DNA from: a virus
DNA length: 64,000 nt
Virus record (IMG/VR): IMGVR_UViG_3300002835_000025
Strand: one strand, 5' to 3'
In this document: piece by piece, positions 1 through 64,000 of the stretch
How the letters are laid out: each line of letters begins with the position of its first letter
Position numbering within the stretch: the stretch's first letter is position 1
The notes under the pieces: generated by a model
Told to the model about the DNA's origin: nothing
Seen by the model: the letters and a program-made list of their open reading frames with translations, nothing else
Databases searched by the model: none
Program-made: the position numbers and the translations under genes

Positions 1-12
1 ATTCATCCATGG

Positions 13-198
13 TTAATGATTTGCTTTCTGTTCTTTCTGTTCTTCCAAGTATTCAACCAACATAGCAATATAAATTTCCCTCTCGAATGGTATCATATTC
101 TCAATATCCTCTAAAGAATATTTGTGATACTGCATTAAGGCAAAGTTCATTTTATAGAAATTTGCCAACGAATCATGCGAAAGGGCAACTAAAAAAAA
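13..198 (-). CDS. gp51: gp51-like baseplate hub assembly protein (not in ORF track); probably the -1 frameshift extension of gp26; first in-frame ATG at 150
   Basis: Manual translation: (FFL)VALSHDSLANFYKMNFALMQYHKYSLEDIENMIPFEREIYIAMLVEYLEEQKEQKANH*. It matches the gp51-family motif NFALMQxHKYSLxxIENMIPxEREIY and lies directly downstream of gp26. Confidence 0.85.
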   Translation of the reverse strand, partial: FFLVALSHDSLANFYKMNFALMQYHKYSLEDIENMIPFEREIYIAMLVEYLEEQKEQKANH

Positions 199-902
199 GT
201 TTCTATACCTTCAATGTACTTGTTGTGTTCCTTCATACAAACCGGACATCTGTATTTTACGGCTTGTCTTAATCTTGGCATTGTTTCATAAAACTTTACA
301 ATGCTAGCAAATTGGTCCGATGTTAAGTTATCGAGGAATTCAGTTAAATCTTCTCTTGTTTGTTCTTTAGCATAATATGTTTCATTACCTTGATAGATGT
401 AATCAATAGAATCTATAATAAGATTGAAAATGCCACCAATGTCATCTGGGTCCAATCGGTCAAATGCAGTAATGTTATCAAGATTAGGATACTTTAAAAC
501 CATTCCAGTTTCATCGTACAGTTTAATCTTTTTATTATGTTCAGGATTCTTAGTAACTTCCATCTTGGTCAAATCAAAGTTAATTTTTACCTTTGCTTTA
601 TCATCAATACAAGTATCACATGAGAAAATAAGATCAACCATTTCTCCTACTGACTTAGCACGAATCTGAAGTAACAGATATTGCAAGTCAAATATTGCTA
701 AAGAATCGATATCGACTTTATCCATAATACAACTTCTAGCAACTTCCTTTAAAGTATCGACCATGACTTTTTGGTCTTCGCTTTGCTGTGCCATAAGAAG
801 TGCTTTGTGTTCCTTGATGAGAAAAGGTTTGAACTTTATCTTTTGGTCAGTTGATGGTATAGTTGTATTATAAACTGTAGTTACTTGTTTAGGTAATGCC
901 AT
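189..902 (-). CDS. gp26: baseplate hub subunit gp26-like
   Basis: MALPK...IPST...KFKPFLIKEHKALLMA, LAIFDLQYLLLQIRAKSVGE, two CxxC pairs and C-terminal EGIETFF are typical of this family. Confidence 0.85.
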   Translation of the reverse strand: MALPKQVTTVYNTTIPSTDQKIKFKPFLIKEHKALLMAQQSEDQKVMVDTLKEVARSCIMDKVDIDSLAIFDLQYLLLQIRAKSVGEMVDLIFSCDTCIDDKAKVKINFDLTKMEVTKNPEHNKKIKLYDETGMVLKYPNLDNITAFDRLDPDDIGGIFNLIIDSIDYIYQGNETYYAKEQTREDLTEFLDNLTSDQFASIVKFYETMPRLRQAVKYRCPVCMKEHNKYIEGIETFF

Positions 903-904
903 AA

Positions 905-1315
905 TTAGTCGCCTTTATTCATTTTGTCTATAAGTTTCGAGAGTTCTGCAGTTGAACCAACAAAGATTGAATTGTTAGTCACATTAGTTGCTTTTTGTTC
1001 TGGTTCTTTTGTTACTAACTTTTGTTTCTTTGTATGAACGTCAAGTAACTGATGGTTTATGTCAGCGAGTTGTTTGATAAGATTACCAACAACTTCAAAT
1101 GCTCTTGGGTGCTCGGATTGTTTAGCAATCTCAAGAGCAGCATCAAGGGCATCCTGTCCGCTTTGAAGTAGTCCATATAAATTACCTCGGGTTTGTTCAC
1201 AATCATAATTGACAGCATTGTCCTTTGGAGGAACTACTATTCCTTGTCTAGTAATCAAGTCACCATCCATCGGAGTTAAATCAAAGACATCATTTAATTT
1301 TTTATCAATGTTCAT
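905..1315 (-). CDS. gp16: terminase small subunit (start re-called at ATG 1315)
   Basis: TRGNLYGLLQSGQDAL...AKQSEHPRAFEVVGNLIKQLAD...TNVTNNSIFVGSTAEL is the T4-like gp16 signature. Confidence 0.85.
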   Translation of the reverse strand: MNIDKKLNDVFDLTPMDGDLITRQGIVVPPKDNAVNYDCEQTRGNLYGLLQSGQDALDAALEIAKQSEHPRAFEVVGNLIKQLADINHQLLDVHTKKQKLVTKEPEQKATNVTNNSIFVGSTAELSKLIDKMNKGD

Positions 1316-1322
1316 AATAAGT

Positions 1323-2054
1323 TTATTGAAATTGTGATTGAAATCTAGTTGGATTAACAATATAATCCGATTGTTGGAATCTCAGAGAGTTGTAATACCC
1401 ACCCAAAAGATTTGATGCGGTCTTATCACCTATCTTTTGTTTCAAGAAATTACTAATCTTAGTATTATCCGCTGATTCAATTACATCATTAGTCTCGTAA
1501 TTGAAAACTGTATAATATCTATATTGCATTGAAACTGATAATTTCATTACTCCATCTCCAGTATAAGACAATTGAATATCCGATACTGATTTTGGAAATG
1601 CTTCATGTAATGTTACTTTATATTTTTCATTATGTTCTGAATCATAAACAATAATATCAACCAATGTGGTATAATTCTTATAGTAAGCATGATTTCTTGT
1701 TATTGGATTGATAATAGAATTGATCCAAGAATCAAAGAATTTCTTTATATTCATATCATTATCAACGTAGAATGTTAGATTTACTGGGTCGTATATTCTT
1801 TGTGTTGGCGATTCTCTTGTTTCACCATAAGCTGATACATCTACCGTACCAAGTGAAGTACCTGGCAAATTAGTAGAATCACAGAACATAATATATTTTT
1901 TCATTGCTTGAGATGATGCAAAAGAACCTGGTATAGTAGTTCTGTTATTTGCATCTGTAGGCACAGTAATCGACACGGCAAAATGGGAGCTTTTCATCAA
2001 CCCACCATTCTTTACCTCTGAGATAAAACTTTGAAGAGAACCTGTTTCTGACAT
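1323..2054 (-). CDS. gp54: baseplate tail-tube initiator (gp19-family)
   Basis: gp19-like motifs CDSTNLPG...YDPVNLTFYVDNDMNIKKFFDSW...LHEAFPKSV; baseplate context. Confidence 0.75.
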   Translation of the reverse strand: MSETGSLQSFISEVKNGGLMKSSHFAVSITVPTDANNRTTIPGSFASSQAMKKYIMFCDSTNLPGTSLGTVDVSAYGETRESPTQRIYDPVNLTFYVDNDMNIKKFFDSWINSIINPITRNHAYYKNYTTLVDIIVYDSEHNEKYKVTLHEAFPKSVSDIQLSYTGDGVMKLSVSMQYRYYTVFNYETNDVIESADNTKISNFLKQKIGDKTASNLLGGYYNSLRFQQSDYIVNPTRFQSQFQ

Positions 2055-2063
2055 GTTATTTCC

Positions 2064-2816
2064 TTATTGTTTCCAAATGTATTCTTTAGATTCACCAACA
2101 AACATCTCATTTGGTAATAGTGCAGCCGTTAACCAATTATCAGAATGGATCTTTTTAATTGGGGTTTTGAAATGGTCAAATAGATAACGATGAATACATT
2201 TCTCAAATTTCTTGCCCCTTGCTACAGTTCGAAGTATATCATATGAAATAGTCAACTTAGCACTTGTTGTTTTTCTAGGACTAGATGCAACTTCTTGTAA
2301 TGCATCCAATAATAATATTCTCTGTTTATAATGAAGATAATGTAAATTGATTCCAATAAATCCATCCGGCATCATTCTGAATGGAAATACTAATGGAAAC
2401 TTATCCCAATATGGCAAAGTTGCTTTATGTTTAGCATCGTAATAGTACATATACAATTCGCCAGGGACAGGATTATTTTGAGTAGAACTTCTAAGATGAC
2501 CTTCTCTAGAAGATGCTAATCTTTTTGCTTCAGACGTAAACCAAGCTTTTGAATTTTTTATAATATCTTTCAATTCATAATTAGAAGCATCCAATACTCT
2601 TTGTTGTATAAGTTTCTTTGGAAGAGTTCTTACTTTAACATTAATCTTATCCCAAACATTACCAGGCATTTTTATGGAACCAGTTTCCATCTTATTCCAC
2701 GATGCTTCTGAAATTCCGGCATATTCAGATGCTTGTTTAGACGATAACTTGTATAAACTTCTAAGAGCTTTTATTTCTTTAATTGATGGGCTGTCAGAGG
2801 TTTCTTTTTGTACCAT
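2064..2816 (-). CDS. gp2: DNA end protector protein with an N-terminal XRE-type HTH
   Basis: PGELYMYYYDAKHKATLPYWDKFPLVFP...GFIGINLHYL...CIHRYLFDH is gp2-like; residues ~10-58 look like an HTH. Confidence 0.85.
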   Translation of the reverse strand: MVQKETSDSPSIKEIKALRSLYKLSSKQASEYAGISEASWNKMETGSIKMPGNVWDKINVKVRTLPKKLIQQRVLDASNYELKDIIKNSKAWFTSEAKRLASSREGHLRSSTQNNPVPGELYMYYYDAKHKATLPYWDKFPLVFPFRMMPDGFIGINLHYLHYKQRILLLDALQEVASSPRKTTSAKLTISYDILRTVARGKKFEKCIHRYLFDHFKTPIKKIHSDNWLTAALLPNEMFVGESKEYIWKQ

Positions 2817-2846
2817 ATAGAATTCCTTAATTATTCACGTTCATAT

Positions 2847-2854
2847 TATTTATA
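2847..2854 (-). promoter_or_regulatory. T4-type late promoter TATAAATA upstream of gp2
   Basis: + strand tatttata at 2847-2854, ~30 nt upstream of the gp2 start; gp55 is encoded in the window. Confidence 0.75.
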
Positions 2855-3292
2855 TCAAAAAAGATGTTTTTCAGTCAATACTATGAATTCCCATCCTCTA
2901 TCTATAGCCCACTTATTTGCTGCTTCCCATTTAGCTTGGTTAACCATAAAAGTAGCACATTCAGTCAAATATCTTTTAGTTTGTCTTGATGGTACTTTAG
3001 GCGGTTTGCATTGAGCATCAGGTTTGATTTCAACCAAATAAGTCTTGATTTCACCTTTACTATTTTTTACTTTTATTTTGAAATCCAAGAAGTATCTATG
3101 TGGTTTCATATCAACGGGTGACCTATAAGGAACAACAGTTTCTTCAGATGACCATTTAATAACATTAGAATTGTTATCTGCCCAATTCATGAACTTCAAT
3201 TCCCAGCTACTCCTATACGTGATTTGACTTACGTTACCTTCATACTTTTCTGGAAATTTAGGTGACCATTTGCCTTTGTGATATTTGCTCAT
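2855..3292 (-). CDS. gp4: head completion nuclease (TnsA-like fold)
   Basis: KYEGNVSQITYRSSWELKFMNWAD...WSSEE...HRYFLDF...LVEIKP...VNQAKWEAA. Confidence 0.92.
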   Translation of the reverse strand: MSKYHKGKWSPKFPEKYEGNVSQITYRSSWELKFMNWADNNSNVIKWSSEETVVPYRSPVDMKPHRYFLDFKIKVKNSKGEIKTYLVEIKPDAQCKPPKVPSRQTKRYLTECATFMVNQAKWEAANKWAIDRGWEFIVLTEKHLF

Positions 3293-3298
3293 AATCTG

Positions 3299-3315
3299 TA
3301 TTTATTATATAAATA
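3299..3315. promoter_or_regulatory. back-to-back late promoters: TATAAATA (+, 3308-3315) for gp48 and AATAAATA (-, 3299-3306) for gp4
   Basis: Exact and one-mismatch late consensus in the 54-bp divergent gap. Confidence 0.75.
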
Positions 3316-3346
3316 AACATTATATATCTTAAACAAGAGAATAAAG

Positions 3347-4450
3347 ATGGCACAAAGAACCCAATACACTAAACAGAATTTTAAGAATACCTATTCTACA
3401 GATTCATTTAGTTATCCAGATGATGTGACTACTAGCGAAGTCTATGGTGGTAACTTTGCTGTGTTTTTCATCAATGTACAAGAACAATCTAAATTATTAA
3501 ATGGCGATACCTCATTCGTGAATGATGTGATTACTGGAATTAATAATAACGCTGGAAATATTAGTACTACTGCTGCTATTGCATCTCAAGCAATGGTTGG
3601 AGCATTCCAAGGTGGTCTTGTTGGTGCAATAGGAGGAGTTTATGATGCAGTCAAAAGTGCGGGTGCTGGTAATGCCGCAGATACTGGATTAGCAAATTCA
3701 GGAAAGGGTATTTTAGGTTCTGCTGCTAAAAAACTTGCTGCTCCATTAGGAGGTGCTATATTGAAAGGCGGTGCGGCTGGCGTAATTGCTTACGAATCTG
3801 GTGGATTCTCGCAACCAGTAAAGCGATTGAAAACTGCTATTTCTCTTTATATGCCATCTAGTCTATCTGCTACTTATGGCGTTCAGTACAATGAATCTGA
3901 AGTACCACTTACAATGCAAGTAGCAAATGCTGTTGGTGATATGTTTAATGGCACTTTACCAGTTGGCGATACTAGTAAAGCAATTGCTACTGCCGTAGGA
4001 TTCAAAATGAGTGGTGATGCTGCTGGAGCACTTTCAAAATTATCCAAATTGGCTCCTAATCCAACAACAGAAATGGTATTTCAATCTGTAGAGACTAGAA
4101 CATTCAGTTTTAACTATAGATTTGCTCCACGTTCTGAAAAAGAAGCTGAGAATGTTCTGAGAATTATTGAACAATTCAAATTCCATATGCATCCAGAATT
4201 TAAAGATCAAACTGGATTCCTTTACATATATCCGTCCGAATTTGATATTGTTTACTATTCGGGTGGGCAAGAAAATCCTAATCTACATAAGCATACTTCA
4301 TGTGTACTGATTAATATGGTAGTAAACTATACTCCTAATAGTATATTTTCTACATTCGACAATGGAATGCCTACCCAGATTGAACTAACTCTATCATTCA
4401 AAGAATTGGCAAAACTAGACAAACAGAAAATTCAGGAAGGAAAATTCTAA
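3347..4450 (+). CDS. gp48: baseplate tail-tube cap
   Basis: ISLYMP...NPTTEMVFQSVETRTFSFNYRFAPRSEKEA...YPSEFDI...GMPTQIELTLSFKEL. Confidence 0.88.
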   Translation: MAQRTQYTKQNFKNTYSTDSFSYPDDVTTSEVYGGNFAVFFINVQEQSKLLNGDTSFVNDVITGINNNAGNISTTAAIASQAMVGAFQGGLVGAIGGVYDAVKSAGAGNAADTGLANSGKGILGSAAKKLAAPLGGAILKGGAAGVIAYESGGFSQPVKRLKTAISLYMPSSLSATYGVQYNESEVPLTMQVANAVGDMFNGTLPVGDTSKAIATAVGFKMSGDAAGALSKLSKLAPNPTTEMVFQSVETRTFSFNYRFAPRSEKEAENVLRIIEQFKFHMHPEFKDQTGFLYIYPSEFDIVYYSGGQENPNLHKHTSCVLINMVVNYTPNSIFSTFDNGMPTQIELTLSFKELAKLDKQKIQEGKF

Positions 4451-4953
4451 TGTACTTTCAAGATTTTGATAAAATATACTACAATTTTGATATCAACGGT
4501 AAGACTGAAACTAGAGTAATGACTGACATTACTAAGAATGTCAGAATAAGAAAACAAATCTTATCCAATATTACTCTGTTTGATGAGTATACTATTACAG
4601 ATGGTGAAACTCCAGAATCTATTGCCGAATTGATATATGGTAGAGCAGACTATCATTGGGCAGTAATGTTGTCTAATGATATGTACGACTATCTTAATGA
4701 TTTTCCATTACCGATGAGAACAATGGAAAAGGTGATTGCGGATAAATATGGTGAAGATAACGTAAACAATATTCACCATTATGAAGCAGTAATACATGGA
4801 ACGTCTTATGTTGTTGATGAAGATGCACCAAATTCTGTTCCTATTACAAATTCAGATTATGAATATACTGTCAATGAGAGTAAAAGAAATATAAAATTAA
4901 TCTCTCCGCTATTAATTGAACAAGTTGCTAATGAATTAGGTAATCTAGTCTAA
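4450..4953 (+). CDS. gp53: baseplate wedge subunit (LysM-like)
   Basis: MYFQDF...DGETPESIAELIYGRADYHWAVML...IHHYE...NESKRNIKLI. Confidence 0.88.
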   Translation: MYFQDFDKIYYNFDINGKTETRVMTDITKNVRIRKQILSNITLFDEYTITDGETPESIAELIYGRADYHWAVMLSNDMYDYLNDFPLPMRTMEKVIADKYGEDNVNNIHHYEAVIHGTSYVVDEDAPNSVPITNSDYEYTVNESKRNIKLISPLLIEQVANELGNLV

Positions 4954-6221
4954 TGGCCATAACTAATGAACTAAAAGCTGCAGGCGAAGTTGATATCCAA
5001 CGGGTAGAAATAGTAGCATCTTCAAGACGTTCTTTGGATATCAGAAACCAAGTGCTTGCTATTAATATCTTTGAAGATATATTCTCACCATTCATAACAG
5101 GAAATCTTGTTATCAAAGATGCTATGGATTTAGTAAATTACTTGCCATTGGTCGGCGATGAAACTTTACTCCTAAGACTAGCAACACCAGGATTCAAAGA
5201 CAAGAATACTTTCATAGACATTACTTGCAAGATATTCAAATTGTCTGATAGAGAAATGATGAGCAACCGTTCTGTTGGTTATATTCTCCACTTCATATCT
5301 AATGAAGCGATGATGGATTTGAATCTCAAATTGAGCAAGTCGTTCAATGATAATATTGCAAATGTTGCTACCAAAATTCTTACCGATTGCAGTGCTAAAG
5401 ATCCTGATAGATTCCACGTCGAACCAACTAGCAATAATATTTCCTACGTTTCAAATTATTGGTCGCCAGTAAAGAACCTGAATTATTTGGCTGACCATGC
5501 TATAAGTATGACAGGTTCGCCAACATTCTTGTTCTTTGAGAATAGAAATGGATTGAACTTTGCATCTCTTGATTACCTCTATACATTGCCTAAGGTCCGT
5601 GACTTTATCGTTAACGACTATTCAAGAGACTTTAACCAAGGTAATAACGGTAACATAAGAAACATTGAAAGAGATTTCAGTCAGGTAATAGACATAACAG
5701 TTCCTGTAGCTTATGACTATGTTGATAGAATGAGAAGTGGTACTTTTGCTTCAACCCTAATTACTCATGATATTACAACAAAGACTTATACCTATGCTGG
5801 ATTTGATTATCTTACAGATTACGATAAAGATAAAAGACTGAACAAGTATCCATTACTCAATTCCAATATTGTACATTCTCCAGCAGCAGCCATTGCTACT
5901 ATTCATAAAGCCAATGGTGTATTGGCAGGAAACAATGACGTTACAAATTCTAAGATATTCCAGAAAAGACGTTCATTGTTATCATTAGCAGAAAGTTGCC
6001 GAGTTCAAATAACAGTACTTGGTCGTACAGATTATACCATTGGCCAAAAGGTCAATGTTAATACTAATCGGAATATGCCAATCGATAAAGAAGACAAAGA
6101 TGTTACTGATAATACCTTTTCTGGCGATTATATTATAGCATCCATAAGACACGTTATTGATAGAGAATCTCACCAATGTGTTATGGAACTTATTAAAGAT
6201 TCAACTAATTTGAAAATATGA
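4953..6221 (+). CDS. baseplate hub protein (gp27-like)
   Basis: IFEDIFSPFITGNLVIKD...FLFFENRNGLNFASL...SGDYIIASIRH; sits between gp53 and gp5. Confidence 0.65.
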   Translation: MAITNELKAAGEVDIQRVEIVASSRRSLDIRNQVLAINIFEDIFSPFITGNLVIKDAMDLVNYLPLVGDETLLLRLATPGFKDKNTFIDITCKIFKLSDREMMSNRSVGYILHFISNEAMMDLNLKLSKSFNDNIANVATKILTDCSAKDPDRFHVEPTSNNISYVSNYWSPVKNLNYLADHAISMTGSPTFLFFENRNGLNFASLDYLYTLPKVRDFIVNDYSRDFNQGNNGNIRNIERDFSQVIDITVPVAYDYVDRMRSGTFASTLITHDITTKTYTYAGFDYLTDYDKDKRLNKYPLLNSNIVHSPAAAIATIHKANGVLAGNNDVTNSKIFQKRRSLLSLAESCRVQITVLGRTDYTIGQKVNVNTNRNMPIDKEDKDVTDNTFSGDYIIASIRHVIDRESHQCVMELIKDSTNLKI

Positions 6222-6229
6222 GGTAGTTA

Positions 6230-6919
6230 ATGAGTCAAGTATTCTATACAGGCTGCGTTGAGAACAGAATGGATCCACTTATGCTTGGTAGATGCCAAGT
6301 AAGGATTGTTGGATTACATACACATGATAAAGTTGAATTGCCAACGAAAGATTTACCATGGGCTCATCCTATGGGACCGATTACTAGTGCTTCAATGAAT
6401 GGCATTGGTTGGTCACCTACTGGAGTGGTTCAAGGTACTTGGGTCATTGTTATCTTTATGGATGAATTCAAACAGCAACCAATAATGATTGGTACTATTG
6501 GTGGCATTCCAATGACCAAATCAGCCGCATTGATTGCTGAAGTTACTAATGGTGTTGTATCGACCGACGAAGATGGTGATCTTATTAGTTCAACTGGTGA
6601 CATTGTTACTGATTTAGTATCTCAGATTGCTGACGAAATCAATGCCGATTCGGGTACTGAACAGAAACGTGGTGACAAATACCAAATAAAAGCTGTTACA
6701 GTTCAGACATCTAATGGTCCTGTTACTACTTATAATATTGTTAATATGGAAGATAGTACGATTATTGGCACTGCACTCATAAATGAGTATACTAATCTAT
6801 ATGAAGTCACTTTACTGAATCAAGAAAAATATACAGTAGAACAATATACTCCATTTGCATTACCGAAAGAATTTGATACTATAGATTCAATTTCTTCTTA
6901 TTTCGAAACTAATTTTTAG
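6230..6919 (+). CDS. gp5: gp5 N-terminal OB-fold part (central spike, first half of a split gene)
   Basis: GCVENRMDPLMLGRCQVRIVGLHT...LPTKDLPWA...GTWVIVIFMD...QQPIMIGTIGG is the gp5 OB domain. Confidence 0.88.
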   Translation: MSQVFYTGCVENRMDPLMLGRCQVRIVGLHTHDKVELPTKDLPWAHPMGPITSASMNGIGWSPTGVVQGTWVIVIFMDEFKQQPIMIGTIGGIPMTKSAALIAEVTNGVVSTDEDGDLISSTGDIVTDLVSQIADEINADSGTEQKRGDKYQIKAVTVQTSNGPVTTYNIVNMEDSTIIGTALINEYTNLYEVTLLNQEKYTVEQYTPFALPKEFDTIDSISSYFETNF

Positions 6920-6927
6920 GATACATT

Positions 6928-9762
6928 ATGGCAGATCCAATAGTAGATGCACCTATACCAGATACTCCGCCACCTGAAGCAAAACTGACTGGACACAAAG
7001 CCCAGATTGCTATGAAAGGTATTAAGGCAATCAAAGAACAAATGATTGCTGGAGGATTTACTTCAAAATATGCACAATGTGCTGTGTTGGCTATTGCTGG
7101 AGGTGAATCTGCATGGCAATGTATTGCTGAAGGATATCCACATAGTTATAAACTTTTGACTAGTGGTAAATTTTCAAATGTATCAGAAGCTGATGCACAG
7201 AAATATAGTAATGCAAAGAAGAATGGAATCTCAAAGGTTGAATATTTTGGATGGTTGTATGGTACTAGATTAAGAAAATCTGCTGCTGAAGGTAATTACT
7301 ACGGACGTGGTTATATTCAGTTGACATTTTCTGATGCTTATGATAAAATGTCAAAGCGTATTGGCGATCCAAATATTGACCTTTTAAAGAATCCAGAATT
7401 ACTTGAAGGTGAAAGTGATGAAGCAATTCTTACTAATGCAAAATATGTTGTAGCATTCCTCAAATGGAAAATGAAAGATTGGAAGACTGCCCAGCATAGT
7501 CCTGGATTTATGGAATATGCATTGAAAGCTGTTGGAGGACTTCAAGATAGATGGCCACTAAAAAGAAGATATAATGAATACTTTTTAGGTGGAAAACCTG
7601 CTCCTGCTCCGGCATCAGATAAAGATCCAGCTACATCTACAATTCAGAAAACTCCTAAAGAAATTGCTACTGCTCCTCCACATAAGAAAGAAGCATATAC
7701 TGAACCAAGAGATGAGAATTTTGATAAGAATGGATTTACAGATCCAGAAGGTAAGTATCCTTTAAGGGATTACATGAATGAGCCAGATACTAATCGTCTT
7801 GCTCGTGGAATTCTTAAAGGTACAAATATCGAATATAAAGACCAGACTAGACACAAATCGATACCAACTCCTAATGGAGGAAGTTACGAACAACCTAGAG
7901 CAGGATTTAGTTCCGTTTATCCTTACAATAAAGTGTTTGAATCTGAAAGTGGTCACGTTCTTGAATTTGATGATAGTCCTGCTGGTGAACGTGTAAACTT
8001 GTATCATAAGAAAGGCACATTTATTGAAATCGATGCTAATGGTACTCAAGTCAATCATATCATTGGCGATGGGTATTATATTGTAGAACATAATGGTAAC
8101 ATATTTGTTAATGGATGTTGTAATATTACAATCAATGGTAATACCAATCTGTTATGTGGTGGAGATGCTACCGTTGAAGTAAATGGTACCAGTGATATCA
8201 TTCTTCATAATGATGCTAATATTGGTGTTGCTAAAGACTTGAATATTGCTGTCGGTGGCGATATGAATGTTCTTGTTGAAGGTAACTATAATCTTGAAGT
8301 TGGCAAGACATTCAATACTCGTACTATTGGTACTATGTCACTCGAATCCAACGATGCATTAAAATTGAAGACTCAAAAGAATATCAGTATGGAAGGTGGA
8401 GATACTCAATCTACTGCTGAAACTCTTATGAAACTTTCAGGCGATATCAAAATAGAAACAGATGGTGCTTACCAAATTAAAGCCAAATCTATTCAATTCG
8501 AAACTACTGAAACTCTCAAATTAAATGCTGGTGGTCAATTAAGTGCTAAAGGAACAAAAATTAATCTTAATGATCCTGATGAAACGATACCAACATTGGA
8601 TAAATTAGGAACTCCTAAGAAACCAGTAGACTTTAAAGGTGATACTAAATCTAATACAGAAGAACATGTATTGGTTGATACGTCACTTAATCCAGCAGGA
8701 GAATTCAATCCTAATACTTTAAGTGAATCGGTAATGGATTCTGTTATTAATAAGTTACCATTGTCAGATGATATTAAAGGATTATTTGGTGGAACTACTC
8801 CAGATGTATATGATAAGAAATATGCTGATCAGCCAATCGAAACTAAAACGTCACTTCAAGCAGCAGGGGTTTCTAAAGGAAGATTGGTAGTTCCTCCAGT
8901 AGCAATACCAAATAATACAATATTGGATAATTTACCATCGCCCGATAGAATATCAGAAATGAGATATGACACCGAAGAAGATGCTGCTAGCGTAAAAGGT
9001 GCTAAAGCAATTGCTGCTAGAGATAGTACAGAAGAAGCAAAAGATGAATTAGCAAACAGAGAATCTTCTACTAATACTATTAAAGATGATGATGGTAATA
9101 TAGTTGATGCACCTTCTTTGTCTGGTGGATCAAGTTCATCTAAAGGATTATCGGCTGATAAGAAAGCAGAAATTGATGCTAAATCTGATTTCCCTATGAG
9201 TTACCCACTATCCAAACACTTTACTCTTGGAATGCTCATTAAGGATAAGAATGTTCTACGAGACCAAATGTTGCCTGGTGGTAAAAGTGAAAAAGCTGGA
9301 ACTCCTACTAGAATGTATACCAAACAGGAACTGGTGGCTAATTTAGCAGCATTGTGTGAAAACTGTTTAGAACCAATATATGATTTATTAGGACCGTGTA
9401 CTGATATGAGTAGTAATGGCACTTGGAAAATTAACTCTGGACTACGGAATCCTGGAAGTGTTGCTGGTTCAGGTGACGGTTCGGATCATAATAAAGGACG
9501 TGCTTGTGACTTCCAATTACATCCTAAAAGATCCATTACAGAAATGTACACCTTGGTAATGAAAATAGAAAAACTATTGCCATATAATCAATTGATATTT
9601 GAATATAGAAATGGTGGTGCTTCAAACTGGATTCATGTATCTTATTCAACTCAAGGCAATCAGAAACGAGCATTCACTATGATTAATGATAAACCAGTTA
9701 ATTCATCAGGACAACCTGCTTCTGGTTCAACTGGATTATTTAAGTTCTTTGCTAAGGATTAA
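6928..9762 (+). CDS. gp5: gp5 C-terminal part: GH19/lysozyme-like domain, beta-helix spike and C-terminal peptidase M15-like domain
   Basis: YYGRGYIQLT (GH19-like); YPYNKVFESESGHVLEFDDSPAGERVNLYHKKGTFIEID followed by VxG repeats; INSGLR...SDHNKGRACDF...QLIFEY...WIHVSY (M15). Confidence 0.85.
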   Translation: MADPIVDAPIPDTPPPEAKLTGHKAQIAMKGIKAIKEQMIAGGFTSKYAQCAVLAIAGGESAWQCIAEGYPHSYKLLTSGKFSNVSEADAQKYSNAKKNGISKVEYFGWLYGTRLRKSAAEGNYYGRGYIQLTFSDAYDKMSKRIGDPNIDLLKNPELLEGESDEAILTNAKYVVAFLKWKMKDWKTAQHSPGFMEYALKAVGGLQDRWPLKRRYNEYFLGGKPAPAPASDKDPATSTIQKTPKEIATAPPHKKEAYTEPRDENFDKNGFTDPEGKYPLRDYMNEPDTNRLARGILKGTNIEYKDQTRHKSIPTPNGGSYEQPRAGFSSVYPYNKVFESESGHVLEFDDSPAGERVNLYHKKGTFIEIDANGTQVNHIIGDGYYIVEHNGNIFVNGCCNITINGNTNLLCGGDATVEVNGTSDIILHNDANIGVAKDLNIAVGGDMNVLVEGNYNLEVGKTFNTRTIGTMSLESNDALKLKTQKNISMEGGDTQSTAETLMKLSGDIKIETDGAYQIKAKSIQFETTETLKLNAGGQLSAKGTKINLNDPDETIPTLDKLGTPKKPVDFKGDTKSNTEEHVLVDTSLNPAGEFNPNTLSESVMDSVINKLPLSDDIKGLFGGTTPDVYDKKYADQPIETKTSLQAAGVSKGRLVVPPVAIPNNTILDNLPSPDRISEMRYDTEEDAASVKGAKAIAARDSTEEAKDELANRESSTNTIKDDDGNIVDAPSLSGGSSSSKGLSADKKAEIDAKSDFPMSYPLSKHFTLGMLIKDKNVLRDQMLPGGKSEKAGTPTRMYTKQELVANLAALCENCLEPIYDLLGPCTDMSSNGTWKINSGLRNPGSVAGSGDGSDHNKGRACDFQLHPKRSITEMYTLVMKIEKLLPYNQLIFEYRNGGASNWIHVSYSTQGNQKRAFTMINDKPVNSSGQPASGSTGLFKFFAKD

Positions 9763-9873
9763 TAGAATGCACCTGTAATTGATTCAGGTTATAACCAAAT
9801 GTATTGATAAAACCCATTAAGATATAATATACAGCATATTGATGGGTCTTGTCAACATTATTAAGGAAACAAA

Positions 9874-10182
9874 ATGTCAAGTAAAGGAATAGCACGAGGT
9901 TCAGGAAAAGATACTGTATCAACTGGTCATCAATGTGATGCTACAACCACAGCCAATCAATGTTCATCTGATGTTATAATCAATGGCAAAGGTGCATGTA
10001 GATTGGGAGATACTATAACTATTCATAATCATAAAGTTGGTGATAGTTGTGTTCCTCATACTGCTTCAATAACTTCAGCATCAAGTTCAGTATTTGTAAA
10101 TGGGATTGCTATTGCTAGAGACACCGATAGTGCTGATTCTGGTTCAATATCTTCAGGTTCAACAGACGTATTTGCAGGATAA
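9874..10182 (+). CDS. PAAR spike-tip protein (gp5.4-like)
   Basis: GH..C...SSDVIINGKGACRLGD...H...SSSVFVNGIAIAR; follows gp5. Confidence 0.85.
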   Translation: MSSKGIARGSGKDTVSTGHQCDATTTANQCSSDVIINGKGACRLGDTITIHNHKVGDSCVPHTASITSASSSVFVNGIAIARDTDSADSGSISSGSTDVFAG

Positions 10183-10185
10183 TAA

Positions 10186-10818
10186 ATGAAAAACACTCGC
10201 ACATTTTCAGACATAGATTTAAACTTCAATCCGGTAGCGTCGTCTCAAGATAGATACGATGTTGCTGTTGATACGGATTCCTTAATAACTTGTGAAGATA
10301 CTACACCAATCGTAATAGGTTCCAATACTCTATTTTCCTATATGATTAAACCCAATGATAATCTTTACATTAATGGATCATTCATTGGCAAAATCAAATC
10401 AATAGAATCTGATACTCAACTTACGCTCATTGCTAACAGTACTCAATCACTTCAAGTTTCTGGTACTCAATTGAAGTATTCTACTCCTGGTGATATAGCA
10501 TTACGATATGATGCTAATGCTATCAAAGGTTCCTTACGTAACTTGATTCTTACTATGAATCATGAAAGACCTTTCAATAGTAAACTAGGTTCTCAGGTAA
10601 AAGCATTAATGTTTGAACCTGCGGATCCAATTACTCATATCAAGTTAAAGCAGTCCATTATCAATACCGTGAATGCTTATGAACCTAGAGTTCAGTTGTT
10701 GGATGTAGTTGTCGATATGAAACCAGAATCCTATTCTGTAAATATTTCAATCATATTCCAGATAATAAATACAACAGAACCACTAAAAATAGATTTAGTT
10801 CTTAATCGAACACGATAA
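10186..10818 (+). CDS. gp25: baseplate wedge / sheath initiator with an ~85-aa insertion
   Basis: FSDIDLNF then, after the insertion, AIKGSLRNLILTMNHERPFNSKLGS...LMFEP...YEPRVQL. Confidence 0.85.
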   Translation: MKNTRTFSDIDLNFNPVASSQDRYDVAVDTDSLITCEDTTPIVIGSNTLFSYMIKPNDNLYINGSFIGKIKSIESDTQLTLIANSTQSLQVSGTQLKYSTPGDIALRYDANAIKGSLRNLILTMNHERPFNSKLGSQVKALMFEPADPITHIKLKQSIINTVNAYEPRVQLLDVVVDMKPESYSVNISIIFQIINTTEPLKIDLVLNRTR

Positions 10819-10833
10819 CCATAAGGAAGTGCC

Positions 10834-12639
10834 GTGGCCAATAACAAAATCACAACTCAAGATTTAGATTTTGATGGTATAAAATCCAATCTGAAAACCT
10901 TCTTTCAAGGTCAGACCGAACTATCAGATTATAACTTTGAGGGTTCTGGTCTTGCTTTGCTTCTGGACGTTCTAGCATATAATACTCATTATAATGCACT
11001 TTATACTAATCTTGCAGTCAATGAAGCGTTCTTAGATTCTGCTGTTAAAAGAAATAGTGTTGTATCAAAAGCATTTGAATTGGGTTATTTACCAAAATCA
11101 GCAACTTCTGCCAAATCTACAGTTAATATTACTGTATCTGGTGTTACTGGAAGTCCTGGATTATATTCACTTTCTGCTAATACGCCATTTACTACCAATG
11201 TGAATGGAACAACATATACATTCTACAATTTGGCACCTGCTGTTGCTCAGAATAATGGTGGCACTTACAAGTTTTCTAATGTCGTTTTGACTGAAGGTAT
11301 TCCATTAACTCAATCGTATATTGTATCGGATACCACAAGTTATATTATATCCAATCAGAACTGTGACATTTCTACTCTAACTGTGGACGTCTATGATAAT
11401 CCAAATTCAAGCGTAAAAACTAAATTCAGCCAAGTTGATGATATCATATCAGTTCAAGTAGATGAACCAGTATACTTCATTAAGGAAATTGAAGGTGGTA
11501 AGTATGAAATTCAATTTGGTAATGGACGAATTGGACGTGCTGTAAGTAACGGCAATATGATTGTAATGAACTACATGGTATCCAATAGAGCTAATGCTAA
11601 TGGTGCTAGAGTATTCAATACAACTGGTCTTGGTAGTAGTACAAACATTGTCACATTGACTACATCTAGTGGTGGTGGTGATGCTGAAACTATTGAAGAT
11701 ATTAAGTTCAATGCGCCACGTCTTTATAATGCTAACAATAGAGCAGTAACTTCCGAAGATTATCGTTCATTGCTTATTGCAAAGTTTCCAAATATCGATT
11801 CCATTAATGTGTGGGGAGGAGATGATAATATTCCTCCAGTTTATGGCAAAGTGTTTATTTCCATACTACCAAAATATAATGGAGTCTTGACTACTGCTGA
11901 AAAAGATATTATCAAGAATGATATCCTGAAATCAAGAAAAACTGTAACGATTGTTCCTGAATTTGTCGAACCATTCTATCTGAATATCAAACTCAATACT
12001 ACAGTATACTACAATTCAGATACAACTTCAAAATCTGCTTATGATATTTCGGTTGCTGCTACTAATGCTATATTGGATTACAACAATACTAATTTGAAGA
12101 AATTCGATTCAATCTTTAGATACTCAAAACTAATGGCTGCTATTGATGGTGCTGATATCGCTATCAACAGTAACATATCGACTTTGGTTATTGATAGAAC
12201 ATTACCAGTAAAGTTTAATGTTACTACAAACTATTTGTTTCATATTGATAATCCTGTCTATAGTTCAGGAGTTCCTGAGGATGCAGTAACCTCAAATGGA
12301 TTCTATGTTTTTGGTGATAATACGAATATTCAGTACTTGAAAGATGATGGATACGGAATTATTCAGAGATACTATATTGATCCAATCACATTATTGCCAG
12401 TCTTTACTAATACTAATCAAGGTACTATAAACTATTCGACTGGTTCATTATCGCTGACTGCATTGCATGTTACTAGATTTGCAAGTACTGAATTGATTAT
12501 TTCCTTTAAAATGCAATCCAACGATATCTTGTCAGTTAGGGACCATATTGTTAGAATTGAACCTGCATCGTTAACAGTAACATCAATTCCAGAATCTGGT
12601 AGTTCTGGTTTAACTCACACCTTTACTGCAAGTAGATAA
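10834..12639 (+). CDS. gp6: baseplate wedge subunit
   Basis: LDFDGIKSNLKTF...DYNFEGSGL..LLDVLAYNTHYNA...NEAFLDSA...NRAVTSEDY...PPVYGKVFIS. Confidence 0.92.
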   Translation: MANNKITTQDLDFDGIKSNLKTFFQGQTELSDYNFEGSGLALLLDVLAYNTHYNALYTNLAVNEAFLDSAVKRNSVVSKAFELGYLPKSATSAKSTVNITVSGVTGSPGLYSLSANTPFTTNVNGTTYTFYNLAPAVAQNNGGTYKFSNVVLTEGIPLTQSYIVSDTTSYIISNQNCDISTLTVDVYDNPNSSVKTKFSQVDDIISVQVDEPVYFIKEIEGGKYEIQFGNGRIGRAVSNGNMIVMNYMVSNRANANGARVFNTTGLGSSTNIVTLTTSSGGGDAETIEDIKFNAPRLYNANNRAVTSEDYRSLLIAKFPNIDSINVWGGDDNIPPVYGKVFISILPKYNGVLTTAEKDIIKNDILKSRKTVTIVPEFVEPFYLNIKLNTTVYYNSDTTSKSAYDISVAATNAILDYNNTNLKKFDSIFRYSKLMAAIDGADIAINSNISTLVIDRTLPVKFNVTTNYLFHIDNPVYSSGVPEDAVTSNGFYVFGDNTNIQYLKDDGYGIIQRYYIDPITLLPVFTNTNQGTINYSTGSLSLTALHVTRFASTELIISFKMQSNDILSVRDHIVRIEPASLTVTSIPESGSSGLTHTFTASR

Positions 12640-12641
12640 AG

Positions 12642-14459
12642 ATGACTTATAAAATACCAGCTGTTTCTGTTATTTTAAACCAGTTTCCTGAGTTTACAAG
12701 GGAAGACTATCCGGCGTTCATTAAATTTGTAGAATTATACTACAAACACCTTAACGACACTCAGGTTGCTGGTATTGGACAAAGTTTCGATTCCATAAGA
12801 GATGTTGATACTACTCTTGATAAGTTTATTGATGAACTATGGAAAGAATATGGTATCAATTTACCAAGAACCAATAGTGTCAATGATCGGTACTTTCTAA
12901 AGCATATCAAGGAATTCTATTCTGCTAAAGGTAGTGAAGAATCTTTCAGAATGCTATTCCGTCATCTGTATAATACAGAGATTGAAATCAAGTATCCAAA
13001 AGAACAGATACTGAAAACTTCGGACGGCACATGGACACAGGATATTTCTGTTCTAGTGAATGTTACTTCTGGTGACATTTTCAGTATCATTGACCAACAA
13101 ATAACTGTTTTTACTAATCAACAAACTATCAAAGTAGTTGCTAATAGAGTGCGATTACTTGATGATGGTCATTATGAAGTATTTCTTGATAAATTCCAAA
13201 GAGATTTAATATCAATTGGAAGTATTCTAGTAATGAATGATATTAGTGCTACTGTGGTAGAAACTATATCGAAGATTACAGTATATAAAGCAGGTGCTGG
13301 GTTTTTTCTAGGACAAATTTTTGTTCTGCCTTCTGTGTCTGGTACTAATGCAAGGGTTAAAGTTACTAAGGTTGGACCAATTGGAGAGTTATTAGAAATC
13401 CAAATATTAGATTTCGGATCTGGTTACGTATCCGATTTTAATACAACTGTAGTGTCAGGATCAACTCCATCGATGATAGTAACTGGTCAACTTTCATCAC
13501 AGACATTAGGGTTTATTGATAGTGGATTCATATCATCTAATTTCTATTCAGAATTGGATTATACTACAGGTTCATATTCTGGCGAAACTATAAGAGAATT
13601 TTATACTAGAATAGACGTACCCGAAGGTACCACAGTAGATGATAGTAAGGTAGCTGTGTTGTTAATTGAAATTGGTTCCATTAGAAGATATCCAGGTTTC
13701 TATTCAAATAGTTCTGGATTCTTATCAGATGCATACTATCTTCAAGATGGTTATTATTATCAAGACTTCTCGTACGTGATTTCTTGTGTAGAATCTATCA
13801 ATACTTATAGAAATATCATAAAGTCACTTTTACATCCATCTGGGATGAAATTATTTGGCAATCAGATATTTAAAAATGAGTTTGACGTTAGAAGTGTAGT
13901 AGAAATTGCTTATCTATATTTCCAATTTGCAATAACCGATTCTATTGAATCTGTAGATAATTATAAATATAGTTTAAATAAACCAATTACGGAATTTCTT
14001 ACAATATCAGATATTGGTGATTATGCTAGATATACTACAATTAATAAATCTATTTCTGATACATTATCATTATCTGAAACAGAAACACTTGGATTAAGTA
14101 AACCGTTAGTCGATTCTGTAAGCATAACTGGTGAAACAGAAATATTAGATTTTAGTAAAAATCTAACAGAAACCACTACATTATCAGAAACAGAAACACT
14201 TGGATTAAGTAAAAACTTAACAGACACATTTATATTATCAGAAACAGAAACACTTGGATTAAGTAAAAACTTAACAGACACATTTACATTATCAGAATCT
14301 GAATTATTAGATTTCAGTAAAAACTTAACAGACACATTTACATTTTTGGTAATCTATTATTGGGATACTTTATATGCTGATATTGAGTATATAGATAGTA
14401 ATATTGAACCAATAATTTCTAAAGCCGGATCAATTTATTCTATATCATTAACAAACTAA
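12642..14459 (+). CDS. baseplate wedge initiator (gp7-like) with C-terminal 18-aa repeats
   Basis: QFPEFTREDYPAFIKFVELYY...KHIKEFYSAKGSEESFRMLFR...LQDGYYYQDFSYVI...LLHPSGMKLFG; lies between gp6 and gp8. Confidence 0.7.
   Translation: MTYKIPAVSVILNQFPEFTREDYPAFIKFVELYYKHLNDTQVAGIGQSFDSIRDVDTTLDKFIDELWKEYGINLPRTNSVNDRYFLKHIKEFYSAKGSEESFRMLFRHLYNTEIEIKYPKEQILKTSDGTWTQDISVLVNVTSGDIFSIIDQQITVFTNQQTIKVVANRVRLLDDGHYEVFLDKFQRDLISIGSILVMNDISATVVETISKITVYKAGAGFFLGQIFVLPSVSGTNARVKVTKVGPIGELLEIQILDFGSGYVSDFNTTVVSGSTPSMIVTGQLSSQTLGFIDSGFISSNFYSELDYTTGSYSGETIREFYTRIDVPEGTTVDDSKVAVLLIEIGSIRRYPGFYSNSSGFLSDAYYLQDGYYYQDFSYVISCVESINTYRNIIKSLLHPSGMKLFGNQIFKNEFDVRSVVEIAYLYFQFAITDSIESVDNYKYSLNKPITEFLTISDIGDYARYTTINKSISDTLSLSETETLGLSKPLVDSVSITGETEILDFSKNLTETTTLSETETLGLSKNLTDTFILSETETLGLSKNLTDTFTLSESELLDFSKNLTDTFTFLVIYYWDTLYADIEYIDSNIEPIISKAGSIYSISLTN
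13930..14345 (+). repeat. 54-bp (18-aa) tandem repeat encoding SETETLGLSKNLTDTFxL-like units
   Basis: Near-identical units start at 14181, 14235 and 14289; more degenerate units lie upstream (about 7-8 in total). Confidence 0.9.
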
Positions 14460-14469
14460 AGGAACTATA

Positions 14470-14916
14470 ATGCTTACTCAAGAAAATATATCGATGAAAG
14501 GTGAATTAACTATTGACAGATTTGATGTTAATGGTCAACTTATTGAACAGAAAAAAATTCCTAATCTAATCGTATCATCAGGTAAAAACTTGATGATTTC
14601 GAGATTATTAGGAACTACAGATGGGGTAATGACCCACATGGGCGTTGGTACCGGTGTTACTAGTCCAGTTATTGGAAATACTGCATTAGAAACACCATTG
14701 AGTGCTAGAATTGCATTAACTTCTGCCATACAATCTACCAATACAGTAACTTATGTTGGCACATTTGGAGCTGGTGTTTCTACTGGTGCGATTACTGAAG
14801 CTGGTATATTCAATGCACTTACTTCAGGTACTATGCTATGTCGTACTACATTCCCAGTAGTTAATAAAGCAGCAGGTGACTCAATTGTAATTACTTGGGT
14901 AATAACACTTTCTTAA
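14470..14916 (+). CDS. 148-aa beta-rich virion structural protein
   Basis: AAGGA RBS; THMGVGTG...TALET...GTFGAGVSTGAITEAGIFNA...TMLCRTTFPVVNK..GDSIVITWVIT, a pattern common in phage structural modules. Confidence 0.7.
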   Translation: MLTQENISMKGELTIDRFDVNGQLIEQKKIPNLIVSSGKNLMISRLLGTTDGVMTHMGVGTGVTSPVIGNTALETPLSARIALTSAIQSTNTVTYVGTFGAGVSTGAITEAGIFNALTSGTMLCRTTFPVVNKAAGDSIVITWVITLS

Positions 14917-14929
14917 TTAGGAATAAAAT

Positions 14930-16951
14930 ATGACAGCAGCAATTTGCCCACTAATGCACAATACTATAGCAGATTCTATCTATAGTAGTGTAGTATCTAA
15001 ATCGTCTAAGTATTATTATTTCTTGGGTAAAACTGTGCCGTATACTCTAGTCAACGGAGTTGAACAAGTAGAAACTCCGTTGACTTCTTATAAATATGAA
15101 TTGGCCACAAGACGTGATATAATTTCTCTTAAACAAATTACTAATAACGATGTTAGTTATGTAGTACCTAGAATTGATTGGATACAAAATACTATCTACG
15201 ACCACTATGATGATTCATATACAGTAGATAATCCAGCACAGTCGGGTTCTACTAGTATTAATGATGCTCAATTTTATGTACTAACATCAACATATAATCT
15301 TTATATGTGCTTGGATAATAACTACGATTCTCCATCTACAATCATGCCAACTGGATATGACGTGCTTCCATTTACTACAGACGATGGATATAAATGGAAA
15401 TTCATGATGAATATACCATTAGCATTAAGATCTAAGTTCTTGACTGACCTACATATACCATTAACAAATGCGGTAAATACTATTTTCTATAATAATGGTG
15501 CAATTGACACCGTAACTATAGATTCTGCTGGGTCGGGTTATCCATCCAATACAACTGCATCGATTACTATAACTAGTCCGGAAATATCAAACGGTTCTTT
15601 TGTAGTTGGACAGACATATATCATTACCAATTTAGGAACAGCAACCTCACTTCAAGCAAAATGGAATATTGCAGCAGGAACTTCTAGTGTGACGTATGCA
15701 GTTGGCTCAGTATTTACGGCAGCTACTACTGGTTCTAATTTGACTGCTGCAAAAATCAAAGGAACTGGTGCAATATTAAAACCCTATATTTCTACTGTAG
15801 ATGGTTCCATAGCTTCTGTTAAGATTACTAATGGCGGAACTGGTTACCCTTCAGGTACTACACTTACAGTTTTAGGAGTGGGTACTGGCAAATTTACCGG
15901 TAATAATACTGCATTGCTTACTCCAGCAATCGTTAATGGTGTTATTACTCATGTGATAATAACTGATCCTGGTAAAAATTACAATAACAATGCAACCAAT
16001 CTTACGATACAAAGTGATACTGGAATAGATGCTCATATTTCTGCTATAGTAGAATCTGGACAGATTGTTGATGTAATTATTGATAATCCTGGATATGGTT
16101 ATAAAGATGCTAAAATTACAGCAATTGGTACTGGAGGATCTGGTGCTAAATTGACTGCTATAGTAACTGGAGGTCAACTTGATACTATCCAAGCCAATGT
16201 TGAATTATTAGCAGTAGATGGTTCTATTGATTATATTAAGGTAATTGACGGTGGATATGGATATGCTAGCATTAATGTAACTATTACTGGTGATGGAACT
16301 GGAGCTACTGCTACCGCTAATATTACGAACGGTATAGTAACTTCAATTAACATAGTAACTAGAGGATTTGGTTATACTTATGCTGAGGTTAATCTGACAC
16401 CAACTGGTGGTATCAATTCAACTCCTCCTACAGCAAGAGCTATTATTTCACCAAAATACGGACACGGAAATAATGCTTTATCTGAATTATTTGCTAGTAC
16501 TTTAATGTTCTATTCTACTATAGCACAGGATAATAGTACTGGTTTTACTATGAATAATGACTATCGTCAATTTGGCATCATCAAGAATCCAACTCAAAAT
16601 GATTCTACTCAATTGTTTTATGACAAACATGGAATTGCTTGCTATTCAGTAAATGCTACTATATCTAATGGCACAGTTGTCGAGGATATGATTCTTACGG
16701 ATGTTGATGGTAATAGATATATTATAATAGCAAAAAGTTCTACTAGTTTATTATTACAGCCAAGAGACAATTCTACTTTGTTAATCGGTTCAACTTTAGT
16801 TAATGGTAATATTTCTGTATACATTTCTCTTATTAACTACGAACCAAATGTTGACAAATACAGCGGTGACTTGTTGTATATTGATAATAGATCAGCATTT
16901 TATCAAACAATAGACCAATCAGTAACATTGCAAACTATCCTAAAATTTTAA
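14930..16951 (+). CDS. gp8: baseplate wedge subunit with inserted beta-repeat domains
   Basis: SYVVPRIDW...YDHYDD...FYVLTSTYNLYMCLDN...DDGYKWKFM...DYRQFGIIKNP...YSGDLLYIDNR; repeated GxGY motifs. Confidence 0.8.
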   Translation: MTAAICPLMHNTIADSIYSSVVSKSSKYYYFLGKTVPYTLVNGVEQVETPLTSYKYELATRRDIISLKQITNNDVSYVVPRIDWIQNTIYDHYDDSYTVDNPAQSGSTSINDAQFYVLTSTYNLYMCLDNNYDSPSTIMPTGYDVLPFTTDDGYKWKFMMNIPLALRSKFLTDLHIPLTNAVNTIFYNNGAIDTVTIDSAGSGYPSNTTASITITSPEISNGSFVVGQTYIITNLGTATSLQAKWNIAAGTSSVTYAVGSVFTAATTGSNLTAAKIKGTGAILKPYISTVDGSIASVKITNGGTGYPSGTTLTVLGVGTGKFTGNNTALLTPAIVNGVITHVIITDPGKNYNNNATNLTIQSDTGIDAHISAIVESGQIVDVIIDNPGYGYKDAKITAIGTGGSGAKLTAIVTGGQLDTIQANVELLAVDGSIDYIKVIDGGYGYASINVTITGDGTGATATANITNGIVTSINIVTRGFGYTYAEVNLTPTGGINSTPPTARAIISPKYGHGNNALSELFASTLMFYSTIAQDNSTGFTMNNDYRQFGIIKNPTQNDSTQLFYDKHGIACYSVNATISNGTVVEDMILTDVDGNRYIIIAKSSTSLLLQPRDNSTLLIGSTLVNGNISVYISLINYEPNVDKYSGDLLYIDNRSAFYQTIDQSVTLQTILKF

Positions 16952-16992
16952 TAAATACGATTATAATTTACTGTTACAGATAAGGAATACAG

Positions 16993-19900
16993 ATGCTTAA
17001 TTTCTCGGCCGCTCCCTACTATGATGATTTCGATGAGACCAAACATTTTCATAAGATCTTGTTCAAACCTGGTTATGCGGTTCAAGCAAGAGAATTAACT
17101 CAGCTTCAGACTATTATCCAAAACCAGATTGAACGATTTGGTAATTGGGCTTTTACCGATGGATACAAAGTTCACGGTGGTGATACTTCTCTCCTAACCG
17201 CTAATTCTATTCCCATCAATTCATTTACAGGAACTTCAGATTTAAGTTTCTTTAAAGACAAGATTGTCTATATTGGTAGCATTAGAAAAGAAGTAGTTCA
17301 TACGGAAACCATAAACGGTATTGATTATATCTTTACTGTAGATAAAACTAATGGTGCTATTGTAGAAAATTCGACGCTATTGGTTGAAGGATATTCTACA
17401 TACTCATTGACGGTTGAATCTTCTACAGTAACTACAATTTATGGTCAATCATTATTGTATAGATTACTCCCTAGTATATACTATGTAAGTGGAGTATTTG
17501 CAAAAGCTGAAGATCAGATTATAGTAGTTTCATTATCCAATATAAAAGTTTCATCTGACATATATTTGGTTGCTAATGAATATATCATAACTTCTAACGA
17601 TGATGAATCTTTATTAGATAACGCTTATGGTTCACCAAACTATGCTGCTCCTGGTGCTGATAGACATTCAATGGAATTGATTCTTCAGACAACACTATCA
17701 AGTTCTGGATTGACTACCAATAGCAAACATTTTCTATTAAATAAACTTGTAGATGGTGTCATAGTATCTTCACCAAATAAACCAGAAACATCTGATTTTG
17801 AAAATCTTATTGCTGAAAGAACATATAATGAATCTGGAGATTATACAGTAATCCCATTCATTGGTCAAGTTTATGATGATCTTACAGATACTACAAAAGC
17901 AACTTTCAAATTAGATGCTGGTACTGCTTACATAAAAGGATTTGAAGTTAAAAAAGAAGCACAAACTTCCTTATCAATTGATAAAGCAAGAACTACTGCA
18001 TTCCTTAATAATAGTCAAGTAACTATAGATAAAGGTCCTTATATTGTAGTAGAAAATCTTACTGGATTAATATTCCCATATTCTATGTTGACTGTGGATA
18101 TCCATAGTTCGACAACAGTATCTACAAGTTCAGCCACATATAACAATACTAAAATTGGTACTGCTACTGTATTTGGTACGACATTTGATAGTTTGAATTC
18201 TGGAACTACTAATGCTTACAAATTATTCATTACTAATATAGCGATGAATACTGGTAAAACTATTAGTGGTGCTCGTTCGTTTATTATCAAAACTGGTTCT
18301 GGTACATATACTTGGACATTTAAAGCAGATTACAGTACAGAAACTTATGACAAGTTAGATATTCTTGGTGCTACTGTTACTGATGTTACTGTATTCAATT
18401 CACAGAATTATACCCAACTATTTCCGTTATTGAATAAGCCAGTAAAAACTCACGTTAATCCCTTAACTAGCACTACTGATATTTCTTACCAATACTATAA
18501 GGAATTTCTAAGTACGACTTTTTCAAGATCTTCTGGCAGTACAGTTGGTTCATTTACACTAAGTGGAAATCAGTTCTTTATTGGTAGTGGAATCGTACCA
18601 TCAACTACAGTAGCTACGCAGTGGTATGCTGTTGTTAAGACAGTTGGAAGTGGTACAGGTACTGCGCCGACAGTTGGGACTATAATCAAATTAGAATCAG
18701 GTACTGTTAATATTGCTAGCAATACTTCTGCAACTGTAACACTACCAGTGGATTATAACTTGACGCTGGATGTATTTACTATTATTGGCGAATCTGTAGC
18801 TAATAACAGAAACAAAGTTAAGAATACCAATGCTACTTTAACTGTAACTGGAGAATCATTAACTGCATCTACAATTTCATTATTGAAGGCCGATGGTTAT
18901 AGATTGGTAAGTGTTATCGATGATATGTCAATAGACCATACTTCAAAATATGAATTCTATACTGGTCAGAAAGATGCTTATTATGACCATGCTTATATCA
19001 AATTAGTAAATGATAGAGTTACTCCAAAATCTAGCAATCCTAGAATAACATCTTTGACCATAACATTTGATTATTTTAGTCATACCGGAACAGGACCGCT
19101 TACAGTTGATTCTTATACTGGAGTACTTGAATATGAAACAATTCCAGTTTATAGAACTCAAAGTGGTGACATATTAAGACTTTCGGATACTCTTGACTTC
19201 AGACCTAGAAGAACAGATGGTTCTACTACATTGCTATTCGATTCGTATAAGAAACCAAACTTTGGTAGCTACTTATCAACTGACTATGAATATTATCTAC
19301 CTCGTATCGATAGAGTAGCAATCTTATCTTCATCAAGAGACTTTGCTGTAATAAAAGGCATTCCTTCTAAGTATCCATTAGTACCAGATGCTGGTGATGC
19401 TATGACGTTATACACTTTAACAATTCCAGCATACACATTTGACTATAAAGATATTGTTGCTGAATACGTTGATAATAAACGCTATACCATGAAGGACATA
19501 GCAAAGATTGATAAGCGTGTAAATAGACTTGAATATTATGCTACATTATCATTATTAGAAAAACAAGCAACAGACGAAGCAATTCCTTCAGATGTTCCTG
19601 GTATTGATAAATTTAAAAATGGTATTTTGGTTGATCCATTTGCTGGTCATAGTGTTGGTGATGTATTCAGTCCTTATTATAATTGTGCCATTGATTTCGT
19701 TCAAAGAGTATTAAGACCGGCTTACGTTAAAGACACATTTGATTATGTGGTAGATGAGTCTGGAAATTCTTCAGTACTGATTTCGAATAACCATGCAGTA
19801 CTTGAATATTCTGAAGTTCCAGTTATTACTCAAGCAGAAGCATCTGAATACGAGTCAGTCCAACCATTCAATTCATTCAATTGGAATGGTGTAATGGATA

Positions 19901-20097
19901 TGGATCCTCCAACAGATATCTGGGTTGATACTACATCTGCAGCAACTTCAGTAGTTAACTTGAATGGTGAATTTGACCACATTACTGGCGGTAATGGTCA
20001 GGTTTGGTCTGACTGGCAAACCACTGGTGTTGGTATTACTGCAATATCATTGAATACTAAAGTAGATGTTCAATCACAAGTATCTGTCGTTAAATAA
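16993..20097 (+). CDS. large virion protein, DUF4815/VrlC-like, N-terminal part
   Basis: APYYDDFD...FHKILFKPGYAVQARELTQLQTI...APGADR...ERTYNESGDY...LDFRPR...YYLPRID...NKRYTMKDI...FKNGILVDPF. Confidence 0.8.
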   Translation: MLNFSAAPYYDDFDETKHFHKILFKPGYAVQARELTQLQTIIQNQIERFGNWAFTDGYKVHGGDTSLLTANSIPINSFTGTSDLSFFKDKIVYIGSIRKEVVHTETINGIDYIFTVDKTNGAIVENSTLLVEGYSTYSLTVESSTVTTIYGQSLLYRLLPSIYYVSGVFAKAEDQIIVVSLSNIKVSSDIYLVANEYIITSNDDESLLDNAYGSPNYAAPGADRHSMELILQTTLSSSGLTTNSKHFLLNKLVDGVIVSSPNKPETSDFENLIAERTYNESGDYTVIPFIGQVYDDLTDTTKATFKLDAGTAYIKGFEVKKEAQTSLSIDKARTTAFLNNSQVTIDKGPYIVVENLTGLIFPYSMLTVDIHSSTTVSTSSATYNNTKIGTATVFGTTFDSLNSGTTNAYKLFITNIAMNTGKTISGARSFIIKTGSGTYTWTFKADYSTETYDKLDILGATVTDVTVFNSQNYTQLFPLLNKPVKTHVNPLTSTTDISYQYYKEFLSTTFSRSSGSTVGSFTLSGNQFFIGSGIVPSTTVATQWYAVVKTVGSGTGTAPTVGTIIKLESGTVNIASNTSATVTLPVDYNLTLDVFTIIGESVANNRNKVKNTNATLTVTGESLTASTISLLKADGYRLVSVIDDMSIDHTSKYEFYTGQKDAYYDHAYIKLVNDRVTPKSSNPRITSLTITFDYFSHTGTGPLTVDSYTGVLEYETIPVYRTQSGDILRLSDTLDFRPRRTDGSTTLLFDSYKKPNFGSYLSTDYEYYLPRIDRVAILSSSRDFAVIKGIPSKYPLVPDAGDAMTLYTLTIPAYTFDYKDIVAEYVDNKRYTMKDIAKIDKRVNRLEYYATLSLLEKQATDEAIPSDVPGIDKFKNGILVDPFAGHSVGDVFSPYYNCAIDFVQRVLRPAYVKDTFDYVVDESGNSSVLISNNHAVLEYSEVPVITQAEASEYESVQPFNSFNWNGVMDMDPPTDIWVDTTSAATSVVNLNGEFDHITGGNGQVWSDWQTTGVGITAISLNTKVDVQSQVSVVK

Positions 20098-20128
20098 ATA
20101 TTATAAAGTTTAACATAAGGAATAAACA

Positions 20129-23100
20129 GTGGCAAAATTAATTTTAGAAAGTGCAACAAACCCTAGTAGTACCACAACTCAGGTTGCTACCACTCCAGTA
20201 AATCCAGTCGATACTGTAGCAAGAGATTTGGCAGCTGCTGCACTTCAAGCTGCTCAAGTTCCTCCTAAAGTGAGTGTGGACATCAGTGCCACTACAACTA
20301 CTACTACAACCCAATCTAAAGTAGGATTACAATTCTCATCTACTCAATCTACCTTTGAGACCAATCTTGGTGAGAAGGTTATTGATACTTCGTTGATATC
20401 CAATATCAGATCTAAGAATGTATACTTCAGTGCTTATCATTTAAAACCATTGACTGAATTACATGCATTCTTTGATAATATCAATGTGGATGCTTATATT
20501 GCTCCTGCATACAGAGTAGTGCTGAATAAAGTTGTTCATACTAATAGAACAAAGTCTTTTGCTAGAACGAATAGCAATTGCGATGTATTATTTGCCAAAG
20601 GCAAAACTATTTACATTACTCAATCACCAATTGATAGTGGAGCAGCAAACGGTTATTTGGCTGCTGCTGATACCTTTACTTGGGATAGTGTTACCTATAC
20701 AGTTGCTAGTATTGCTAAATCGGATACATTGACTACTGATGAGAATGGTTATATTGCTGGAACATTTATGATTCCAAACAATTCAGATATCCATTTTAAT
20801 ACTGGTTCAAGAGCATTCCTTTTATGCGATAGTGTAAACAATAATGCCGCAGAGATTTCAACATCTGCTGAATTTATGTACTATGCTAGTGGTATGGCTC
20901 AAACCAAACAGGCGCAAACCTTATCTACTAGAATTAATCAGGTAACAATTAATCCATTATTGAAATCAGCATCAACTGAAACATCAAAAACTGTAGCATA
21001 TCCGACTGCAAAATCAGCAGTTGCTCCAGTAACTATTCTTACCGATACGACTGCTCCTACAATTGTTTCTTATAGTCCATCTAAAGGAGCTACTGGTGTT
21101 GCCGTTGGTAACAATATCATTATAACTTTCAGTGAGAATGTTACAAAATATACAGGCAGTATTACGTTAAAGAAATCGAATGGTACGGTCATCGAAACAT
21201 TTGCTATGCCTGGTAGTTCATTAGTAACTATTTCAGGTGCAGTAATGACGATTAATCCTACTGCTGATCTCAACCACAGTACTTCTTACATTATAGATTT
21301 GCCTTATGCTTGTGTTCAAGATGGAACTGGAAATTCTTTTGCTGCAGTTTCTGATTATTCATTTACCACAAGTCAACCTGCTGCAACATCAGCATTAGTA
21401 CCAGTTGCATATTTTCCATCAGACGGTTCTTTGGACATTGATGTATCATCTAAAGTATCGATTCAATTCAATAGAGCAATTGCAAAAGGTACTGGTAATC
21501 TTGTATTAAGAACAACAGCAGGAACTGTAGAAACTATAAACACAGCAACTTCTACAAATGTTACTATTGTTAATGATACTATTACTATTGCATTTACTAA
21601 TCTATTATCAAAATCTACTAATTACTATTTGGACATTCCTAGTACTGCTATAAAAGATACTGCAGGCTCTCCGGTATTCTGGGTAGGAACGACGACTTAT
21701 GATTTTACTACAATATCATCTGTACAAGCAGTTGCTACTTCAGGTTATAGACAAGTAAGTAGATTAGGTGAATTAGGTGAATTAGATGTTTATGACTACA
21801 TCTTAGATTTTACTACAGCTACTGGTGAATGTGGATTTGATATTACTACCGATATGACTAGAAAAAGTATTTCTGCTCAATTGTTCTGGGATGGAAATAA
21901 AGTACCAGTTGCAGGTACAGGTGGTTCTTTAGATAAACCTTGCTTCGTATCAACTAAGAATCTACCAATTGATGAAAAGTTTAGAACTACACGGAATTTT
22001 GTTGGTGCTACTTTTGCTACGATATCTCAAGATGTATCATCGTCAAATCCATTAAAATATAGATTTAATAAAACCAAAGCAAATCCTACTACTGCTATTC
22101 TTAGAATAACTTCAGCAGGACCATTTGAATGGAATCAAGTATTACCGGCATCAGTAACTCCAGTAGAAGGAAAAGCAAATTTCAAAACTATTGCTACTGG
22201 CGATGGAAATCAATTCTCACCAGTTTCTATGGATGGAACTACTGGATGGGAGCATTGGTATCAGGGTGATTATGTAAATAGCACTCGTGATGTTTCTGGT
22301 AATATGGATCATGCAAACTGGAACTATAAAGATGCTTCTGGTAAAACCCAAAAAGGATTGTTTAATGGATTCATAGCAATTCCGGCAGGATCAAAAACTT
22401 TATCTTTTAAGACCACGAATTCTGGTACTGCTTCTGGAACAGTAACTTCTATTGCTCCTACACTAAACACTTTAGATAACACTAATATAGTTAATGCTAC
22501 ACCTACTGTTTCGGATAAGATTGTTCATAGTCAAGATTCTAATGGTAAATGGGTAATGAGTAGACCATCGGGATTTCCTATCACAATACCAGCAGGTGGA
22601 TATCTTACATACAACATCACTTTCACCTGGCCATTTACCTATTGGACACCCACATGGGATTGGAATACTGAAACTGGATTGACTGGTACTGTAAGATATA
22701 ATGCTGTTGTAAGATTACCTAATAAAGATTCTATTATAGCAAAATTCCAACAATTAGTAACTGAAAAAATTAGAAGTTACATTTTCAGTGCTAAAAAAAA
22801 TCCTGCCAGTGCATACTTGTCTGAATGGGATCTATTGATAGGTTATACTAATGATGATGTGTTACCAAACACATCAAAGATTTATATGAATTCGTGGATC
22901 AAATCTAGTATTGTTCAAGATGATCCATTAGCTCAAACATTCTTTATAGATTCGTCTAATCATCCTGACGGTTACTTTGTTTCTTCTGTAGACTTATTCT
23001 TCAAACAGAAATCGACAACAGAAGATATTACTGTCCAAATTAGACCTGTAATAAATGGATTTCCAAGTTCATCTGAAATCGTACCGTTTGCAATTTCAAG

Positions 23101-24565
23101 TCTAACTCCAGATTCAGTTAATCTTACATCTTATCCTGATGCTACTGATAGCAGTTCTTATACAAAGTTCAAATTTGATTCTCCAATCTATTTGACACCA
23201 GGAACTTATGCCATTGTTGTTATATCAGCATCAAAAGATTACTCTATCTTTACTTCTACTGTTGGTGGATTTAGATTAAGTGATTTGGATTCCAGAATTG
23301 CTGAAATTCCTTATACTGGTGACTTATTCAAGAGTTCTAACAGTCAGACTTGGTTGCCATCTCCATACCAAGATATGTGTTTTGTGATTAACCGTGCAGA
23401 TTTTAGTGCTTCTGGAACAGTTGCATTCAAATCAGATAAACCAGTTAATAACTATTCTTTAGCTTATAATACGTTCCAAGCAGTTACTCATTATAATATT
23501 AATGATTATATTAGAGTGCAGTCTTCGACTAATACTGATAGAGTTTATCAAGTCATGAACTCAGGGACTTCTGGAGCTAGTGCACCAACTCATACTACCG
23601 GTACTGTTACTAATGGTACAATTTCATTGCAGTTTATAGCAACAGCAACAAGATGGCAAGATACAGAAGTTCCTTATGATGTATATTTTGCTCAAGGTGA
23701 GAATGTATTATTTAAGAATTCTGAAGCAAAACATTACTATAAAGGTACCAATTCATCAGGTGTTCTTGATACAGATTTCAAAGAAATTATGATAGGTTCA
23801 AACTACGAAATGGAATCAAGAAAGGTATTGGATTCTAATGTTAAGGATATCTACTCTAAAATTGAATTGAGTACAAATGATTCTAAACTATCACCAATTA
23901 TTGACCTTACTAGATTATCAAATGTTTTGGTTAGAAATTTAATCAATGCTGATACTATTGCTCCAGATTTTGTTGCTAATACTGATGTTACTTCTGGCGA
24001 TTATATAAAAGTTCTTGTTGGAACAACTTATAGAATGTATCTTGTTATTACTTCAGGAACTACATCAACTGCCGCACCAGTATTTGTTGGTGGTGATATA
24101 TTGAATGGAACGGCATTATTAAGATACGTGGGTGAAACTAACAATGGTGACACTGAACTTCTTCCTGCTGGAGGTACTGCATTATCAAGATACATGACAA
24201 GAAAGGTAGTTCTTGCTGATGGGTTCGAATCGACTGATATTGTAGTAAGATTTAATGCTTATACTCCTATTGGTTCTACTGTTAAAGTTTACTACAAAGC
24301 TGCATTCGTTGATGGTAATACTACACTTGAAGAATCTCCATATCACGAAATGGTTCTTTCGGAACGTGATGCCAATTATGCTGGTTCTTTTGTTGAACAT
24401 AAATTTATATGTGACTATGGTGACAATATTCTTCCTGGCGTAAGATATGCATTACCAAATAAACAAAGATTCAATCAGTTCTCAATTAAGATTGTTATGC
24501 TATCAGCCAACACAGTTGTGGTTCCTAAAATTAGAGATTTGAGAGTAATGGCACTGGACGATTGA
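20129..24565 (+). CDS. large virion protein, DUF4815/VrlC-like, C-terminal part with Big_5/SbsA-type Ig-like and CBM-like inserts
   Basis: GTG start with AAGGA RBS; LGEKVID...IRSKNVYF...LKP; DPLAQTFFID...SSVDLFF; C-terminal FNQFSIKIVM...PKIRDLRVMAL; two Ig-like domains (first begins DTTAPTIVSYSP). Confidence 0.78.
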   Translation: MAKLILESATNPSSTTTQVATTPVNPVDTVARDLAAAALQAAQVPPKVSVDISATTTTTTTQSKVGLQFSSTQSTFETNLGEKVIDTSLISNIRSKNVYFSAYHLKPLTELHAFFDNINVDAYIAPAYRVVLNKVVHTNRTKSFARTNSNCDVLFAKGKTIYITQSPIDSGAANGYLAAADTFTWDSVTYTVASIAKSDTLTTDENGYIAGTFMIPNNSDIHFNTGSRAFLLCDSVNNNAAEISTSAEFMYYASGMAQTKQAQTLSTRINQVTINPLLKSASTETSKTVAYPTAKSAVAPVTILTDTTAPTIVSYSPSKGATGVAVGNNIIITFSENVTKYTGSITLKKSNGTVIETFAMPGSSLVTISGAVMTINPTADLNHSTSYIIDLPYACVQDGTGNSFAAVSDYSFTTSQPAATSALVPVAYFPSDGSLDIDVSSKVSIQFNRAIAKGTGNLVLRTTAGTVETINTATSTNVTIVNDTITIAFTNLLSKSTNYYLDIPSTAIKDTAGSPVFWVGTTTYDFTTISSVQAVATSGYRQVSRLGELGELDVYDYILDFTTATGECGFDITTDMTRKSISAQLFWDGNKVPVAGTGGSLDKPCFVSTKNLPIDEKFRTTRNFVGATFATISQDVSSSNPLKYRFNKTKANPTTAILRITSAGPFEWNQVLPASVTPVEGKANFKTIATGDGNQFSPVSMDGTTGWEHWYQGDYVNSTRDVSGNMDHANWNYKDASGKTQKGLFNGFIAIPAGSKTLSFKTTNSGTASGTVTSIAPTLNTLDNTNIVNATPTVSDKIVHSQDSNGKWVMSRPSGFPITIPAGGYLTYNITFTWPFTYWTPTWDWNTETGLTGTVRYNAVVRLPNKDSIIAKFQQLVTEKIRSYIFSAKKNPASAYLSEWDLLIGYTNDDVLPNTSKIYMNSWIKSSIVQDDPLAQTFFIDSSNHPDGYFVSSVDLFFKQKSTTEDITVQIRPVINGFPSSSEIVPFAISSLTPDSVNLTSYPDATDSSSYTKFKFDSPIYLTPGTYAIVVISASKDYSIFTSTVGGFRLSDLDSRIAEIPYTGDLFKSSNSQTWLPSPYQDMCFVINRADFSASGTVAFKSDKPVNNYSLAYNTFQAVTHYNINDYIRVQSSTNTDRVYQVMNSGTSGASAPTHTTGTVTNGTISLQFIATATRWQDTEVPYDVYFAQGENVLFKNSEAKHYYKGTNSSGVLDTDFKEIMIGSNYEMESRKVLDSNVKDIYSKIELSTNDSKLSPIIDLTRLSNVLVRNLINADTIAPDFVANTDVTSGDYIKVLVGTTYRMYLVITSGTTSTAAPVFVGGDILNGTALLRYVGETNNGDTELLPAGGTALSRYMTRKVVLADGFESTDIVVRFNAYTPIGSTVKVYYKAAFVDGNTTLEESPYHEMVLSERDANYAGSFVEHKFICDYGDNILPGVRYALPNKQRFNQFSIKIVMLSANTVVVPKIRDLRVMALDD

Positions 24566-24566
24566 T

Positions 24567-24794
24567 ATGGATTTGATGGAACTAGATGATACTAAAGACC
24601 TAGTACGAGATGTTCACTCTAAAGCACTATTGACAGTTAATAATAGCAAATTGCGTGAACATCAATCCAAAAGGGATGCTGCTAGAATGGTTATGAAGAA
24701 TGCCGAGGACATCTCAGTCTTGAAAAATGAGATGTCTGATATCAAACAGATGCTTCAACTGTTAATAAATAATACTAATTATTCAAACAAATAA
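24567..24794 (+). CDS. small coiled-coil protein following the DUF4815 gene
   Basis: DLVRDVHSKALL...LKNEMSDIKQMLQLL; tightly coupled to the upstream gene. Confidence 0.65.
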   Translation: MDLMELDDTKDLVRDVHSKALLTVNNSKLREHQSKRDAARMVMKNAEDISVLKNEMSDIKQMLQLLINNTNYSNK

Positions 24795-24803
24795 GGAAAT
24801 TCA

Positions 24804-26402
24804 ATGGCAATCGTTCTAAGAAGCGTTAAAGGTTCACCTTTAACAATCTCCGAAGTTGATGGCAACTTTACTACACTCGATTCGGGCAAACTAGATAAAA
24901 CTGGCGGTACTTCTTTATATCTTGGAACAGGAGCCAATAATACTCGGTTTCCTAATGCCCTAGCTGTTATTAGTAATACTGCTGTAGGCATCCAACAAAA
25001 TGAACCTCATAAGGCCGGTTTAGTATCTGAAGGAACAGGAAGTTCTTTAACTACTACTATTAGTGGCACTTCTGGCGCTACATCTATTATTGTAGGTTCT
25101 GCTACTGGCATTTTAATTGGCCAATTAGTATCAGGCACTGGTATTGCTCCTAACGCTACTGTTACTAATATCGTCAGTACTACAATAACTGTATCTCTTG
25201 CTAATACTGGAACTGTTTCTGGAACAGGCACATTCAGTAACATTGGAGTTGGCGTTTATGGTAAAGGTTATGCGGCTGGAGCAGCAAGATCCGGAGGTGT
25301 AGTTGGTGAAGGTCATGTATCAGCAACTACTGACACTGGTTCTGCTATTGGTGTTCGTGGTTATGCTAACGATACCCATTCTGGTGGTATGAATATTGGT
25401 CTATATGGCGATGCTACTGGTGGTGCTACCAATTATGCACTTTATATCAATAGAGGTGGAGTATTTTCAACATCTAGCCTTGATATTACTGCTCCAAGTT
25501 TAGGTATTCCTACTGGTGGAACTGGTGCTCGACCAGGAACTCCTGCCGCAGGTTATTTAAGATTCAATAGCGATCTTACTACTTTTGAAGGTTATAATGG
25601 TTCTAAATGGGGTTCTATTGGTGGCGGTTTAACTCCTACTACTATTAAAACTGCTAATGGCTATACTGCAACATCAAATGATTTAGTAAGATGTAATACT
25701 ACTTCTGGTGCATTCTCTATAACATTCCCAACATCGCCAACTGATGGTGATATTATTGGTGTAGTTGATATTACTGGAAACTTTAATACTGCTAATTTGA
25801 CCATCAATCGTGGTGGTACTACTACAATCGAAAGTGACACATCATTAATTTTAGACATGAATGGTACTTACGTCTCATTCGTTTATAGTTCTACCGACAC
25901 TAACTGGAAATTATTAGAAACGCCTGTAGGTTCATTAGGTAATGTATCAACATCAGTTACATTAACAGGACTAACCAAAGGAACTGGTAATACTCTTACT
26001 AATGCGACTGCTGGCACAGATTATGTTGCTCCAGGAACTGCTACGACCTTTACAAAACCTCAAACTCCTTCTACTTCAGCAGAAACTGCCCCATCAACTA
26101 ATGCAGTTACATGGGATTTGACCACTAATCAGATTTTCAGAATCAATCTGAATGCTAATATTACTACATTCAATTTGACTGGAACTTTAAGTAATTTGGT
26201 TGGTAATCAATATGAAGCAATTGTACGGTATAATGGTGGCAGTACAATATCATGGAATGCTAATATGAAATGGACGGCGGCTACTGCTCCAACTTTAACT
26301 GGAACAAGTGGCAAGATTGATGTATTTACTTTTGTTGTAGCAAGTACAGACGGAACCAATTTCTATTTGGTTAATACTGGCATTAAATTGAACGTGGGTT
26401 AA
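24804..26402 (+). CDS. tail fibre / fibre shaft protein with an N-terminal LRxxKGSPLT anchor-like domain
   Basis: G/T-rich; IPTGGTGARP...GYLRFNS...FEGYNGSKWGSIGGG, NTTSGAFSITFP and GKIDVFTF fibre motifs. Confidence 0.75.
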   Translation: MAIVLRSVKGSPLTISEVDGNFTTLDSGKLDKTGGTSLYLGTGANNTRFPNALAVISNTAVGIQQNEPHKAGLVSEGTGSSLTTTISGTSGATSIIVGSATGILIGQLVSGTGIAPNATVTNIVSTTITVSLANTGTVSGTGTFSNIGVGVYGKGYAAGAARSGGVVGEGHVSATTDTGSAIGVRGYANDTHSGGMNIGLYGDATGGATNYALYINRGGVFSTSSLDITAPSLGIPTGGTGARPGTPAAGYLRFNSDLTTFEGYNGSKWGSIGGGLTPTTIKTANGYTATSNDLVRCNTTSGAFSITFPTSPTDGDIIGVVDITGNFNTANLTINRGGTTTIESDTSLILDMNGTYVSFVYSSTDTNWKLLETPVGSLGNVSTSVTLTGLTKGTGNTLTNATAGTDYVAPGTATTFTKPQTPSTSAETAPSTNAVTWDLTTNQIFRINLNANITTFNLTGTLSNLVGNQYEAIVRYNGGSTISWNANMKWTAATAPTLTGTSGKIDVFTFVVASTDGTNFYLVNTGIKLNVG

Positions 26403-26405
26403 ATT

Positions 26406-29400
26406 ATGTTTACATTAGCAGCAAATAGATCGGATGAGGAAGGACAACTATACTCAGATGATGTCTTTAGTACATATTTGTACACTGGCAACGGTTCGAC
26501 ACAGACAATCAATAATGGGATTTCATTAGCAAGTACAACAGGTTTCAGTTCACAAGTCGTATCAACTACAGGTTCTGCTAACATTTCATGTTCTGCAATA
26601 TATGGATCAGATACCTATCTTGGCGGATATGTAATAGAAAGCACATACGGTCGTCCTTTTATTGTTAAAGTATCAGGAGGATCTGTAGTCTGGAGTAAAA
26701 CTATACGAGAAGTAGATTTTGGTCCACATGATTATGTTGGAACAACTTCTATTAAAGTAGACTCTACAGGTGTGTATGTTTGTGGTGGAACTGTATCATC
26801 TTCTACGTGGTATACATTTGTATGTAAATTTGATCTTTCCGGCACCTTGCTGTGGCAAACGTATATAAAAACTAACAATCCAAATTATCCTGCTACGCGT
26901 TCAAAACTAACAATTGATGAATCTAATCAAGTATATGTCGCATCAACTGCCGGCGATGCAGAGGGGAGCGGGTATGTTCAAATTACAAAATTAACATCTA
27001 GTGGTGTGCAATCTTGGAGTAAAAAATTAGATAGATATACTACTATGGATGTTAATATTGCTTATGATTCATTAACAAGTTCAATAATAGTTAGTACTAC
27101 ATCTTCAGATGGAGTGACTAATGCTACCATTATAATAAAAATAGCAAGTTCTGATGGTACATTAGCATGGTCAAAATTAATTTATTATACATTGCAGAAT
27201 TTTGATCCAGGAACTACTAGAGTTAAAAATATTTTGATTGATTCTAGTTCTAATATTATTCTTCAAATATTAGCAACTAGTATGAATTCCAACAATTCAC
27301 AAGCTAGTCATATAATTAAATTAAATTCAAGTGGTGCTACAGTTTTTGGTAGAGCTGGTTATAATTCTTTACGGTCAGCATCATATAAGTATTATACCTC
27401 ATGTTTAGACTCATCTGATAATATATACGTTTCATCGTATAATTATACTGAAAATGGACTAAATTACATATTTAAGTTGAATTCAAGCGGTACTCTAATA
27501 TGGTCAAGAACACTGGATCATACTGGTACGGATGCAGTCATAGGTATGGTAATAAGTGGTAATAATCTCATAATAACCTGCTATGATGAAGTAAAAAACA
27601 CTACAGAAATTATTACATTAGATAAAGATAATCCACGAGATTCTGCAACTACATCTGTAGGAACTATTGGACTAACTACTGGCAACTGGGTCGATTCAAC
27701 TGCATATGGTGCTATAGCTAATTATGTTACTGATGGGTCAACTACTTATGGTGCTGCAAGTGCAATAGTTGTCGGAACTGCAAATCTTACTATTAATAAT
27801 CCAGTAGGTACTCTATCAACAACTGCAGCAATAAATTATTCGGCTATTAACAGTTCTGGTGGGATGGTTTGGTGTAAAAGCCGAACAGATACAAGATACC
27901 ATTCATTAAACGATACTATTAGAGGAACAGGAAGCTCTTTAGCTTCAAACGCAGTGGATGCTGCTGCGGTAAACTCTGCTAACGGTATGTATGCGTATAA
28001 TTCAAATGGCTTTACCGCTAATGTTGACCCAGACACTAATGGCACTGGTAGAAACTACGCCTCATGGACATTCCGCAAAGCCGCGAAGTTTTTTGATGTG
28101 GTGACTTGGACAGGGAATGCAGCAAATAGAACTATTGCGCATAATCTTGGTGTTGCTCCTGGAATGATAATTGTTAAGCGTACAGATTCAACATCAAATT
28201 GGTCTGTATATCACAGGCAACTTGGCGTTGAGCAAGGTTACGAAGGAAAAGATTTTCATATTTGGTTAAATCTTACAAATGCAGCCGACGGAATTTCAGA
28301 TTATTGGAATCGAACTGCTCCTACTACTAATACCTTTTCTATCGGCGCAAACGCTCAGGTAAACACTAATGGTGCAACCTATATTGCCTACCTATTCGCT
28401 GACGACACGTCATCAACTGGGATTATTCAGTGTGGGTCGTTTACTGCGGATAGCATTGGTAATGCGTCTGTGAATTTGGGGTGGGAACCGCAATACTTAA
28501 TGTTTAAAAATGCTAGTGGTATCGGTGGCTGGCAAATGCGAGATACTATGAGAGGTTTTTTTGTAAAACCCAATACATCGTCAAAAGGACTTGCTGCAAA
28601 TTCTTCCAATGCTGAAGGCGGCGAAGGGGATATGTGTCTTACGAATACAGGGTTTTCAACGGAGGGGAGCGGTGGGCTATCACCATCTAAAACCTACATC
28701 TACATGGCAATCCGTCGCCCAAACAAGCCACCTACAACGGGGACGCAGGTTTATGCGACTGATACATCAGGATCTTCTTCGCCAACTCCACCAACATACA
28801 AAGGTAATTTCCCAGTTGATTTAGGGTTTTATAAACGCACTACATCTGTTACGCCTTGGTATGTTTCAAACAGACTATGTGGAAAAAGCCAATTGAAGTT
28901 TAACACTACTGAAGCTGAGGCTGCATCTAATGATGCAACGTTCGATTTTCAAAACGGTTTTGGTGGGTCAACGTTGACAAGTTCTATAGATAGAGGGTGG
29001 ATGTTCAAACGTGCTCCTGGATTCATGGATGTGGTTTGTTATACAGGAACTGGAGTTGCTAGAACGGTTGCGCATAACTTGACTGTTGCGCCAGAGTTGA
29101 TTATACAAAAAAATAGAAGTGCAGCGGATGCTTGGGAAGTAGCAAGTGCATATTTACCTAATCCAAATCAAGATGTTGTACGTTTAAATACCACCGGAGC
29201 TGTTCTTAGCACTGGTGTCGATTACATATATAATAGAACAGCCACTTCTGTGACTTTTTCTAGTTATCTGGCAAATTCGGGTTCTAATTACGTTGCCTAC
29301 CTATTCGCCACACTAGCTGGAATAAGCAAGGTTGGTTCCTACACAGGTAACGGAACAAGTCAAAATATCGAATGTGCATTTGCGGCTGGGGCAAGGTTCG

Positions 29401-29621
29401 TCTTGGTAAAAGCTACCTCAACTACTGGTGACTGGTTAGTGGCCGATACTGCTAGAGGAATCGTATCTGGAAATGATCCAAGATTATCTCTTAATTCAAC
29501 AGCGGCTGAAGTTACCGATGAAGATTGGTTAGATCCTTATGCGCCTGGATTTACGGTAAACCAAACAACTGCTTCAGCAAATGCTTCTGGAGTATCCTAC
29601 ATCTTCTTAGCAATTTCTTAG
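26406..29621 (+). CDS. fibre-tip / receptor-binding protein with a beta-propeller-like insert
   Basis: FSTYLYTGNG, FFDVVTWTGN...IAHNLGVAPGMIIVKRTD and YIAYLFA repeats; repeated KLxSSGxxxWS blades at aa ~50-410. Confidence 0.7.
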   Translation: MFTLAANRSDEEGQLYSDDVFSTYLYTGNGSTQTINNGISLASTTGFSSQVVSTTGSANISCSAIYGSDTYLGGYVIESTYGRPFIVKVSGGSVVWSKTIREVDFGPHDYVGTTSIKVDSTGVYVCGGTVSSSTWYTFVCKFDLSGTLLWQTYIKTNNPNYPATRSKLTIDESNQVYVASTAGDAEGSGYVQITKLTSSGVQSWSKKLDRYTTMDVNIAYDSLTSSIIVSTTSSDGVTNATIIIKIASSDGTLAWSKLIYYTLQNFDPGTTRVKNILIDSSSNIILQILATSMNSNNSQASHIIKLNSSGATVFGRAGYNSLRSASYKYYTSCLDSSDNIYVSSYNYTENGLNYIFKLNSSGTLIWSRTLDHTGTDAVIGMVISGNNLIITCYDEVKNTTEIITLDKDNPRDSATTSVGTIGLTTGNWVDSTAYGAIANYVTDGSTTYGAASAIVVGTANLTINNPVGTLSTTAAINYSAINSSGGMVWCKSRTDTRYHSLNDTIRGTGSSLASNAVDAAAVNSANGMYAYNSNGFTANVDPDTNGTGRNYASWTFRKAAKFFDVVTWTGNAANRTIAHNLGVAPGMIIVKRTDSTSNWSVYHRQLGVEQGYEGKDFHIWLNLTNAADGISDYWNRTAPTTNTFSIGANAQVNTNGATYIAYLFADDTSSTGIIQCGSFTADSIGNASVNLGWEPQYLMFKNASGIGGWQMRDTMRGFFVKPNTSSKGLAANSSNAEGGEGDMCLTNTGFSTEGSGGLSPSKTYIYMAIRRPNKPPTTGTQVYATDTSGSSSPTPPTYKGNFPVDLGFYKRTTSVTPWYVSNRLCGKSQLKFNTTEAEAASNDATFDFQNGFGGSTLTSSIDRGWMFKRAPGFMDVVCYTGTGVARTVAHNLTVAPELIIQKNRSAADAWEVASAYLPNPNQDVVRLNTTGAVLSTGVDYIYNRTATSVTFSSYLANSGSNYVAYLFATLAGISKVGSYTGNGTSQNIECAFAAGARFVLVKATSTTGDWLVADTARGIVSGNDPRLSLNSTAAEVTDEDWLDPYAPGFTVNQTTASANASGVSYIFLAIS

Positions 29622-29629
29622 GAAACAAA

Positions 29630-30109
29630 ATGGAAATTATCTTTACAAAAACACTACAAGTGGTTTCTGAACAGGAATTCAGAAACCTTAATGCTAACAC
29701 TAGTTTCCCTCCAATCATTACTGAAGATATCCTAGCAGATTTTGGTGCTTCTCCAGTTTTTGAAGGTGAACAAGCTACTACGACTACGCCTTATCAATAT
29801 TCGTTCCGTAATGGTGTTAAAGAGGTAAATGGAAAATATTTTACAAATTATGTTCTAGGACCAGTCTTTACTGATAATGAAAACCAAACTGCTATTGAAC
29901 AAGAAACTGAATACAAAGCACGAATTGATACCCAACAAGGTACTTCTGTAAGAAACACAAGAAACCAGTTATTGAAGGATACTGATTGGACTCAAGTATT
30001 GGATGCTCCAGTTGATAAAGATGCTTGGTCGATATATAGACAAGAATTAAGGGATATCACTAGCCAAGAAGGATTTCCTTTTACTATAGTTTGGCCAACT
30101 CAACCATAA
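29630..30109 (+). CDS. tail fibre assembly chaperone-like protein (start re-called at ATG 29630)
   Basis: VRNTRNQLLKDTDWTQVLDAP...WSIYRQELRDITSQEGFPFTIVWPTQP. Confidence 0.8.
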   Translation: MEIIFTKTLQVVSEQEFRNLNANTSFPPIITEDILADFGASPVFEGEQATTTTPYQYSFRNGVKEVNGKYFTNYVLGPVFTDNENQTAIEQETEYKARIDTQQGTSVRNTRNQLLKDTDWTQVLDAPVDKDAWSIYRQELRDITSQEGFPFTIVWPTQP

Positions 30110-30120
30110 GGAAATAAGAA

Positions 30121-30681
30121 ATGGCAAAAAGTCTTTCAAATATTATAAGAGCAGGCGGTGGTACTAATCCACTACAGGTTGCTAACGGTGGCACTGGATC
30201 AACAACATTAACTGGATTACTAAAAGGAAATGGAACAAATGCTTTAACATTAGCAGTTCCTGGAACTGATTATCTTGCACCAAGTGGAGCATTAGGCACT
30301 CCAACAAGCGGTACGCTGTCATCTTGTACGGTTGATGGAACAAATGGCGTTGGCTATATTAACATCCCTCAAAACAGCCAATCTGCCGCCTACACACTTG
30401 TTGCTGCTGATGCTGGAAAGCATATTTTCCACCCATCAACTGATGCTAATGCTCGGACATTTACTATCCCTGCCAATAGCTCAGTAGCGTATCCAATCGG
30501 TACAGCAATTTCGTTTGTTAACATGACATCTCAAGTCGTTAGTATTGCAATCACAACTGACACGATGTATTTAGCTGGCACAGGAACAACAGGTACGCGT
30601 TCACTTGCGCAATACGGTACAGCAACAGCACTTAAAATGACATCGATAACTTGGATTATTTCTGGTGCGGGGTTGACCTAA
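30121..30681 (+). CDS. short fibre protein
   Basis: VANGGTG..TLTGLLKGNG; IPQNSQSAAYTLVAADAGK...TIPANSSVAYPIGT...WIISGAGLT. Confidence 0.7.
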   Translation: MAKSLSNIIRAGGGTNPLQVANGGTGSTTLTGLLKGNGTNALTLAVPGTDYLAPSGALGTPTSGTLSSCTVDGTNGVGYINIPQNSQSAAYTLVAADAGKHIFHPSTDANARTFTIPANSSVAYPIGTAISFVNMTSQVVSIAITTDTMYLAGTGTTGTRSLAQYGTATALKMTSITWIISGAGLT

Positions 30682-31508
30682 TGAGTGGGATTCTTCAAAT
30701 GTTAACTGGCGGAACTTATATTAAACCAACGTCTATTATTGATTATTTAATTGTTGCTGGTGGCGGTGGCGGTGGTCGTTATTATTCCGGTGGTGGTGGT
30801 GCTGGTGGCTTGCTCAGTGGTAGTAGTTTTCCACTTGAGGCTGGAACTTCTTACACAGTAACTGTTGGTGCTGGCGGAGCCGCTGGTACAGTTGGTAGCG
30901 GTAGTGTAGGAGTTGCTGGTAGTAATTCGGTATTTTTTAGCCTTACGGCTACGGGTGGTGGTTACGGTGCAGGAACAAGTGTCGGAGCAGTTGCCGGTGG
31001 TGCTGGCGGTTCTGGAGGTGGTGCTGGCGGTAATGGTTCAGCCGCAGGAGGGGCTGCTACATCAGGCCAGGGTAGTGCTGGCCGTACAAAAATTACTGGA
31101 CTTGGCGGTGCTGGCGGTGGCGGTGCAGGTGCTACTGGCGGAGCCGCCTATGGTGATGGTGGAGGAGGCGGTGGTGGTGTAGGTTTAGCATCGTCTATTA
31201 CTGGTACTTCTGTGTTTTACGCTGGTGGAGGGGGAGGTAGTTACGACCCTAGCGTAGGCGGAAATGGTGGTGGCGGTAATGGCGCAAATGATTCTATACC
31301 TGCAACTTCGGGTACGGCAAATACAGGCGGTGGCGGTGGCGGTGGATCAAGTCCACAAGTAGGTGGTGCTGGTGGTTCTGGTGTGGTTATTATTCGTTAT
31401 CCAGACAGTTACAGCGCGGCATCGTCAACAACTGGCTCACCAACTATTACAGTTACGGGTGGATATCGCATTTATAAATTTACATCATCTGGTTCAATTA
31501 CATTCTAA
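30681..31508 (+). CDS. glycine-rich fibre-tip protein (start re-called at ATG 30681)
   Basis: DYLIVAGGGGGG...GGGGAGG...GGSGVVIIRYP...IYKFTSSGSITF. Confidence 0.75.
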   Translation: MSGILQMLTGGTYIKPTSIIDYLIVAGGGGGGRYYSGGGGAGGLLSGSSFPLEAGTSYTVTVGAGGAAGTVGSGSVGVAGSNSVFFSLTATGGGYGAGTSVGAVAGGAGGSGGGAGGNGSAAGGAATSGQGSAGRTKITGLGGAGGGGAGATGGAAYGDGGGGGGGVGLASSITGTSVFYAGGGGGSYDPSVGGNGGGGNGANDSIPATSGTANTGGGGGGGSSPQVGGAGGSGVVIIRYPDSYSAASSTTGSPTITVTGGYRIYKFTSSGSITF

Positions 31509-31517
31509 AGGTTACTT

Positions 31518-31862
31518 ATGAGTCATTTTGCAAAAGTAGAAAATGGAATCGTCACGCAAGTAATTGTTGCAGAGCAAATCGTGATTGATTCTAAACTATT
31601 TGGTGACGGTTGGATTCAAACATCATACAACACTCACGGTGGAAAGCATCCAAATAATACACCACTACGAAAAAATTATGCAGGTGTTGGGTATATATAC
31701 AATGAGGGGTTAGATGCTTTTTATGCACCGCAACCTTATTTATCTTGGACGTTAGATATAGAATCTTGTTTATGGCAATCACCTGTACCTTATCCACAAG
31801 ACGGTAAAATCTATTACTGGGATGAACCGTCTGTATCTTGGGTTGAGCAAACGGTACAATAA
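31518..31862 (+). CDS. fibre-associated small protein
   Basis: MSHFAKV...WIQTSYNT...LRKNYAGVGY...WQSPVPYP; follows the Gly-rich gene. Confidence 0.7.
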   Translation: MSHFAKVENGIVTQVIVAEQIVIDSKLFGDGWIQTSYNTHGGKHPNNTPLRKNYAGVGYIYNEGLDAFYAPQPYLSWTLDIESCLWQSPVPYPQDGKIYYWDEPSVSWVEQTVQ

Positions 31863-31863
31863 C

Positions 31864-32577
31864 ATGACAACACCACTAATACTAGCACAATTTAGCAATC
31901 TTGCTTATAACGATAACCAGGACTTCCCTGGTTATCAAAACATTCTAATCGATAAGAAAGGTTCTCAAGCCTATTTCCTATTCAATATAGACACTATCAT
32001 TATAGTTTGCCGAGGCACTCAAGTTACCGAGTGGCAAGACATAGTTGCTGATATTAGATTCAAACTTGTGCCTAGTAGTTCTGGTATTGGTAAAGTCCAT
32101 AAAGGATTCAAAGCATCCGTTGACCATATCTGGGACGATATAGTCAAACTTTTAAAGAAATATCCTAATCGTAGAGTGTATCTTACTGGACATTCATTAG
32201 GTGCTGCAATGGCTACTCTTATGGCGGCAAGATGTCATCGAACAGAAGGTATGCCTAATCCAACACTGTATACCTTTGGTTCTCCTAGAGTCGGTAATCT
32301 TACCTACATTAGATTCTTGAATAGTCTTAACATAGAACATTATCGGTTTGTTAATAATACTGATATTGTTACTCGTAATCCAATCTTTCCTTATAAGCAT
32401 CATGGCAAATTGATGTACTTTGATCACTATGGTGACGTAAGAACCTTCAATAGTTGGCAAAGAATAAAAGACCGTGTAAAAGGATTCTGGTTTGGAATCA
32501 AGAAGGGAAAACTGAATTTACTTGATAATCATTTTATGAATAACTATATCGAGAACATCAAGCGAAATTCTTTATAA
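31864..32577 (+). CDS. class 3 lipase (alpha/beta hydrolase; start re-called at ATG 31864)
   Basis: CRGT, VHKGF, LTGHSLGAAMA (GxSxG nucleophile), YTFGSPRVGN, RFVNNTDIV and a C-terminal His (DNHFMNNY). Confidence 0.88.
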   Translation: MTTPLILAQFSNLAYNDNQDFPGYQNILIDKKGSQAYFLFNIDTIIIVCRGTQVTEWQDIVADIRFKLVPSSSGIGKVHKGFKASVDHIWDDIVKLLKKYPNRRVYLTGHSLGAAMATLMAARCHRTEGMPNPTLYTFGSPRVGNLTYIRFLNSLNIEHYRFVNNTDIVTRNPIFPYKHHGKLMYFDHYGDVRTFNSWQRIKDRVKGFWFGIKKGKLNLLDNHFMNNYIENIKRNSL

Positions 32578-32580
32578 ATA
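32573..32580 (+). promoter_or_regulatory. late promoter TATAAATA
   Basis: Exact consensus 31 nt upstream of the ORF at 32612. Confidence 0.75.
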
Positions 32581-32611
32581 GTCGTATAGATACTTTATAA
32601 GGATATGAACA

Positions 32612-32842
32612 ATGGCAACACTAACCCTAAGAAATGTTAAGGGTTCACCTCTTACAAATCAAGAAGCAGACGATAACTTATCGAATCTGAATACTGAACT
32701 TGGTACTAAACAGAATGCACTAGTTTCGGGTACAAATATCAAAACTATTAACGGTGTATCATTATTAGGATCTGGTGACATCTCATCGAGTGGAGTCTCA
32801 CTAGGAAAATCAATAGCAATGTCCATCGCCTTTGGGGGGTAA
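32612..32842 (+). CDS. short fibre anchor/adaptor (LRxxKGSPLT domain)
   Basis: N-terminus is paralogous to ORF 24804; LVSGTNIKTINGVSLLGSGDI; C-terminal GKSIAMSIAFGG. Confidence 0.75.
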   Translation: MATLTLRNVKGSPLTNQEADDNLSNLNTELGTKQNALVSGTNIKTINGVSLLGSGDISSSGVSLGKSIAMSIAFGG

Positions 32843-32845
32843 TAT

Positions 32846-33241
32846 ATGGCAAATCCAAATATAATAAACATTACAGCAATGTATGGTAAGACTACATATC
32901 TAACACCCGCGGTTACAACTGCGGTCGTATTATTGACAAACCCCAGTGGTAGCGGTAAAGTATATAAAGTAAATCAAATTTTAGCAGCTAATGTTGACGG
33001 GACAAATAGTATTAACGCCACTATATCAAATTATAGTAACGGTGCAGTAGCTCAAGGTTCTGCTCCTAGTGGCGGTACTGCATATCCATTAATTTATCTA
33101 GTGTCTGTTCCGGCAGGTGCAACTCTGAATGTAGTTGATAAATCTACTTCTATTTATCTGGAAGAAGGTACATCTATTACTGTAACTTCGGGAACAGCTA
33201 GTAAAATCACTTACACTATAAGTTATGAAGACATTTCATAA
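32846..33241 (+). CDS. fibre-associated small protein
   Basis: MANPNI...SGKVYKVNQILAANVDG...VPAGATL...IYLEEG...ISYEDIS. Confidence 0.65.
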   Translation: MANPNIINITAMYGKTTYLTPAVTTAVVLLTNPSGSGKVYKVNQILAANVDGTNSINATISNYSNGAVAQGSAPSGGTAYPLIYLVSVPAGATLNVVDKSTSIYLEEGTSITVTSGTASKITYTISYEDIS

Positions 33242-33253
33242 GGAGACTTTCTA

Positions 33254-35179
33254 ATGGTTAATCGTTGGAAAGGTAATTTTGTTGTAGCAGCAGCAACTAC
33301 TTCTAGTGGTACGGATTACACTGGGAAAGCTAATGGTGCTTGGGGTTTAAATAGTCAACTGCAACAAAAGCAAGGTGGTCTTTGGGCTAAAGGAATTGGT
33401 GTACCTTCTGCACCGACTATTGGAACAGCCATAAAAGATAACGCTTCAGCAATAGTTTCTTTTACACCACCTTCAGATACAGGAGGACAACCTATTACTA
33501 GTTACACCGTAACAAGCTCTCCTAGTAATATAACCGCCACAGGTTCTTCTAGCCCAATTACAATAACAGGATTAACTAACGGAACAGCTTATACTTTTAC
33601 AGTAACCGCGACAAACTCAGTAGGTACAAGTCTGCCGTCCGCTGCTAGTAATAGTGTGACGCCAAGTATTCAACCAACAATAGGTCAAGCGTATGGAGGT
33701 GGTTTTTATGCTGGTCAGATTAATGATTCGGGTACAATCTACAATTTAGTTGTTGCACCTAAAGCTACTGGAAATGTTGGTAATACCACATGGGGTCCAA
33801 GTGGAGTAACAACTGGATTTACTTCAACAATTAATGGACCAGTAAACTCAGCGGGACTGGCTGCATTAGGAGCTACTTATCCTGCTGCTACATTCTGTGA
33901 GAACTTGACTATTGGTGGTTATAGCGATTGGTATTTACCGGCTAGAGATGAGCTTGAGGTTTGCTATTATTTCTTAAAACCGACAGCAGATAATAATGAT
34001 ATTCGGTCTGGAAGTAATGCTTATGCTATTGCACCAGAACCTATTAGTACAAATCACACTCCTACTTCACCTGCTCAGACGATTGCAGGTATTGGGTTTA
34101 GAGATGGTGAAACTAATGCGTTTACAATTTCTCCACAACATTATTACCGCACATCAACAGAATTAGATAGCACTAATGATATGCTTTTAAGTTTTCTTAC
34201 AGGATTTGTTAACTCTTACGGTAAAACTTGGAACGGTGGTTCAGTCAGAGCTATTCGTAGAATTTATAATTCTCCTTTTGTTCAACAAGAACCAAATGCT
34301 CCTACTATTACTAGTGTTACTGTAAATAATATTACTGCAACTATTAATTTTACAGCACCAAGTTTTGACGGAAATGCCATTATTATAAGTTATACAGCTA
34401 CAAGTTCTTTTGGAGAAACAGGAAGTGTAACTCAAAGAGGTAGTGGTTCTATAAATGTTAATATTCAAGCATTTAGAGATACTACATTTACTGTAGTAGC
34501 TACAAATTTGATAGGTAATAGTGCGCCAAGTAATACAAGTGCATCCATTAGCGGAGGTCCGCTTATCGGACAATCTTATGGTGGTGGATTCTACGCAGGT
34601 AAAATTTCTACTACAGCTAATGGCATCGCAACCCATGCGCTTATTGTTGCACCTAGAGCTACTGGTTTTGCAAGTAAAAAATGGGGTCCAACTGGAGTGA
34701 CTACAGGTATTGTTTCTCAGATAAATGGACCTGCTAATAGCGCATCTTTAGCTGCTTTAGGAAGCTCTTATGAAGGTGCCACTTTCTGCGAAGGATTAAC
34801 TATTGGTGGTTATACTGATTGGTACTTACCGGCTAAACTAGAAGTAGAAGTAATCTGGTGGTATTTAAGAACAGGTGTTGAAAATTCTCCTGCCCCTTAT
34901 GATGGAGTTACAGGTAAAAACCCATATGCCGTAGCACCAGAACCTATAGATACTGCTTATGTATGGTCGACTTCGTATCCACAATCTTGGATAAATACTT
35001 CGCCAACAATATTTAAATCTGGTGGTATAGAGGCTTACAATGATGATTTTACTTTAACAAGTACAGAAGCAAATTCGAATAGTTATGAAGCAGTTTATAT
35101 GTACACAGTTTGGTGGCATAATGATAATAAATTTACTCATGCTCGCCCAACTAGAGCAGTAAGAAGAATAGCGATATAA
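33254..35179 (+). CDS. adhesin-like protein: (FN3 + DUF1566/Lcl-like domain) x2
   Basis: FN3 motif PSAPTIG...GLTNGTAYTFTVTATN; two copies of IGQxYGGGFYAG...FCExLTIGGYxDWYLPAxxExE...STE...RAxRRI. Confidence 0.75.
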   Translation: MVNRWKGNFVVAAATTSSGTDYTGKANGAWGLNSQLQQKQGGLWAKGIGVPSAPTIGTAIKDNASAIVSFTPPSDTGGQPITSYTVTSSPSNITATGSSSPITITGLTNGTAYTFTVTATNSVGTSLPSAASNSVTPSIQPTIGQAYGGGFYAGQINDSGTIYNLVVAPKATGNVGNTTWGPSGVTTGFTSTINGPVNSAGLAALGATYPAATFCENLTIGGYSDWYLPARDELEVCYYFLKPTADNNDIRSGSNAYAIAPEPISTNHTPTSPAQTIAGIGFRDGETNAFTISPQHYYRTSTELDSTNDMLLSFLTGFVNSYGKTWNGGSVRAIRRIYNSPFVQQEPNAPTITSVTVNNITATINFTAPSFDGNAIIISYTATSSFGETGSVTQRGSGSINVNIQAFRDTTFTVVATNLIGNSAPSNTSASISGGPLIGQSYGGGFYAGKISTTANGIATHALIVAPRATGFASKKWGPTGVTTGIVSQINGPANSASLAALGSSYEGATFCEGLTIGGYTDWYLPAKLEVEVIWWYLRTGVENSPAPYDGVTGKNPYAVAPEPIDTAYVWSTSYPQSWINTSPTIFKSGGIEAYNDDFTLTSTEANSNSYEAVYMYTVWWHNDNKFTHARPTRAVRRIAI

Positions 35180-35189
35180 AGGACAATCT

Positions 35190-35618
35190 ATGTATATACA
35201 ACTAACAAACATTGATGCAAATACTAAAATACTTTGCACACAAGAACCAATGAAAACTGGACCAGTTTTACCAGATGTAAAAGGTTTTCAATTTAACTTT
35301 GCTAATGAAAGTATCTATCCAATAGATACAAGTTCAGAAGGAACTTATTTAGAAACTCCTTTATACTATGGTACTTGTGATGATGACGCTGATACTTCTC
35401 TAACAGGAGTAGTTAAAGTGCTTACCGAAGCAGAGTTTAATGCAGATAAACAAGCAGAACATCAAGCTAGAAAACCATATCCTTCTTGGGTAGGTGACTT
35501 AGCTACTATGAGCTGGCAACCTCCAGTTCCTTATCCTCAAGATGGCAATTATTACTATTGGGGTGAACCTACTACTTCATGGGTATTAGTTAATGCTCAA
35601 TCTGCTCCTTCAGCTTAA
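35190..35618 (+). CDS. fibre-associated chaperone-like protein
   Basis: C-terminus PYPSW...WQPPVPYPQDG..YYW.E...SWV is shared with ORF 31518. Confidence 0.65.
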   Translation: MYIQLTNIDANTKILCTQEPMKTGPVLPDVKGFQFNFANESIYPIDTSSEGTYLETPLYYGTCDDDADTSLTGVVKVLTEAEFNADKQAEHQARKPYPSWVGDLATMSWQPPVPYPQDGNYYYWGEPTTSWVLVNAQSAPSA

Positions 35619-35630
35619 TCTTGAAAAGCT

Positions 35631-35820
35631 ATGGACTTTCTAAACTTTATCACTGAAGTAGGATTTCCAATAGCGGCTGCTTGCTTGGGGACAAAATGAT
35701 TCTGGTCAACTAGGACTAGGAAATATTACTAGCTATTCTAGTCCAAAACAAGTCGGTTCGCTAACATCATGGAGTAGGATATTATCAAGTAGACACAATC
35801 TTGCTTTACAAAATGCTTAA
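35631..35820 (+). pseudogene. deletion scar: 5' fragment of a holin-like membrane protein joined out of frame to the 3' end of an RCC1-repeat gene
   Basis: 35631: MDFLNFITEVGFPIAAAC(LGTK*). 35683-35820, other frame: AWGQNDSGQLGLGNITSYSSPKQVGSLTSWSRILSSRHNLALQNA*, with no start codon. Confidence 0.75.
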
Positions 35821-35823
35821 CAA

Positions 35824-35831
35824 TATAAATA
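35824..35831 (+). promoter_or_regulatory. late promoter TATAAATA
   Basis: Exact consensus upstream of the gene run starting at 35868. Confidence 0.75.
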
Positions 35832-35867
35832 TAGAGTAAGTTTACTATTTTAATAATGAGGAATAAT

Positions 35868-36062
35868 ATGAGTTTAATTTTTACAACTAAAGGCGACCTT
35901 GAAGAATCTTTATTGGTCAAAACAGAAGGATCTGATGAATCTGAAAATGAAATTTCAAATTGGACTGAATATCATTTAGATGATGAACTTGTCAGACGTG
36001 ATGTTCATTTAATACTTAAACAACCCGCAGCATTTACAGATACCGTAATAGGAGAATTTTAA
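35868..36062 (+). CDS. small acidic hypothetical protein
   Basis: GAGGA RBS before ATG 35868; LIFTTKGDLEESLLVKTEG...WTEYHLDDELVRRDVH; stop overlaps the next start. Confidence 0.7.
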   Translation: MSLIFTTKGDLEESLLVKTEGSDESENEISNWTEYHLDDELVRRDVHLILKQPAAFTDTVIGEF

Positions 36063-36520
36063 TGGCTAATACCCAAGCAATGGCAACAACTTTCAAACAA
36101 GATATTCTTAATGGCTTACACGCATTTGGTCCATCAGTGGTTCGTGCTACTACTACTGCAGATACATTTAAAGCGGCACTTTACCTAGCATCTGCTTCAC
36201 TTGGTGCTACAACTACTGCTTATACTTCTACTGGTGAAGTTACTGGTACAGGTTATACAGCCGGTGGTGTTACTGTAGCTACTGCAACTGCACCAAGCAA
36301 TGCTGGTACTACTGCTTTCTTCACACCTTCAGCTTCAATCGTATTCTCTGGTGTAACTTTATCAACATCATTTGATGCTGTGTTAATTTATAACAACACT
36401 GCTGCTGGTAAAAATGCTGTATCGGTTCACACATTTGGTGCTCAAACAGTAACCGCTGGAACATTTACTTTAACTATGCCTACTAACGATGCTACAAACG
36501 CTTTGATTAGAATTGCATAA
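36062..36520 (+). CDS. 152-aa beta-rich virion protein (candidate filament subunit)
   Basis: FKQDILNG.H...TFKAALY...TTAYTSTGEVTGTGYTAGG...AVLIYN...GTFTLTMP...ALIRIA. Its gct/act/ggt-rich codon usage resembles gp18 and gp23, suggesting high expression. Confidence 0.75.
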   Translation: MANTQAMATTFKQDILNGLHAFGPSVVRATTTADTFKAALYLASASLGATTTAYTSTGEVTGTGYTAGGVTVATATAPSNAGTTAFFTPSASIVFSGVTLSTSFDAVLIYNNTAAGKNAVSVHTFGAQTVTAGTFTLTMPTNDATNALIRIA

Positions 36521-36609
36521 TAAATAATAATGTCTCTTATATTATTATAGGTAATTACACCATGATATAAGATGTTAGTTAACTACTTTCAAAGGATGAA
36601 GACAAGTTA

Positions 36610-39600
36610 ATGGCTTTTATATCTGGTGCTAATTCATATTTTTTATCCGATTGGGTATCCTTAGATTATACTGTTCCTGGAGTATCACCTGCAGGAACAG
36701 TATACCTCAATTCAGTTTTTCCATCTACATCTTATACATTACTTTATAATTCTTCATCGGTATCAACAGGACTAGTTTCTAATAATACTACAGTTGATTC
36801 TTTTGGAATATCATCATCAATCCAGACAGTATCAGTATTACCAATAATATCAAGTGGTGTTATCGGTAATGCTTCTACATCTTTAAATTCTAGTCTTACA
36901 AATTCTAGTATTGGATTCTTATCAGGTAATACAGGTTCTACTTCCATAAGTAACGAACCAACTAATACTACAATATTACTACAAACTAATGCAAGTTACC
37001 TATCAGTAGGAATTCCTTATCCTGTTGTTTCTGGTCCAATAACTAATAATATTACTAACACATCAACTGGCGTGATTGGTAAAAATGTTACCGTTGGTTT
37101 ATCAGGAACATTAAGTACTGGTGCAGTATCATCTCCTATTGCTAATACTAATATCACTCCTAATAATGTCATTTCTAATGGACAAACAGGAACATTGATT
37201 GGTTCCAATTCTACATCTGTTACTGGTAATTCTGTAGCATTTACAATCAATGATATTAGCAATTTTGTATCAGGTTCATACAATAACCCAGCATACTTCT
37301 TGTCAGATTGGGTAAGTATTGATTACACCGTTTATTCTAATCTGGTTGTTGGTGTTACTAGAATTGGTTTTGTTTCTAATGGATACGAAGTTTCTATAAC
37401 AGGAAATGCTGCTTCTACTTCTGTTGGAATTGAACCTAATAATCTAATGGTTCAGGTACCTAGCATAATCAATCAGACTCAGATTGGTTCTGTAACAAAT
37501 TCAAGTACGAATTCCATTAGCGGTAATTCAACATCATCTAGTATAGGATCTGTAGTCCAATCGACTTCATTGTCTGTTGTTGGTAATCTTGCTACTGGTT
37601 CTATAGGAAACGAACCAACTTATACGACAACTTCAGTAACTGGAAATGGTGCATCAACTAGCATAAATTCAGTAATAGCATCAAGCACAAATTATATTAC
37701 TGGAAATCTTGCTACAACTTCTGTTGGTAATGAACCTACCTATACAAATACATCACTTACCGGAACATCAAGTTCAGTAATACTAAATCCATTAAGCTAT
37801 TCTTATACTACTTCTATAACAGGAAATCAAAGTAATACTTCAGTCGATTCTGTTATCAAAGCAGTTGTTGCTAGCATTACTGGTAATAGCACTTCTATTA
37901 CTGTAAATAGAATCTCAACATCAGTAACCGGAACGTACAACAATCCTGCTTATTATCTTTCTGATTGGATTGAATTAGATTATACCGTTTATTCTAATCT
38001 AATTGTTGGTATAACCAGAACAGGATCGTTATCCAAAGAATACGAAGTTTCTATAACAGGAAACATTGCTACTGCTTCTATAGGAACTGAACCCAATAAT
38101 ACTACTGTACAACTATCAGGTTCAATTGCATATACTGATACTGGTTCATTATATCCAGAAAACTATAATTCTAATACAGGTATTCTGAATTCGGTATCGA
38201 TAAGTTCATTAGCAAAAATCAATACCAATTCTATTATTGGCAATTTTGCTAATACATCTATAGGAACTGAACCTAACAATACTACAGTATCAATCTCGAA
38301 TAATTCAATCTATTCTAGTATTGGTTCTACAAGTATTTCTAGTACAAAATCTGTGTCAGGCAATACTGCAGTCATTTCTATTAGTAATGAACCAACTAAT
38401 ACAGTAGTTCAATTAACAAACAACATCGGTTCTGTTGGTATTGGTTCGATAGTAACTTCTAACACATTAACATCTAGTGGATTACTTGGTTCGACTAATA
38501 CTAATTCTGTAATAGCAATAGCATCAAATTCTATATCTGGTAATGAATTATCAACTGATATAGGATCTGTTGTTCAATCCTTTAGTAATCTGTCTGGAGG
38601 AATCAGTCAGTCATATTATCTTTCTGATTGGGTTGAATTAGATTATACCGTTTACTCACATCTTATTCTTGGTATCGGTAAACTAGGAAGACCTGATAAT
38701 TCTCATATAGTAGAATTGACTGGAACTTCAGCTACTGCTTATATTGGAATTGAATCTGATAGTGTAACTTACGTTATAACAGGCAATACTGCCAACACTA
38801 ACATCAATTCAGTAACTGGAATTGTATCGGTCAATGCTTATTTGACTGGTAATAGTAGTTCTTCAAGTGTTGGTCAATTAACGATTACTAATACTAATCC
38901 AGTTACTGGTAACGTAGGAACATTCCAATCCATTCCTGTTGAAAGAAAACTATCTAACGACACGACATATTATTCATCAGATTGGGTATCGTCAGATTAT
39001 ATCGAACCTGGCCATATCATTCTTGGTACTGGTCAGATTGGTTCAGTTACTGCTAATGTAATTGCTAATCCAGGTGATGTTTTCCTATATGGAACATCAG
39101 CAACTGCTAGTATAAATTCTGTAATACCATCGCAATCAATTACTGTTGTTGGTAATACTGCTGATGTCTTTATAGGTATTCAATCTGAACAGAATACACT
39201 TTCTGTAATTGGAACATCAAGTGCAACAGCAATAGGATCTGTTGTTAAATCTAGTTCTATCAATCTAGTAGGAAATATTGCTACTACTTTGATTGGTACA
39301 GAAACTTACGACATTACATTACCTATTTCTGGTAATGGTATTATAACATCAATCAACTCAGTCCAACAAGTATTGTCTGTTGATGCCGAGTCTAATATTA
39401 CATCAATTTCTACCAGTTCATTAGACAAATTTGCATTTACTAATCTTATAGGTAATGTTGGTTCTACTTCTATAGGCAATGAACCAAATTACTCTACAAC
39501 TTCGATTCAAGGTAATACTGGTTTAGTTGTAATTTCTGATGTTGCTCAATCTAATTCTATATCAATTAGTGGTAATACAATTTCTACTGCTGTAGGAACT

Positions 39601-42600
39601 GAACCAAATAGAACTACAATATTACTAACTGGATTTACTAATAGTGTTAATATTGGTATTCTAACTAATGATATTAAAGTTGCCGTATTAGGAAATGCTA
39701 CTACCGGGTTTGTATCATCTGTCACTAATGCAAAAGTATTATCGATTAGTGGTAATTTAAGTACGTCCTCTATTGGATCTGTTTCTCAAACTGGTTCTAG
39801 TGTTTCTTCTGGTGTATCAAGTTCATTCGATACAAATACAGTTCAGTATTCTACTATAACTGGATTGACTGGTAATACTGCTACCCTTTCTATTGCTAAT
39901 GAACCTACTAATGTTACTGTTTCATTATACGGAAACGGAATAACTTCAAATATTGGTTCGATTGTATCTAAATTTAACCAAACCAATATTGTTGGTAATG
40001 GATCATTAACTAGTATTGGTTCGATTACTGGTTATAGTGTCACTACTTCTATCAGAGGTAATACTGCTTCTTCTGCTGTCGGTTCACAACCTAATAACAT
40101 TGTTCTATCAATCAATAGTGTTGGTAATGACATATTCAGTAGCATTGGAAGTGTATCCAAATTCAGTGTAACTAATATAGTAGGTAATACTGCTACTACA
40201 TCAATAGGAATTGAATCTAATAATATTACTTTGAGAATTTCTGGAGTTGGAAGTACTACTTCAATCAACTCAACAGTATTCTCTAAAGTTGTTCCAATTA
40301 CTGGTTCAAGTTCATCTATTACTCTTGACCAAATTGATTATTACAATGTCAATTCCATTGTTGGTAATACTGCTACTACTGCACTTGCCAATGAATCTAC
40401 AAATTTAGTATTAGGACTATTCGGCAATGTTGGTACAATATCAACTAGTTCTTTACCTAAGTTCAGCAATACATCCATATCCAAAACTAGTGCTAATGCT
40501 TATCTAAATTCAATAGGTCATGATAATACTACTAGCATTACCGGTATTACTAGTACAACTTCTGTTGGTACTGAACCAAATAATACTACTTTATTGCTAT
40601 CAGGCAATCTGGGTAATATTACATCAGGCAATATAACACCAAATGCAATATCGACTGCTGTAGGTTCTAGTTTAACTTCTAGCATAAGCAATACTAAAGC
40701 ATTAAGTTATTCAGATACTAGTGGCAATGAACTATTAACTTTCTTAGGTAATATCCAAGAAGATGTTAAAGTTGCTATTATTGGCAATACTGGTTCTATA
40801 TCAGTTGGTTCTGAACTTAACAATACAACTAATTCAGTAACTGGAACGTCAAGTTATTCTGCTATAGGATCTGTTGCTAAATCTGTTGCTAATAATATCA
40901 CAGGATTATCAAATACCACATCTTCAGGATTAATAATCCAATCAGTTGATGTTGGTATAAGAGGTATTACTTCCGCATTTGCTATAGGAACTGAACCTAA
41001 TAATACTATCGTTTCTGTATCAGGAATATCAGCATATTCTAATCTTGGTTTTGCTACTGGTAATACAAGCACAGATTCCACTAATGCTATTGCTACTGGT
41101 TCAGTATCTACAGTAACTCAATCATCAGAATATGCATTAAATGGTTCTTCTAGTTTAATATCAGTATCAAGTACATTAGCTAATCTGATAACAGATTCAA
41201 CTGGTATTGTATCTTCTATTGATACTGGATTCGTATTACCACAAAGTTCAGGCAATATTACTGGTAATACTGGTTCTACTTCTGTAGGAACTGAACCTAC
41301 TAATACAATAATATCAATATCGAATGCATCTGCTCAAGGTGTTGTTGGATATTCAGTACCAACAAAAGTAGTCAATTTAAGCAATACCCTTTCTAGTACC
41401 AGTGTTGGTAATTCTGGTGTTAATGTCATTATTGGAATATTAGGAAATTCTGCTAAAGGAACCTTATTTGGTGATTCATCTACTGTAGAAAGCAATTCAG
41501 TTACAGTTGCATCGACTGGTAATTCTAGTAGTATAGTATTGGGTAATCTAACCAAAATATCATCTACTAATATCAATGGTAATTCGACATTAGGATCTAT
41601 TGGTAATACGCAAAATGGATTAAACTATACCATATTAGGTAATACTGCTACTGGATTAGTTGGTAATGAACCAACCAATACTACTCTTGTATTATCTGGC
41701 AACAGCATTAGTATCCAACAAGGAATTATATCCAAAACAAGTATTACTAATGTTACAGGTAATACTGCTACTGGATCTGTTGGTAATGAACCTACTAATA
41801 CAGTTTTAGCAATTACTAGTAACACTTCCACAAACTATGTGGGAGACGTTAATAAATCCAGTGATGTTGGAATACTTACTAATGTATTAACTTCAGCAGT
41901 AGGAACTACTGGAAAAGATACTAGCACTTCTATAACAGGTATTACTGGTGCTACTTCTGTAGGAACTGAACCTACCAATACAATTGTAACGCTTTCTGGT
42001 AATACACTATTCAGTTCAATTGGATTGCCACAAGTTACCAATGACAATACTGTCAATACCATTAGTTCTTCTGGTATTGCAGGTAATGTATTATCAAAAT
42101 TAGAAATATCTAACATTGGCAACATTGGTTCATTTGATGTTGGTAATGCTTTAGCAATAATCAGTAAAAATGTATCTGGTAATAGTAGTACAGGAAATAC
42201 TAATACCGTTTCAGTATCAAGAACAACTGATATTTTTGGTATAACTGGTGCTACTTCATTAGCAAATGAACCAACTAATACTATTGTTTCTATAACAGGA
42301 ACTTCTAGTTCAATATCATTAAGTTCAGTTGCTCAAATTGGTTCTAGTGATATTACAGGAATTCCATTAACTGGATTATTGGATTCTAATTTAGTTAAAT
42401 TTAGTGTTACTAATATCCAAGGCAATACTGGTTCAACTGCTATAAGCAAAGATCCTAGCAACACATTTGTTTCTATATTTGGTAATGCTGCTTCTAGTTC
42501 TATTGATAACGTAACAACATCAAATACCATTCTTGCTATCAGTAACGTAGCAACAGCATCGATTGGAATAAGACCTTCAAATACCACTATAGGAATTTCA

Positions 42601-45600
42601 GGTAACTCTGGTTCTTCTATAGCAAACAATCTGAATCAGATTGGGTCAAATGGTGCTAATGGATTTATAGGAACTACTGGATTATCTAGTGTTGTTCAAT
42701 CTAGTTCTATAATCTTATCAGGTATAACTGGTGCTACTTCATTAGCAAACGAACCAACTAATACTATTGTTTCTATAACAGGAACTTCTGGTTATGCTAT
42801 TGCTAACAATGTAATATTCACATTGTCTTATCCAGCTAATAGCAATGTAGGAACATTACAACAAGGAACATTACTAAATTCTAATAGCATTACTGCAAGA
42901 ACAATTACCGGTTATGGTGTTCTAGCAAATGCAAATCCAGTAGTATCAAGTCTACTTAATAGCGTTACTGGTACAACTTCATTAGCAAATCAACCAACAA
43001 ATAAAGTAATTCAATTAGCAGGTATATCGAGTACTGCATCTACCAAACCATTGAATCAAGTTGGTTCTGCTTTAGGTCAAAGCAATACCGGTATAACTTC
43101 AGTAAACGATTTATACCAAGTAGGTTCCGTTGAATTAAGAGGAAATACTGGTTCTATTGTAATTGGAACCGAACCTAATAATACTATCATATTATTGTCA
43201 GGATTGTCAAGTAATATACTAACTAGTAATCTGAAACAAGTTGGTTCTGCTCTTGGCGTTTCTGCTTCAGGCACAATACAAACTAGCAATCTAAATCAAA
43301 TTGGTTCTGCTAATGGTATCGGTAACCTTGCCACAACTCAAACTAGCAATCTGAAACAAGTTGGTTCTGCTAATGGTATTGGCAATACTGCTACTATAAC
43401 TATAGGAACAGATCCTGCTAATACAATAGTATTATTATCATCAGTAACTTCTTCTGTTATACCAAATAGTGTTGACCAGTCAACCTCCATCGTTCCTTCT
43501 AATAATTCTAGTATAGTTTCGATTGGTCAAGTTCAATCTAATATAATAGCAGATTCTACTGGTAATTCAGCATCAGGTTATACGGATTCAACCGATATTA
43601 TCAGTTCAGTAGTTCCTAATGGTATCATTGCTAACATAACTTCAGGATATACTTTATCCAGTATTAGTAAAGATGTTCAAGGTACACAAAGTACTTTTGA
43701 TATTGGTCAATTTGGAAAATCTGTTTCGTGTACAGTTTCATCTGTAATTGGTTCATTGTCGTTAGGAACTGAACCTACAAACTCTGCTATATCATTAACT
43801 GGTATTACATCTAATACAGAAACAGGATTAGTATCCAGATTTAGTTATAATGAACTTTCAAGCGTTACTGGTTCTATTGAATTAGGAAGTGTATCTGAAA
43901 TTGGTTCATCTATTGCTTCAAGCAATACATCAGTTGGTTCAGTTGGATTTGTATCTAAATCATCAACTGTTGCTCTTAATGGTGCATCGACTACAATATA
44001 CATTGGAGCTAATAATGATACTCCAAGTTCTAACAATGCTACCGTTGCTGCTACTGGTATTGCATCTACTGGTATAACCGGATTTGTATCTAAATCAAAT
44101 GTTACTGGCATTGTAGGTAACACATCTACATTTGCTATAGGAAATGATCCACTCAATATAACATTACCTTTATCTGGCACATCTGGTTCAGTAAGTCCAA
44201 ATACAGTTTCAAAATCTAGTAATATTACTGTTACTGGTAATACTATAACATCTTCTATAGGCAGAGATTCGACCAATTCAACTGTATTGCTTGGAGGAGT
44301 ATCCAATACAGTTTCTATCGGTAATGTACTAGGAATAATAAGTGCTGACGTATTCAACAACTATTCAATTGGTTATATTGGAAACGTAGGTAAGTATTCT
44401 GATGTAGGAGTTACTGGTAATACTTCAGCATTTGTTATAGGAACTGAACCTAATAATACTATAGTAGCACTGAATGGAATTCTAAGTTATGGATATGTTG
44501 GTGATATAGACAAAACATCATCTGTACCAAATTATGGAAATTCAAGTTATACAGTAACTGGAAACTTATCCAAAACAAGTACTACGTCAGTATCAAACAA
44601 TCTAGTTAGTACTAATGTTGGTAATACTGATATTCAAAGCAATGCTTTTGTTAGTGGTATCATTGCTACAATATCTTCTGGTGTAGATGAGAATAATGTT
44701 CAAATAGCAATATCTGGCAATAGCATATCTGGTCTGATAAAAGCATTACCACCAATAGTATCATCAACTCCAGCTAGCAATACAATATCAACTAATGTTG
44801 GTAATGTACTAATAGACAAACCAGTATCAATAAGCAATAATATATCTACTGCTGTTGCTGGAACATTGTCAAGTAATGTACTGTCGTCCATTCAAGGTAA
44901 TACAGGTTCAACATCAGTTGGTTCAGAACCTACTAATACCACATTAACACTTTCTGGTATAGCAACATCAGTTTCAGCCAAACAATTAAACATTGTTAGT
45001 TCTTATAATGCCAATGGAAATGCAATTGTAGCAAATGCAGGAACTATATCTAAATCAATTTCTGTTGATGTTTATGGAATAGATGCGAATATATCAATTG
45101 GTATTGAGCCAAATAATATATCAGTAGTTCTTCAAGGTACTACAGGAACAGTAAGCACTCCAATTCTAAATCAAATTGGAAGTGGTGATGGGATTGGTAA
45201 TCAAATTGTTGCTATTCCTGGAACAGTACAACCTGTCGTTTCTAGTGCAATTCTTGGTATAACATCAACCATTAGATTAGGAAATGAATCTGCTGTTGAT
45301 TTATTATTACTTAATGGCAATGTTGCTTTAGGTATTACTGGTAAAGTTATTCCAATAACAACAGCAAGATCTCTTGGAATACAATCAACAGTAACTATCG
45401 GTGAATCGATACCAGTAGTATCAGGAGTGTTGTTAGGCAATTCAGCAACTATCCAAACAGGAATATCAATACCAGATGCTGACAGATATGCATTCAGTAC
45501 AGGTGTAGATTCCTCTACTGAAGTTGGGGATGTAGGCACTTCATTATTCTTAGAATTATCGTCAGTAACTGGTAATACTAACATTGCTGATGCTTCTTTA

Positions 45601-46233
45601 ACAAGATTCCCAACAGGAATAACTGTTACTGGTTCAATAGGTAATACACAAACTAATATACTGAGTTTACTGAACAGCAATGAAGTAACTGTCGATACAA
45701 CTACACTAGAATTTACTAAAACTGGTCAAGTAGCACTGTCAGGTAACACTGCAGCAATTGCTATAGGAACTGAATTATCAGTATCATACCAGTCTATATC
45801 AGGTGTGGATACCGGAAGCAGTATCGGTTCTGTTACCAACAGTCAAATTGCTAATCCTATTGCCACAGAATCTGTTGCTGATATAAATAGTGTTATAAAC
45901 GAAACTGTTGTTAGTATATCAGGCAACACTAATATCTCGTTAGTATCAGGATTCAGTCCTAAATCTGAAATTGCACCAAAAAGTGCTGTAGCAACTAGTA
46001 ATATAAATACTATAAACGGTGCTAGTTCTAAAATACTATCAGGAGTATTAAGTAATTATAGATTAGGCGAATTTATAATTCTATATCCTCCAACAAGAAT
46101 TGTTGATGTTGGTAATATGACATTTACTATGGTTTCACCTTCTAATATAGAATTTACTCAAGTTATGGTAACAAAACCAATGGTATTTGCTGAAATAGTA
46201 AAAATGAATGTTCCTATAAAAGTTACTAATTAA
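36610..46233 (+). CDS. giant 3207-aa S/T/G/N/I/V-rich protein built from ~20-aa repeats (candidate filament ruler/scaffold)
   Basis: Open 9.6-kb frame; units such as ISGNSTSSSIGSVVQSTSLS and VVGNLATGSIGNEPTYTTTS; recurring GxEPxN; five YxxSDWxxxDY motifs. Confidence 0.85.
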   Translation: MAFISGANSYFLSDWVSLDYTVPGVSPAGTVYLNSVFPSTSYTLLYNSSSVSTGLVSNNTTVDSFGISSSIQTVSVLPIISSGVIGNASTSLNSSLTNSSIGFLSGNTGSTSISNEPTNTTILLQTNASYLSVGIPYPVVSGPITNNITNTSTGVIGKNVTVGLSGTLSTGAVSSPIANTNITPNNVISNGQTGTLIGSNSTSVTGNSVAFTINDISNFVSGSYNNPAYFLSDWVSIDYTVYSNLVVGVTRIGFVSNGYEVSITGNAASTSVGIEPNNLMVQVPSIINQTQIGSVTNSSTNSISGNSTSSSIGSVVQSTSLSVVGNLATGSIGNEPTYTTTSVTGNGASTSINSVIASSTNYITGNLATTSVGNEPTYTNTSLTGTSSSVILNPLSYSYTTSITGNQSNTSVDSVIKAVVASITGNSTSITVNRISTSVTGTYNNPAYYLSDWIELDYTVYSNLIVGITRTGSLSKEYEVSITGNIATASIGTEPNNTTVQLSGSIAYTDTGSLYPENYNSNTGILNSVSISSLAKINTNSIIGNFANTSIGTEPNNTTVSISNNSIYSSIGSTSISSTKSVSGNTAVISISNEPTNTVVQLTNNIGSVGIGSIVTSNTLTSSGLLGSTNTNSVIAIASNSISGNELSTDIGSVVQSFSNLSGGISQSYYLSDWVELDYTVYSHLILGIGKLGRPDNSHIVELTGTSATAYIGIESDSVTYVITGNTANTNINSVTGIVSVNAYLTGNSSSSSVGQLTITNTNPVTGNVGTFQSIPVERKLSNDTTYYSSDWVSSDYIEPGHIILGTGQIGSVTANVIANPGDVFLYGTSATASINSVIPSQSITVVGNTADVFIGIQSEQNTLSVIGTSSATAIGSVVKSSSINLVGNIATTLIGTETYDITLPISGNGIITSINSVQQVLSVDAESNITSISTSSLDKFAFTNLIGNVGSTSIGNEPNYSTTSIQGNTGLVVISDVAQSNSISISGNTISTAVGTEPNRTTILLTGFTNSVNIGILTNDIKVAVLGNATTGFVSSVTNAKVLSISGNLSTSSIGSVSQTGSSVSSGVSSSFDTNTVQYSTITGLTGNTATLSIANEPTNVTVSLYGNGITSNIGSIVSKFNQTNIVGNGSLTSIGSITGYSVTTSIRGNTASSAVGSQPNNIVLSINSVGNDIFSSIGSVSKFSVTNIVGNTATTSIGIESNNITLRISGVGSTTSINSTVFSKVVPITGSSSSITLDQIDYYNVNSIVGNTATTALANESTNLVLGLFGNVGTISTSSLPKFSNTSISKTSANAYLNSIGHDNTTSITGITSTTSVGTEPNNTTLLLSGNLGNITSGNITPNAISTAVGSSLTSSISNTKALSYSDTSGNELLTFLGNIQEDVKVAIIGNTGSISVGSELNNTTNSVTGTSSYSAIGSVAKSVANNITGLSNTTSSGLIIQSVDVGIRGITSAFAIGTEPNNTIVSVSGISAYSNLGFATGNTSTDSTNAIATGSVSTVTQSSEYALNGSSSLISVSSTLANLITDSTGIVSSIDTGFVLPQSSGNITGNTGSTSVGTEPTNTIISISNASAQGVVGYSVPTKVVNLSNTLSSTSVGNSGVNVIIGILGNSAKGTLFGDSSTVESNSVTVASTGNSSSIVLGNLTKISSTNINGNSTLGSIGNTQNGLNYTILGNTATGLVGNEPTNTTLVLSGNSISIQQGIISKTSITNVTGNTATGSVGNEPTNTVLAITSNTSTNYVGDVNKSSDVGILTNVLTSAVGTTGKDTSTSITGITGATSVGTEPTNTIVTLSGNTLFSSIGLPQVTNDNTVNTISSSGIAGNVLSKLEISNIGNIGSFDVGNALAIISKNVSGNSSTGNTNTVSVSRTTDIFGITGATSLANEPTNTIVSITGTSSSISLSSVAQIGSSDITGIPLTGLLDSNLVKFSVTNIQGNTGSTAISKDPSNTFVSIFGNAASSSIDNVTTSNTILAISNVATASIGIRPSNTTIGISGNSGSSIANNLNQIGSNGANGFIGTTGLSSVVQSSSIILSGITGATSLANEPTNTIVSITGTSGYAIANNVIFTLSYPANSNVGTLQQGTLLNSNSITARTITGYGVLANANPVVSSLLNSVTGTTSLANQPTNKVIQLAGISSTASTKPLNQVGSALGQSNTGITSVNDLYQVGSVELRGNTGSIVIGTEPNNTIILLSGLSSNILTSNLKQVGSALGVSASGTIQTSNLNQIGSANGIGNLATTQTSNLKQVGSANGIGNTATITIGTDPANTIVLLSSVTSSVIPNSVDQSTSIVPSNNSSIVSIGQVQSNIIADSTGNSASGYTDSTDIISSVVPNGIIANITSGYTLSSISKDVQGTQSTFDIGQFGKSVSCTVSSVIGSLSLGTEPTNSAISLTGITSNTETGLVSRFSYNELSSVTGSIELGSVSEIGSSIASSNTSVGSVGFVSKSSTVALNGASTTIYIGANNDTPSSNNATVAATGIASTGITGFVSKSNVTGIVGNTSTFAIGNDPLNITLPLSGTSGSVSPNTVSKSSNITVTGNTITSSIGRDSTNSTVLLGGVSNTVSIGNVLGIISADVFNNYSIGYIGNVGKYSDVGVTGNTSAFVIGTEPNNTIVALNGILSYGYVGDIDKTSSVPNYGNSSYTVTGNLSKTSTTSVSNNLVSTNVGNTDIQSNAFVSGIIATISSGVDENNVQIAISGNSISGLIKALPPIVSSTPASNTISTNVGNVLIDKPVSISNNISTAVAGTLSSNVLSSIQGNTGSTSVGSEPTNTTLTLSGIATSVSAKQLNIVSSYNANGNAIVANAGTISKSISVDVYGIDANISIGIEPNNISVVLQGTTGTVSTPILNQIGSGDGIGNQIVAIPGTVQPVVSSAILGITSTIRLGNESAVDLLLLNGNVALGITGKVIPITTARSLGIQSTVTIGESIPVVSGVLLGNSATIQTGISIPDADRYAFSTGVDSSTEVGDVGTSLFLELSSVTGNTNIADASLTRFPTGITVTGSIGNTQTNILSLLNSNEVTVDTTTLEFTKTGQVALSGNTAAIAIGTELSVSYQSISGVDTGSSIGSVTNSQIANPIATESVADINSVINETVVSISGNTNISLVSGFSPKSEIAPKSAVATSNINTINGASSKILSGVLSNYRLGEFIILYPPTRIVDVGNMTFTMVSPSNIEFTQVMVTKPMVFAEIVKMNVPIKVTN

Positions 46234-46236
46234 AAT

Positions 46237-46479
46237 ATGATATACTATAACACGAATGATGATGCTATAAATTTGGTTGGATTTACAGTAGTACATAATT
46301 TACCTGATGCTAAATTTATTACTCAAAAGAATGAGATTGGTAAATTCAATGCATTATTTGAAGTAAAATCTGATGTGATGTTTAGTAAACTTTCTAATCA
46401 AGAAATTGGATTCACAACTAATCATTTAGTAACAGATTCATTCGTTAACATATACAAAACAAAGGGAGAACTTTTATGA
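46237..46479 (+). CDS. hypothetical protein
   Basis: 80-aa ORF tightly packed between its neighbours. Confidence 0.5.
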   Translation: MIYYNTNDDAINLVGFTVVHNLPDAKFITQKNEIGKFNALFEVKSDVMFSKLSNQEIGFTTNHLVTDSFVNIYKTKGELL

Positions 46480-46784
46480 CAGATTTTGTTCAAGGAGATA
46501 CTGGAAGTTCTATTCAGTTTACTTGTATAGATTCTAACACTTACGATCCAATGAATCTTGCCATATACACTGCTACTATAAATTGGAGAAATGCATCCAA
46601 TGTCCTAATTACTAGAAGTATGCAAAAACACGATTCCGCTAATGGTATTTTGAGATACACTTTTGGTACTGGAGAACTTGTAGCAGGAACGATGAAGTTT
46701 GATATTATTCTAACCAATATTAATACGAATCAGTATATCACATCCAGAGATGTTATTAGCATCGATGTAAGACAGAGACTATAA
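46476..46784 (+). CDS. BppU-N-like Ig-fold adaptor protein
   Basis: FVQGDTG..IQFT...PMNL..YTATI...DSANGILRYTF..GEL.AGT..FDIIL. Confidence 0.6.
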   Translation: MTDFVQGDTGSSIQFTCIDSNTYDPMNLAIYTATINWRNASNVLITRSMQKHDSANGILRYTFGTGELVAGTMKFDIILTNINTNQYITSRDVISIDVRQRL

Positions 46785-46786
46785 GA

Positions 46787-47749
46787 ATGGCCACACACTC
46801 AAGAGAACAACTTAAACAATACTGTCTTCGTGCATTAGGTGCTCCCGTACTTGAAATCAATGTAGAGGATATGCAATTAGAAGACCGTATAGATGAAGCA
46901 CTGGAATATTGGAGACAGTATCATCCAGATGGGGTTGAAAAACTCTATATGAAACACAAGATTTCAGCATCCATCATAACATTAACTACACAGACTGCTA
47001 CTTCTTTTACTGTAGGTGAAACTGTCACAGGATTAACTTCTGGTGCTACTGCCGAAGTTGCTACAGAAATCTTCGAATCATCTTCTGGTGCTAGTCTAAT
47101 GACCAAAATGGTTAAAGGTACATTTGTACCAGGTGAACACATTGTTGGTTCTAAATCGGGATACGATACGACTATAGTATCTTGTGTTCTTGGTGTATAT
47201 GATAACAAGTACATCGAAATTCCCGATTTGGTTTATGGCATAAGCAACATTCTACCAATCAGCAACAGTACAACATCGACCAATACCGTTTTCAATCTTC
47301 AGTATCAATTAAGATTAAATGACCTACATGACTTGACTTCAACATCAATGATTTACTATACAACTGCTATGAGTTATCTTGACTTGATGTCTTTTGTGTT
47401 GAACAGAGCACCATCAATCAGATTCAATCGTATGCAAGGTAGATTACATTTAGATCTAAATTGGGAAACTGATGTTACTTTAGGAACCTATGTTATTGCA
47501 GAATGCTACCGTGCATTGGATCCAGCAGAATCTACTCAAGTATGGAACGAGAGATGGTTGAAACATTATACTACTGCTTTGTTCAAAAAACAGTGGGGGC
47601 AGAATTTATCTAAATTTTCTAATATGCTTTTACCGGGTGGTGTTTCTATAGATGGTCAAGGCATATACGATACAGCAACACAAGAAATAAAAGATTTAGA
47701 AGATGAATTAGTAACATTGGCAGCACCACTCTCATGGTTTATGGGCTGA
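46787..47749 (+). CDS. gp13: neck protein
   Basis: SREQLKQYCLRALGAPVLEINV...QLEDRIDEAL...WLKHYTTALFKKQWGQNLSKF...LPGGV. Confidence 0.92.
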   Translation: MATHSREQLKQYCLRALGAPVLEINVEDMQLEDRIDEALEYWRQYHPDGVEKLYMKHKISASIITLTTQTATSFTVGETVTGLTSGATAEVATEIFESSSGASLMTKMVKGTFVPGEHIVGSKSGYDTTIVSCVLGVYDNKYIEIPDLVYGISNILPISNSTTSTNTVFNLQYQLRLNDLHDLTSTSMIYYTTAMSYLDLMSFVLNRAPSIRFNRMQGRLHLDLNWETDVTLGTYVIAECYRALDPAESTQVWNERWLKHYTTALFKKQWGQNLSKFSNMLLPGGVSIDGQGIYDTATQEIKDLEDELVTLAAPLSWFMG

Positions 47750-47753
47750 TACT

Positions 47754-48407
47754 ATGCCACGGAATAAATATTTTACAATGGGTACTACTTCCGAACAGAA
47801 TGTTTGGGAGGATATTATCATCGAATCATTAAAGATTTATGGTCAGGATGTTAGATACATTCCAAGAACTTTGATTGCTAAAGATGAAATACTTGGTGAG
47901 GATAGATTATCACAATTCAATAGTCAATATCCAATAGAAGCATACTTTGAGAATATAGATAACTTTGAAGGTCAAGGGTCATTCATTCAAAAGTTTGGTT
48001 TGATGGTTGAACAATCTGCTACATTAGTAATTGCTAGAAAGCGTTGGGAACAACTTATTGGAACTTTTGGAACTACCATTCTTCCAAACAGACCTTGTGA
48101 AGGTGATTTGATTTACTTTCCACTATCAAAGGGATTGTTTGAAATAAAGTTTGTGCAACATCAGGATCCATTCTATCAAATTGGAAAACTTTACGTTTAC
48201 AAACTGCAAATCGAATTGTTCCAATATGCTAGTGAAAAGATCAATACTGGTATTGATGAGGTTGATGTGTTTGAAACTTTGAAATCGTTTGATGTAGACA
48301 TTACTGCCAATACTGATACTCAACAATCTTATGGCGATAATGATAAGTTTATAGATAAAGCAACTGATGTTATCTTCTCAGAAACAAATCCATTCGGTGA
48401 ACTATAA
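47754..48407 (+). CDS. gp14: neck protein / head closure
   Basis: EQNVWEDIIIESLKIYGQDVRYIPR...KFGL...RPCEGDLIYFP...LFEIKFV...PFYQIGK. Confidence 0.92.
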   Translation: MPRNKYFTMGTTSEQNVWEDIIIESLKIYGQDVRYIPRTLIAKDEILGEDRLSQFNSQYPIEAYFENIDNFEGQGSFIQKFGLMVEQSATLVIARKRWEQLIGTFGTTILPNRPCEGDLIYFPLSKGLFEIKFVQHQDPFYQIGKLYVYKLQIELFQYASEKINTGIDEVDVFETLKSFDVDITANTDTQQSYGDNDKFIDKATDVIFSETNPFGEL

Positions 48408-49138
48408 TGCTAAATAATCCTCCATATTACCATGGTATTATAAAGAAAGCAATTGTAGCATTCGGACGGATGTTTTCAGAAATTCAAATTGAGCGAATGG
48501 ACGAAAATGGTGACGTATTACAAACCATAAACGTACCTATTGCTTATGGTCCTAAAGAAAAATGGCTAGTTCGACTGGAACAAGATCCATCATTGGATAA
48601 CAATGTTAATACTATACTTCCTAGAATGTCGTTTGAAATAGTTGGATATTCTTATGATGCAACTAGAAAGTCCAACAAAATGACAAAGGTTGCTAGTTAT
48701 AACCAAACTACATCTGTATTAAAGACTCAATTCAGTCCTGTACCATATAATCTAGATATAGAATTAAACTTGTTAACCAAAACAACAGAAGATGCATTAG
48801 CAGTAGTTGAACAAATCTTGCCAGTATTCACTCCAGACTATACATTATCAATTAATGCTATTCCAGACTTGAATATTGTTAATGATGTTCCTATTATATT
48901 GAATGGAGTTAGTTTCCAGGATTCTTATGATGGCGATTTTCAATCAAGACGGGAAATAGTTTATACCTTTAGCTTTACCATGAAAGTTAATATATTTGGA
49001 TCAATAACATCATCAGGCGTTATCAAGAAAGCCAATGTCACTTTACCAAATCAACCATTGGATTACTTTGTTAAGTCTAATGTACCAGATACTTTTATAA
49101 TAGATACTTGGTCAAATAATACACCAACTGGATTCTAA
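48407..49138 (+). CDS. gp15: tail sheath stabiliser / tail terminator
   Basis: IVAFGRMF...VPIAYGPKEKWL...LPRMSFE...PVPYNL...VEQILPVFTP. Confidence 0.92.
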   Translation: MLNNPPYYHGIIKKAIVAFGRMFSEIQIERMDENGDVLQTINVPIAYGPKEKWLVRLEQDPSLDNNVNTILPRMSFEIVGYSYDATRKSNKMTKVASYNQTTSVLKTQFSPVPYNLDIELNLLTKTTEDALAVVEQILPVFTPDYTLSINAIPDLNIVNDVPIILNGVSFQDSYDGDFQSRREIVYTFSFTMKVNIFGSITSSGVIKKANVTLPNQPLDYFVKSNVPDTFIIDTWSNNTPTGF

Positions 49139-49148
49139 TGTTGATACA

Positions 49149-49555
49149 CGAGCTTGCTCGCAACCATGAACGCAGTGAATGGTTGAACAGATTAATACTA
49201 ATATTGACCTTTTAATTCGCTCACTGCGTTCACGAATGGTGGATTGCTCACTGCGTTCGCAACCACTTGACTACTAGATTATTTGGTATTTTTCCAGCCC
49301 TACATTGATGGTTTATATAAACTGCGCCGTGTAGGTCCGATGCAAAAACTGGAATTCTGATAAAGAAACATCCGACCTGCGAATAATATTGAACTTTATC
49401 GTCCATGTCTGTATTGCTAGTTTTGCTATAACGACAGACTTATTTGTAGATTGGCTACTACAGGGTACAGGAAAATTCCCGATCCTCATCTGGCAGGGGT
49501 AGGTTCCTGCTCATGCAACTGGTGTCCCATTGTCCAGTAATTATATAGGCTATGT
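49149..49555 (-). ncRNA. candidate structured non-coding element (ncRNA and/or origin or pac element)
   Basis: No ORF of 60 aa or more; GC-richer than flanks; many inverted repeats; a dedicated minus-strand promoter at 49560-49589. Confidence 0.5.
49161..49266. repeat. three hairpins sharing the 11-nt core GAACGCAGTGA
   Basis: Cores at 49168-49178 (+), 49221-49231 (-) and 49248-49258 (-), each closed by a different stem. Confidence 0.85.
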
Positions 49556-49559
49556 GATA

Positions 49560-49589
49560 ATTATATCTTATTTATACGAAAAAGTAAAC
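49560..49589 (-). promoter_or_regulatory. nested promoter: GTTTACT-N17-TATAAT (early/sigma70-type) with late TATAAATA inside the spacer
   Basis: Minus strand reads GTTTACT TTTTCGTATAAATAAGA TATAAT: -35 at 49583-49588, -10 at 49560-49565, late box at 49569-49576. Confidence 0.75.
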
Positions 49590-49596
49590 ACTAATT

Positions 49597-51180
49597 ATGG
49601 CTTCTTTGACATACAATTCAAATCCAAACCTAAAATCTATTGGGGTTTCTGTCGATTATACGGAATACCAAGTCCAAGAATACATTAAGTGTAAAGCAGA
49701 TCCAATATATTTCATTAAGAATTATATAAAGATTATTACTCTAGACTATGGATTGGTACCATTTGAACTATTCGATTACCAAATAGATTTTATCAACACC
49801 ATACACAATAATAGTCGTTCCATCGGCATGTTTCCGAGACAACACGGAAAGACAACAACTGTAGCTGCTTACCTAGTTTGGTACTGCGTATTCAATGAAA
49901 GTAAAAATGTAGCTATGTTGGGTAACAAAGTTGCTGCTGCTCGTGAAGTTATGGCACGGTTTCAACTTATGTATGAAGAACTTCCAATATGGCTTCAACA
50001 GGGTGTTGTCGAATGGAACAAAGGTTCAGTAGCTCTAGAGAACAAAAGCAAAGCATTTATTGCTGCCACAACTGCATCAGGTATTCGAGGCAAATCTGTC
50101 AATCTTTTATATCTTGATGAACTTTCATCTGTTCCTGGTACAGTAGCTGAAGAATTCTTTGCTTCAACTTATCCTACAATCTCATCTGGTGAATCTTCAA
50201 AGGTTATTATAACATCTACTCCTATAGGTTTCAACCATTTTTGGAAAATGTGGGATGAAGCAGAACGAAATATAAATGGATTTATTCACAAACGAGTTGA
50301 ATATTGGGAACATCCTTTACATAATGAAGAATGGGCAGCCAAACAGAAACAACTTTTAGGTGAAATTAAGTACAACCAAGAAGTTTTGATGCACTTTCTG
50401 GGTTCATCTTATACACTTATTGGTAGTGATGTAATGTCCAAAATGAGACCTATTTCTTATATACACTCCAATAATGGATTAGACATTATTGAATATCCAA
50501 TACAATTCCATAGTTATGTTATGGTTGTGGATACATCAAAAGGTGTTGGTGGTGACTATTCAGCATTTACAGTTATAGATGTTACCCAACTTCCATATAA
50601 AGTTGTGGCAAAATATAGAGATAATAACATAAGTCCACTTCTATATCCAAATGTCATCTATAAAATTGCTAATGACTATAATGAAGCATTTGTACTTATG
50701 GAGATAAATAGTTCTGAACAAGTTAGTTATATTCTCCATGCAGATCTTGAATATGAAAATATACTATCAGTTGGAAGAAATTCCAAAGGTCAATGTATTT
50801 CCGGTGGCTTTGGTGGACAATCAAGATTAGGTGTCAATACTGATAAGAAAATAAAGAGAATAGGTTGTAATAATCTTAAAACACTAATAGAAGAAAATAA
50901 ACTATTAGTATATGATGCTGATATCATTGCAGAATTCTCGACGTTTATCGAATCGAAAGGTTCTTATGCAGCCGACGATGGATATCACGATGATCTTGTC
51001 ATGACATTGGTTCTTTTTGCCTGGTTAACTACAGATCCATATTTTACCGCACTTAATAACATTGATATGAGAAAGTCAATCTATGAAGATAGAATGAAAC
51101 TTATAGACGAACAGATGGTACCTACTGGTTGGTTGAATGATGGTAATGAATCAGATAAAGAAATCTTGATGAATTTCTGA
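49597..51180 (+). CDS. gp17: terminase large subunit
   Basis: PRQHGKTT (Walker A), IRGKSVNLLYLDE (Walker B), ITSTP, DTSKGVGGDYS, HDDLVM. Confidence 0.96.
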   Translation: MASLTYNSNPNLKSIGVSVDYTEYQVQEYIKCKADPIYFIKNYIKIITLDYGLVPFELFDYQIDFINTIHNNSRSIGMFPRQHGKTTTVAAYLVWYCVFNESKNVAMLGNKVAAAREVMARFQLMYEELPIWLQQGVVEWNKGSVALENKSKAFIAATTASGIRGKSVNLLYLDELSSVPGTVAEEFFASTYPTISSGESSKVIITSTPIGFNHFWKMWDEAERNINGFIHKRVEYWEHPLHNEEWAAKQKQLLGEIKYNQEVLMHFLGSSYTLIGSDVMSKMRPISYIHSNNGLDIIEYPIQFHSYVMVVDTSKGVGGDYSAFTVIDVTQLPYKVVAKYRDNNISPLLYPNVIYKIANDYNEAFVLMEINSSEQVSYILHADLEYENILSVGRNSKGQCISGGFGGQSRLGVNTDKKIKRIGCNNLKTLIEENKLLVYDADIIAEFSTFIESKGSYAADDGYHDDLVMTLVLFAWLTTDPYFTALNNIDMRKSIYEDRMKLIDEQMVPTGWLNDGNESDKEILMNF

Positions 51181-51184
51181 TTAG

Positions 51185-51192
51185 TATAAATA
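51185..51192 (+). promoter_or_regulatory. late promoter TATAAATA for gp18
   Basis: Exact consensus in the gp17-gp18 gap. Confidence 0.8.
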
Positions 51193-51270
51193 AATACAGA
51201 ACCAACTTTTACAATGTGATCTACAAATTTATAATAGATAATTTTAACCTTATTCCTAACGGAGACACAC

Positions 51271-53175
51271 ATGCCAATCCAATTATCTCCTGGTGTTGCA
51301 GTTGTAGAGAAGGATTTTACTAATGTTGTACCTACAATAGCATCTTCTGCAGCCGCAGTTGCTGGTGCTTATTCTTGGGGTCCTGTATTAGAACCTACTA
51401 CTATCTCATCAGAAAACGAACTTGTTGCTCAATTTGGTAAACCAACTGACACCAATGCTCAATCATGGTTTACTGCAGCAAACTTCTTATCTTATTCTAG
51501 TAACTTATTAAACATTCGTACTGGTACTACTGCTCAAAGAAATGCTGTTTCTTCAGGCACTGCTTCTACCATCAATAATAGAACAGTATATGAACAAAAT
51601 TTCATTGCTGGTACGGGCACAATTAAATTTACAGCAAAATATCCTGGTGCATTAGGTAATTCTATTGCAATTGCGGTTGCTGATGCTGCTACATTTAAAG
51701 CAGTTACTCTTTCAGGTACTGTCACTACTTTAACATCTGCTACTACCTTAACTGGTGGAACTTCAGGTGCGGCTCAAACTAAATTCTTAACTGAATTATA
51801 TGTTGGTGCTGTTGTAAAAGATACAACTGGTGCTACTGTTGGTACAGTTGCTTCAATTACTTCTGATAGCGTAGCTACTCTTTCTGCCAATGCTGCTATT
51901 GCATTAACAAACGGTGCTATTAAAGCTGATTGGCAATACGTAAGTCAATTCTCTACTGCTCCAGGTACTTCATCTTTTGCTACACAAAAAGGTGCTACTA
52001 CTGCTTCTGATGAATTGCATATTCTTATTATTGATTCTAAAGGTGAATGGACAGGCGTTCCTGGAACGATTCTTGAAAAATTCCCATTCGTTTCTAAAGC
52101 AGTTAATGCTAAAACCGATAACGGAACAAGCAGTTACTATAAAAATGTATTAAACAACCAATCTAACTATGTTTGGTGGACTTCTAAATTAGCAACAGAT
52201 TGGGATACTATATTAACTAGTACTACTGTTTATACTAATCTTACTGCTAATGCTACTTACCAATTGACTGGTGGTGTTAGTGACTTAACATCAACTTCAG
52301 CAAATCAATTAGAAGCATATAATTTAATTGCTAACCCAGAATTATATCCTATTGCTTACATTGCTGCTGGTAAAGCATCATCTGCAACTGTTACTTCATT
52401 AATTAGCAACATTGCTGAAGTTCGTAAAGATATTATCGTATTTGCTTCTCCAGAAGATACTACTGGCGATATTTTAATCGGCAATGGTTCTGATATTACT
52501 GCTAAAGTTTCAGCATACCGTGATGCACTTCCATCATCTTCTTATGCTGTTCTTGATTCTGGTTATAAATATCAGTATGACAGATATAATGACGTTTACC
52601 GTTGGATTCCATTAAATGGTGATACTGCTGGATTATGTGCTCGTACAGATGGCACAAATGATCCTTGGTTCTCTCCTGGTGGTTATACCCGCGGTCAAGT
52701 TAAAAATGTAGTTAAATTAGCTTACAATCCAGATAAAAGTGCTAGAGATGCAATTTATAGCAATGGCATTAACCCAGTGGTTTCTTTCCCTGGTCAAGGT
52801 GTGGTGCTTTATGGCGACAAAACTCTATTAGCTAAACCATCTGCTTTTGACCGTATTGGAACTCGTAGATTGTTCATCATTCTTGAAAGATCTATTTCAG
52901 TTGCGGCAAAATACCAATTGTTTGAATACAATGATTCTTTCACAAGAGCACAGTTCAAAAATATGCTTGAACCATTCTTGAGAGATATTCAAGGAAGACG
53001 TGGTATTACTGATTTCCAAGTGGTTTGTGATACGACTAACAATACAGCTGCTGTAATTGAAGGTTATAACTTCATTGCTGATATATACATCAAACCAAAC
53101 TACTCAATCAATTACATCACATTAAACTTCATCGCTACTCGTCAAAGCGTTGAGTTCTCAACTGTTGGTGCATAA
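51271..53175 (+). CDS. gp18: tail sheath protein
   Basis: LSPGVAVVEKD...AKYPGALGN...YQYDRYNDVYRWIPLNGD...PWFSPGG..RG...KPSAFDRI..RRLF. Confidence 0.96.
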   Translation: MPIQLSPGVAVVEKDFTNVVPTIASSAAAVAGAYSWGPVLEPTTISSENELVAQFGKPTDTNAQSWFTAANFLSYSSNLLNIRTGTTAQRNAVSSGTASTINNRTVYEQNFIAGTGTIKFTAKYPGALGNSIAIAVADAATFKAVTLSGTVTTLTSATTLTGGTSGAAQTKFLTELYVGAVVKDTTGATVGTVASITSDSVATLSANAAIALTNGAIKADWQYVSQFSTAPGTSSFATQKGATTASDELHILIIDSKGEWTGVPGTILEKFPFVSKAVNAKTDNGTSSYYKNVLNNQSNYVWWTSKLATDWDTILTSTTVYTNLTANATYQLTGGVSDLTSTSANQLEAYNLIANPELYPIAYIAAGKASSATVTSLISNIAEVRKDIIVFASPEDTTGDILIGNGSDITAKVSAYRDALPSSSYAVLDSGYKYQYDRYNDVYRWIPLNGDTAGLCARTDGTNDPWFSPGGYTRGQVKNVVKLAYNPDKSARDAIYSNGINPVVSFPGQGVVLYGDKTLLAKPSAFDRIGTRRLFIILERSISVAAKYQLFEYNDSFTRAQFKNMLEPFLRDIQGRRGITDFQVVCDTTNNTAAVIEGYNFIADIYIKPNYSINYITLNFIATRQSVEFSTVGA

Positions 53176-53185
53176 GGAGATATAA

Positions 53186-53782
53186 ATGGCACAAATTAAT
53201 GATTTCAAAAGCACCTTAAAGGGTGGCGGTGCTAGAGCTAATCACTTTAGAGCAATGTTATCAATGCCAAGTTGGGTTGGTGGTGGTTCTGGTTTATTAG
53301 CTGCACAAGAATCTCAATTCTTATGTCATGCTGCTCAATTACCAGCATCTACTATACAGGATATTCCTGTTCAATACCGCGGTCGTGACGTTCATATTGC
53401 TGGGGAACGTACTTACGAACCTTGGACAGTAAGCATCTATAATGATACAAACTTCAATATCCGTAACCGATTTGAAGAATGGATTGAAGGTATCCAAAAT
53501 GCTGCTTCTACTACAGGTATCGTTAATCCATTAGCTTATCAAGTTCAATTGAGAGTAGAACAACTTGATAGAAATGGCGATACTATGAAACAGTACACAT
53601 TCATCAATGCATTTCCACAAATGATTGGTTCTATTGAATTAAGTTATGAAGCAGGTACAGCAATCGAATCTTTCGATGTTACTTTCTTATATGACTATTG
53701 GACTTCTAATACAACCAAACCAGGTAATGGATTTGGTGTTAATGTATCAATAGATACTCCATTCGGAACAGTTAGTCTATAA
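53186..53782 (+). CDS. gp19: tail tube protein
   Basis: GGGARANHF...FLCHAAQLPAS...YRGR...AGERTYEPWTVSIYND...QLDRNG. Confidence 0.95.
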   Translation: MAQINDFKSTLKGGGARANHFRAMLSMPSWVGGGSGLLAAQESQFLCHAAQLPASTIQDIPVQYRGRDVHIAGERTYEPWTVSIYNDTNFNIRNRFEEWIEGIQNAASTTGIVNPLAYQVQLRVEQLDRNGDTMKQYTFINAFPQMIGSIELSYEAGTAIESFDVTFLYDYWTSNTTKPGNGFGVNVSIDTPFGTVSL

Positions 53783-53798
53783 CTAATAAAGGTATATA

Positions 53799-55304
53799 AT
53801 GGAAATTTTTGGAATTAATTTAACCAAAAAGAAAGCGAATCAAAAGGCGGTGGTGGCTTCAGTAGTGCCACCGTCTCTTGAAGACGGTTCTGCTTTGGTA
53901 TCTGCTGCAAATTACTATGGTCTTTCTGTAGATTTAGATGGCGGCATTAAAAACGAAAATGATCTAATTCGGAAATATCGTGAAATCAGTCAATATCCAG
54001 ATTGCGATTCAGCAATTGAAGATATTGTCAACGAAGCAATCGTTACTAGTGATACTGGCCAAACTGTCGATATCGTTCTTGACGATACTAAAGTTTCCGA
54101 TGGCATCAAAAAGAAAATTAGAGATGAATTTGAGAATGTACTTACTCTATTGAAGTTCAATGATAGAGGTCATGACATTTTTAGAACTTGGTATATTGAT
54201 GGTAGAATCTATTATAACATCATGCTTGATGAGAATAATAAGAAATCTGGCATTACTGAATTAAGAATCATCGAACCCCAAAAAATCAGACGTGTTAAAG
54301 TTGTAAAATCTTCACGTTCTCCTAAAGGTGTAGAACTTACAAGTATCCAAGAAGAATACTACCTATACAATGATAAGGGATTAACTGCCCAGACCACTCA
54401 AGGCGTTCGTATGAGTTTGGATTCAGTTGCCTATTGTCATTCTGGTATTCTTGATGGTAATACTAATATGGTTATGGGATACTTGCATAAAGCAATCAAA
54501 CCTACAAACCAATTGAAAATGATTGAGGATGCTCTAGTAATTTACAGAGTATCAAGAGCACCAGAACGTAGAGTATTTTATATTGATGTTGGTAATTTAC
54601 CTAAACTGAAAGCTGAACAATACGTTCAAGACATTATGAATAAGTTTAGAAACAAACTTGTTTATGATGCTGTTACGGGTGAAGTTAAAACTGATAAGAA
54701 AAATCTTTCTATGATGGAAGATTTCTGGATGCCTAGAAGAGAAGGTGGTAAAGGTACTGAAATTACTACTCTAGACGGTGCACAGAATCTTGGTCAAATT
54801 GAAGATATCAACTACTTCCAAAATAAACTATTCCAAGCACTTAATGTTCCTATTTCAAGACTTAGACCAGATACTGGTTTCTCTCTTGGTAGAAGTTCAG
54901 AAATTACTCGTGACGAGATTAAGTTTAGTAAGTTTATAAATAGATTAAGAAATAAGTTTTCTAATGTATTCAATGAAATTTTAAGAATCCAACTTGTTGC
55001 AAAGGGTATCATTCGTGAAGATGAATGGGATGAATTTGCTAATAGTATAAGATACGATTTCAACCAGGATAATCATTTCCAAGAAATGAAAGATACTGAA
55101 ATTCTGCAAAACAGACTTCAGACTCTCCAACTATTGGATCCTTATGTTGGTAAATATTTCTCAGTTGAATGGGTACAGAAAACTGTATTGATGCAATCAG
55201 AAAAAGATATTAAAGAGATTGCTGCTCAGATTAAAAAGGAACCTGCTCCAGTAGATCAAGAACAAGATTCTGGGCAAGTTACTCAAGATACAACACAACA
55301 ATAG
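53799..55304 (+). CDS. gp20: portal vertex protein
   Basis: YLHKAIKPTNQLKMIEDALVIYRVSRAPERRVFYIDVGNLPK...MMEDFWMPRREGGKGTEITTL. Confidence 0.96.
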   Translation: MEIFGINLTKKKANQKAVVASVVPPSLEDGSALVSAANYYGLSVDLDGGIKNENDLIRKYREISQYPDCDSAIEDIVNEAIVTSDTGQTVDIVLDDTKVSDGIKKKIRDEFENVLTLLKFNDRGHDIFRTWYIDGRIYYNIMLDENNKKSGITELRIIEPQKIRRVKVVKSSRSPKGVELTSIQEEYYLYNDKGLTAQTTQGVRMSLDSVAYCHSGILDGNTNMVMGYLHKAIKPTNQLKMIEDALVIYRVSRAPERRVFYIDVGNLPKLKAEQYVQDIMNKFRNKLVYDAVTGEVKTDKKNLSMMEDFWMPRREGGKGTEITTLDGAQNLGQIEDINYFQNKLFQALNVPISRLRPDTGFSLGRSSEITRDEIKFSKFINRLRNKFSNVFNEILRIQLVAKGIIREDEWDEFANSIRYDFNQDNHFQEMKDTEILQNRLQTLQLLDPYVGKYFSVEWVQKTVLMQSEKDIKEIAAQIKKEPAPVDQEQDSGQVTQDTTQQ

Positions 55305-55313
55305 GAACATATT

Positions 55314-55475
55314 ATGACAGAATTTACTTCAAATTTAGTTGATGCTATTATTTCTGGTAAAGCAACTGATATCGAGAACTCTTTTCAAGCGGTGATGGCT
55401 GATAAGATTTCATCTGCTATTGATGATAGAAAAATTGAAGTTGCTCAAACTATGTTTAAAGACACGGACGACTAA
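55314..55475 (+). CDS. small prohead core protein (gp67-like; not in ORF track)
   Basis: AGGA RBS; MTEFTSNLVDAIISGKATDIENSFQAVMADKISSAIDDRKIEVAQTMFKDTDD*; follows the portal gene. Confidence 0.7.
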   Translation: MTEFTSNLVDAIISGKATDIENSFQAVMADKISSAIDDRKIEVAQTMFKDTDD

Positions 55476-55825
55476 TGAACTATTCAACTTTTGTACAATA
55501 TATTGGTACCAAAAAGAATATATCAAATTCTATAAAAGAACATTACGGCATTGAAGCAAGTCCATCTTTAATTGAATCTTATTCTTCGTTATTGGAAACC
55601 AATAGATTTACAGTTGATCCAGTAATATTGGAGTTAAGAGAGAAACAATCTTCATTAAGTTGTCGGTTTGAATATACTTTGGATGATGGTTCTTGTGTTT
55701 CGATTACAGAAGAAACTCAGAATCTCCTAAATCAGATTTTAATAAATAATACTAAAGCAATTAATTTTATGAATGAATCTAAAGATAACTTCTTTAGTGT
55801 TATTCAAGAAACAATTAAGGAATAA
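55475..55825 (+). CDS. hypothetical prohead-region protein
   Basis: Coupled ORF in the gp20-gp21 interval; LDDGS...LNQIL...FMNESKDNF. Confidence 0.6.
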   Translation: MNYSTFVQYIGTKKNISNSIKEHYGIEASPSLIESYSSLLETNRFTVDPVILELREKQSSLSCRFEYTLDDGSCVSITEETQNLLNQILINNTKAINFMNESKDNFFSVIQETIKE

Positions 55826-55828
55826 AAG

Positions 55829-56236
55829 ATGGCTGTAACTATAACAGTTGTATCAAAAACCTATAGCGATGTTGTTGTTAAAGTTGCAGGCACTGCTGGT
55901 TCAGCAACACTTAACTTGACAACGGATATCCTTGCAGTAAACGAAGCACTGAATGGTGCTACTCAGAAAGTTAATATTGCTAATCTATTTTGGTCTGGCA
56001 ATGCTGATTGTACTATTGCTATTGATAGAAATTCTGTAAGGTCATATACCTTCCAATCTAATACTATTGGCAGTATTAATTTATCAGAAGCTGGATTTGC
56101 TAACGATCCAATCAATAATACATATCCATTAGTGTTTACTGTTACTGGTACTGGCAATATGGAACTTTGGGTTAGACTTAAAAAAGTGTCTGGTTATAAA
56201 AATACAGACCAATTAAGTACTATCCAATCAATCTAA
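55829..56236 (+). CDS. hypothetical beta-rich virion protein
   Basis: AAGGA RBS; C-terminal ELWVRLKKVSGY; lies in the head gene cluster. Confidence 0.6.
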   Translation: MAVTITVVSKTYSDVVVKVAGTAGSATLNLTTDILAVNEALNGATQKVNIANLFWSGNADCTIAIDRNSVRSYTFQSNTIGSINLSEAGFANDPINNTYPLVFTVTGTGNMELWVRLKKVSGYKNTDQLSTIQSI

Positions 56237-56244
56237 GGACAGAT

Positions 56245-56886
56245 ATGAAATTAATCACAGAACAAGTAATGGATGTGCAATATCTGGTCGAATCAGATGG
56301 CACAAAGAAATCCCATTACATCAGTGGTGTTTTTATGCAAGCCGATACTCCTAATAGAAATGGAAGAACTTATCCTAAGTCTATTATGGAATCAGAACTT
56401 CAAAAATACCAATCTTCTATAAAAGAAAAACGCTCACTTGGCGAACTTGGTCATCCAGATTCACCATCGCTTAATCTTGATAAAGTATCTCACTTGATTA
56501 CTGAATTAAGATTTGATGGTAATGACATTGTTGGTAAAGCTAAAATCCTTGATACTCCTATGGGTAAGATTGCTCAGAACTTTCTTGATGAAGGTGTTAA
56601 GTTAGGTGTATCTTCAAGAGGACTTGGTTCCGTTGTTCGCAAAGGTAACATCAATGAAGTCCAAAATGATTTCAGATTGGCTACTGTAGATATTGTCCAC
56701 GAACCAAGTGGTATTGACTGTTGGGTTAATGGTATCATGGAAGGTAAAGAATGGGTGTACGTTAATGGTGTCTTTACTGAACGCCATATTGATGATGCTC
56801 GCAAAGCAATTTCAGGTGCCAAATCTAGTTTAATAAATGAAGTATCACTGAAAGAATTTCAAAATTTCTTAACACGTATTAAGTAA
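56245..56886 (+). CDS. gp21: prohead core protease
   Basis: ISGVFMQA..PNRNGRTYP...LGELGHP...VSHLI...ILDTPMG...LGVSSRGLGS. Confidence 0.95.
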   Translation: MKLITEQVMDVQYLVESDGTKKSHYISGVFMQADTPNRNGRTYPKSIMESELQKYQSSIKEKRSLGELGHPDSPSLNLDKVSHLITELRFDGNDIVGKAKILDTPMGKIAQNFLDEGVKLGVSSRGLGSVVRKGNINEVQNDFRLATVDIVHEPSGIDCWVNGIMEGKEWVYVNGVFTERHIDDARKAISGAKSSLINEVSLKEFQNFLTRIK

Positions 56887-56905
56887 CTATAACAAGGGAG
56901 ACACA

Positions 56906-58447
56906 ATGTCTATAGAAGATAAAATTGCAGATTTATTAAGAGAATCTGAAGCATTGCAAGTTGCTGAAGCATGCAAAACCAAAATGAAAGAACAAGATTG
57001 TGAAGATGAAGACGATTTAGATGAAGATTATATTCTTGATTTAGATGAAGCATTTGCTGTACATAGACATGGAGGTTCTATAGGAAGTGGTGGTCCAACT
57101 CATTATAGCACTCATGAAACTAAAGAAGAAGCTAAAGAAGAAGCTAAACGATTAAACAAAGGGTTGTCTCCTGGAGACAAGAAATATTATGGCATTAAAT
57201 ATAAAGTATCTCAGGTCAAAGGTGTTAAAGAAGGATATGAAGTTTTAGAACTTGATGAAGAACAACTTGACGAATTGTCTAAGAAAACTTTGGGTTCTTA
57301 TGCTAAAAAAGCAAGTGGTAATATTGCAAATCATGCTTTACATGCAAATATTGCTATTAATAAAAATGATATTGCTAATACAGAATATCATTCTAGAAAA
57401 TTAATGAAAAGAAAAGCTGGTGTTGGTAAAGCAATTGATAAATTGACTAAAGAAGATTTTGAAGATTTTTCAGTTGAAGAATTAGAAGACTTTATGATGT
57501 CAGAAGATTATGAACAACTTGACGAATTGTCAAAAAAGACTTTAGGTTCTTATGTCAAGAAAGCATCTGATAAAATGAGAAATGCAGAATATTACAGTGG
57601 TTTGAATGATTCATCAAGTGCGGGTCATGGAACTTCTGAAAAAGATAAACAAAGATTTAGAGATACTGCTTCTAAACGTAGCAAAGGAATTAAAACCGCA
57701 GTCGACAAATTGACTAAAGAAGATATCGATGCCGATGTTGATGCTTTAATGAATGGCGAAAACCTTACAGAAGAATTCAGAGAAAAAGCTACTGCAATCT
57801 TTGAAGCTGCTGTAATGTCAAGAGTGACTCAAGAAGTTGAATCATTAGAAGAAGAATTCCAAGACCGCCTCGTAGAATACTATGAAGGTGCTAAAGAAGA
57901 AATTGTTGAAAAAGTTGATGGATACCTCAACTATGTTGTTGAGCAGTGGATGAATGATAATGAACTTGCCGTTACAACCGGCATTAAAAATGACATTCTT
58001 GAAGGATTTGTTAGTGGAATGAAAAATTTATTCCAAGAACATTATATTGAAGTTCCAGATGAAAAACTTGATCTTGTTGCTGAATTACAAGAATCAGTAG
58101 CTACTTTGGAATCTAAACTTGATGAATCTTTGGAATCGAATGTTACGATGTCTAAGTACATCAATTATGTAGAAAGAAATACAATCACAGAAGAATTCTG
58201 CAAATCAATGACTGATACTGAAGTAGAGAAATTCAAATCTCTTGCTGAAGAATTGAGCTTTGAAGATTCAGACACATATTCTTCTAAATTGCAAATCATC
58301 AAAGAAAATTACTTTGGTAAAAAACCCACTGCTGGTAATGTCCGTTCAATCGTAACTGATTCGCCAGTACAACTTACTGAAAGTGTACAAAACATTGATC
58401 CAAATGTAGCTCAATATTTAGAAACTTTTAACAGAATTAAACTTTAA
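56906..58447 (+). CDS. gp22: prohead core scaffold with ~220 aa of inserted modules
   Basis: C-terminal DVDALM.GE.LTEEFREKATAIFEAAV...VDGYLNYVVEQWM..NELA...LFQEHYIEVP. Confidence 0.9.
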   Translation: MSIEDKIADLLRESEALQVAEACKTKMKEQDCEDEDDLDEDYILDLDEAFAVHRHGGSIGSGGPTHYSTHETKEEAKEEAKRLNKGLSPGDKKYYGIKYKVSQVKGVKEGYEVLELDEEQLDELSKKTLGSYAKKASGNIANHALHANIAINKNDIANTEYHSRKLMKRKAGVGKAIDKLTKEDFEDFSVEELEDFMMSEDYEQLDELSKKTLGSYVKKASDKMRNAEYYSGLNDSSSAGHGTSEKDKQRFRDTASKRSKGIKTAVDKLTKEDIDADVDALMNGENLTEEFREKATAIFEAAVMSRVTQEVESLEEEFQDRLVEYYEGAKEEIVEKVDGYLNYVVEQWMNDNELAVTTGIKNDILEGFVSGMKNLFQEHYIEVPDEKLDLVAELQESVATLESKLDESLESNVTMSKYINYVERNTITEEFCKSMTDTEVEKFKSLAEELSFEDSDTYSSKLQIIKENYFGKKPTAGNVRSIVTDSPVQLTESVQNIDPNVAQYLETFNRIKL

Positions 58448-58465
58448 AATAAGGAAATTACAAAA

Positions 58466-59809
58466 ATGCAAACTCGTCCTGAATTAGTAAAAAAATGGGC
58501 TCCTATCTTAGAGCACGAATCTTTAAGTCCTATCAAAGACAACTACCGTAAAGAAGTTACTGCGGTATTATTAGAAAACCAAGAAAAAGCAATGCGTGAA
58601 GAAGGTTCAATGAGCATGGGCTTATATGAAACACACAATAACGCTGGTGGTTCATCTATCGCTTTAGGTTCTGCTGGTTGGGCTGCTGGTGCAACTACTG
58701 CTGCCGTTCAAGGTTATGATCCAGTATTAATCTCATTAGTACGTCGTGCAATGCCACAAATGATCGCTTATGATATCTGTGGTGTTCAACCAATGACTCA
58801 ACCTACCGGTTTGATTTTTGCTATGAAATCACGTTACACATCACAAAATGGTGCTGAAGCGTTGGTTAACGAAGCAAATACTCAATTCTCTGGTGCAACT
58901 ACATTGTTTGACGGTACTGGTACTCCTGCTTCTGGTACACAATCAGCATTAACAGATATCTTTAACGCTACTACAGGTTATGGTATGACTACTGCTGATG
59001 GCGAAGCAACTACTTTCGCTGAAATGGCATTCTCAATCGAAAAAACATCTGTAACTGCTCAAACTCGTGCGTTGAAAGCAGAATACACAGATGAATTAGC
59101 ACAAGATCTTAAATCAGTTCATGGTTTAGATGCCGCTGCTGAATTGAGCAACATCTTAACTCAAGAAATTCTTGCTGAAATCAACCGTGAAGTTGTTCGT
59201 CGCGTTTATATCTCTGCAAAAGTTGGTGCTCAAACTGGTACTGCTGTTGCTGGTTCATTCGATCTTGATATCGATTCAAATGGTCGTTGGTCAGTTGAAA
59301 AATTCAAAGGTTTATTGTTCCAAATTGAACGTGAAGCAAATGCTGTTGGCCAATTAACACGTCGTGGTAAAGCTAACTTCATCATCACTTCTGCTGACGT
59401 AGCATCTGCACTTGCTATGGCTGGTGTACTTGATTATGCTCCTGCATTATCTACTTCATTGAATGTTGATGATACTTCAACAACTTTTGCTGGTATCTTA
59501 AACGGTCGTTATAAAGTTTATGTTGATCCATATGCTGCAAACAGTTCAGCTACACAATTCTTTGTTGCTGGTTATAAAGGTAGTTCAGCATTCGATGCTG
59601 GTTTATTCTACTGCCCATATGTACCATTGCAATTAGTTCGTGCAACTGATCCTAATACATTCCAACCAAAAATTGGCTTCAAAACTCGTTATGGTATTGC
59701 TAGCAATCCATTCGCTGTAGCTGATTATACAGGTCCACAAGATCCAAATGGTTTGTATGCTAATGCAAACTCATATTATCGCAAAGTGGCCGTTGCTAAC
59801 TTGATGTAG
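58466..59809 (+). CDS. gp23: major capsid protein
   Basis: KWAPIL...LLENQE...DPVLISLVRRAMP...GVQPMTQPTGLIFA...RALKAEY...FYCPYVPL...FQPKIGFKTRYG. Confidence 0.97.
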   Translation: MQTRPELVKKWAPILEHESLSPIKDNYRKEVTAVLLENQEKAMREEGSMSMGLYETHNNAGGSSIALGSAGWAAGATTAAVQGYDPVLISLVRRAMPQMIAYDICGVQPMTQPTGLIFAMKSRYTSQNGAEALVNEANTQFSGATTLFDGTGTPASGTQSALTDIFNATTGYGMTTADGEATTFAEMAFSIEKTSVTAQTRALKAEYTDELAQDLKSVHGLDAAAELSNILTQEILAEINREVVRRVYISAKVGAQTGTAVAGSFDLDIDSNGRWSVEKFKGLLFQIEREANAVGQLTRRGKANFIITSADVASALAMAGVLDYAPALSTSLNVDDTSTTFAGILNGRYKVYVDPYAANSSATQFFVAGYKGSSAFDAGLFYCPYVPLQLVRATDPNTFQPKIGFKTRYGIASNPFAVADYTGPQDPNGLYANANSYYRKVAVANLM

Positions 59810-59834
59810 GATTGAAATAAATCTGCATTAACTG

Positions 59835-59859
59835 AAAGGAGTCTTCGGACTCCTTTTTT
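59835..59859 (+). terminator. rho-independent terminator with a UUCG tetraloop
   Basis: AAAGGAGTC-TTCG-GACTCCTTT followed by a T run, just after gp23. Confidence 0.92.
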
Positions 59860-59898
59860 ATTGTCTAATAAATAGTTCAAACATCGTAAGGAACTATT

Positions 59899-60423
59899 AT
59901 GGCAATCTCTCTTATACCAGAAAATCTAAATCCATTATCTCCTAATGGATTCCAATTTGTTATTCAGAAAATACCTGAAATGGTTTACTTTACTCAAGAA
60001 GTACCATTGCCAGGCATATCACTTCCTAGAATGGATATGGATACTCCATTCACTCAGATAAAACTTCCTAGTACTAAAATGGAATTCGAACCATTGACTA
60101 TTAATTTCCTAGTTGATGAGAATATGGCAAACTATCTTGCTATCTTTAACTGGATTGCTGGATTAGGTCATCCTCAAGAATATGAACAGTACACTTCATT
60201 TCAAAATAGAAATCCAAAGTTTGTTATGTCTGATTCAGCAAGAAACTTTTCAGACGGCACACTTGAGATTTTAGGTTCAAATAACACGGTGGTCCAAACA
60301 GTAAGATTTGTTGATTTGATTCCTACTAATCTGTCAGGATTAACTTTTGCTACTACTAACACAGACGTCACATATATAACTGCATCAGCTACATTTGAAT
60401 ACACATACTTTATTTTTGAGTAA
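59899..60423 (+). CDS. gp3: tail tube terminator / tail completion protein
   Basis: NPLSPNGFQF...YFTQEVPLPGI...FEPLTINFLVDENMANYLAIFNWI...SDGTLEIL; AATAAATA upstream at 59867. Confidence 0.88.
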   Translation: MAISLIPENLNPLSPNGFQFVIQKIPEMVYFTQEVPLPGISLPRMDMDTPFTQIKLPSTKMEFEPLTINFLVDENMANYLAIFNWIAGLGHPQEYEQYTSFQNRNPKFVMSDSARNFSDGTLEILGSNNTVVQTVRFVDLIPTNLSGLTFATTNTDVTYITASATFEYTYFIFE

Positions 60424-60438
60424 ATTATTGGAGATATT

Positions 60439-60876
60439 ATGACACTTGATGAAATCCAAGCAAATTGGGAAATTGACTGTGAAATCAATAACGACCACCT
60501 AGATACGGAATCTGTAAAAACTGCAAAACTTCACGCCAAATATATTAGACTACTAATTGACGCCAAACTTAGATTAAGTAAAATTAAAAATGATTTTGTT
60601 GTATTAAAGAAAACTAAATTTCGTTATTATCGTGGTGAATTATCTCGTCAAGAATTAATAGATTTAGGATGGGAACAATGGCAATATGCAAAACCATTAA
60701 AAAATGAAATGGAACAATTGCTAGAAGGTGATACTGAAATTGCTAATATGAAATTAAAAATAGAATATATTGATACTATGATTTATCTTTTAGAATCGAT
60801 TCTAAAATCAATTTCTGATAGAACATGGTCAATTAAAAATTCTATTGGTTTCAAACAATTTCTAGCTGGTGCATAA
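60439..60876 (+). CDS. uvsY: recombination mediator
   Basis: WEIDCEI...LDTES.KTAKLHAKY...YYRGEL...RTWSIKNSI.F..FLAG. Confidence 0.88.
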   Translation: MTLDEIQANWEIDCEINNDHLDTESVKTAKLHAKYIRLLIDAKLRLSKIKNDFVVLKKTKFRYYRGELSRQELIDLGWEQWQYAKPLKNEMEQLLEGDTEIANMKLKIEYIDTMIYLLESILKSISDRTWSIKNSIGFKQFLAGA

Positions 60877-62360
60877 TGACAATTATTAAAGTCGAAAAAT
60901 ACAATGAAGCCTTTATTAGAATATTCTCTGACAGAGGAGTTGAACAGGAACTTTCAGAGTTTTTTAAATTTGCTGTTCCTGGAGCAAAGTACATGCCTAA
61001 ATTTAAAGCCAAAATATGGGATGGATATTGCAGACTTTATAATACTCAAACAAAAACCCTATATGCTGGACTAATAAATTATGTAAAAGAATTTGCAGAA
61101 AGAAATGATTATGAATTACAAATTGATGACGGAATTACTTACGACAATGGAATAAAGCTAAATCATGTAGAAGACTTTGCTAAATTATTGAAACTTCATT
61201 CAAAGAATAAGCCAATAGAATTACGCGATTATCAATTCAATGCAATACATAAGGCATTGAATGAATGCAGAACATTATTGATAAGTCCTACTTCAAGTGG
61301 AAAATCAGCAATCATTTACACTCTAATAAGATGGTTCACTGCAAAGAATTTAAAGTGTCTAATAATCGTTCCTAATACGTCATTAGTAGAACAATTATAC
61401 TCAGATTTTGAGGATTATTCTTCTCATAATGGTTGGTCAATTGAGAACAACTGTCAAAAATTATATTCAGGGCTGTCTAAGGATTTCAAAAAAAACGTAC
61501 TATTAACAACATGGCAATCAACATTTAAATTGTCCAAAGAATGGTGTAATCAATTTGACGTAGTAATTTCAGATGAAGCACATTTAGCAAAGGCTACAAG
61601 TCAAACTTCAATGTTTGAAAAAATGACAGATGTAAAGTATAGAATTGGAACTACTGGTACAATAGACAATACACAAATTTCACAACTTCAATTAGAAGGA
61701 ATACTTGGTCCAGTTCACCGAGTAATTACTACTAAAGAATTAATGGATTCAAACCGAGTAGTCAATCTTTCTATAAAATGTTTGTTGTTAAAATACCCTG
61801 AAGAAATTAGAAAGATTATGTGCTCTGCTAAATACCAAGCAGAAATGGACTATATTATTTCAAATGAAAAACGTAATAAATTCATAGTTAATTTAGCATT
61901 ACAACAGTCAGGAAATACTCTAATACTTTTCCAATTTGTTGAGAAACATGGAAAAGTATTACAAAAAATGATTAATGAAAAAATAGACAACAATAGAAAA
62001 GTTTATTATATAAGTGGTGAAACTGCTACAGAAGAAAGAGAACTAATAAGACATACTGCTGAAAAAGAATCTAATGCTATTATTCTTGCAAGTTTTGGAA
62101 CAATGTCTACTGGTGTAAATATGCCATCAATAGAAAATATTATCTTCTCTAGTCCTTCAAAATCAAAAATTAGAAATTTACAATCCATTGGTAGAGGACT
62201 AAGATTAAAAGAAGGAAAGAATAGTTGTAATCTGTATGACATTGCTGATAACTTTTCTTATAAATCAAAATCTAATCATACTTTAGGTCATTTAGCAGAA
62301 AGAATTAAGACTTATACAAATGAAGAATTTGATATGAAAATTATTAATATTAATCTTTAA
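60876..62360 (+). CDS. uvsW: SF2 DNA helicase
   Basis: LRDYQ, SPTSSGKS, DEAH, GTTGT, STGVN, LQSIGRGLR. Confidence 0.95.
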   Translation: MTIIKVEKYNEAFIRIFSDRGVEQELSEFFKFAVPGAKYMPKFKAKIWDGYCRLYNTQTKTLYAGLINYVKEFAERNDYELQIDDGITYDNGIKLNHVEDFAKLLKLHSKNKPIELRDYQFNAIHKALNECRTLLISPTSSGKSAIIYTLIRWFTAKNLKCLIIVPNTSLVEQLYSDFEDYSSHNGWSIENNCQKLYSGLSKDFKKNVLLTTWQSTFKLSKEWCNQFDVVISDEAHLAKATSQTSMFEKMTDVKYRIGTTGTIDNTQISQLQLEGILGPVHRVITTKELMDSNRVVNLSIKCLLLKYPEEIRKIMCSAKYQAEMDYIISNEKRNKFIVNLALQQSGNTLILFQFVEKHGKVLQKMINEKIDNNRKVYYISGETATEERELIRHTAEKESNAIILASFGTMSTGVNMPSIENIIFSSPSKSKIRNLQSIGRGLRLKEGKNSCNLYDIADNFSYKSKSNHTLGHLAERIKTYTNEEFDMKIININL

Positions 62361-62387
62361 TTAGTATTGATAAAACCAGTTAATAGA

Positions 62388-62417
62388 ATTATACATCATT
62401 TCCGGTCAAAAGTAAAC
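62388..62417 (-). promoter_or_regulatory. early/sigma70-type promoter GTTTACT-N17-TATAAT facing antisense into uvsW
   Basis: Minus strand reads GTTTACT TTTGACCGGAAATGATG TATAAT, with an extended TG. Confidence 0.6.
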
Positions 62418-62642
62418 ATTATGAAATAATTATTTTTAATGAAAATGGTAACTTTAATATAAGTTAATGATATGTAATGGATTTATTCAGAACGGGTCAA
62501 CCAGACACACTTTTTTAAAAATAAGACATATATTCCATCATCTTCAAGAAAATCATGAAAAACTAGTCCCTAAGTCAATGATTCTATTACTAGTAATTTC
62601 ATGAAAAACACACGGTTCTGACTATCTTACGAAAATCATAAT

Positions 62643-62672
62643 GTTTACAAATGTGTGTTTGTATTATATAAT
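62643..62672 (+). promoter_or_regulatory. early/sigma70-type promoter GTTTACA-N17-TATAAT for gp55-gp47
   Basis: TTTACA at 62644-62649, 17-nt spacer, TATAAT at 62667-62672. Confidence 0.75.
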
Positions 62673-62702
62673 AAAGAATACAAAACTAATTGGAGTTATA
62701 TC

Positions 62703-63245
62703 ATGGCAGATTATATAGACAACAAAGCCTTCTATGAAGCTATTGTAGAAAGAAAACAACTATTAAAATTATCAGAGGAACGGGGTCTTCCTAAACCGGT
62801 CATTACTGAATACCTTGGTGAATGCATCTTACTAATCGCCTCAAAATTAGCAGCAAAAGGCAATTTTAATGGTTATTCATTCAAAGACGAAATGATTTCT
62901 GATGCTATTGAAAACTGTATACTATACTTTGATAAATTCGATCACGAAAAATATTCTAATCCATTTGCATACTTTACTCAAATAGTCTATTTTGCTTATC
63001 TTAGAAGAATTGCAAAAGAAAAACATCAATTTCTTCTTAAACACAAAATTATACAATCTGTTGGAAATAAAGTCTTAGATCTGCAGGGGCATGATGACGA
63101 CATAGAATTTGTGAATTCTTACAGAGAATTCTTACAACAATTTTCTAATGTTGAACAACCAGAAGTATTAAAAAAAGATAAAGTATTAAAAGAGAAATTA
63201 TTAAGCACTTCTACTCTTGATTCATTATACGGAGAATTAGTATGA
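62703..63245 (+). CDS. gp55: late transcription sigma factor (start re-called at ATG 62703)
   Basis: YIDNKAFYEAI...EYLGECILLIA..L...NFNGYSFKDEMISDAIENC..YFDKFD...NPFAYFTQI.YFAYLRRI.KEK. Confidence 0.93.
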   Translation: MADYIDNKAFYEAIVERKQLLKLSEERGLPKPVITEYLGECILLIASKLAAKGNFNGYSFKDEMISDAIENCILYFDKFDHEKYSNPFAYFTQIVYFAYLRRIAKEKHQFLLKHKIIQSVGNKVLDLQGHDDDIEFVNSYREFLQQFSNVEQPEVLKKDKVLKEKLLSTSTLDSLYGELV

Positions 63246-64000
63246 AGATTGCTATTCTTGGTGATACTCATTTTGGTGTACGGAATGGAAGTCCTGCTTT
63301 CCATGAATTATTCGAATCATTCTATTCTGAATTGTTTATTCCATACTTAAAAGAAAATAACATCACCCAAGTATTCCAATTGGGTGACCTATTTGACCAA
63401 CGTAAAAAAATCGATTTCAATTCTCTGTCTGAATGCAAAAGATATTTCTTTCAACCTCTAGAAGAAGCCGGAATAGAACTATCTACACTGTTAGGCAATC
63501 ACGACTTGTACTTTCGTGAATCACTTAAAATCAGTTCAACTGGTCTGATTCTTGGTGAATTTTCTAACATCAATGTCTATGATGATATTGAAACTGTTAT
63601 TTTAGGTGACGGAACCACTATTGATATTATTCCCTGGATATGTAAAGAAAACGAAGAAAAATTTATAAATTATGTAAAGAAAAGTAAATCAGATCTATGT
63701 TTTGGGCATTTCGAAATACAAAACTTCGCAATGTATAAAAATATGGAATCTCAACACGGAATCCCTTCTTCTCTATTTGAAAGATATGAAGGAGTTTATT
63801 CTGGTCATTATCACACAAAATCATCAAGAGACAATATTCATTATGTTGGCACTCCTTATGAAATGACTTGGTCTGACTATAATGATCCTAAAGGTTTCCA
63901 TGTATTTGATACAGTAACTAGGAAATTAGAATTTATAGAAAGCCAATTTACAATTTTCCATAGACATGAATATAATGATGAAATAAATGATTATTCTAAA
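63242..64000 (+). CDS. gp47: recombination endonuclease subunit (Mre11/SbcD-like), truncated by the window end
   Basis: Manual translation: MKIAILGDTHFG...QLGDLFD...LLGNHD...FGHFE...YSGHYH...YVGTPYEMTWSDYNDPKGFH. Confidence 0.92.
   Translation, partial: MKIAILGDTHFGVRNGSPAFHELFESFYSELFIPYLKENNITQVFQLGDLFDQRKKIDFNSLSECKRYFFQPLEEAGIELSTLLGNHDLYFRESLKISSTGLILGEFSNINVYDDIETVILGDGTTIDIIPWICKENEEKFINYVKKSKSDLCFGHFEIQNFAMYKNMESQHGIPSSLFERYEGVYSGHYHTKSSRDNIHYVGTPYEMTWSDYNDPKGFHVFDTVTRKLEFIESQFTIFHRHEYNDEINDYSK

What the first reader, a model, noticed from the sequence alone, without database searches (positions are those of the whole stretch)
13930..14916. Second, miniature repeat-plus-subunit cassette on the baseplate (gp7-like 18-aa repeats next to a 148-aa protein)
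Seen: the gp7-like protein ends in about 7-8 units of 18 aa (54-bp period, the last ones nearly identical and so recently expanded), then an aromatic/acidic motif. The next gene, between gp7 and gp8, is a 148-aa beta-rich protein. This repeats the layout of the neck cassette with unrelated repeat and subunit sequences. No gp9, gp10, gp11 or gp12 is recognisable in the window. Inference: a short extension arm on each wedge, whose length can be tuned by repeat copy number.
Basis: partly seen in the sequence, partly recalled or inferred. Interest (0 to 1): 0.72.

Follow-up and report, generated by a model that had tools for sequence, protein, structure and literature searches.

The report
Bead-on-rope arm on phage baseplate
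An uncultured freshwater T4-like phage ends one of its baseplate proteins in seven short tandem repeats and encodes a small protein right behind it, and together they most likely build six beaded side-arms of a kind recently solved in a few other phages, so this is a good new example, not a new principle.

Summary
The gp7-like wedge protein (12642-14459, 605 aa) ends in seven units of about 18 aa. Units 5 and 6 are 53/54 identical in DNA. An aromatic/acidic end follows, then a 148-aa beta-rich gene (14470-14916).

The 148-aa protein has the fold of the "bead" or "arm segment" proteins: phage 812 arm segment Z 8.9, GP4 fibre I Z 6.5, A511 gp105. 25 of 34 family members hit Pfam Gp80 weakly. The N-terminus is a true T4 gp7 homologue (E 8.7e-10). 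The gene order scaffold then bead matches phage 812 (gp117, gp118) and podophage A1002 (gp39, gp40).

In all 79 IMG/VR loci that hold an upstream gene, the bead gene directly follows a protein gene. About 17 of these are not gp7-type. 48 of 61 distinct tails of these proteins are clearly periodic. Close relatives carry 4, 7 or 10 units.

Best reading (about 0.6): the repeats are a rope on which bead dimers dock by beta-sheet augmentation, giving a length-tunable arm on each wedge. Binding itself is not shown.

This is a new member of a known kind. The same scan noted a second, unrelated rope-and-bead pair at the neck of this genome, and a gp7 rope in another T4-like phage.

The parts
10834..12639 (+). 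gp6-like baseplate wedge gene (context: partner of gp7 in the wedge core)
   Evidence: Pfam Gp6-like_1st E 2.9e-20; phrog_219 E 5.5e-156
12642..14459 (+). gp7-like wedge protein acting as arm scaffold (605 aa): N-terminal wedge part, beta domains, C-terminal rope
   Evidence: Pfam Baseplate_wedge PF23786 E 1.2e-13; phrog_17744 E 6.3e-51. A family profile hits T4 gp7 5hx2_A aa 661-759 at E 8.7e-10. AF2 model: residues 130-270 confident, tail 430-605 low.
13953..14345 (+). rope: seven tandem units of about 18 aa (consensus roughly S-E-x-E-T-L-x-F-S-K-x-L-T-D-T-F-T-L), proposed docking sites for bead dimers
   Evidence: units 5/6 are 53/54 identical in DNA
14346..14456 (+). terminal aromatic/acidic stretch (about 37 aa) that closes the rope
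   Evidence: Read directly. Y60, W61, Y65 and Y70 of the last 92 aa are invariant in 8 close relatives. A different but analogous Y/F-acidic end occurs in most other rope proteins.
14460..14463 (+). AGGA ribosome-binding site of the bead gene, 6 nt before its ATG
   Evidence: sequence read
14470..14916 (+). 148-aa bead / arm-segment-like protein
   Evidence: phrog_5417 E 2.1e-29 and Pfam Gp80 E 0.0061, below cut-off. AF2 pLDDT 85.1, pTM 0.80. VIA-align Z 12.0 HFTV1 hub domain, 8.9 phage 812 arm segment, 6.5 GP4 fibre I. Foldseek A511 gp105.
14930..16951 (+). baseplate wedge protein in the gp8 position (context)
   Evidence: phrog_438 E 5.5e-96. No PDB sequence hit at E<=0.1, so 'gp8' is by position and PHROG name only.

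Best explanation
The gp7-like wedge protein doubles as an arm scaffold. Its N-terminal part sits in the wedge core with two gp6-like chains, as T4 gp7 does. Its last roughly 170 residues leave the wedge as an extended rope of seven ~18-aa units. Each unit offers two short beta-strands with one hydrophobic face.

Dimers of the 148-aa protein dock along this rope by adding the rope strands to their own C-terminal sheets (beta-sheet augmentation). The result is a beaded arm or short chain-like fibre on each of the six wedges. With one dimer per unit that is up to 14 beads per wedge and 84 per virion. With A1002-like packing (about 27 A per dimer, my arithmetic) the arm would be roughly 19 nm long. 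Gain or loss of 54-bp units changes arm length. The aromatic/acidic end probably caps the rope or ties it to a neighbour.

Shown: the repeats, the fold, the gp7 homology, the linkage and the copy-number differences. Inferred: binding, stoichiometry, length and the role of the terminal stretch.
For: (1) Fold. The model of the 148-aa protein (pLDDT 85.1) matches the phage 812 arm segment (9euf_b, Z 8.9, 111 aligned), GP4 fibre I (8jou_a, Z 6.5, 18% id) and the HFTV1 hub domain (Z 12.0). Foldseek also finds A511 gp105 and the 812 arm segment. 25 of 34 family members hit Pfam Gp80 at E<=0.01, best 7e-5.

(2) Scaffold. The gp7-like profile hits T4 gp7 at E 8.7e-10. In phage 812 the arm scaffold's N-terminal 176 aa is the gp7 equivalent, and its linkers fill the gaps between arm-segment dimers to make continuous sheets (passages, PMC13433997).

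(3) Gene order. Scaffold then bead matches 812 gp117/gp118 and A1002 gp39/gp40.

(4) Linkage. All 79 of 80 loci that hold an upstream ORF have the bead gene directly behind it. 35 of 79 of these ORFs have chains of 3 or more K-anchored units, against 0 of 517 other ORFs. 48 of 61 distinct tails are periodic at z>=5, against 15 of 104 controls. About 17 of the 79 are not gp7-type but podo- or sipho-like contexts. Isolated phages BcepGomr, ART, phiA008 and EBPR siphovirus 1 show the same pair.

(5) The tail has no confident fold of its own (pLDDT 28-54 over 430-605) but shows short periodic strands.

(6) The invariant residues of the bead cluster in its last three strands. That is the part that touches the scaffold in phage 812.

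(7) Unit number is 4 in L002, L004, L005, L007 and L009, 7 in the window and L001, and 10 in L008.
Against: No direct or predicted contact between rope and bead was obtained.

The window protein scores only 17.3 bits on Pfam Gp80, below the 27-bit cut-off. hhalign of the family against GP4 gp80 gives only E 0.013 over 31 columns. GP4 fibre I at Z 6.5 lies in the range the tool calls common.

The unit profile of the window's clade finds 2 or more units in only 2 of 70 non-training upstream proteins. Unit sequences therefore diverge fast, and cross-clade sameness rests on a loose motif and on periodicity. 15 of 104 control tails are also periodic.

In Synechococcus phage BUCT-ZZ01 the bead homologue follows a gp5-like gene without a rope. 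Its gp7-like protein, which has eight 18-aa units, is followed by an unrelated 132-aa protein. Adjacency is thus not universal.
Confidence: 0.6

Rival explanations
1. The repeat tail folds by itself (or as part of the wedge) into a beta-solenoid or fibrous stalk. The 148-aa protein is a single-site gp8-like wedge or adaptor protein that binds once, for example at the aromatic/acidic end, not on every unit.
For: The same fold is the N-terminal attachment domain of many tail-fibre proteins: 13 of 34 family members hit PF12571, and BFVD matches include 'tail fiber' and 'tail collar fiber' proteins. The AF2 monomer places short strands in every unit. LSH1 authors saw a poor beta-helix prediction for a comparable tail (section 16 read, PMC13243795).
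Against: Tail pLDDT is 28-54, so there is no confident self-fold. Solved relatives use one dimer per docking stretch. Unit number varies from 4 to 10 while the bead stays 62-91% identical.
Confidence: 0.2
2. The repeats are only a flexible spacer or a fast-evolving low-complexity tail with no partner. The 148-aa protein is an independent receptor-binding or decoration protein that happens to be encoded next to it.
For: No binding is shown. Unit sequences diverge quickly between clades. BUCT-ZZ01 separates the two genes.
Against: The bead gene sits behind a protein with a periodic tail in gp7, siphovirus and podovirus-like contexts. Chains of 3 or more units occur in 35 of 79 upstream ORFs and in 0 of 517 others. 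The anchoring lysine and the alternating hydrophobic pattern are kept in all 44 units of the clade.
Confidence: 0.12
3. The 148-aa protein is a non-structural assembly chaperone for the gp7 tail or the neighbouring wedge protein.
For: It is small and sits directly downstream of its putative client, as tail-fibre chaperones do.
Against: Its fold matches virion components (812 arm segment, GP4 fibre I, A511 gp105, HFTV1 hub), not the chaperone family. A recognisable tail-fibre chaperone is encoded elsewhere in the window (29525-30109, PF16778 E 3.8e-20).
Confidence: 0.06

Closest known systems
Baseplate arm of Staphylococcus phage 812 (arm scaffold gp117 + arm segment gp118) and A511 gp105
   Same: The scaffold's N-terminus is the gp7 equivalent of the wedge. 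The bead gene lies directly downstream. The bead fold matches (Z 8.9 to 9euf_b; Foldseek 6hhk, 9fko). Scaffold strands join neighbouring dimers into continuous sheets (passages read, PMC13433997).
   Different: The 812 scaffold has irregular linkers, bulge and elbow domains and docking loops for tripods and receptor-binding proteins. Here the tail is a plain array of seven near-regular 18-aa units plus a 37-aa end, and no globular domain is seen in it. In sequence the bead is nearer to Pfam Gp80 than to gp118. The host phage is a Gram-negative-type aquatic T4-like phage.
Chain-like fibres of podophages GP4 (gp80 dimers on a rope protein, PDB 8JOU), VP1 and A1002 (gp40/gp41 dimers on nozzle-rope gp39)
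   Same: Small ~140-170-aa beads form dimers that dock in tandem on an extended rope by sheet augmentation. The rope gene lies next to the bead gene in A1002. Bead fold Z 6.5 to 8jou_a, with weak Pfam Gp80 hits. A1002 uses about 24 rope residues per dimer, by my arithmetic.
   Different: The anchor here is a contractile-tail wedge protein, not a nozzle or an adaptor collar. The rope is at the C-terminus. The units are clear tandem DNA repeats with a copy-number difference between relatives. The GP4 paper itself is not in the library; its content is known to me only through PMC13730344 and PMC13243795.
T4 gp7 / gp8
   Same: The core region is homologous to T4 gp7 aa 661-759 (E 8.7e-10). The gene order gp6, gp7, then a dimeric small wedge partner is the same. 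The 812 paper states that the arm-segment fold resembles T4 gp8.
   Different: T4 gp7 is 1032 aa with many globular domains and no repeat rope. No T4 gp8 chain appeared in my fold or sequence hit lists.
Haloferax tailed virus 1 baseplate hub (PDB 9h4p chain BD)
   Same: This is the best structural and only sequence-profile match of the bead (Z 12.0; Foldseek E 1.2e-6; profile E 0.0039 with two tandem matches).
   Different: There the domain is built in tandem into one 953-aa chain, not a free bead on a rope.
Goslar / PhiKZ baseplate spokes (gp35 = gp7 equivalent contacting gp32 dimers that form a filament)
   Same: A gp7 equivalent reaches outward to a filament of gp8-like dimers (passages read, PMC13742148).
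   Different: The Goslar filament is described as an end-to-end assembly of dimers, without a repeat rope threading it.

Membership tests
Phage 812 / A511-type baseplate arm (arm scaffold + arm segment) | Scaffold N-terminus is the gp7-equivalent member of the wedge heterotrimer | tested here: met
   Profile of 21 relatives hits T4 gp7 5hx2_A at E 8.7e-10 and KP1 gp7 at 3.1e-6; Pfam Baseplate_wedge E 1.2e-13
Phage 812 / A511-type baseplate arm (arm scaffold + arm segment) | Small partner has the arm-segment / gp105 fold | tested here: met
   VIA-align Z 8.9, rmsd 3.4, 111 aligned to 9euf_b; Foldseek 6hhk_A E 0.015 TM 0.56 and 9fko_A E 0.021
Phage 812 / A511-type baseplate arm (arm scaffold + arm segment) | Scaffold carries globular domains and docking loops for tripod and receptor-binding proteins | tested here: not met
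   The tail after aa ~430 is only seven units plus 37 aa. No domain family was hit there.
Phage 812 / A511-type baseplate arm (arm scaffold + arm segment) | Scaffold strands complete sheets between neighbouring bead dimers | tested here: inconclusive
   One complex job gave no verdict. No other tool here can show contacts.
GP4 gp80-type chain-like fibre (Pfam PF23140 Gp80 beads on a rope) | Bead passes the curated Pfam Gp80 cut-off | tested here: not met
   17.3 bits against a cut-off of 27, E 0.0061. 25 of 34 relatives match at E<=0.01, best 7e-5. hhalign against GP4 gp80: E 0.013 over 31 columns.
GP4 gp80-type chain-like fibre (Pfam PF23140 Gp80 beads on a rope) | Bead has the gp80 fold | tested here: inconclusive
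   Z 6.5, rmsd 3.6, 106 aligned, 18% id to 8jou_a. This ranks fourth of 48,161 chains but is below the Z 8 that the tool advises trusting.
GP4 gp80-type chain-like fibre (Pfam PF23140 Gp80 beads on a rope) | Extended rope with several tandem docking stretches, encoded beside the bead | tested here: met
   Seven units directly upstream of the bead gene; the same layout is found in 79 of 79 related loci that hold an upstream ORF
GP4 gp80-type chain-like fibre (Pfam PF23140 Gp80 beads on a rope) | Beads form homodimers | tested here: inconclusive
   The only complex job (4 copies plus tail) returned no verdict
T4 gp7 | Full-length multi-domain gp7 architecture (about 1030 aa) | tested here: not met
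   The protein is 605 aa, and only aa 23-113 align to T4 gp7 aa 661-759

The most novel reading that the evidence does not exclude
Rope-plus-bead is a portable, length-programmable appendage kit. Tailed phages of all three morphotypes bolt it onto different anchors: a gp7 wedge here, a post-tape-measure protein in BcepGomr and ART, a side-fibre module, and podovirus-like tails. This one virion would carry two mutually orthogonal rope/bead codes (18-aa units with the 148-aa bead on the baseplate; ~20-aa units with a 152-aa bead at the neck). That makes the recognition code between a docking unit and its bead directly testable, with 54-bp unit gain and loss as a fast route to changing reach.
Probability: 0.4. 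Interest if true: 0.6.

Novelty: new member of a known kind. Interest (0 to 1): 0.42.

Why it matters
Chain-like fibres and beaded baseplate arms have been solved in only a handful of cultured phages between 2023 and 2026. This locus suggests the same building principle is common in uncultured aquatic T4-like phages: 551 bead relatives in IMG/VR.

Here the docking sites are clean tandem repeats whose number differs between relatives. One genome may also hold two non-cross-reacting versions. That gives a simple system for working out how a bead recognises its docking peptide, and how arm length affects adsorption.

It also explains 'unpredictable' repetitive tails noted by others, such as LSH1 gp34 (PMC13243795, section 16).

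Tried and rejected
Complex prediction. Four copies of the 148-aa protein plus the last 92 aa of the gp7-like protein scored 0.00 against a mark of 0.32, returned as 'no answer'. It counts neither for nor against binding.

Copy number in reads. The four runs laid are Logan contigs that simply break inside the repeat. No indel or joint was reported. A 53-nt piece at 14180-14232 has depth 16.8 and 18.1 against flanks of about 6-7.6, as expected for a sequence present twice in the window. No within-population variation could be shown or excluded.

Sequence searches of PDB. The bead alone gave only chance hits (Hsp90, E 0.036). The repeat tail gave nothing below E 0.26. The protein in the gp8 position gave nothing. 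NCBIfam gave nothing for four proteins.

Narrow unit profiles. A profile from five window units found only 3 ORFs. A 44-unit profile found 2 or more units in only 2 of 70 non-training upstream proteins.

Terminal-motif profile. It hit 61 of 79 upstream ORFs and 0 of 2057 others, but it was trained on 40 of those tails. It misses the window's own clade, and it did not reach E<=1e-3 on BcepGomr gp17 or ART gp126.

An internal late promoter for the bead gene. TATAAATA lies at 13962-13969, but the window holds 12 copies against 13.1 expected.

Relatedness of the two beads. hhalign of the 148-aa family against the 152-aa neck protein gave probability 0.25%.

The BUCT-ZZ01 132-aa protein behind its gp7 rope is not related to the bead family.

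GP4 rope. The protein upstream of gp80 in GP4 is not repetitive. The one downstream (325 aa) is glycine-rich with a rough ~20-aa period. I could not confirm from any paper I could read which GP4 protein is the rope.

No whole genome is held for this window.
Full report
WHAT IS THERE

The window is the structural module of a T4-like myovirus with about 34% G+C. No whole genome is held for it. Near-identical DNA sits in 24 freshwater or lake-water metagenome runs, 11 of them with half or more of the sampled words and five flagged as possible sources.

Around the finding the genes run as follows:
- gp5-like hub, 6928-9762
- PAAR, 9874-10182
- gp25, 10186-10818
- gp6-like, 10834-12639
- gp7-like, 12642-14459
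- a 148-aa gene, 14470-14916
- a wedge protein in the gp8 position, 14930-16951 (phrog_438)
- a DUF4815 protein, 16993-20097

None of the 28 ORFs I scanned hit a family named gp9, gp10, gp11 or gp12.

THE REPEAT

Tandem Repeats Finder reports a 54-bp period at 14133-14344 (3.9 copies, 86% matches). At protein level there are seven lysine-anchored units, starting at nt 13953 and ending at 14345, with spacings of 22, 18, 19, 18, 18 and 18 aa.

Units 5 and 6 differ at one base in 54. Unit 7 is 80-81% identical to them. Units 1 and 2 are old and degenerate.

A profile of 44 units from eight related proteins finds exactly these seven units. It finds nothing convincing in any other window ORF, including the 3207-aa neck protein.

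Each unit has hydrophobic residues at alternating positions in two short stretches either side of the S/N-K turn (read). This is the pattern of two edge strands.

The protein then ends in a 37-aa aromatic/acidic stretch. Its Y, W, Y, Y positions are invariant in eight close relatives.

THE TWO PROTEINS

The gp7-like assignment is sound:
- Pfam Baseplate_wedge, E 1.2e-13.
- A profile of 21 relatives hits T4 gp7 (5hx2_A, aa 661-759) at E 8.7e-10.

Its AlphaFold2 model is confident only in the middle beta domains. The tail (aa 430-605) has pLDDT 28-54, with short, regularly spaced strands.

The 148-aa protein models well (pLDDT 85.1, pTM 0.80; eight strands and one helix). An all-against-representatives structural search ranks these chains highest:

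| Rank | Chain | Z |
|---|---|---|
| 1 | Haloferax tailed virus 1 hub domain | 12.0 |
| 2 | phage 812 arm segment protein | 8.9 |
| 3 | a T4-like gp7 (KP1) | 7.1 |
| 4 | GP4 fibre I | 6.5 (18% identity) |

Foldseek adds A511 gp105 and the 812 'arm segment' entry.

In sequence the link is weak:
- Pfam Gp80 scores 17.3 bits for the window protein, below the cut-off of 27.
- 25 of 34 relatives match Gp80 at E<=0.01, and 13 of 34 match the N-terminal domain of tail-collar fibre proteins.
- hhalign against GP4 gp80 itself gives E 0.013.

In predicted viral structures the fold is common: 79 matches at E<=0.001, both as free ~150-aa proteins and as the N-terminus of tail fibres.

WHAT THE LITERATURE SAYS

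Two solved architectures fit.

(a) Phage 812 (EMBO J 2026, PMC13433997; passages read). Each baseplate arm is an arm scaffold protein, gp117, whose first 176 residues are the gp7 equivalent in the wedge. Six dimers of arm segment protein gp118 reinforce it. Scaffold linkers fill the gaps between dimers and make continuous seven-stranded sheets. The segment fold is said to resemble T4 gp8 and A511 gp105.

(b) Podophage chain-like fibres (PLoS Biol Nov 2026, PMC13730344; abstract, section 11 and passages read).
- GP4 strings five gp80 dimers on a separately encoded rope.
- A1002 strings eleven gp40/gp41 dimers on the fibre-dock domain of nozzle-rope gp39, each by sheet augmentation.
- That rope is about 300 A long and about 268 residues. 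By my arithmetic this is roughly 24 residues and 27 A per dimer.

Goslar's gp7 equivalent also reaches out to a filament of gp8-like dimers (PMC13742148, passages). The A-1(L) neck fibre is a different thing, made of head-to-tail trimers (PMC10966104, passages).

COMPARATIVE EVIDENCE

IMG/VR holds 551 relatives of the bead, and the best 80 loci were kept. In 79 of them an ORF of at least 100 aa ends within a few bases of the bead gene. The 80th locus starts at the bead gene.

An automatic rule of these upstream proteins gp7-type and 18 not. By eye, two of the 18 (L042, L062) are gp7-type genes cut by a contig end. One of the 61 (L079) is not gp7-type. The corrected split is about 62 and 17.

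The non-gp7 loci look like podovirus-type modules (major head protein, two structural proteins, rope protein, bead, large fibre). One is a lambda-like side-fibre module.

Tests of the tails:
- Chains of three or more K-anchored units occur in 35 of 79 upstream ORFs and in 0 of 517 other ORFs of 100 aa or more.
- A motif-free autocorrelation test finds periodicity at z>=5 in 48 of 61 distinct tails. The lags are near 18-21 or 31-41 aa.
- The same test finds periodicity in 15 of 104 control tails, mostly the Ig-repeat proteins downstream.

Four isolated phages show the same pair:
- BcepGomr gp17/gp18 and Achromobacter phage ART 126/127, both just after the tape measure.
- Aeromonas phage phiA008 0064/0063.
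- EBPR siphovirus 1 gp36/gp37.

One does not. In Synechococcus phage BUCT-ZZ01 the bead homologue follows a gp5-like gene with no rope. Its gp7-like protein has eight 18-aa units and is followed by an unrelated 132-aa protein.

Among the window's closest relatives the otherwise collinear gp7-like proteins carry different unit numbers:
- 4 units in L002, L004, L005, L007 and L009
- 7 units in the window and L001
- 10 units in L008

MECHANISM

The best reading is that the tail is a rope and the 148-aa protein its bead. Dimers dock on successive units by sheet augmentation and form one beaded arm per wedge.

The bead's invariant residues lie in its last three strands. That is the region that meets the scaffold in phage 812.

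One dimer per unit, 14 beads per wedge and an arm of about 19 nm are inferences from A1002 numbers, not results.

I put this reading at about 0.6. The rivals are:
- a self-folding tail with a single-site adaptor (0.2)
- a partnerless spacer beside an independent protein (0.12)
- a chaperone (0.06)

WHAT WENT AGAINST OR NOWHERE

The single complex job gave no verdict and is not evidence either way.

Sequence membership in Pfam Gp80 fails the curated cut-off. Unit sequences do not generalise beyond the clade: 2 of 70.

The read-laying used contigs that break in the repeat and cannot show copy-number variants. The GP4 paper is not in the library, so I could not check its rope.

RELATION TO EARLIER NOTES OF THIS SCAN

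After reaching the GP4/A1002 reading I looked up earlier notes.
- One describes the neck pair of this same window, a 3207-aa rope with a 152-aa bead (e1-5877887).
- Another describes a bead-on-rope kit in another T4-like phage whose tag also recurs in its gp7 (e1-5728068).

I confirmed only that the two pairs here are unrelated in sequence.

VERDICT

It is a new member of a known kind, of moderate interest. The main open point is direct proof of binding and stoichiometry.

Noticed in passing
window 35824-35831 and 36062-46233: The neck rope-and-bead pair noted earlier by the scan has a TATAAATA (T4 late-promoter consensus, recalled) 231 nt upstream of its 152-aa bead gene. The baseplate bead gene has no such motif directly upstream.
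   Followed up: partly
window 13962-13969: A TATAAATA lies inside unit 1 of the rope, 501 nt upstream of the bead gene. It could give the bead extra late transcription. However, the motif count in the window (12) is at chance level (13.1 expected).
   Followed up: partly
window 6230-9762: The gp5-like hub seems split. A 229-aa gene carries the gp5 OB domain (E 3.3e-20). A 944-aa gene follows with a GH19-like/endolysin N-terminus, the gp5 beta-helix region and a second endolysin-like C-terminus (phrog_181, phrog_894).
   Followed up: no
L085:3980-6205 (Synechococcus phage BUCT-ZZ01): A cultured Kyanoviridae phage has a gp7-like protein with eight 18-aa units of a different sequence type. An unrelated 132-aa gene lies behind it, and its bead homologue lies about 39 kb away behind gp5. 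It is a possible cultured model for testing the rope idea.
   Followed up: partly
L089:7948-8925 (Ralstonia phage GP4): The 325-aa protein encoded just downstream of gp80 is glycine-rich with a rough ~20-aa periodicity. It may be the GP4 rope. I could not check this against the GP4 paper.
   Followed up: no
literature: Alishewanella phage LSH1 gp34-gp35 (PMC13243795, section 16): The authors report an unpredictable, possibly repetitive C-terminal domain in gp34, followed by a GP4-like dimeric gp35. They could not model a complex. The layout matches rope then bead, which they do not propose.
   Followed up: no
BFVD matches of model m6e464129d810: The bead fold also matches uncharacterised proteins of archaeal filamentous viruses (Betalipothrixvirus, SIFV, AFV1) and haloarchaeal tailed viruses at E 1e-10 to 1e-4.
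   Followed up: no
window 31822-32577: A class 3 lipase / esterase gene (Pfam Lipase_3, E 7.1e-29) sits inside the tail-fibre region.
   Followed up: no
window 14180-14232: In two lake metagenome runs the 53-nt piece shared by units 5 and 6 has 2.2-3.1 times the depth of its flanks. About 2 is expected for the window's own sequence. The higher value in one run could hint at an extra unit there, but contigs cannot tell.
   Followed up: partly

What the first reader, a model, noticed from the sequence alone, without database searches (positions are those of the whole stretch)
36062..46784. Candidate ruler-templated virion filament: a 3207-aa protein of ~20-aa repeats paired with a 152-aa subunit and a BppU-like adaptor, at the neck (wac/fibritin) locus
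Seen: after a late promoter (35824) come a 152-aa beta-rich protein with capsid-like codon bias, then a 3207-aa protein made almost entirely of a ~20-aa unit (roughly 150 units). The unit consensus is about [IVL][TS]GNxxxxS[IV]G-x8, with GxEPxN every 2-3 units. An 80-aa ORF and a BppU-N-like Ig protein follow, directly before gp13. Known: T4 encodes neck fibritin (wac) at this position, and donor-strand complementation builds chaperone-usher pili. Inference: the repeats are too short and too poor in large hydrophobic residues to fold as domains. Each could instead donate a strand to one copy of the 152-aa protein, making the giant gene a length ruler for a beaded filament hundreds of nm long, anchored at the neck through its C-terminus.
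Basis: partly seen in the sequence, partly recalled or inferred. Interest (0 to 1): 0.9.

Follow-up and report, generated by a model that had tools for sequence, protein, structure and literature searches.

The report
Giant beads-on-a-rope phage neck fibre
A T4-like environmental phage encodes, next to its neck genes, a 3207-residue "rope" of about 160 docking repeats and an abundant 152-residue "bead" protein, which most likely form a beads-on-a-string whisker of a kind solved recently in a few phages, here about 15 to 80 times longer than any solved example.

Summary
ORF 36610-46233 (3207 aa) is about 160 tandem 20-aa units. It is flanked by a 152-aa protein with major-virion-protein codon bias, an 80-aa ORF and a BppU_N-like Ig protein, directly before gp13/gp14/gp15.

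Small bead dimers strung on a "rope" by beta-strand complementation have been solved in podophages GP4 and A1002 and in myophages Bas63 and Sf14.

Main evidence:
- The p152 model (pLDDT 85.5) has GP4 Fiber I as its top Foldseek hit in the PDB, followed by Bas63 whisker chains.
- p152 homologues lie next to rope-like ~20-22-aa repeat ORFs in 10 of 11 genomic contexts. None was found in 78 control loci.
- An Ig-like adaptor gene follows the rope, at the neck locus.

New here:
- Scale: about 160 sites, against 2 to 11 bead dimers in solved structures.
- Rope length varies (768-3207 aa) among relatives, yet is exactly conserved between two variants with dS 0.63.
- The bead family is very large and unannotated.

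Binding was not tested, because the complex predictor was unavailable. No sequence-level link to Pfam Gp80 was found. Earlier agents of this scan reported the same kind of module in other genomes.

The parts
35824..35831 (+). TATAAATA, a T4-late-promoter-like motif in the intergenic gap before the cassette
   Evidence: present; the window-wide count is not above chance; position 36 nt before the p64 start.
35856..36062 (+). p64/p68: a small acidic protein that travels with the bead gene. The likely start is 35868, giving 64 aa as in relatives. Role unknown.
   Evidence: Homologues lie directly upstream of p152 homologues in T4-like relatives and in unrelated 60-70-kb phages: L092, L093, L098, L099, L100 (phmmer E 1e-5 to 9e-40). 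dS is 0.025 against L084.
36062..36520 (+). p152: the predicted bead (whisker / Fiber-I-like) subunit, with an N-terminal strand and helix followed by a beta-sandwich. High-copy product.
   Evidence: - phrog_644; more than 8000 clusters at 90% identity.
- AF2 model pLDDT 85.5, pTM 0.83.
- Foldseek PDB top hit is 8jou_a, GP4 Fiber I (prob 0.98, TM 0.50/0.55); ranks 2, 3 and 7 are Bas63 9mt4 chains.
- VIA-align Z 7.6, 7.3 and 6.8 to GP4, Bas63 and Sf14.
- CAI 0.669; dN/dS 0.016.
36610..46233 (+). The 3207-aa rope protein: about 160 tandem 20-aa units, each with two [hydrophobic]-[S/T]-G half-sites (Gly at positions 5 and 13).
   Evidence: No Pfam or PHROG hit. Relatives carry 768-939-aa versions with the same unit. 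Against L084, dN/dS is 0.31 and G5, G13 and hydrophobic position 3 are the best-kept positions.
36637..39009 (+). N-terminal (probably distal) zone with five Y[FY]xSDW[VI]xxDY aromatic motifs at residues 10, 229, 448, 669 and 787 (units 1, 12, 23, 34, 40). The 939-aa homologue has only one, at its extreme N-terminus.
   Evidence: (family D13).
46057..46233 (+). C-terminal non-repeat tail of about 58 aa with alternating beta-strand-like segments. Proposed anchor that interlocks with the Ig-like adaptor.
   Evidence: The equivalent tail is present in the 939-aa homologue, whose stop overlaps the start of the adaptor gene. The anchor role is inferred from the orientation in Bas63 and GP4 (PMC12609058).
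46237..46479 (+). p80: a small ORF of unknown role. It is present only in the 3207-aa-rope variants and is as diverged as the rope.
   Evidence: dS 0.64, dN 0.20. Absent from L005. No homologue in the other loci.
46476..46784 (+). p102: an Ig-like (BppU_N-like) beta-sandwich, the proposed collar / fibre-tail adaptor.
   Evidence: Pfam BppU_N E 1.3e-4, below the cut-off. The Atlas model has TM 0.74-0.85 to BppU_N-type clusters. It is conserved directly after the rope gene in L004, L005, L092 and L094-97.
46787..49138 (+). gp13, gp14 and gp15 neck and tail-completion genes (context). This is the position where T4 carries wac.

Best explanation
The cassette p64 - p152 - 3207-aa protein - (p80) - p102 encodes a neck-anchored 'beads-on-a-rope' whisker.

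Proposed mechanism:
- The 3207-aa protein is a single extended chain, the rope.
- Each of its roughly 160 twenty-residue units offers two short [I/V/L]-[S/T]-G strands.
- These strands run through the grooves of a p152 dimer and complete its incomplete beta-sandwiches.
- Up to about 160 dimers would therefore be strung end to end.
- The non-repeat C-terminal tail interlocks with the Ig-like p102, which sits as a collar on the gp13/gp14 neck. The N-terminus, with its aromatic motifs, is the free end.
- Rope length sets fibre length. That is roughly 0.4 um at the A1002 spacing of 27 A per dimer, and at most about 1 um if the chain is fully stretched. The 939-aa ropes of sister phages would give about 0.1-0.3 um.

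What is shown: the repeat anatomy; the fold resemblance of p152 to solved bead proteins; the gene linkage across unrelated phages; the expression bias; and selection on the rope.

What is inferred: binding; stoichiometry; extended geometry; the attachment site; and function, which is probably reversible host or particle capture, or head-tail bracing, as proposed for GP4 and Bas63.
For: (1) Fold.
- The p152 model has pLDDT 85.5.
- Of 350,542 PDB chains, the Foldseek top hit is GP4 Fiber I, 8jou_a (prob 0.98, 144 columns, TM 0.50/0.55). Bas63 whisker chains are at ranks 2, 3 and 7 and Sf14 at rank 23.
- VIA-align gives Z 7.6 (116 residues aligned, rmsd 3.3), 7.3 and 6.8.
- In an exhaustive search of 48,161 chains, only 6 reach Z>=5. 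All six are virus tail or fibre parts, among them GP4 and Sf14.
- The model has the N-terminal strand plus helix that the Bas63 paper describes for whisker dimerisation (PMC12609058).
- The Atlas's nearest named cluster is 'GP4 fiber I gp80' (score 0.87, a lead only).

(2) Linkage.
- p152 homologues have a rope-like ORF within 8 kb in 10 of 11 distinct contexts. These are the window clade, L092, L093 (weak), L098, L099 (two ORFs), L100, L102, DSL-LC04 and CRP-345. Looped-profile scores are 25-422 or the period is 20-22.
- The maximum score is 20.6 among 743 ORFs in 594 kb of T4-like gp13 loci without p152.
- In reverse, two rope-like hits of a whole-library search that had enough flanking DNA (P0128, P0140) both have p152 homologues a few genes upstream.

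(3) Same gene grammar as the solved systems.
- In GP4, gp80 (PF23140) is directly followed by gp79, whose strongest self-similarity lags are 20, 10 and 40 aa. The 93-aa gp77 adaptor lies nearby.
- In FelixO1 and Bas63, the collar-with-rope and whisker genes are adjacent.

(4) Stoichiometry signal. CAI is 0.669 for p152 (like gp19), 0.536 for the rope and 0.415 for p102.

(5) Selection.
- The rope has dN/dS 0.31.
- Gly5, Gly13 and hydrophobic position 3 are 82-89% conserved, against about 60-70% elsewhere.
- The length is identical at 3207 aa despite dS 0.63.

(6) Published structures show that exactly this mechanism exists: rope strands complete incomplete whisker sandwiches, with 2, 5 or 11 dimers per rope (PMC12609058, PMC13730344).
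Against: - There is no sequence-level link between p152 and the known beads. No PF23140 hit appeared at E<=10 for 20 family members. hhalign probability against GP4 gp80 and the FelixO1 whisker was 0.1.
- The structural scores are middling (Foldseek E 0.05, Z below 8).
- The best exhaustive hit is a different protein, a 1031-aa chain of Klebsiella phage KP1 (Z 10.8). A Bxb1 tail-tip chain ties with GP4.
- The fold also occurs as a domain of 'tail collar fibre' proteins.
- One p152 context (L104) has no detectable rope within 10 kb.
- The rope's composition (30.6% ILVFMWY, strict period) is also what a self-folding beta-helix would show.
- A fibre carrying about 320 subunits per rope would weigh about 5 MDa. 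With 6-12 ropes per virion that rivals the capsid, which is unprecedented.
- p102 does not hit the GP4 adaptor family PF23148.
Confidence: 0.66

Rival explanations
1. The 3207-aa protein is a self-folding fibre, either a monomeric beta-solenoid with one 20-aa coil per unit (about 75 nm) or a trimeric beta-helix or beta-spiral. p152 is then a separate virion part, such as a decoration, fibre joint or tip, that is merely co-transcribed.
For: - The strict 20-aa period, Gly/Asn at fixed positions and alternating hydrophobics are typical of beta-solenoids.
- 30.6% of residues are large hydrophobics.
- The p152 fold also occurs inside conventional tail-collar fibre proteins.
- The region upstream of gp13 in related phages holds ordinary fibre genes.
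Against: - It does not explain why p152 homologues accompany ~20-22-aa repeat ORFs in unrelated phage backbones.
- It does not explain why p152 is expressed like a major virion protein.
- It does not explain the top PDB similarity to bead proteins.
- It does not explain the 10/20-aa periodicity of the gene next to GP4 gp80.
- No solved-structure relative of the repeat was found by sequence.
Confidence: 0.2
2. It is a rope-and-bead assembly, but not a free filament. The beaded chain is wound on the capsid, neck or tail as a cage or brace, so rope length reflects the surface to be covered rather than reach.
For: - GP4 Fiber I docks onto the capsid.
- A1002 chains wrap the tail tube 'vine-like'.
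- Bas63 whiskers contact the sheath and the capsid decoration proteins (PMC13730344, PMC12609058).
- The exact conservation of 3207 aa at dS 0.63 would fit a geometric constraint.
Against: - Sister phages with 94% identical gp13 and the same neck genes carry ropes of 939 aa. A 3.4-fold difference is hard to reconcile with covering the same virion surface.
- No data on virion morphology exist.
Confidence: 0.12
3. The giant ORF is a non-functional low-complexity read-through or an assembly artefact of a repeat.
For: Biased composition. No database family.
Against: - Three assemblies give the same 3207-aa frame.
- DNA repeats are only 60-80% alike.
- dN/dS is 0.31, with position-specific conservation.
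- Homologous ropes exist in many phages.
Confidence: 0.02

Closest known systems
Fiber I complex of Ralstonia podophage GP4 (gp80 dimers on a separately encoded 'rope' protein, docked on the Ig-like gp77 fibre-tail adaptor; PDB 8JOU; Zheng et al. 2023, as described in PMC12609058 and PMC13730344)
   Same: - The small bead protein is the top Foldseek PDB match of p152.
- The rope is a separate gene next to the bead gene.
- A roughly 93-102-aa Ig-like adaptor gene lies nearby.
- The GP4 gene next to gp80 (gp79) has 10/20-aa periodicity, like the 20-aa unit with two half-sites here.
   Different: - GP4 has five dimers per rope, against about 160 units here.
- GP4 is a podophage tail, against a T4-like myophage neck.
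- There is no detectable sequence similarity of bead, rope or adaptor.
- I could not verify that gp79 is the published rope. It is not in the PDB by sequence.
Whisker-collar complex of Felixounavirus myophages Bas63 and Sf14 (PDB 9MT4, 9C39; PMC12609058)
   Same: - It belongs to a contractile-tailed phage and sits at the neck.
- Whisker dimers are strung 'like beads on a string' on a rope that completes their incomplete sandwiches.
[quoted passage not shown]
- p152 aligns to the whisker chains at Z 7.3 and 6.8.
   Different: - There the rope is a roughly 50-residue N-terminal extension of the 166-aa collar and holds two dimers.
- Here the rope is a separate 3207-aa protein, and the bead is larger (152 against 110 aa).
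Chain-like fibre of Pseudomonas podophage A1002 (gp40/gp41 dimers on the fiber-dock region of nozzle-rope protein gp39; PMC13730344)
   Same: It is the longest solved example: 11 dimers on about 270 rope residues over about 300 A. That gives about 24 residues and 27 A per dimer, which I used to scale this fibre.
   Different: - There the rope is part of a nozzle protein.
- Two bead paralogues are used.
- The chain wraps the tail tube. Here there is one bead gene and a rope about 12 times longer.
T4 fibritin (wac) and the bead-chain neck fibre of Anabaena myophage A-1(L) (gp82-gp81-gp80; PMC10966104)
   Same: - The gene position matches wac, just before gp13.
- These are neck-attached accessory fibres.
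- The A-1(L) fibre is also beaded and about 100 nm long.
   Different: - Fibritin is a trimeric coiled coil with a foldon.
- A-1(L) beads are trimers joined head to tail without a rope. Neither uses a templating chain.

Membership tests
Beads-on-a-rope (chain-like) phage fibres: GP4 Fiber I / Bas63-Sf14 whisker-collar / A1002 | Bead: a stand-alone protein of about 110-170 aa with an N-terminal helix and an incomplete beta-sandwich (fold of GP4 gp80 and Bas63 gp5) | tested here: met
   - Model pLDDT 85.5.
- Foldseek top PDB hit is 8jou_a (prob 0.98, TM 0.50/0.55), with Bas63 chains at ranks 2, 3 and 7.
- VIA-align Z 7.6, 7.3 and 6.8.
The scores are middling, so this holds at fold level only.
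Beads-on-a-rope (chain-like) phage fibres | Bead belongs to Pfam PF23140 (Gp80) by sequence | tested here: not met
   No PF23140 hit at E<=10 for 20 members of the p152 family. hhalign probability was 0.1 against GP4 gp80 and against the FelixO1 whisker. By contrast, the FelixO1 whisker itself hits PF23140 at E 2e-4.
Beads-on-a-rope (chain-like) phage fibres | Rope: a chain of serial short docking strands, encoded next to the bead gene or fused to a collar or nozzle | tested here: met
   - About 160 units of 20 aa, each with two h-[S/T]-G half-sites.
- The rope gene starts 89 nt after the bead gene.
- Bead and rope co-occur in 10 of 11 contexts, against 0 of 78 control loci.
- GP4 gp79, next to gp80, has lags of 20 and 10.
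Beads-on-a-rope (chain-like) phage fibres | Rope strands complete the bead sandwich (beta-augmentation); the rope is not folded on its own | not testable with these tools
Beads-on-a-rope (chain-like) phage fibres | An Ig-like collar or fibre-tail adaptor ties the rope to the neck or tail | tested here: inconclusive
   p102 is an Ig-like BppU_N-type sandwich (Pfam E 1.3e-4, below the cut-off; Atlas TM 0.74-0.85). It always follows the rope gene. It does not hit PF23148 (Gp77), and no fold comparison with the Bas63 collar could be run.
T4 fibritin (wac) | Trimeric alpha-helical coiled coil with a C-terminal foldon | tested here: not met
   - No fibritin family hit.
- The sequence is beta-type 20-aa repeats with 6.7% charged residues.
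Only the gene position is shared.
Self-folding beta-solenoid / triple beta-helix fibres | The repeat region folds autonomously, or as a homotrimer, into a stacked beta structure | not tested
No sequence relative among solved structures.

The most novel reading that the evidence does not exclude
Every one of the roughly 160 units binds a p152 dimer. Each virion would then carry 6-12 beaded whiskers of 0.4-1 um, with about 320 subunits and about 5 MDa each. Together they would rival the capsid in mass and be the longest templated appendage known on any phage. The rope gene would act as a heritable, selected length ruler (768, 859, 939 or 3207 aa in sister lineages) that tunes the capture radius for sparse planktonic hosts.
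Probability: 0.3. Interest if true: 0.85.

Novelty: new variant of a known kind. Interest (0 to 1): 0.66.

Why it matters
Rope-and-bead fibres were recognised only in 2023-2026, in four or five cultured phages, with 2 to 11 bead dimers per rope. This locus has four consequences.

- **Scale.** The design appears to scale by more than an order of magnitude, and it sits at the wac position of an abundant environmental T4-like lineage.
- **Size of the family.** The bead family is very large and unannotated. Each of two searches reached its 8000-candidate scoring limit, with nearly all candidates at E<=0.001.
- **A natural length series.** Closely related phages carry ropes of 768 to 3207 aa. That makes the 'rope as ruler' idea directly testable by EM or by co-expression.
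- **Annotation.** It gives a rule for many 'hypothetical' phage genes: a protein of about 140-150 aa of phrog_644 type, plus a neighbouring ORF with a 20-22-aa [h][S/T]G repeat, sometimes with a LamG tip. It may also explain some hair-like whiskers seen on aquatic myoviruses.

Tried and rejected
- The first p152 fold, with a shallow alignment, failed (pLDDT 50.5), and its fold search was meaningless. A 35-sequence alignment with a second subfamily fixed it.
- tblastn of the giant against 50,697 phage records found nothing, probably because of the low-complexity filter.
- The word-indexed homologue search at near length found nothing.
- PDB sequence searches with rope homologues and with the p152 profile found nothing relevant.
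- Pfam and PHROG gave nothing for the rope, p64 or p80.
- An HMMER domain search with a 20-aa profile was too insensitive, finding 39 units. I replaced it with a looped-profile Viterbi.
- I looked for a terminator or structured attenuator between p152 and the rope that could set the stoichiometry. No terminator-like site was found, and the RNA fold z-score was -0.89.
- GP4 gp79 could not be confirmed as the published rope. It is absent from the PDB by sequence, and the GP4 paper is not in the library.
- No whole genome is held for the window.
- The identities of the two other top structural matches (KP1/Lilla1 9f4a_AY and Bxb1 9d93_Ra) could not be resolved from the library.
- Rejected: fibritin membership, an assembly artefact, and a head-decoration role for p152. 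The last rested only on gene position near capsid genes in small phages.


Full report
**What is there.** The window is the structural module of a T4-like myovirus. It holds baseplate and fibre genes, then gp13, gp14, gp15, terminase, sheath, tube, portal, protease, scaffold and gp23. Its nearest cultured relatives are pelagimyophages and cyanomyophages.

- a 64/68-aa ORF;
- p152 (36062-36520);
- a 3207-aa ORF (36610-46233);
- an 80-aa ORF;
- p102 (46476-46784), with a sub-threshold BppU_N match.

**The repeat.** Motif spacings are multiples of 20 residues. Autocorrelation peaks at lags 20, 40 and 60 (0.18-0.21, against 0.10 for shuffled sequence). A looped 20-position profile trained by Viterbi tiles the protein from end to end into about 160 units. 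Of these, 140 are exactly 20 aa, and phase slips occur at only about a dozen places. The score is 2024 bits, against at most 1 for shuffles.

Each unit has two half-sites: hydrophobic position 3 with [S/T]4 and G5, followed by N6, and hydrophobic position 12 with G13. The protein is 52.5% S/T/N/G, 30.6% large hydrophobic and only 6.7% charged.

At DNA level the copies are 60-80% alike, with one 97% pair. The gene is therefore old, stable and assemblable.

**It is a real, selected gene.** Two other metagenome assemblies (L084, L085) carry p152 at 99% identity and a rope of exactly 3207 aa. That rope aligns to the window's without net indels but is only 72% identical.

| Gene | dS | dN |
|---|---|---|
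| rope | 0.63 | 0.195 |
| p152 | 0.18 | 0.003 |
| p64 | 0.025 | 0.0 |

 G5, G13 and hydrophobic position 3 are the best-conserved unit positions, at 82-89%.

Sister phages with gp13 94% identical and p152 83-86% identical carry the same cassette, but with ropes of 939 aa (L004, L005, L094-97) or 859 aa (L092). A 768-aa version exists in the protein library. Length is thus polymorphic between lineages but conserved within one.

**The lead.** The Atlas's nearest named cluster to p152 was 'Podophage GP4 fiber I protein gp80' (score 0.87, a lead only). Two papers in the library describe the architecture.

In the myophage Bas63 (and Sf14), dimers of a 110-aa whisker protein have an N-terminal helix and an incomplete sandwich. 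They are strung 'like beads on a string' on an N-terminal rope of an Ig-like collar protein at the neck. [quoted passage not shown] In GP4 the rope is a separate protein holding five dimers (PMC12609058).

In A1002, 11 dimers of 147- and 171-aa proteins form augmented beta-sheets with a rope-like region about 300 A long in a nozzle protein (PMC13730344).

**Test 1: fold of p152.** With a 35-sequence alignment the AF2 model reached pLDDT 85.5 and pTM 0.83. It has an N-terminal strand (residues 4-7), a helix (10-16) and a beta-sandwich.
- Foldseek against 350,542 PDB chains ranks GP4 Fiber I (8jou_a) first (prob 0.98, TM 0.50/0.55, E 0.05). Bas63 connector chains come second, third and seventh, and Sf14 is at rank 23.
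- VIA-align gives Z 7.6, 7.3 and 6.8 for these.
- An exhaustive VIA search of 48,161 chains finds only six with Z>=5, all virus tail or fibre parts. The top hit is a 1031-aa chain of Klebsiella phage KP1 (Z 10.8) that I could not identify. A Bxb1 tail-tip chain (Z 7.9) ties with GP4.
- BFVD shows many small uncharacterised phage proteins with this fold, and also domains of 'tail collar fibre' proteins.
- At sequence level there is no link to PF23140. A MAFFT alignment shows only motif-like correspondences.

So the resemblance is at fold level, specific enough to rank first, but not proof of homology.

**Test 2: co-occurrence.** p152 belongs to phrog_644. I scored every ORF in p152-bearing loci with the looped profile. 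A rope-like ORF is adjacent or within 8 kb in these contexts:
- the window clade, L092, L098 (a 71-kb non-T4 phage), L099 (two ORFs), L100 and L102 (period 22, 55% self-identity);
- phage DSL-LC04 (period 22) and roseophage CRP-345 (period 20);
- weakly, L093.

Only L104 lacks one. In 594 kb of gp13-anchored T4-like loci without p152 (743 ORFs, many of them S/T/G-rich fibres), the maximum score is 20.6, below every positive.

In the other direction, an HMMER scan of 1.84 billion representatives with the 939-aa rope found 80 proteins. Many have a LamG-like N-terminal domain followed by 'ALTGNAATGSVGTVxP..TV' 20-aa repeats. The two with enough flanking DNA (P0128, P0140) both have p152 homologues upstream; a third (P0133) lies on a 2.5-kb contig with no flank. 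A small acidic protein (the p64 family) also travels with p152 across phage types.

**Test 3: gene grammar of solved systems.**
- In GP4, gp80 (PF23140, E 6.5e-41) is followed directly by the 325-aa gp79. Its strongest self-similarity lags are 20, 10 and 40 aa ('IDLTGSGLLE'-type 10-mers). The 93-aa gp77 adaptor (PF23148) is two genes further on. I could not confirm that gp79 is the published rope.
- In FelixO1, the Bas63 collar homologue (166 aa; confirmed by PDB match 9mt4_G) and the whisker (110 aa; weak PF23140 hit) are adjacent.
- The collar's rope is about 50 residues for two dimers. A1002 uses about 270 residues for 11 dimers.

Both figures point to about 20-24 rope residues per dimer. 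Here that means one dimer per 20-aa unit, with its two half-sites, rather than one monomer per unit.

**Test 4: expression proxy.** Against a gp23/gp18/gp19 reference, p152 has the highest CAI of all other genes (0.669; gp19 scores 0.683). The rope is average (0.536) and p102 is lowest (0.415). This fits a many: one: one stoichiometry.

**Model and its limits.** The most likely reading (about 0.66) is as follows.
- p102 forms an Ig-like collar on the gp13/gp14 neck.
- The non-repeat C-terminal tail of the rope interlocks with it. In the 939-aa version the rope stop overlaps the adaptor start.
- The rope extends outward, carrying up to about 160 p152 dimers.
- The aromatic Y[FY]xSDW motifs mark the distal N-terminal zone. 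There are five, spaced about 11 units apart, in the giant. There is one, at the extreme N-terminus, in the 939-aa form.

Scaling from A1002 gives about 0.4 um. Full extension gives about 1 um.

Not shown here: binding, occupancy, the number of ropes per virion, the attachment site, and function.

The main rival (about 0.2) is a self-folding beta-helical fibre with p152 as an unrelated partner. A geometric variant (about 0.12) has the beaded chain wrapped on the particle.

**Comparison and novelty.** This is not fibritin: there is no coiled coil and only the locus is shared. It is not a chaperone-usher system either. It is best filed as a new variant of the rope-and-bead fibre, with these differences:
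- the rope is a separate, giant gene;
- it has about 160 sites, against 2 to 11 bead dimers;
- the phage is T4-like;
- the bead family is sequence-unrelated to PF23140.

Earlier agents of this scan reported rope-and-bead modules in other genomes. The kind is therefore evidently widespread, and the extreme scale and the natural length series are what is special here.

Noticed in passing
window 35856-36062; L092:9805-9999, L093:5965-6156, L098:7458-7712, L099:4111-4320, L100:2324-2524: A small acidic protein of about 64 aa (motif W.E[WY].L.GELV.RD[VA]H..LK) sits directly upstream of p152 homologues in T4-like phages and in unrelated 60-70-kb phages. It may be a third fixed member of the module, perhaps a chaperone or cap. 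Its function is unknown.
   Followed up: partly
proteins P0127, P0128, P0133, P0140 (loci L099:8001-9764, L100:3958-5415): Many rope relatives carry an N-terminal LamG-like domain of about 250 aa before the 20-aa repeats. Some also have a charged helical C-terminal tail. This suggests ropes with a lectin tip. L099 has two rope-like ORFs side by side.
   Followed up: partly
L106 (GP4, MH638294) 8948-9925, minus strand: GP4 gp79, the gene after fibre-I gp80, has Gly-rich 10-aa strands with self-similarity lags of 20, 10 and 40. It is probably the published 'rope', but it is not in the PDB by sequence and has no Pfam family.
   Followed up: partly
L093:6685-7662: In one 165-kb relative, p152 is followed by a 325-aa non-repeat ORF whose N-terminus looks GIY-YIG-like (possibly a homing endonuclease insertion). 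The only rope-like ORF there is weak and lies 4.5 kb downstream.
   Followed up: no
window 24800-35700 compared with L084:1-9700: The fibre-gene region upstream of the cassette is almost entirely different between the window and the L084 variant, although p64 and p152 are near-identical. So p64-p152 is a conserved island between two fast-changing segments. Window 28-32 kb also has raised GC (0.41-0.45 against about 0.34).
   Followed up: partly
window 42238-42310 and 42721-42793: This is the only near-identical (97%) DNA repeat pair inside the rope gene, 483 nt apart. All other copies are 60-80% alike. It may mark a recent local duplication or gene conversion.
   Followed up: no
window 45882-45889 and 46002-46009: Two TATAAATA motifs lie inside the 3' end of the rope gene, just upstream of p80 and p102. 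They could be internal late promoters for the adaptor genes, but the motif is not over-represented in this AT-rich window.
   Followed up: no
PDB 9f4a_AY (Klebsiella phage KP1/Lilla1) and 9d93_Ra (mycobacteriophage Bxb1 tail tip): These are the best or tied structural matches of p152 outside the GP4/Bas63/Sf14 set (Z 10.8 and 7.9). I could not find what the chains are. They may be further bead-like or collar-fibre domains.
   Followed up: no

Follow-up and report, generated by a model that had tools for sequence, protein, structure and literature searches.

A new family of structured RNA beside the large terminase gene of freshwater T4-like phages, probably transcribed as an antisense non-coding RNA

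Between the genes for the tail-sheath stabiliser gp15 and the large terminase gp17 (TerL), an uncultured T4-like myophage carries a 458-nt gap (positions 49139-49596) that contains a conserved multi-hairpin element. The pattern of base changes among related sequences indicates that this element is a real structured RNA and not a coding remnant. It represents a well-supported and apparently new family of structured RNAs among T4-like phages from freshwater; judged by description, it differs from the candidate structured RNAs (csRNAs) of an earlier survey (PMC10690425). We propose, with a probability of about 0.5, that the gap is a small, dispensable non-coding RNA (ncRNA) gene cassette with promoters on the minus strand, the product of which would depend on its fold and would be antisense to the leader of the terminase mRNA. 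An undescribed phage ncRNA was one of three roles that the original prediction had suggested for the gap, and it is the one that survived; the element is structured, non-coding and without an Rfam family.

The window, i.e., the whole stretch of 64 kb that was analyzed, covers the virion-gene region of the phage. Nearly all its genes lie on the plus strand, and the order around the gap is gp13, gp14, gp15, gap, gp17/TerL, gp18, gp19 and gp20 (Table 1). The gap has a G+C content of 0.39-0.45, compared with about 0.32 around it. On the plus strand, stops are found throughout all three frames, and the minus strand has short ORFs only, none of them common to the relatives. No frame was open across the element on either strand in any of eight relatives and the longest frames differed between them; a conserved small ORF was hence ruled out, in agreement with the original prediction of a stretch without a credible ORF. 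TerL of the window is intact. In many relatives, insertions that resemble inteins and homing endonucleases break up this gene (Table 1); in L001 and L164 the break lies directly after the Walker-A GK, and the insert starts with C-F/L-x-x-D-T.

Table 1. Features of the window and, in the last six rows, insertions in TerL of related contigs (contig coordinates).
Feature	Position	Strand	Support or remark
gp16 small terminase, relocated to a place beside gp3-like/gp2/gp4 block	905-1360	-	PF11053 31.4 bits (cut-off 25), phrog_445 2.9e-37
gp13	46787-47749		
gp14	47754-48407		
gp15 tail-sheath stabiliser, left neighbour	48407-49138	+	PF16724 3.9e-70, phrog_227
G+C-rich hairpin spacer, lineage-specific, outside conserved core	49139-49296		
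Conserved ~260-nt structured RNA core, eight hairpins, invariant loops and junctions	49297-49557	- (likely)	R1/R2 covariance models
H1 (CCTAC/GTAGG), enclosing small A/U hairpin	49299-49335	-	2 pairs compensatory
H2	49331-49381	-	90% of cells paired, little covariation
H3	49390-49405	-	all 5 pairs compensatory
H4 with inner helix H4b (49420-22/49430-32), conserved internal loop	49407-49439	-	5/6 pairs compensatory
H5	49445-49462	-	2 pairs compensatory
H6, conserved outer stem, variable-length inner hairpin	49462-49486	-	
H7, conserved 8-nt loop	49492-49511	-	4/5 pairs compensatory
H8, ACTGG/CCAGT (plus strand), conserved loop GTCCCA (plus strand)	49518-49538	-	4/5 pairs compensatory
sigma70/T4-early-type promoter-like site: GTTTAC(T) 49589-49584, N17, TATAAT 49565-49560	49560-49589	-	
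TATAAATA late-promoter motif, nested in spacer of promoter-like site	49569-49576	-	conserved in all relatives
gp17 large terminase (TerL), right neighbour, uninterrupted	49597-51180	+	PF03237, PF17289
TerL insertion, L001	4101-5418		
TerL insertion, L003	4185-5565		
TerL insertion, L164	4905-5400		
TerL insertion, L170	4284-6005		
TerL insertion, L171	2492-3806		
TerL insertion, L177	2396-4114		

Relatives were gathered by gp15 searches in IMG/VR and JGI metagenomes, which brought up three close contigs along with numerous distant T4-like loci; a protein search and contig look-ups added further close variants and a tier at 62-69% identity. The related contigs stem from freshwater lake metagenomes. 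There was no close cultured phage, only about 65% DNA identity to cyanophages in part of TerL. Searches with nhmmer and a covariance model revealed the element in ten different sequences (window, L003, L001, L002, L192, L185, L191, L170, L164, L178) from three phage lineages, in which the adjoining gp15 falls to 64% identity. It is single-copy in the window according to both covariance models, R1 and R2. Model R1 did not detect it in about 90 other T4-like loci, cultured phages gave no match, and motif scans of IMG/VR yielded no lineages beyond those already carrying it. A scan of prokaryote genomes pointed to three places, the first of which was a chance match in high-G+C DNA, and all three were negative for the element with nhmmer. 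Rfam 15, a check that the original prediction had proposed, gave no match at the gathering threshold in the whole window, and matches in the gap and in L164, L170, L001 and L002 were at chance level (E 0.44-7, far below gathering). Neither a tRNA nor a tmRNA was found.

The distribution of the element is patchy. In a gp15 tree, all carriers fall into one clade (support 97/92), together with three contigs that lack the element (L171, L175, L177). Two of these three hold a different small gene at its position, i.e., in L175 (1759-2103) and L177 (1792-2112) a gene of 106-114 aa with a weak Mtd_N match replaces the RNA at the junction of gp15 and terminase. In contigs of the nearest outgroup, the distance between gp15 and TerL is 9-21 nt, or the two genes overlap. 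From these sequences, the element was probably gained once and then lost or replaced several times. Because three relatives within its own clade do without it, we conclude that it is a dispensable insert, not essential for replication or packaging. The window and L003 share a tract of about 650 bp at ~100% identity (49027-49680) that takes in the end of gp15, covers the gap completely and extends 80 nt into the terminase gene, and as its flanks are only 75-93% identical, this points to a recent cassette exchange by recombination. Between the distant lineages, the element is 68% identical, compared with 64-65% for gp15 DNA and 59-63% for TerL DNA.

The gp15-terminase junction is thus an insertion hot spot, and a selfish or decaying insert would explain both the patchy distribution and the recent exchange tract. 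The RNA would then be part of a mobile element, e.g., ribozyme-bearing or endonuclease-associated, that persists by recombination without benefit to the phage; the adjacent terminase genes of the relatives are, moreover, hot spots for intein and homing-endonuclease insertions. However, models of group I and group II introns and of small ribozymes gave no match even at E values up to 10, there is one copy per window or locus, and purifying selection acts on the structure across lineages with 64% gp15 identity. We hence consider a selfish insert very unlikely.

Evidence for the structure came from compensatory base changes. In a MAFFT-based consensus folding of the ten sequences in the minus sense, the variable hairpins were misaligned and spurious long-range pairs arose; model-based alignments were used. 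In the minus-sense alignment, 26 of 51 pairs were changed on both sides and 96.7% of the cells were paired. When the partners were slid by 1-3 columns, only 1-3 such pairs and 31-46% pairing were left, and none of 500 shuffles reached the observed structure score. The covariation across relatives that the original prediction had asked for is thus present. A plus-sense model gave 25 compensatory pairs of 62, with 93.5% of the cells paired.

Individual helices change their sequence and keep their pairing. The H8 stem (ACTGG/CCAGT) becomes GTCAG/CTGAC or GTTGG/CCAAC, the H7 stem goes from GCAGG/CCTGC to CATCG/CGATG and ATAGG/CCTAT, and another helix changes from GTCTGT/ACAGAC to ATATCT/AGATAT. 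Even the window and L003, which are 99% identical here and differ at four positions of the core, show a T-A to C-G double change in H4, i.e., two of the four differences are one pair swap. The peripheral hairpins differ in length, as for the inner hairpin of H6 with 3 bp in the window and 9 bp in L164, and long stretches of the loops and junctions show no variation. By analogy, such variable-length peripheral hairpins look like those of genuine structured RNAs.

All six stems listed in the original prediction exist at their coordinates. Compensatory changes support five of them (49518-22/49534-38, 49493-97/49506-10, 49445-49/49458-62, 49407-12/49434-39 and 49299-304/49330-35), whereas the sixth, 49331-42/49369-80, shows little covariation. 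The last two, which belong to H1 and H2, share bases and hence compete, so that they are mutually exclusive as proposed. Three further helices had been overlooked, namely 49390-94/49401-05, 49462-86 and 49420-22/49430-32. The extent of the element also had to be narrowed: the core 49297-49557 is conserved, and the first ~150 nt of the gap (49139-49296) are a lineage-specific spacer. This spacer contains three copies of GAACGCAGTGA or its complement and can fold as a single long hairpin or as three small ones; the loops of the three small hairpins, here and in the L183 and L185 spacers, are mutually complementary. Variants of the spacer in L183, L185 and the window differ by an apparent inversion of the hairpin loop, GAGC-TTG-CTC versus GAGC-AAG-CTC. 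Unrelated hairpin spacers of 76-700 nt are found at the same place in L001/L002/L192, L170 and L164; in L164, about 700 nt (3685-4391) more of ORF-free DNA without an Rfam match lie between gp15 and the element.

Judged from its base pairs, its folding energy and the promoter motifs at its edge, the element is quite likely functional as the minus-strand RNA. Within the covarying helices, 32 cells form a G.U pair in the minus sense only, compared with nine in the plus sense only. The minus-only cells include the middle pair of H3, which would be A.C in the plus sense, and two pairs of H1, where the compensatory pairs are G.U in L170 and L164 and the plus sense again gives A.C. RNAalifold on the structure-based alignment yielded -50.9 kcal/mol for the minus and -43.7 kcal/mol for the plus sense, i.e., the minus sense was better by about 7 kcal/mol. 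Some pairs favour the plus sense, i.e., one invariant G.U in H6 and two positions in H7.

A plus-sense RNA would be a cis-acting leader, i.e., a structured 5' UTR of the terminase mRNA that sets translation or mRNA stability. In this case, a 13-bp helix (49308-20/49541-53) would close the whole domain in the manner of a riboswitch P1 helix or a protein-binding operator. This helix needs four to five G.U pairs, which are mismatches in the minus sense; it is paired in 97% of the cells, with its G.U pairs kept and one U-A to U.G change that is compatible with the plus sense only, but none of its pairs is changed on both sides in the model alignment. The element always lies upstream of the terminase gene, at 39-43 nt in the close clade, 105 nt in L170 and 215 nt in L164, and its distance from gp15 varies from 76 to ~700 nt. 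This place upstream of the terminase gene agrees with a leader, as does the need for the plus strand to be transcribed through the element, since the late-promoter motif NATAAATA is missing from the plus strand at 47763-50703. In a survey of IMG/VR, 14 csRNAs were found consistently upstream of the putative large-terminase family psiM2_ORF9 (PMC10690425), which likewise speaks for a leader. On the other hand, the plus sense has conserved A.C mismatches in H3 and H6, with others in H1, H4, H4b and H8, its consensus folding energy is worse, a conserved antisense TATAAATA with its -10 would be left unexplained, and sister phages express their terminase without any leader. We regard a plus-sense leader as a real but minor possibility.

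The minus strand carries promoter motifs at the TerL-side edge of the core. The original prediction had placed there the site TTTACT-N17-TATAAT (49588-49560) with a nested TATAAATA (49576-49569), and both are present as described, with a predicted start near 49553 at the edge of the core. Promoter matches in a single sequence of such AT-rich DNA are at chance level (20 found, 17 expected); they gain weight only through their conservation in relatives. All five lineages contain a minus-sense block (T/G)ATAAATA-N3-TATA(A/C)(T/A) at this edge, mostly at a distance of 7 nt from the core. Although extra DNA parts the block from TerL in L170 and L164, the block stays beside the core there (within 7 and ~31 nt, respectively), i.e., it accompanies the element even at a distance of 60-170 nt from the terminase gene. 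The late motif of L170 reads GATAAATA. The -10 is kept in the minus sense in five lineages, and L185 and L164 have a poor -35. A promoter scan found homologous sites in L001 (TTGTTA-17-TATACT) and L170 (TTGACT-16-TATAAT) and none at the homologous position in L185. L170 and L164 have a second minus-sense (G/T)ATAAATA nearer to the terminase start (~4255-4262 and ~4860-4867, respectively). No intrinsic terminator was predicted on either strand of the element.

Late motifs are unevenly distributed between the strands. NATAAATA occurs 22 times on the plus and five times on the minus strand of the window, with about 24 copies expected per strand, and the plus-strand copies often precede a start codon by 25-36 nt. 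The 60-kb plus-strand gene block contains three antisense copies, and none of these but that at 49569-76 is intergenic or a full TATAAATA. This approximately fivefold depletion suggests selection against antisense late transcription. As the motif does not occur on the plus strand at 47763-50703, a plus-sense copy of the element must be part of the late TerL mRNA as its leader, and a minus-strand RNA would unavoidably be antisense to it. From the conserved motifs and the strand-specific pairs, we conclude that the element is probably an independently transcribed, antisense-oriented ncRNA.

This complementarity could itself be the function, if minus RNA and terminase leader were a pure sense/antisense pair that forms a duplex for RNase III cleavage or interference, with the mirrored hairpins as kissing loops, cf. 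plasmid copy-control RNAs. Such a pair would account for G.U-only pairs on both strands and for an antisense promoter that leads into a region crossed by late mRNA. Complementarity in cis is, however, automatic, and loops and junctions should therefore drift, yet they are invariant over long stretches; furthermore, with a predicted start 35-45 nt ahead of the terminase start codon, the RNA would leave the ribosome-binding region uncovered. We find a pure sense/antisense pair improbable.

In T4-like phages, gp16 normally precedes gp17, and the gap had been taken for the gp16 slot. This placement did not hold, as the small terminase is encoded elsewhere in the window, 48 kb from the large terminase (Table 1), and gp15 abuts gp17 in the outgroup. 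The 905-1360 gene is matched by 48 ORFs that occupy the gp15-gp17 slot in other T4-like contigs, with a best E value of 2.8e-28. In a phmmer search of 110 distinct slot ORFs against six-frame ORFs of the window, the only match was 908-1381 on the minus strand, and the gap had none. A broken or recoded gp16 in the gap was rejected from its plus-frame stops and the missing phmmer match, and a pRNA-like RNA in place of the small terminase was rejected from the presence of the gene. Searches for gp16 in the contig fragments of relatives were empty, which says little, as the records are 9-65% complete and the controls were silent, too. The position of gp16 at 48 kb from gp17 is unusual for T4-like phages. 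An empty gp16 slot hence does not imply a missing small terminase, which corrects an easy misreading.

The original prediction had also considered a replication primer forming an R-loop and a packaging-initiation (pac) element. Both would make the region a DNA-level signal, as would hairpins in single-stranded DNA, and a promoter directed into the region and the potential of single strands to form the hairpins are in line with this. T4-type R-loop origins consist of a middle-mode MotA-box promoter followed by an AT-rich DNA-unwinding element. Here, inspection by eye showed no TGCTT-type MotA box within the 30 nt that precede the -10, and the DNA downstream of the minus promoter is structured and has a G+C content of 0.40-0.45, compared with ~0.32 around, so that it is not easily unwound. 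The cumulative GC skew, proposed as a check for an origin, has no inflection at 49 kb, which is a weak test since replication of T4-like genomes relies largely on recombination. The element is absent from the three clade relatives and from all outgroup T4-like loci, which does not agree with a primer or with a pac site; nothing supports the latter, and 48 kb separate the region from the small terminase gene. Finally, pairs of the G.U type are kept, as expected for RNA. We consider a DNA-level signal highly improbable, and neither of the two suggested roles was sustained.

In the ncRNA gene cassette that we favour, two nested minus-strand promoters, one of sigma70/T4-early type and one late (TATAAATA), would lie beside the start codon of TerL and direct transcription away from this gene. 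The first ~260 nt of the minus RNA would fold into the eight hairpins, H8 to H1, and the variable G+C-rich hairpin cluster beside gp15 may form the 3' end of the RNA or a stabiliser. As the unpaired parts are conserved as strongly as the neighbouring proteins, we suggest that the RNA acts through a defined fold, presumably by binding a partner (protein or ligand) and not by base-pairing alone. Loop-loop or pseudoknot contacts among the invariant loops, considered by eye, would join segments that show no variation at all. Being antisense to the TerL leader, it may also tune terminase dosage. A search for targets of two invariant single-stranded motifs elsewhere in the window gave nothing informative.

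Large structured RNAs with comparable covariation support are rare, and several proved to be ribozymes, riboswitches or RNP cores. A wider reading would make the element a new class of large, tertiary-folded RNA, e.g., a ribozyme or RNP core, made early and late from an antisense promoter within the virion-gene operon and acting in trans on the host or on the packaging enzyme, e.g., as host-defence decoy or terminase dosage controller; this appears doubtful to us. The phages concerned are a widespread, uncultured freshwater group of T4-like phages, and the RNA would apparently be directed against a late operon by promoters of two temporal classes, beside the gene for the packaging motor. Should the minus RNA be real, this would be the unusual case of a T4-type phage that keeps one antisense late promoter and purges nearly all others, and would offer a defined handle on the roles of accessory RNAs in lytic phages.

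Several known systems resemble the element in part. Phage phi29 is not known to encode a small terminase and depends on its packaging RNA (pRNA) as an obligatory part of the motor. Like the element, pRNA is a phage-encoded structured RNA with its own promoter and linked in idea to DNA packaging, but the phage described here has a small terminase, its close relatives lack the RNA, and there is no sequence or model match. At the R-loop origins oriF and oriG of T4 and with the RNA II primer of ColE1, a promoter likewise drives an RNA into a non-coding region, and RNA II has multiple hairpins; the element, in contrast, is dispensable and lacks a MotA-type box, an AT-rich unwinding element and a skew signal. 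Cis-encoded antisense RNAs of phages and plasmids, such as CopA, RNA I and those of cyanophages, share with it the stem-loops and the transcription opposite to an mRNA crossing the same DNA. The element is far larger, however, with ~260 nt and eight hairpins, and has invariant unpaired segments that antisense pairing does not need. Promoter-early stem-loops (PeSLs) are short and present in many near-identical copies per genome. As cassettes of T4-type phages they combine, like the element, an early-type promoter with hairpins in intergenic positions and are exchanged by recombination, whereas the element is 260 nt long, complex and, with both covariance models, single-copy within 64 kb. The closest description is that of the csRNAs, which are also computational and covariation-supported, stem from uncultured phage contigs and lie just upstream of a large terminase (PMC10690425). 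Compared by description, they accompany the psiM2_ORF9 terminase family and were read as plus-sense cis-regulators, whereas the element is probably antisense and would have promoters of its own.
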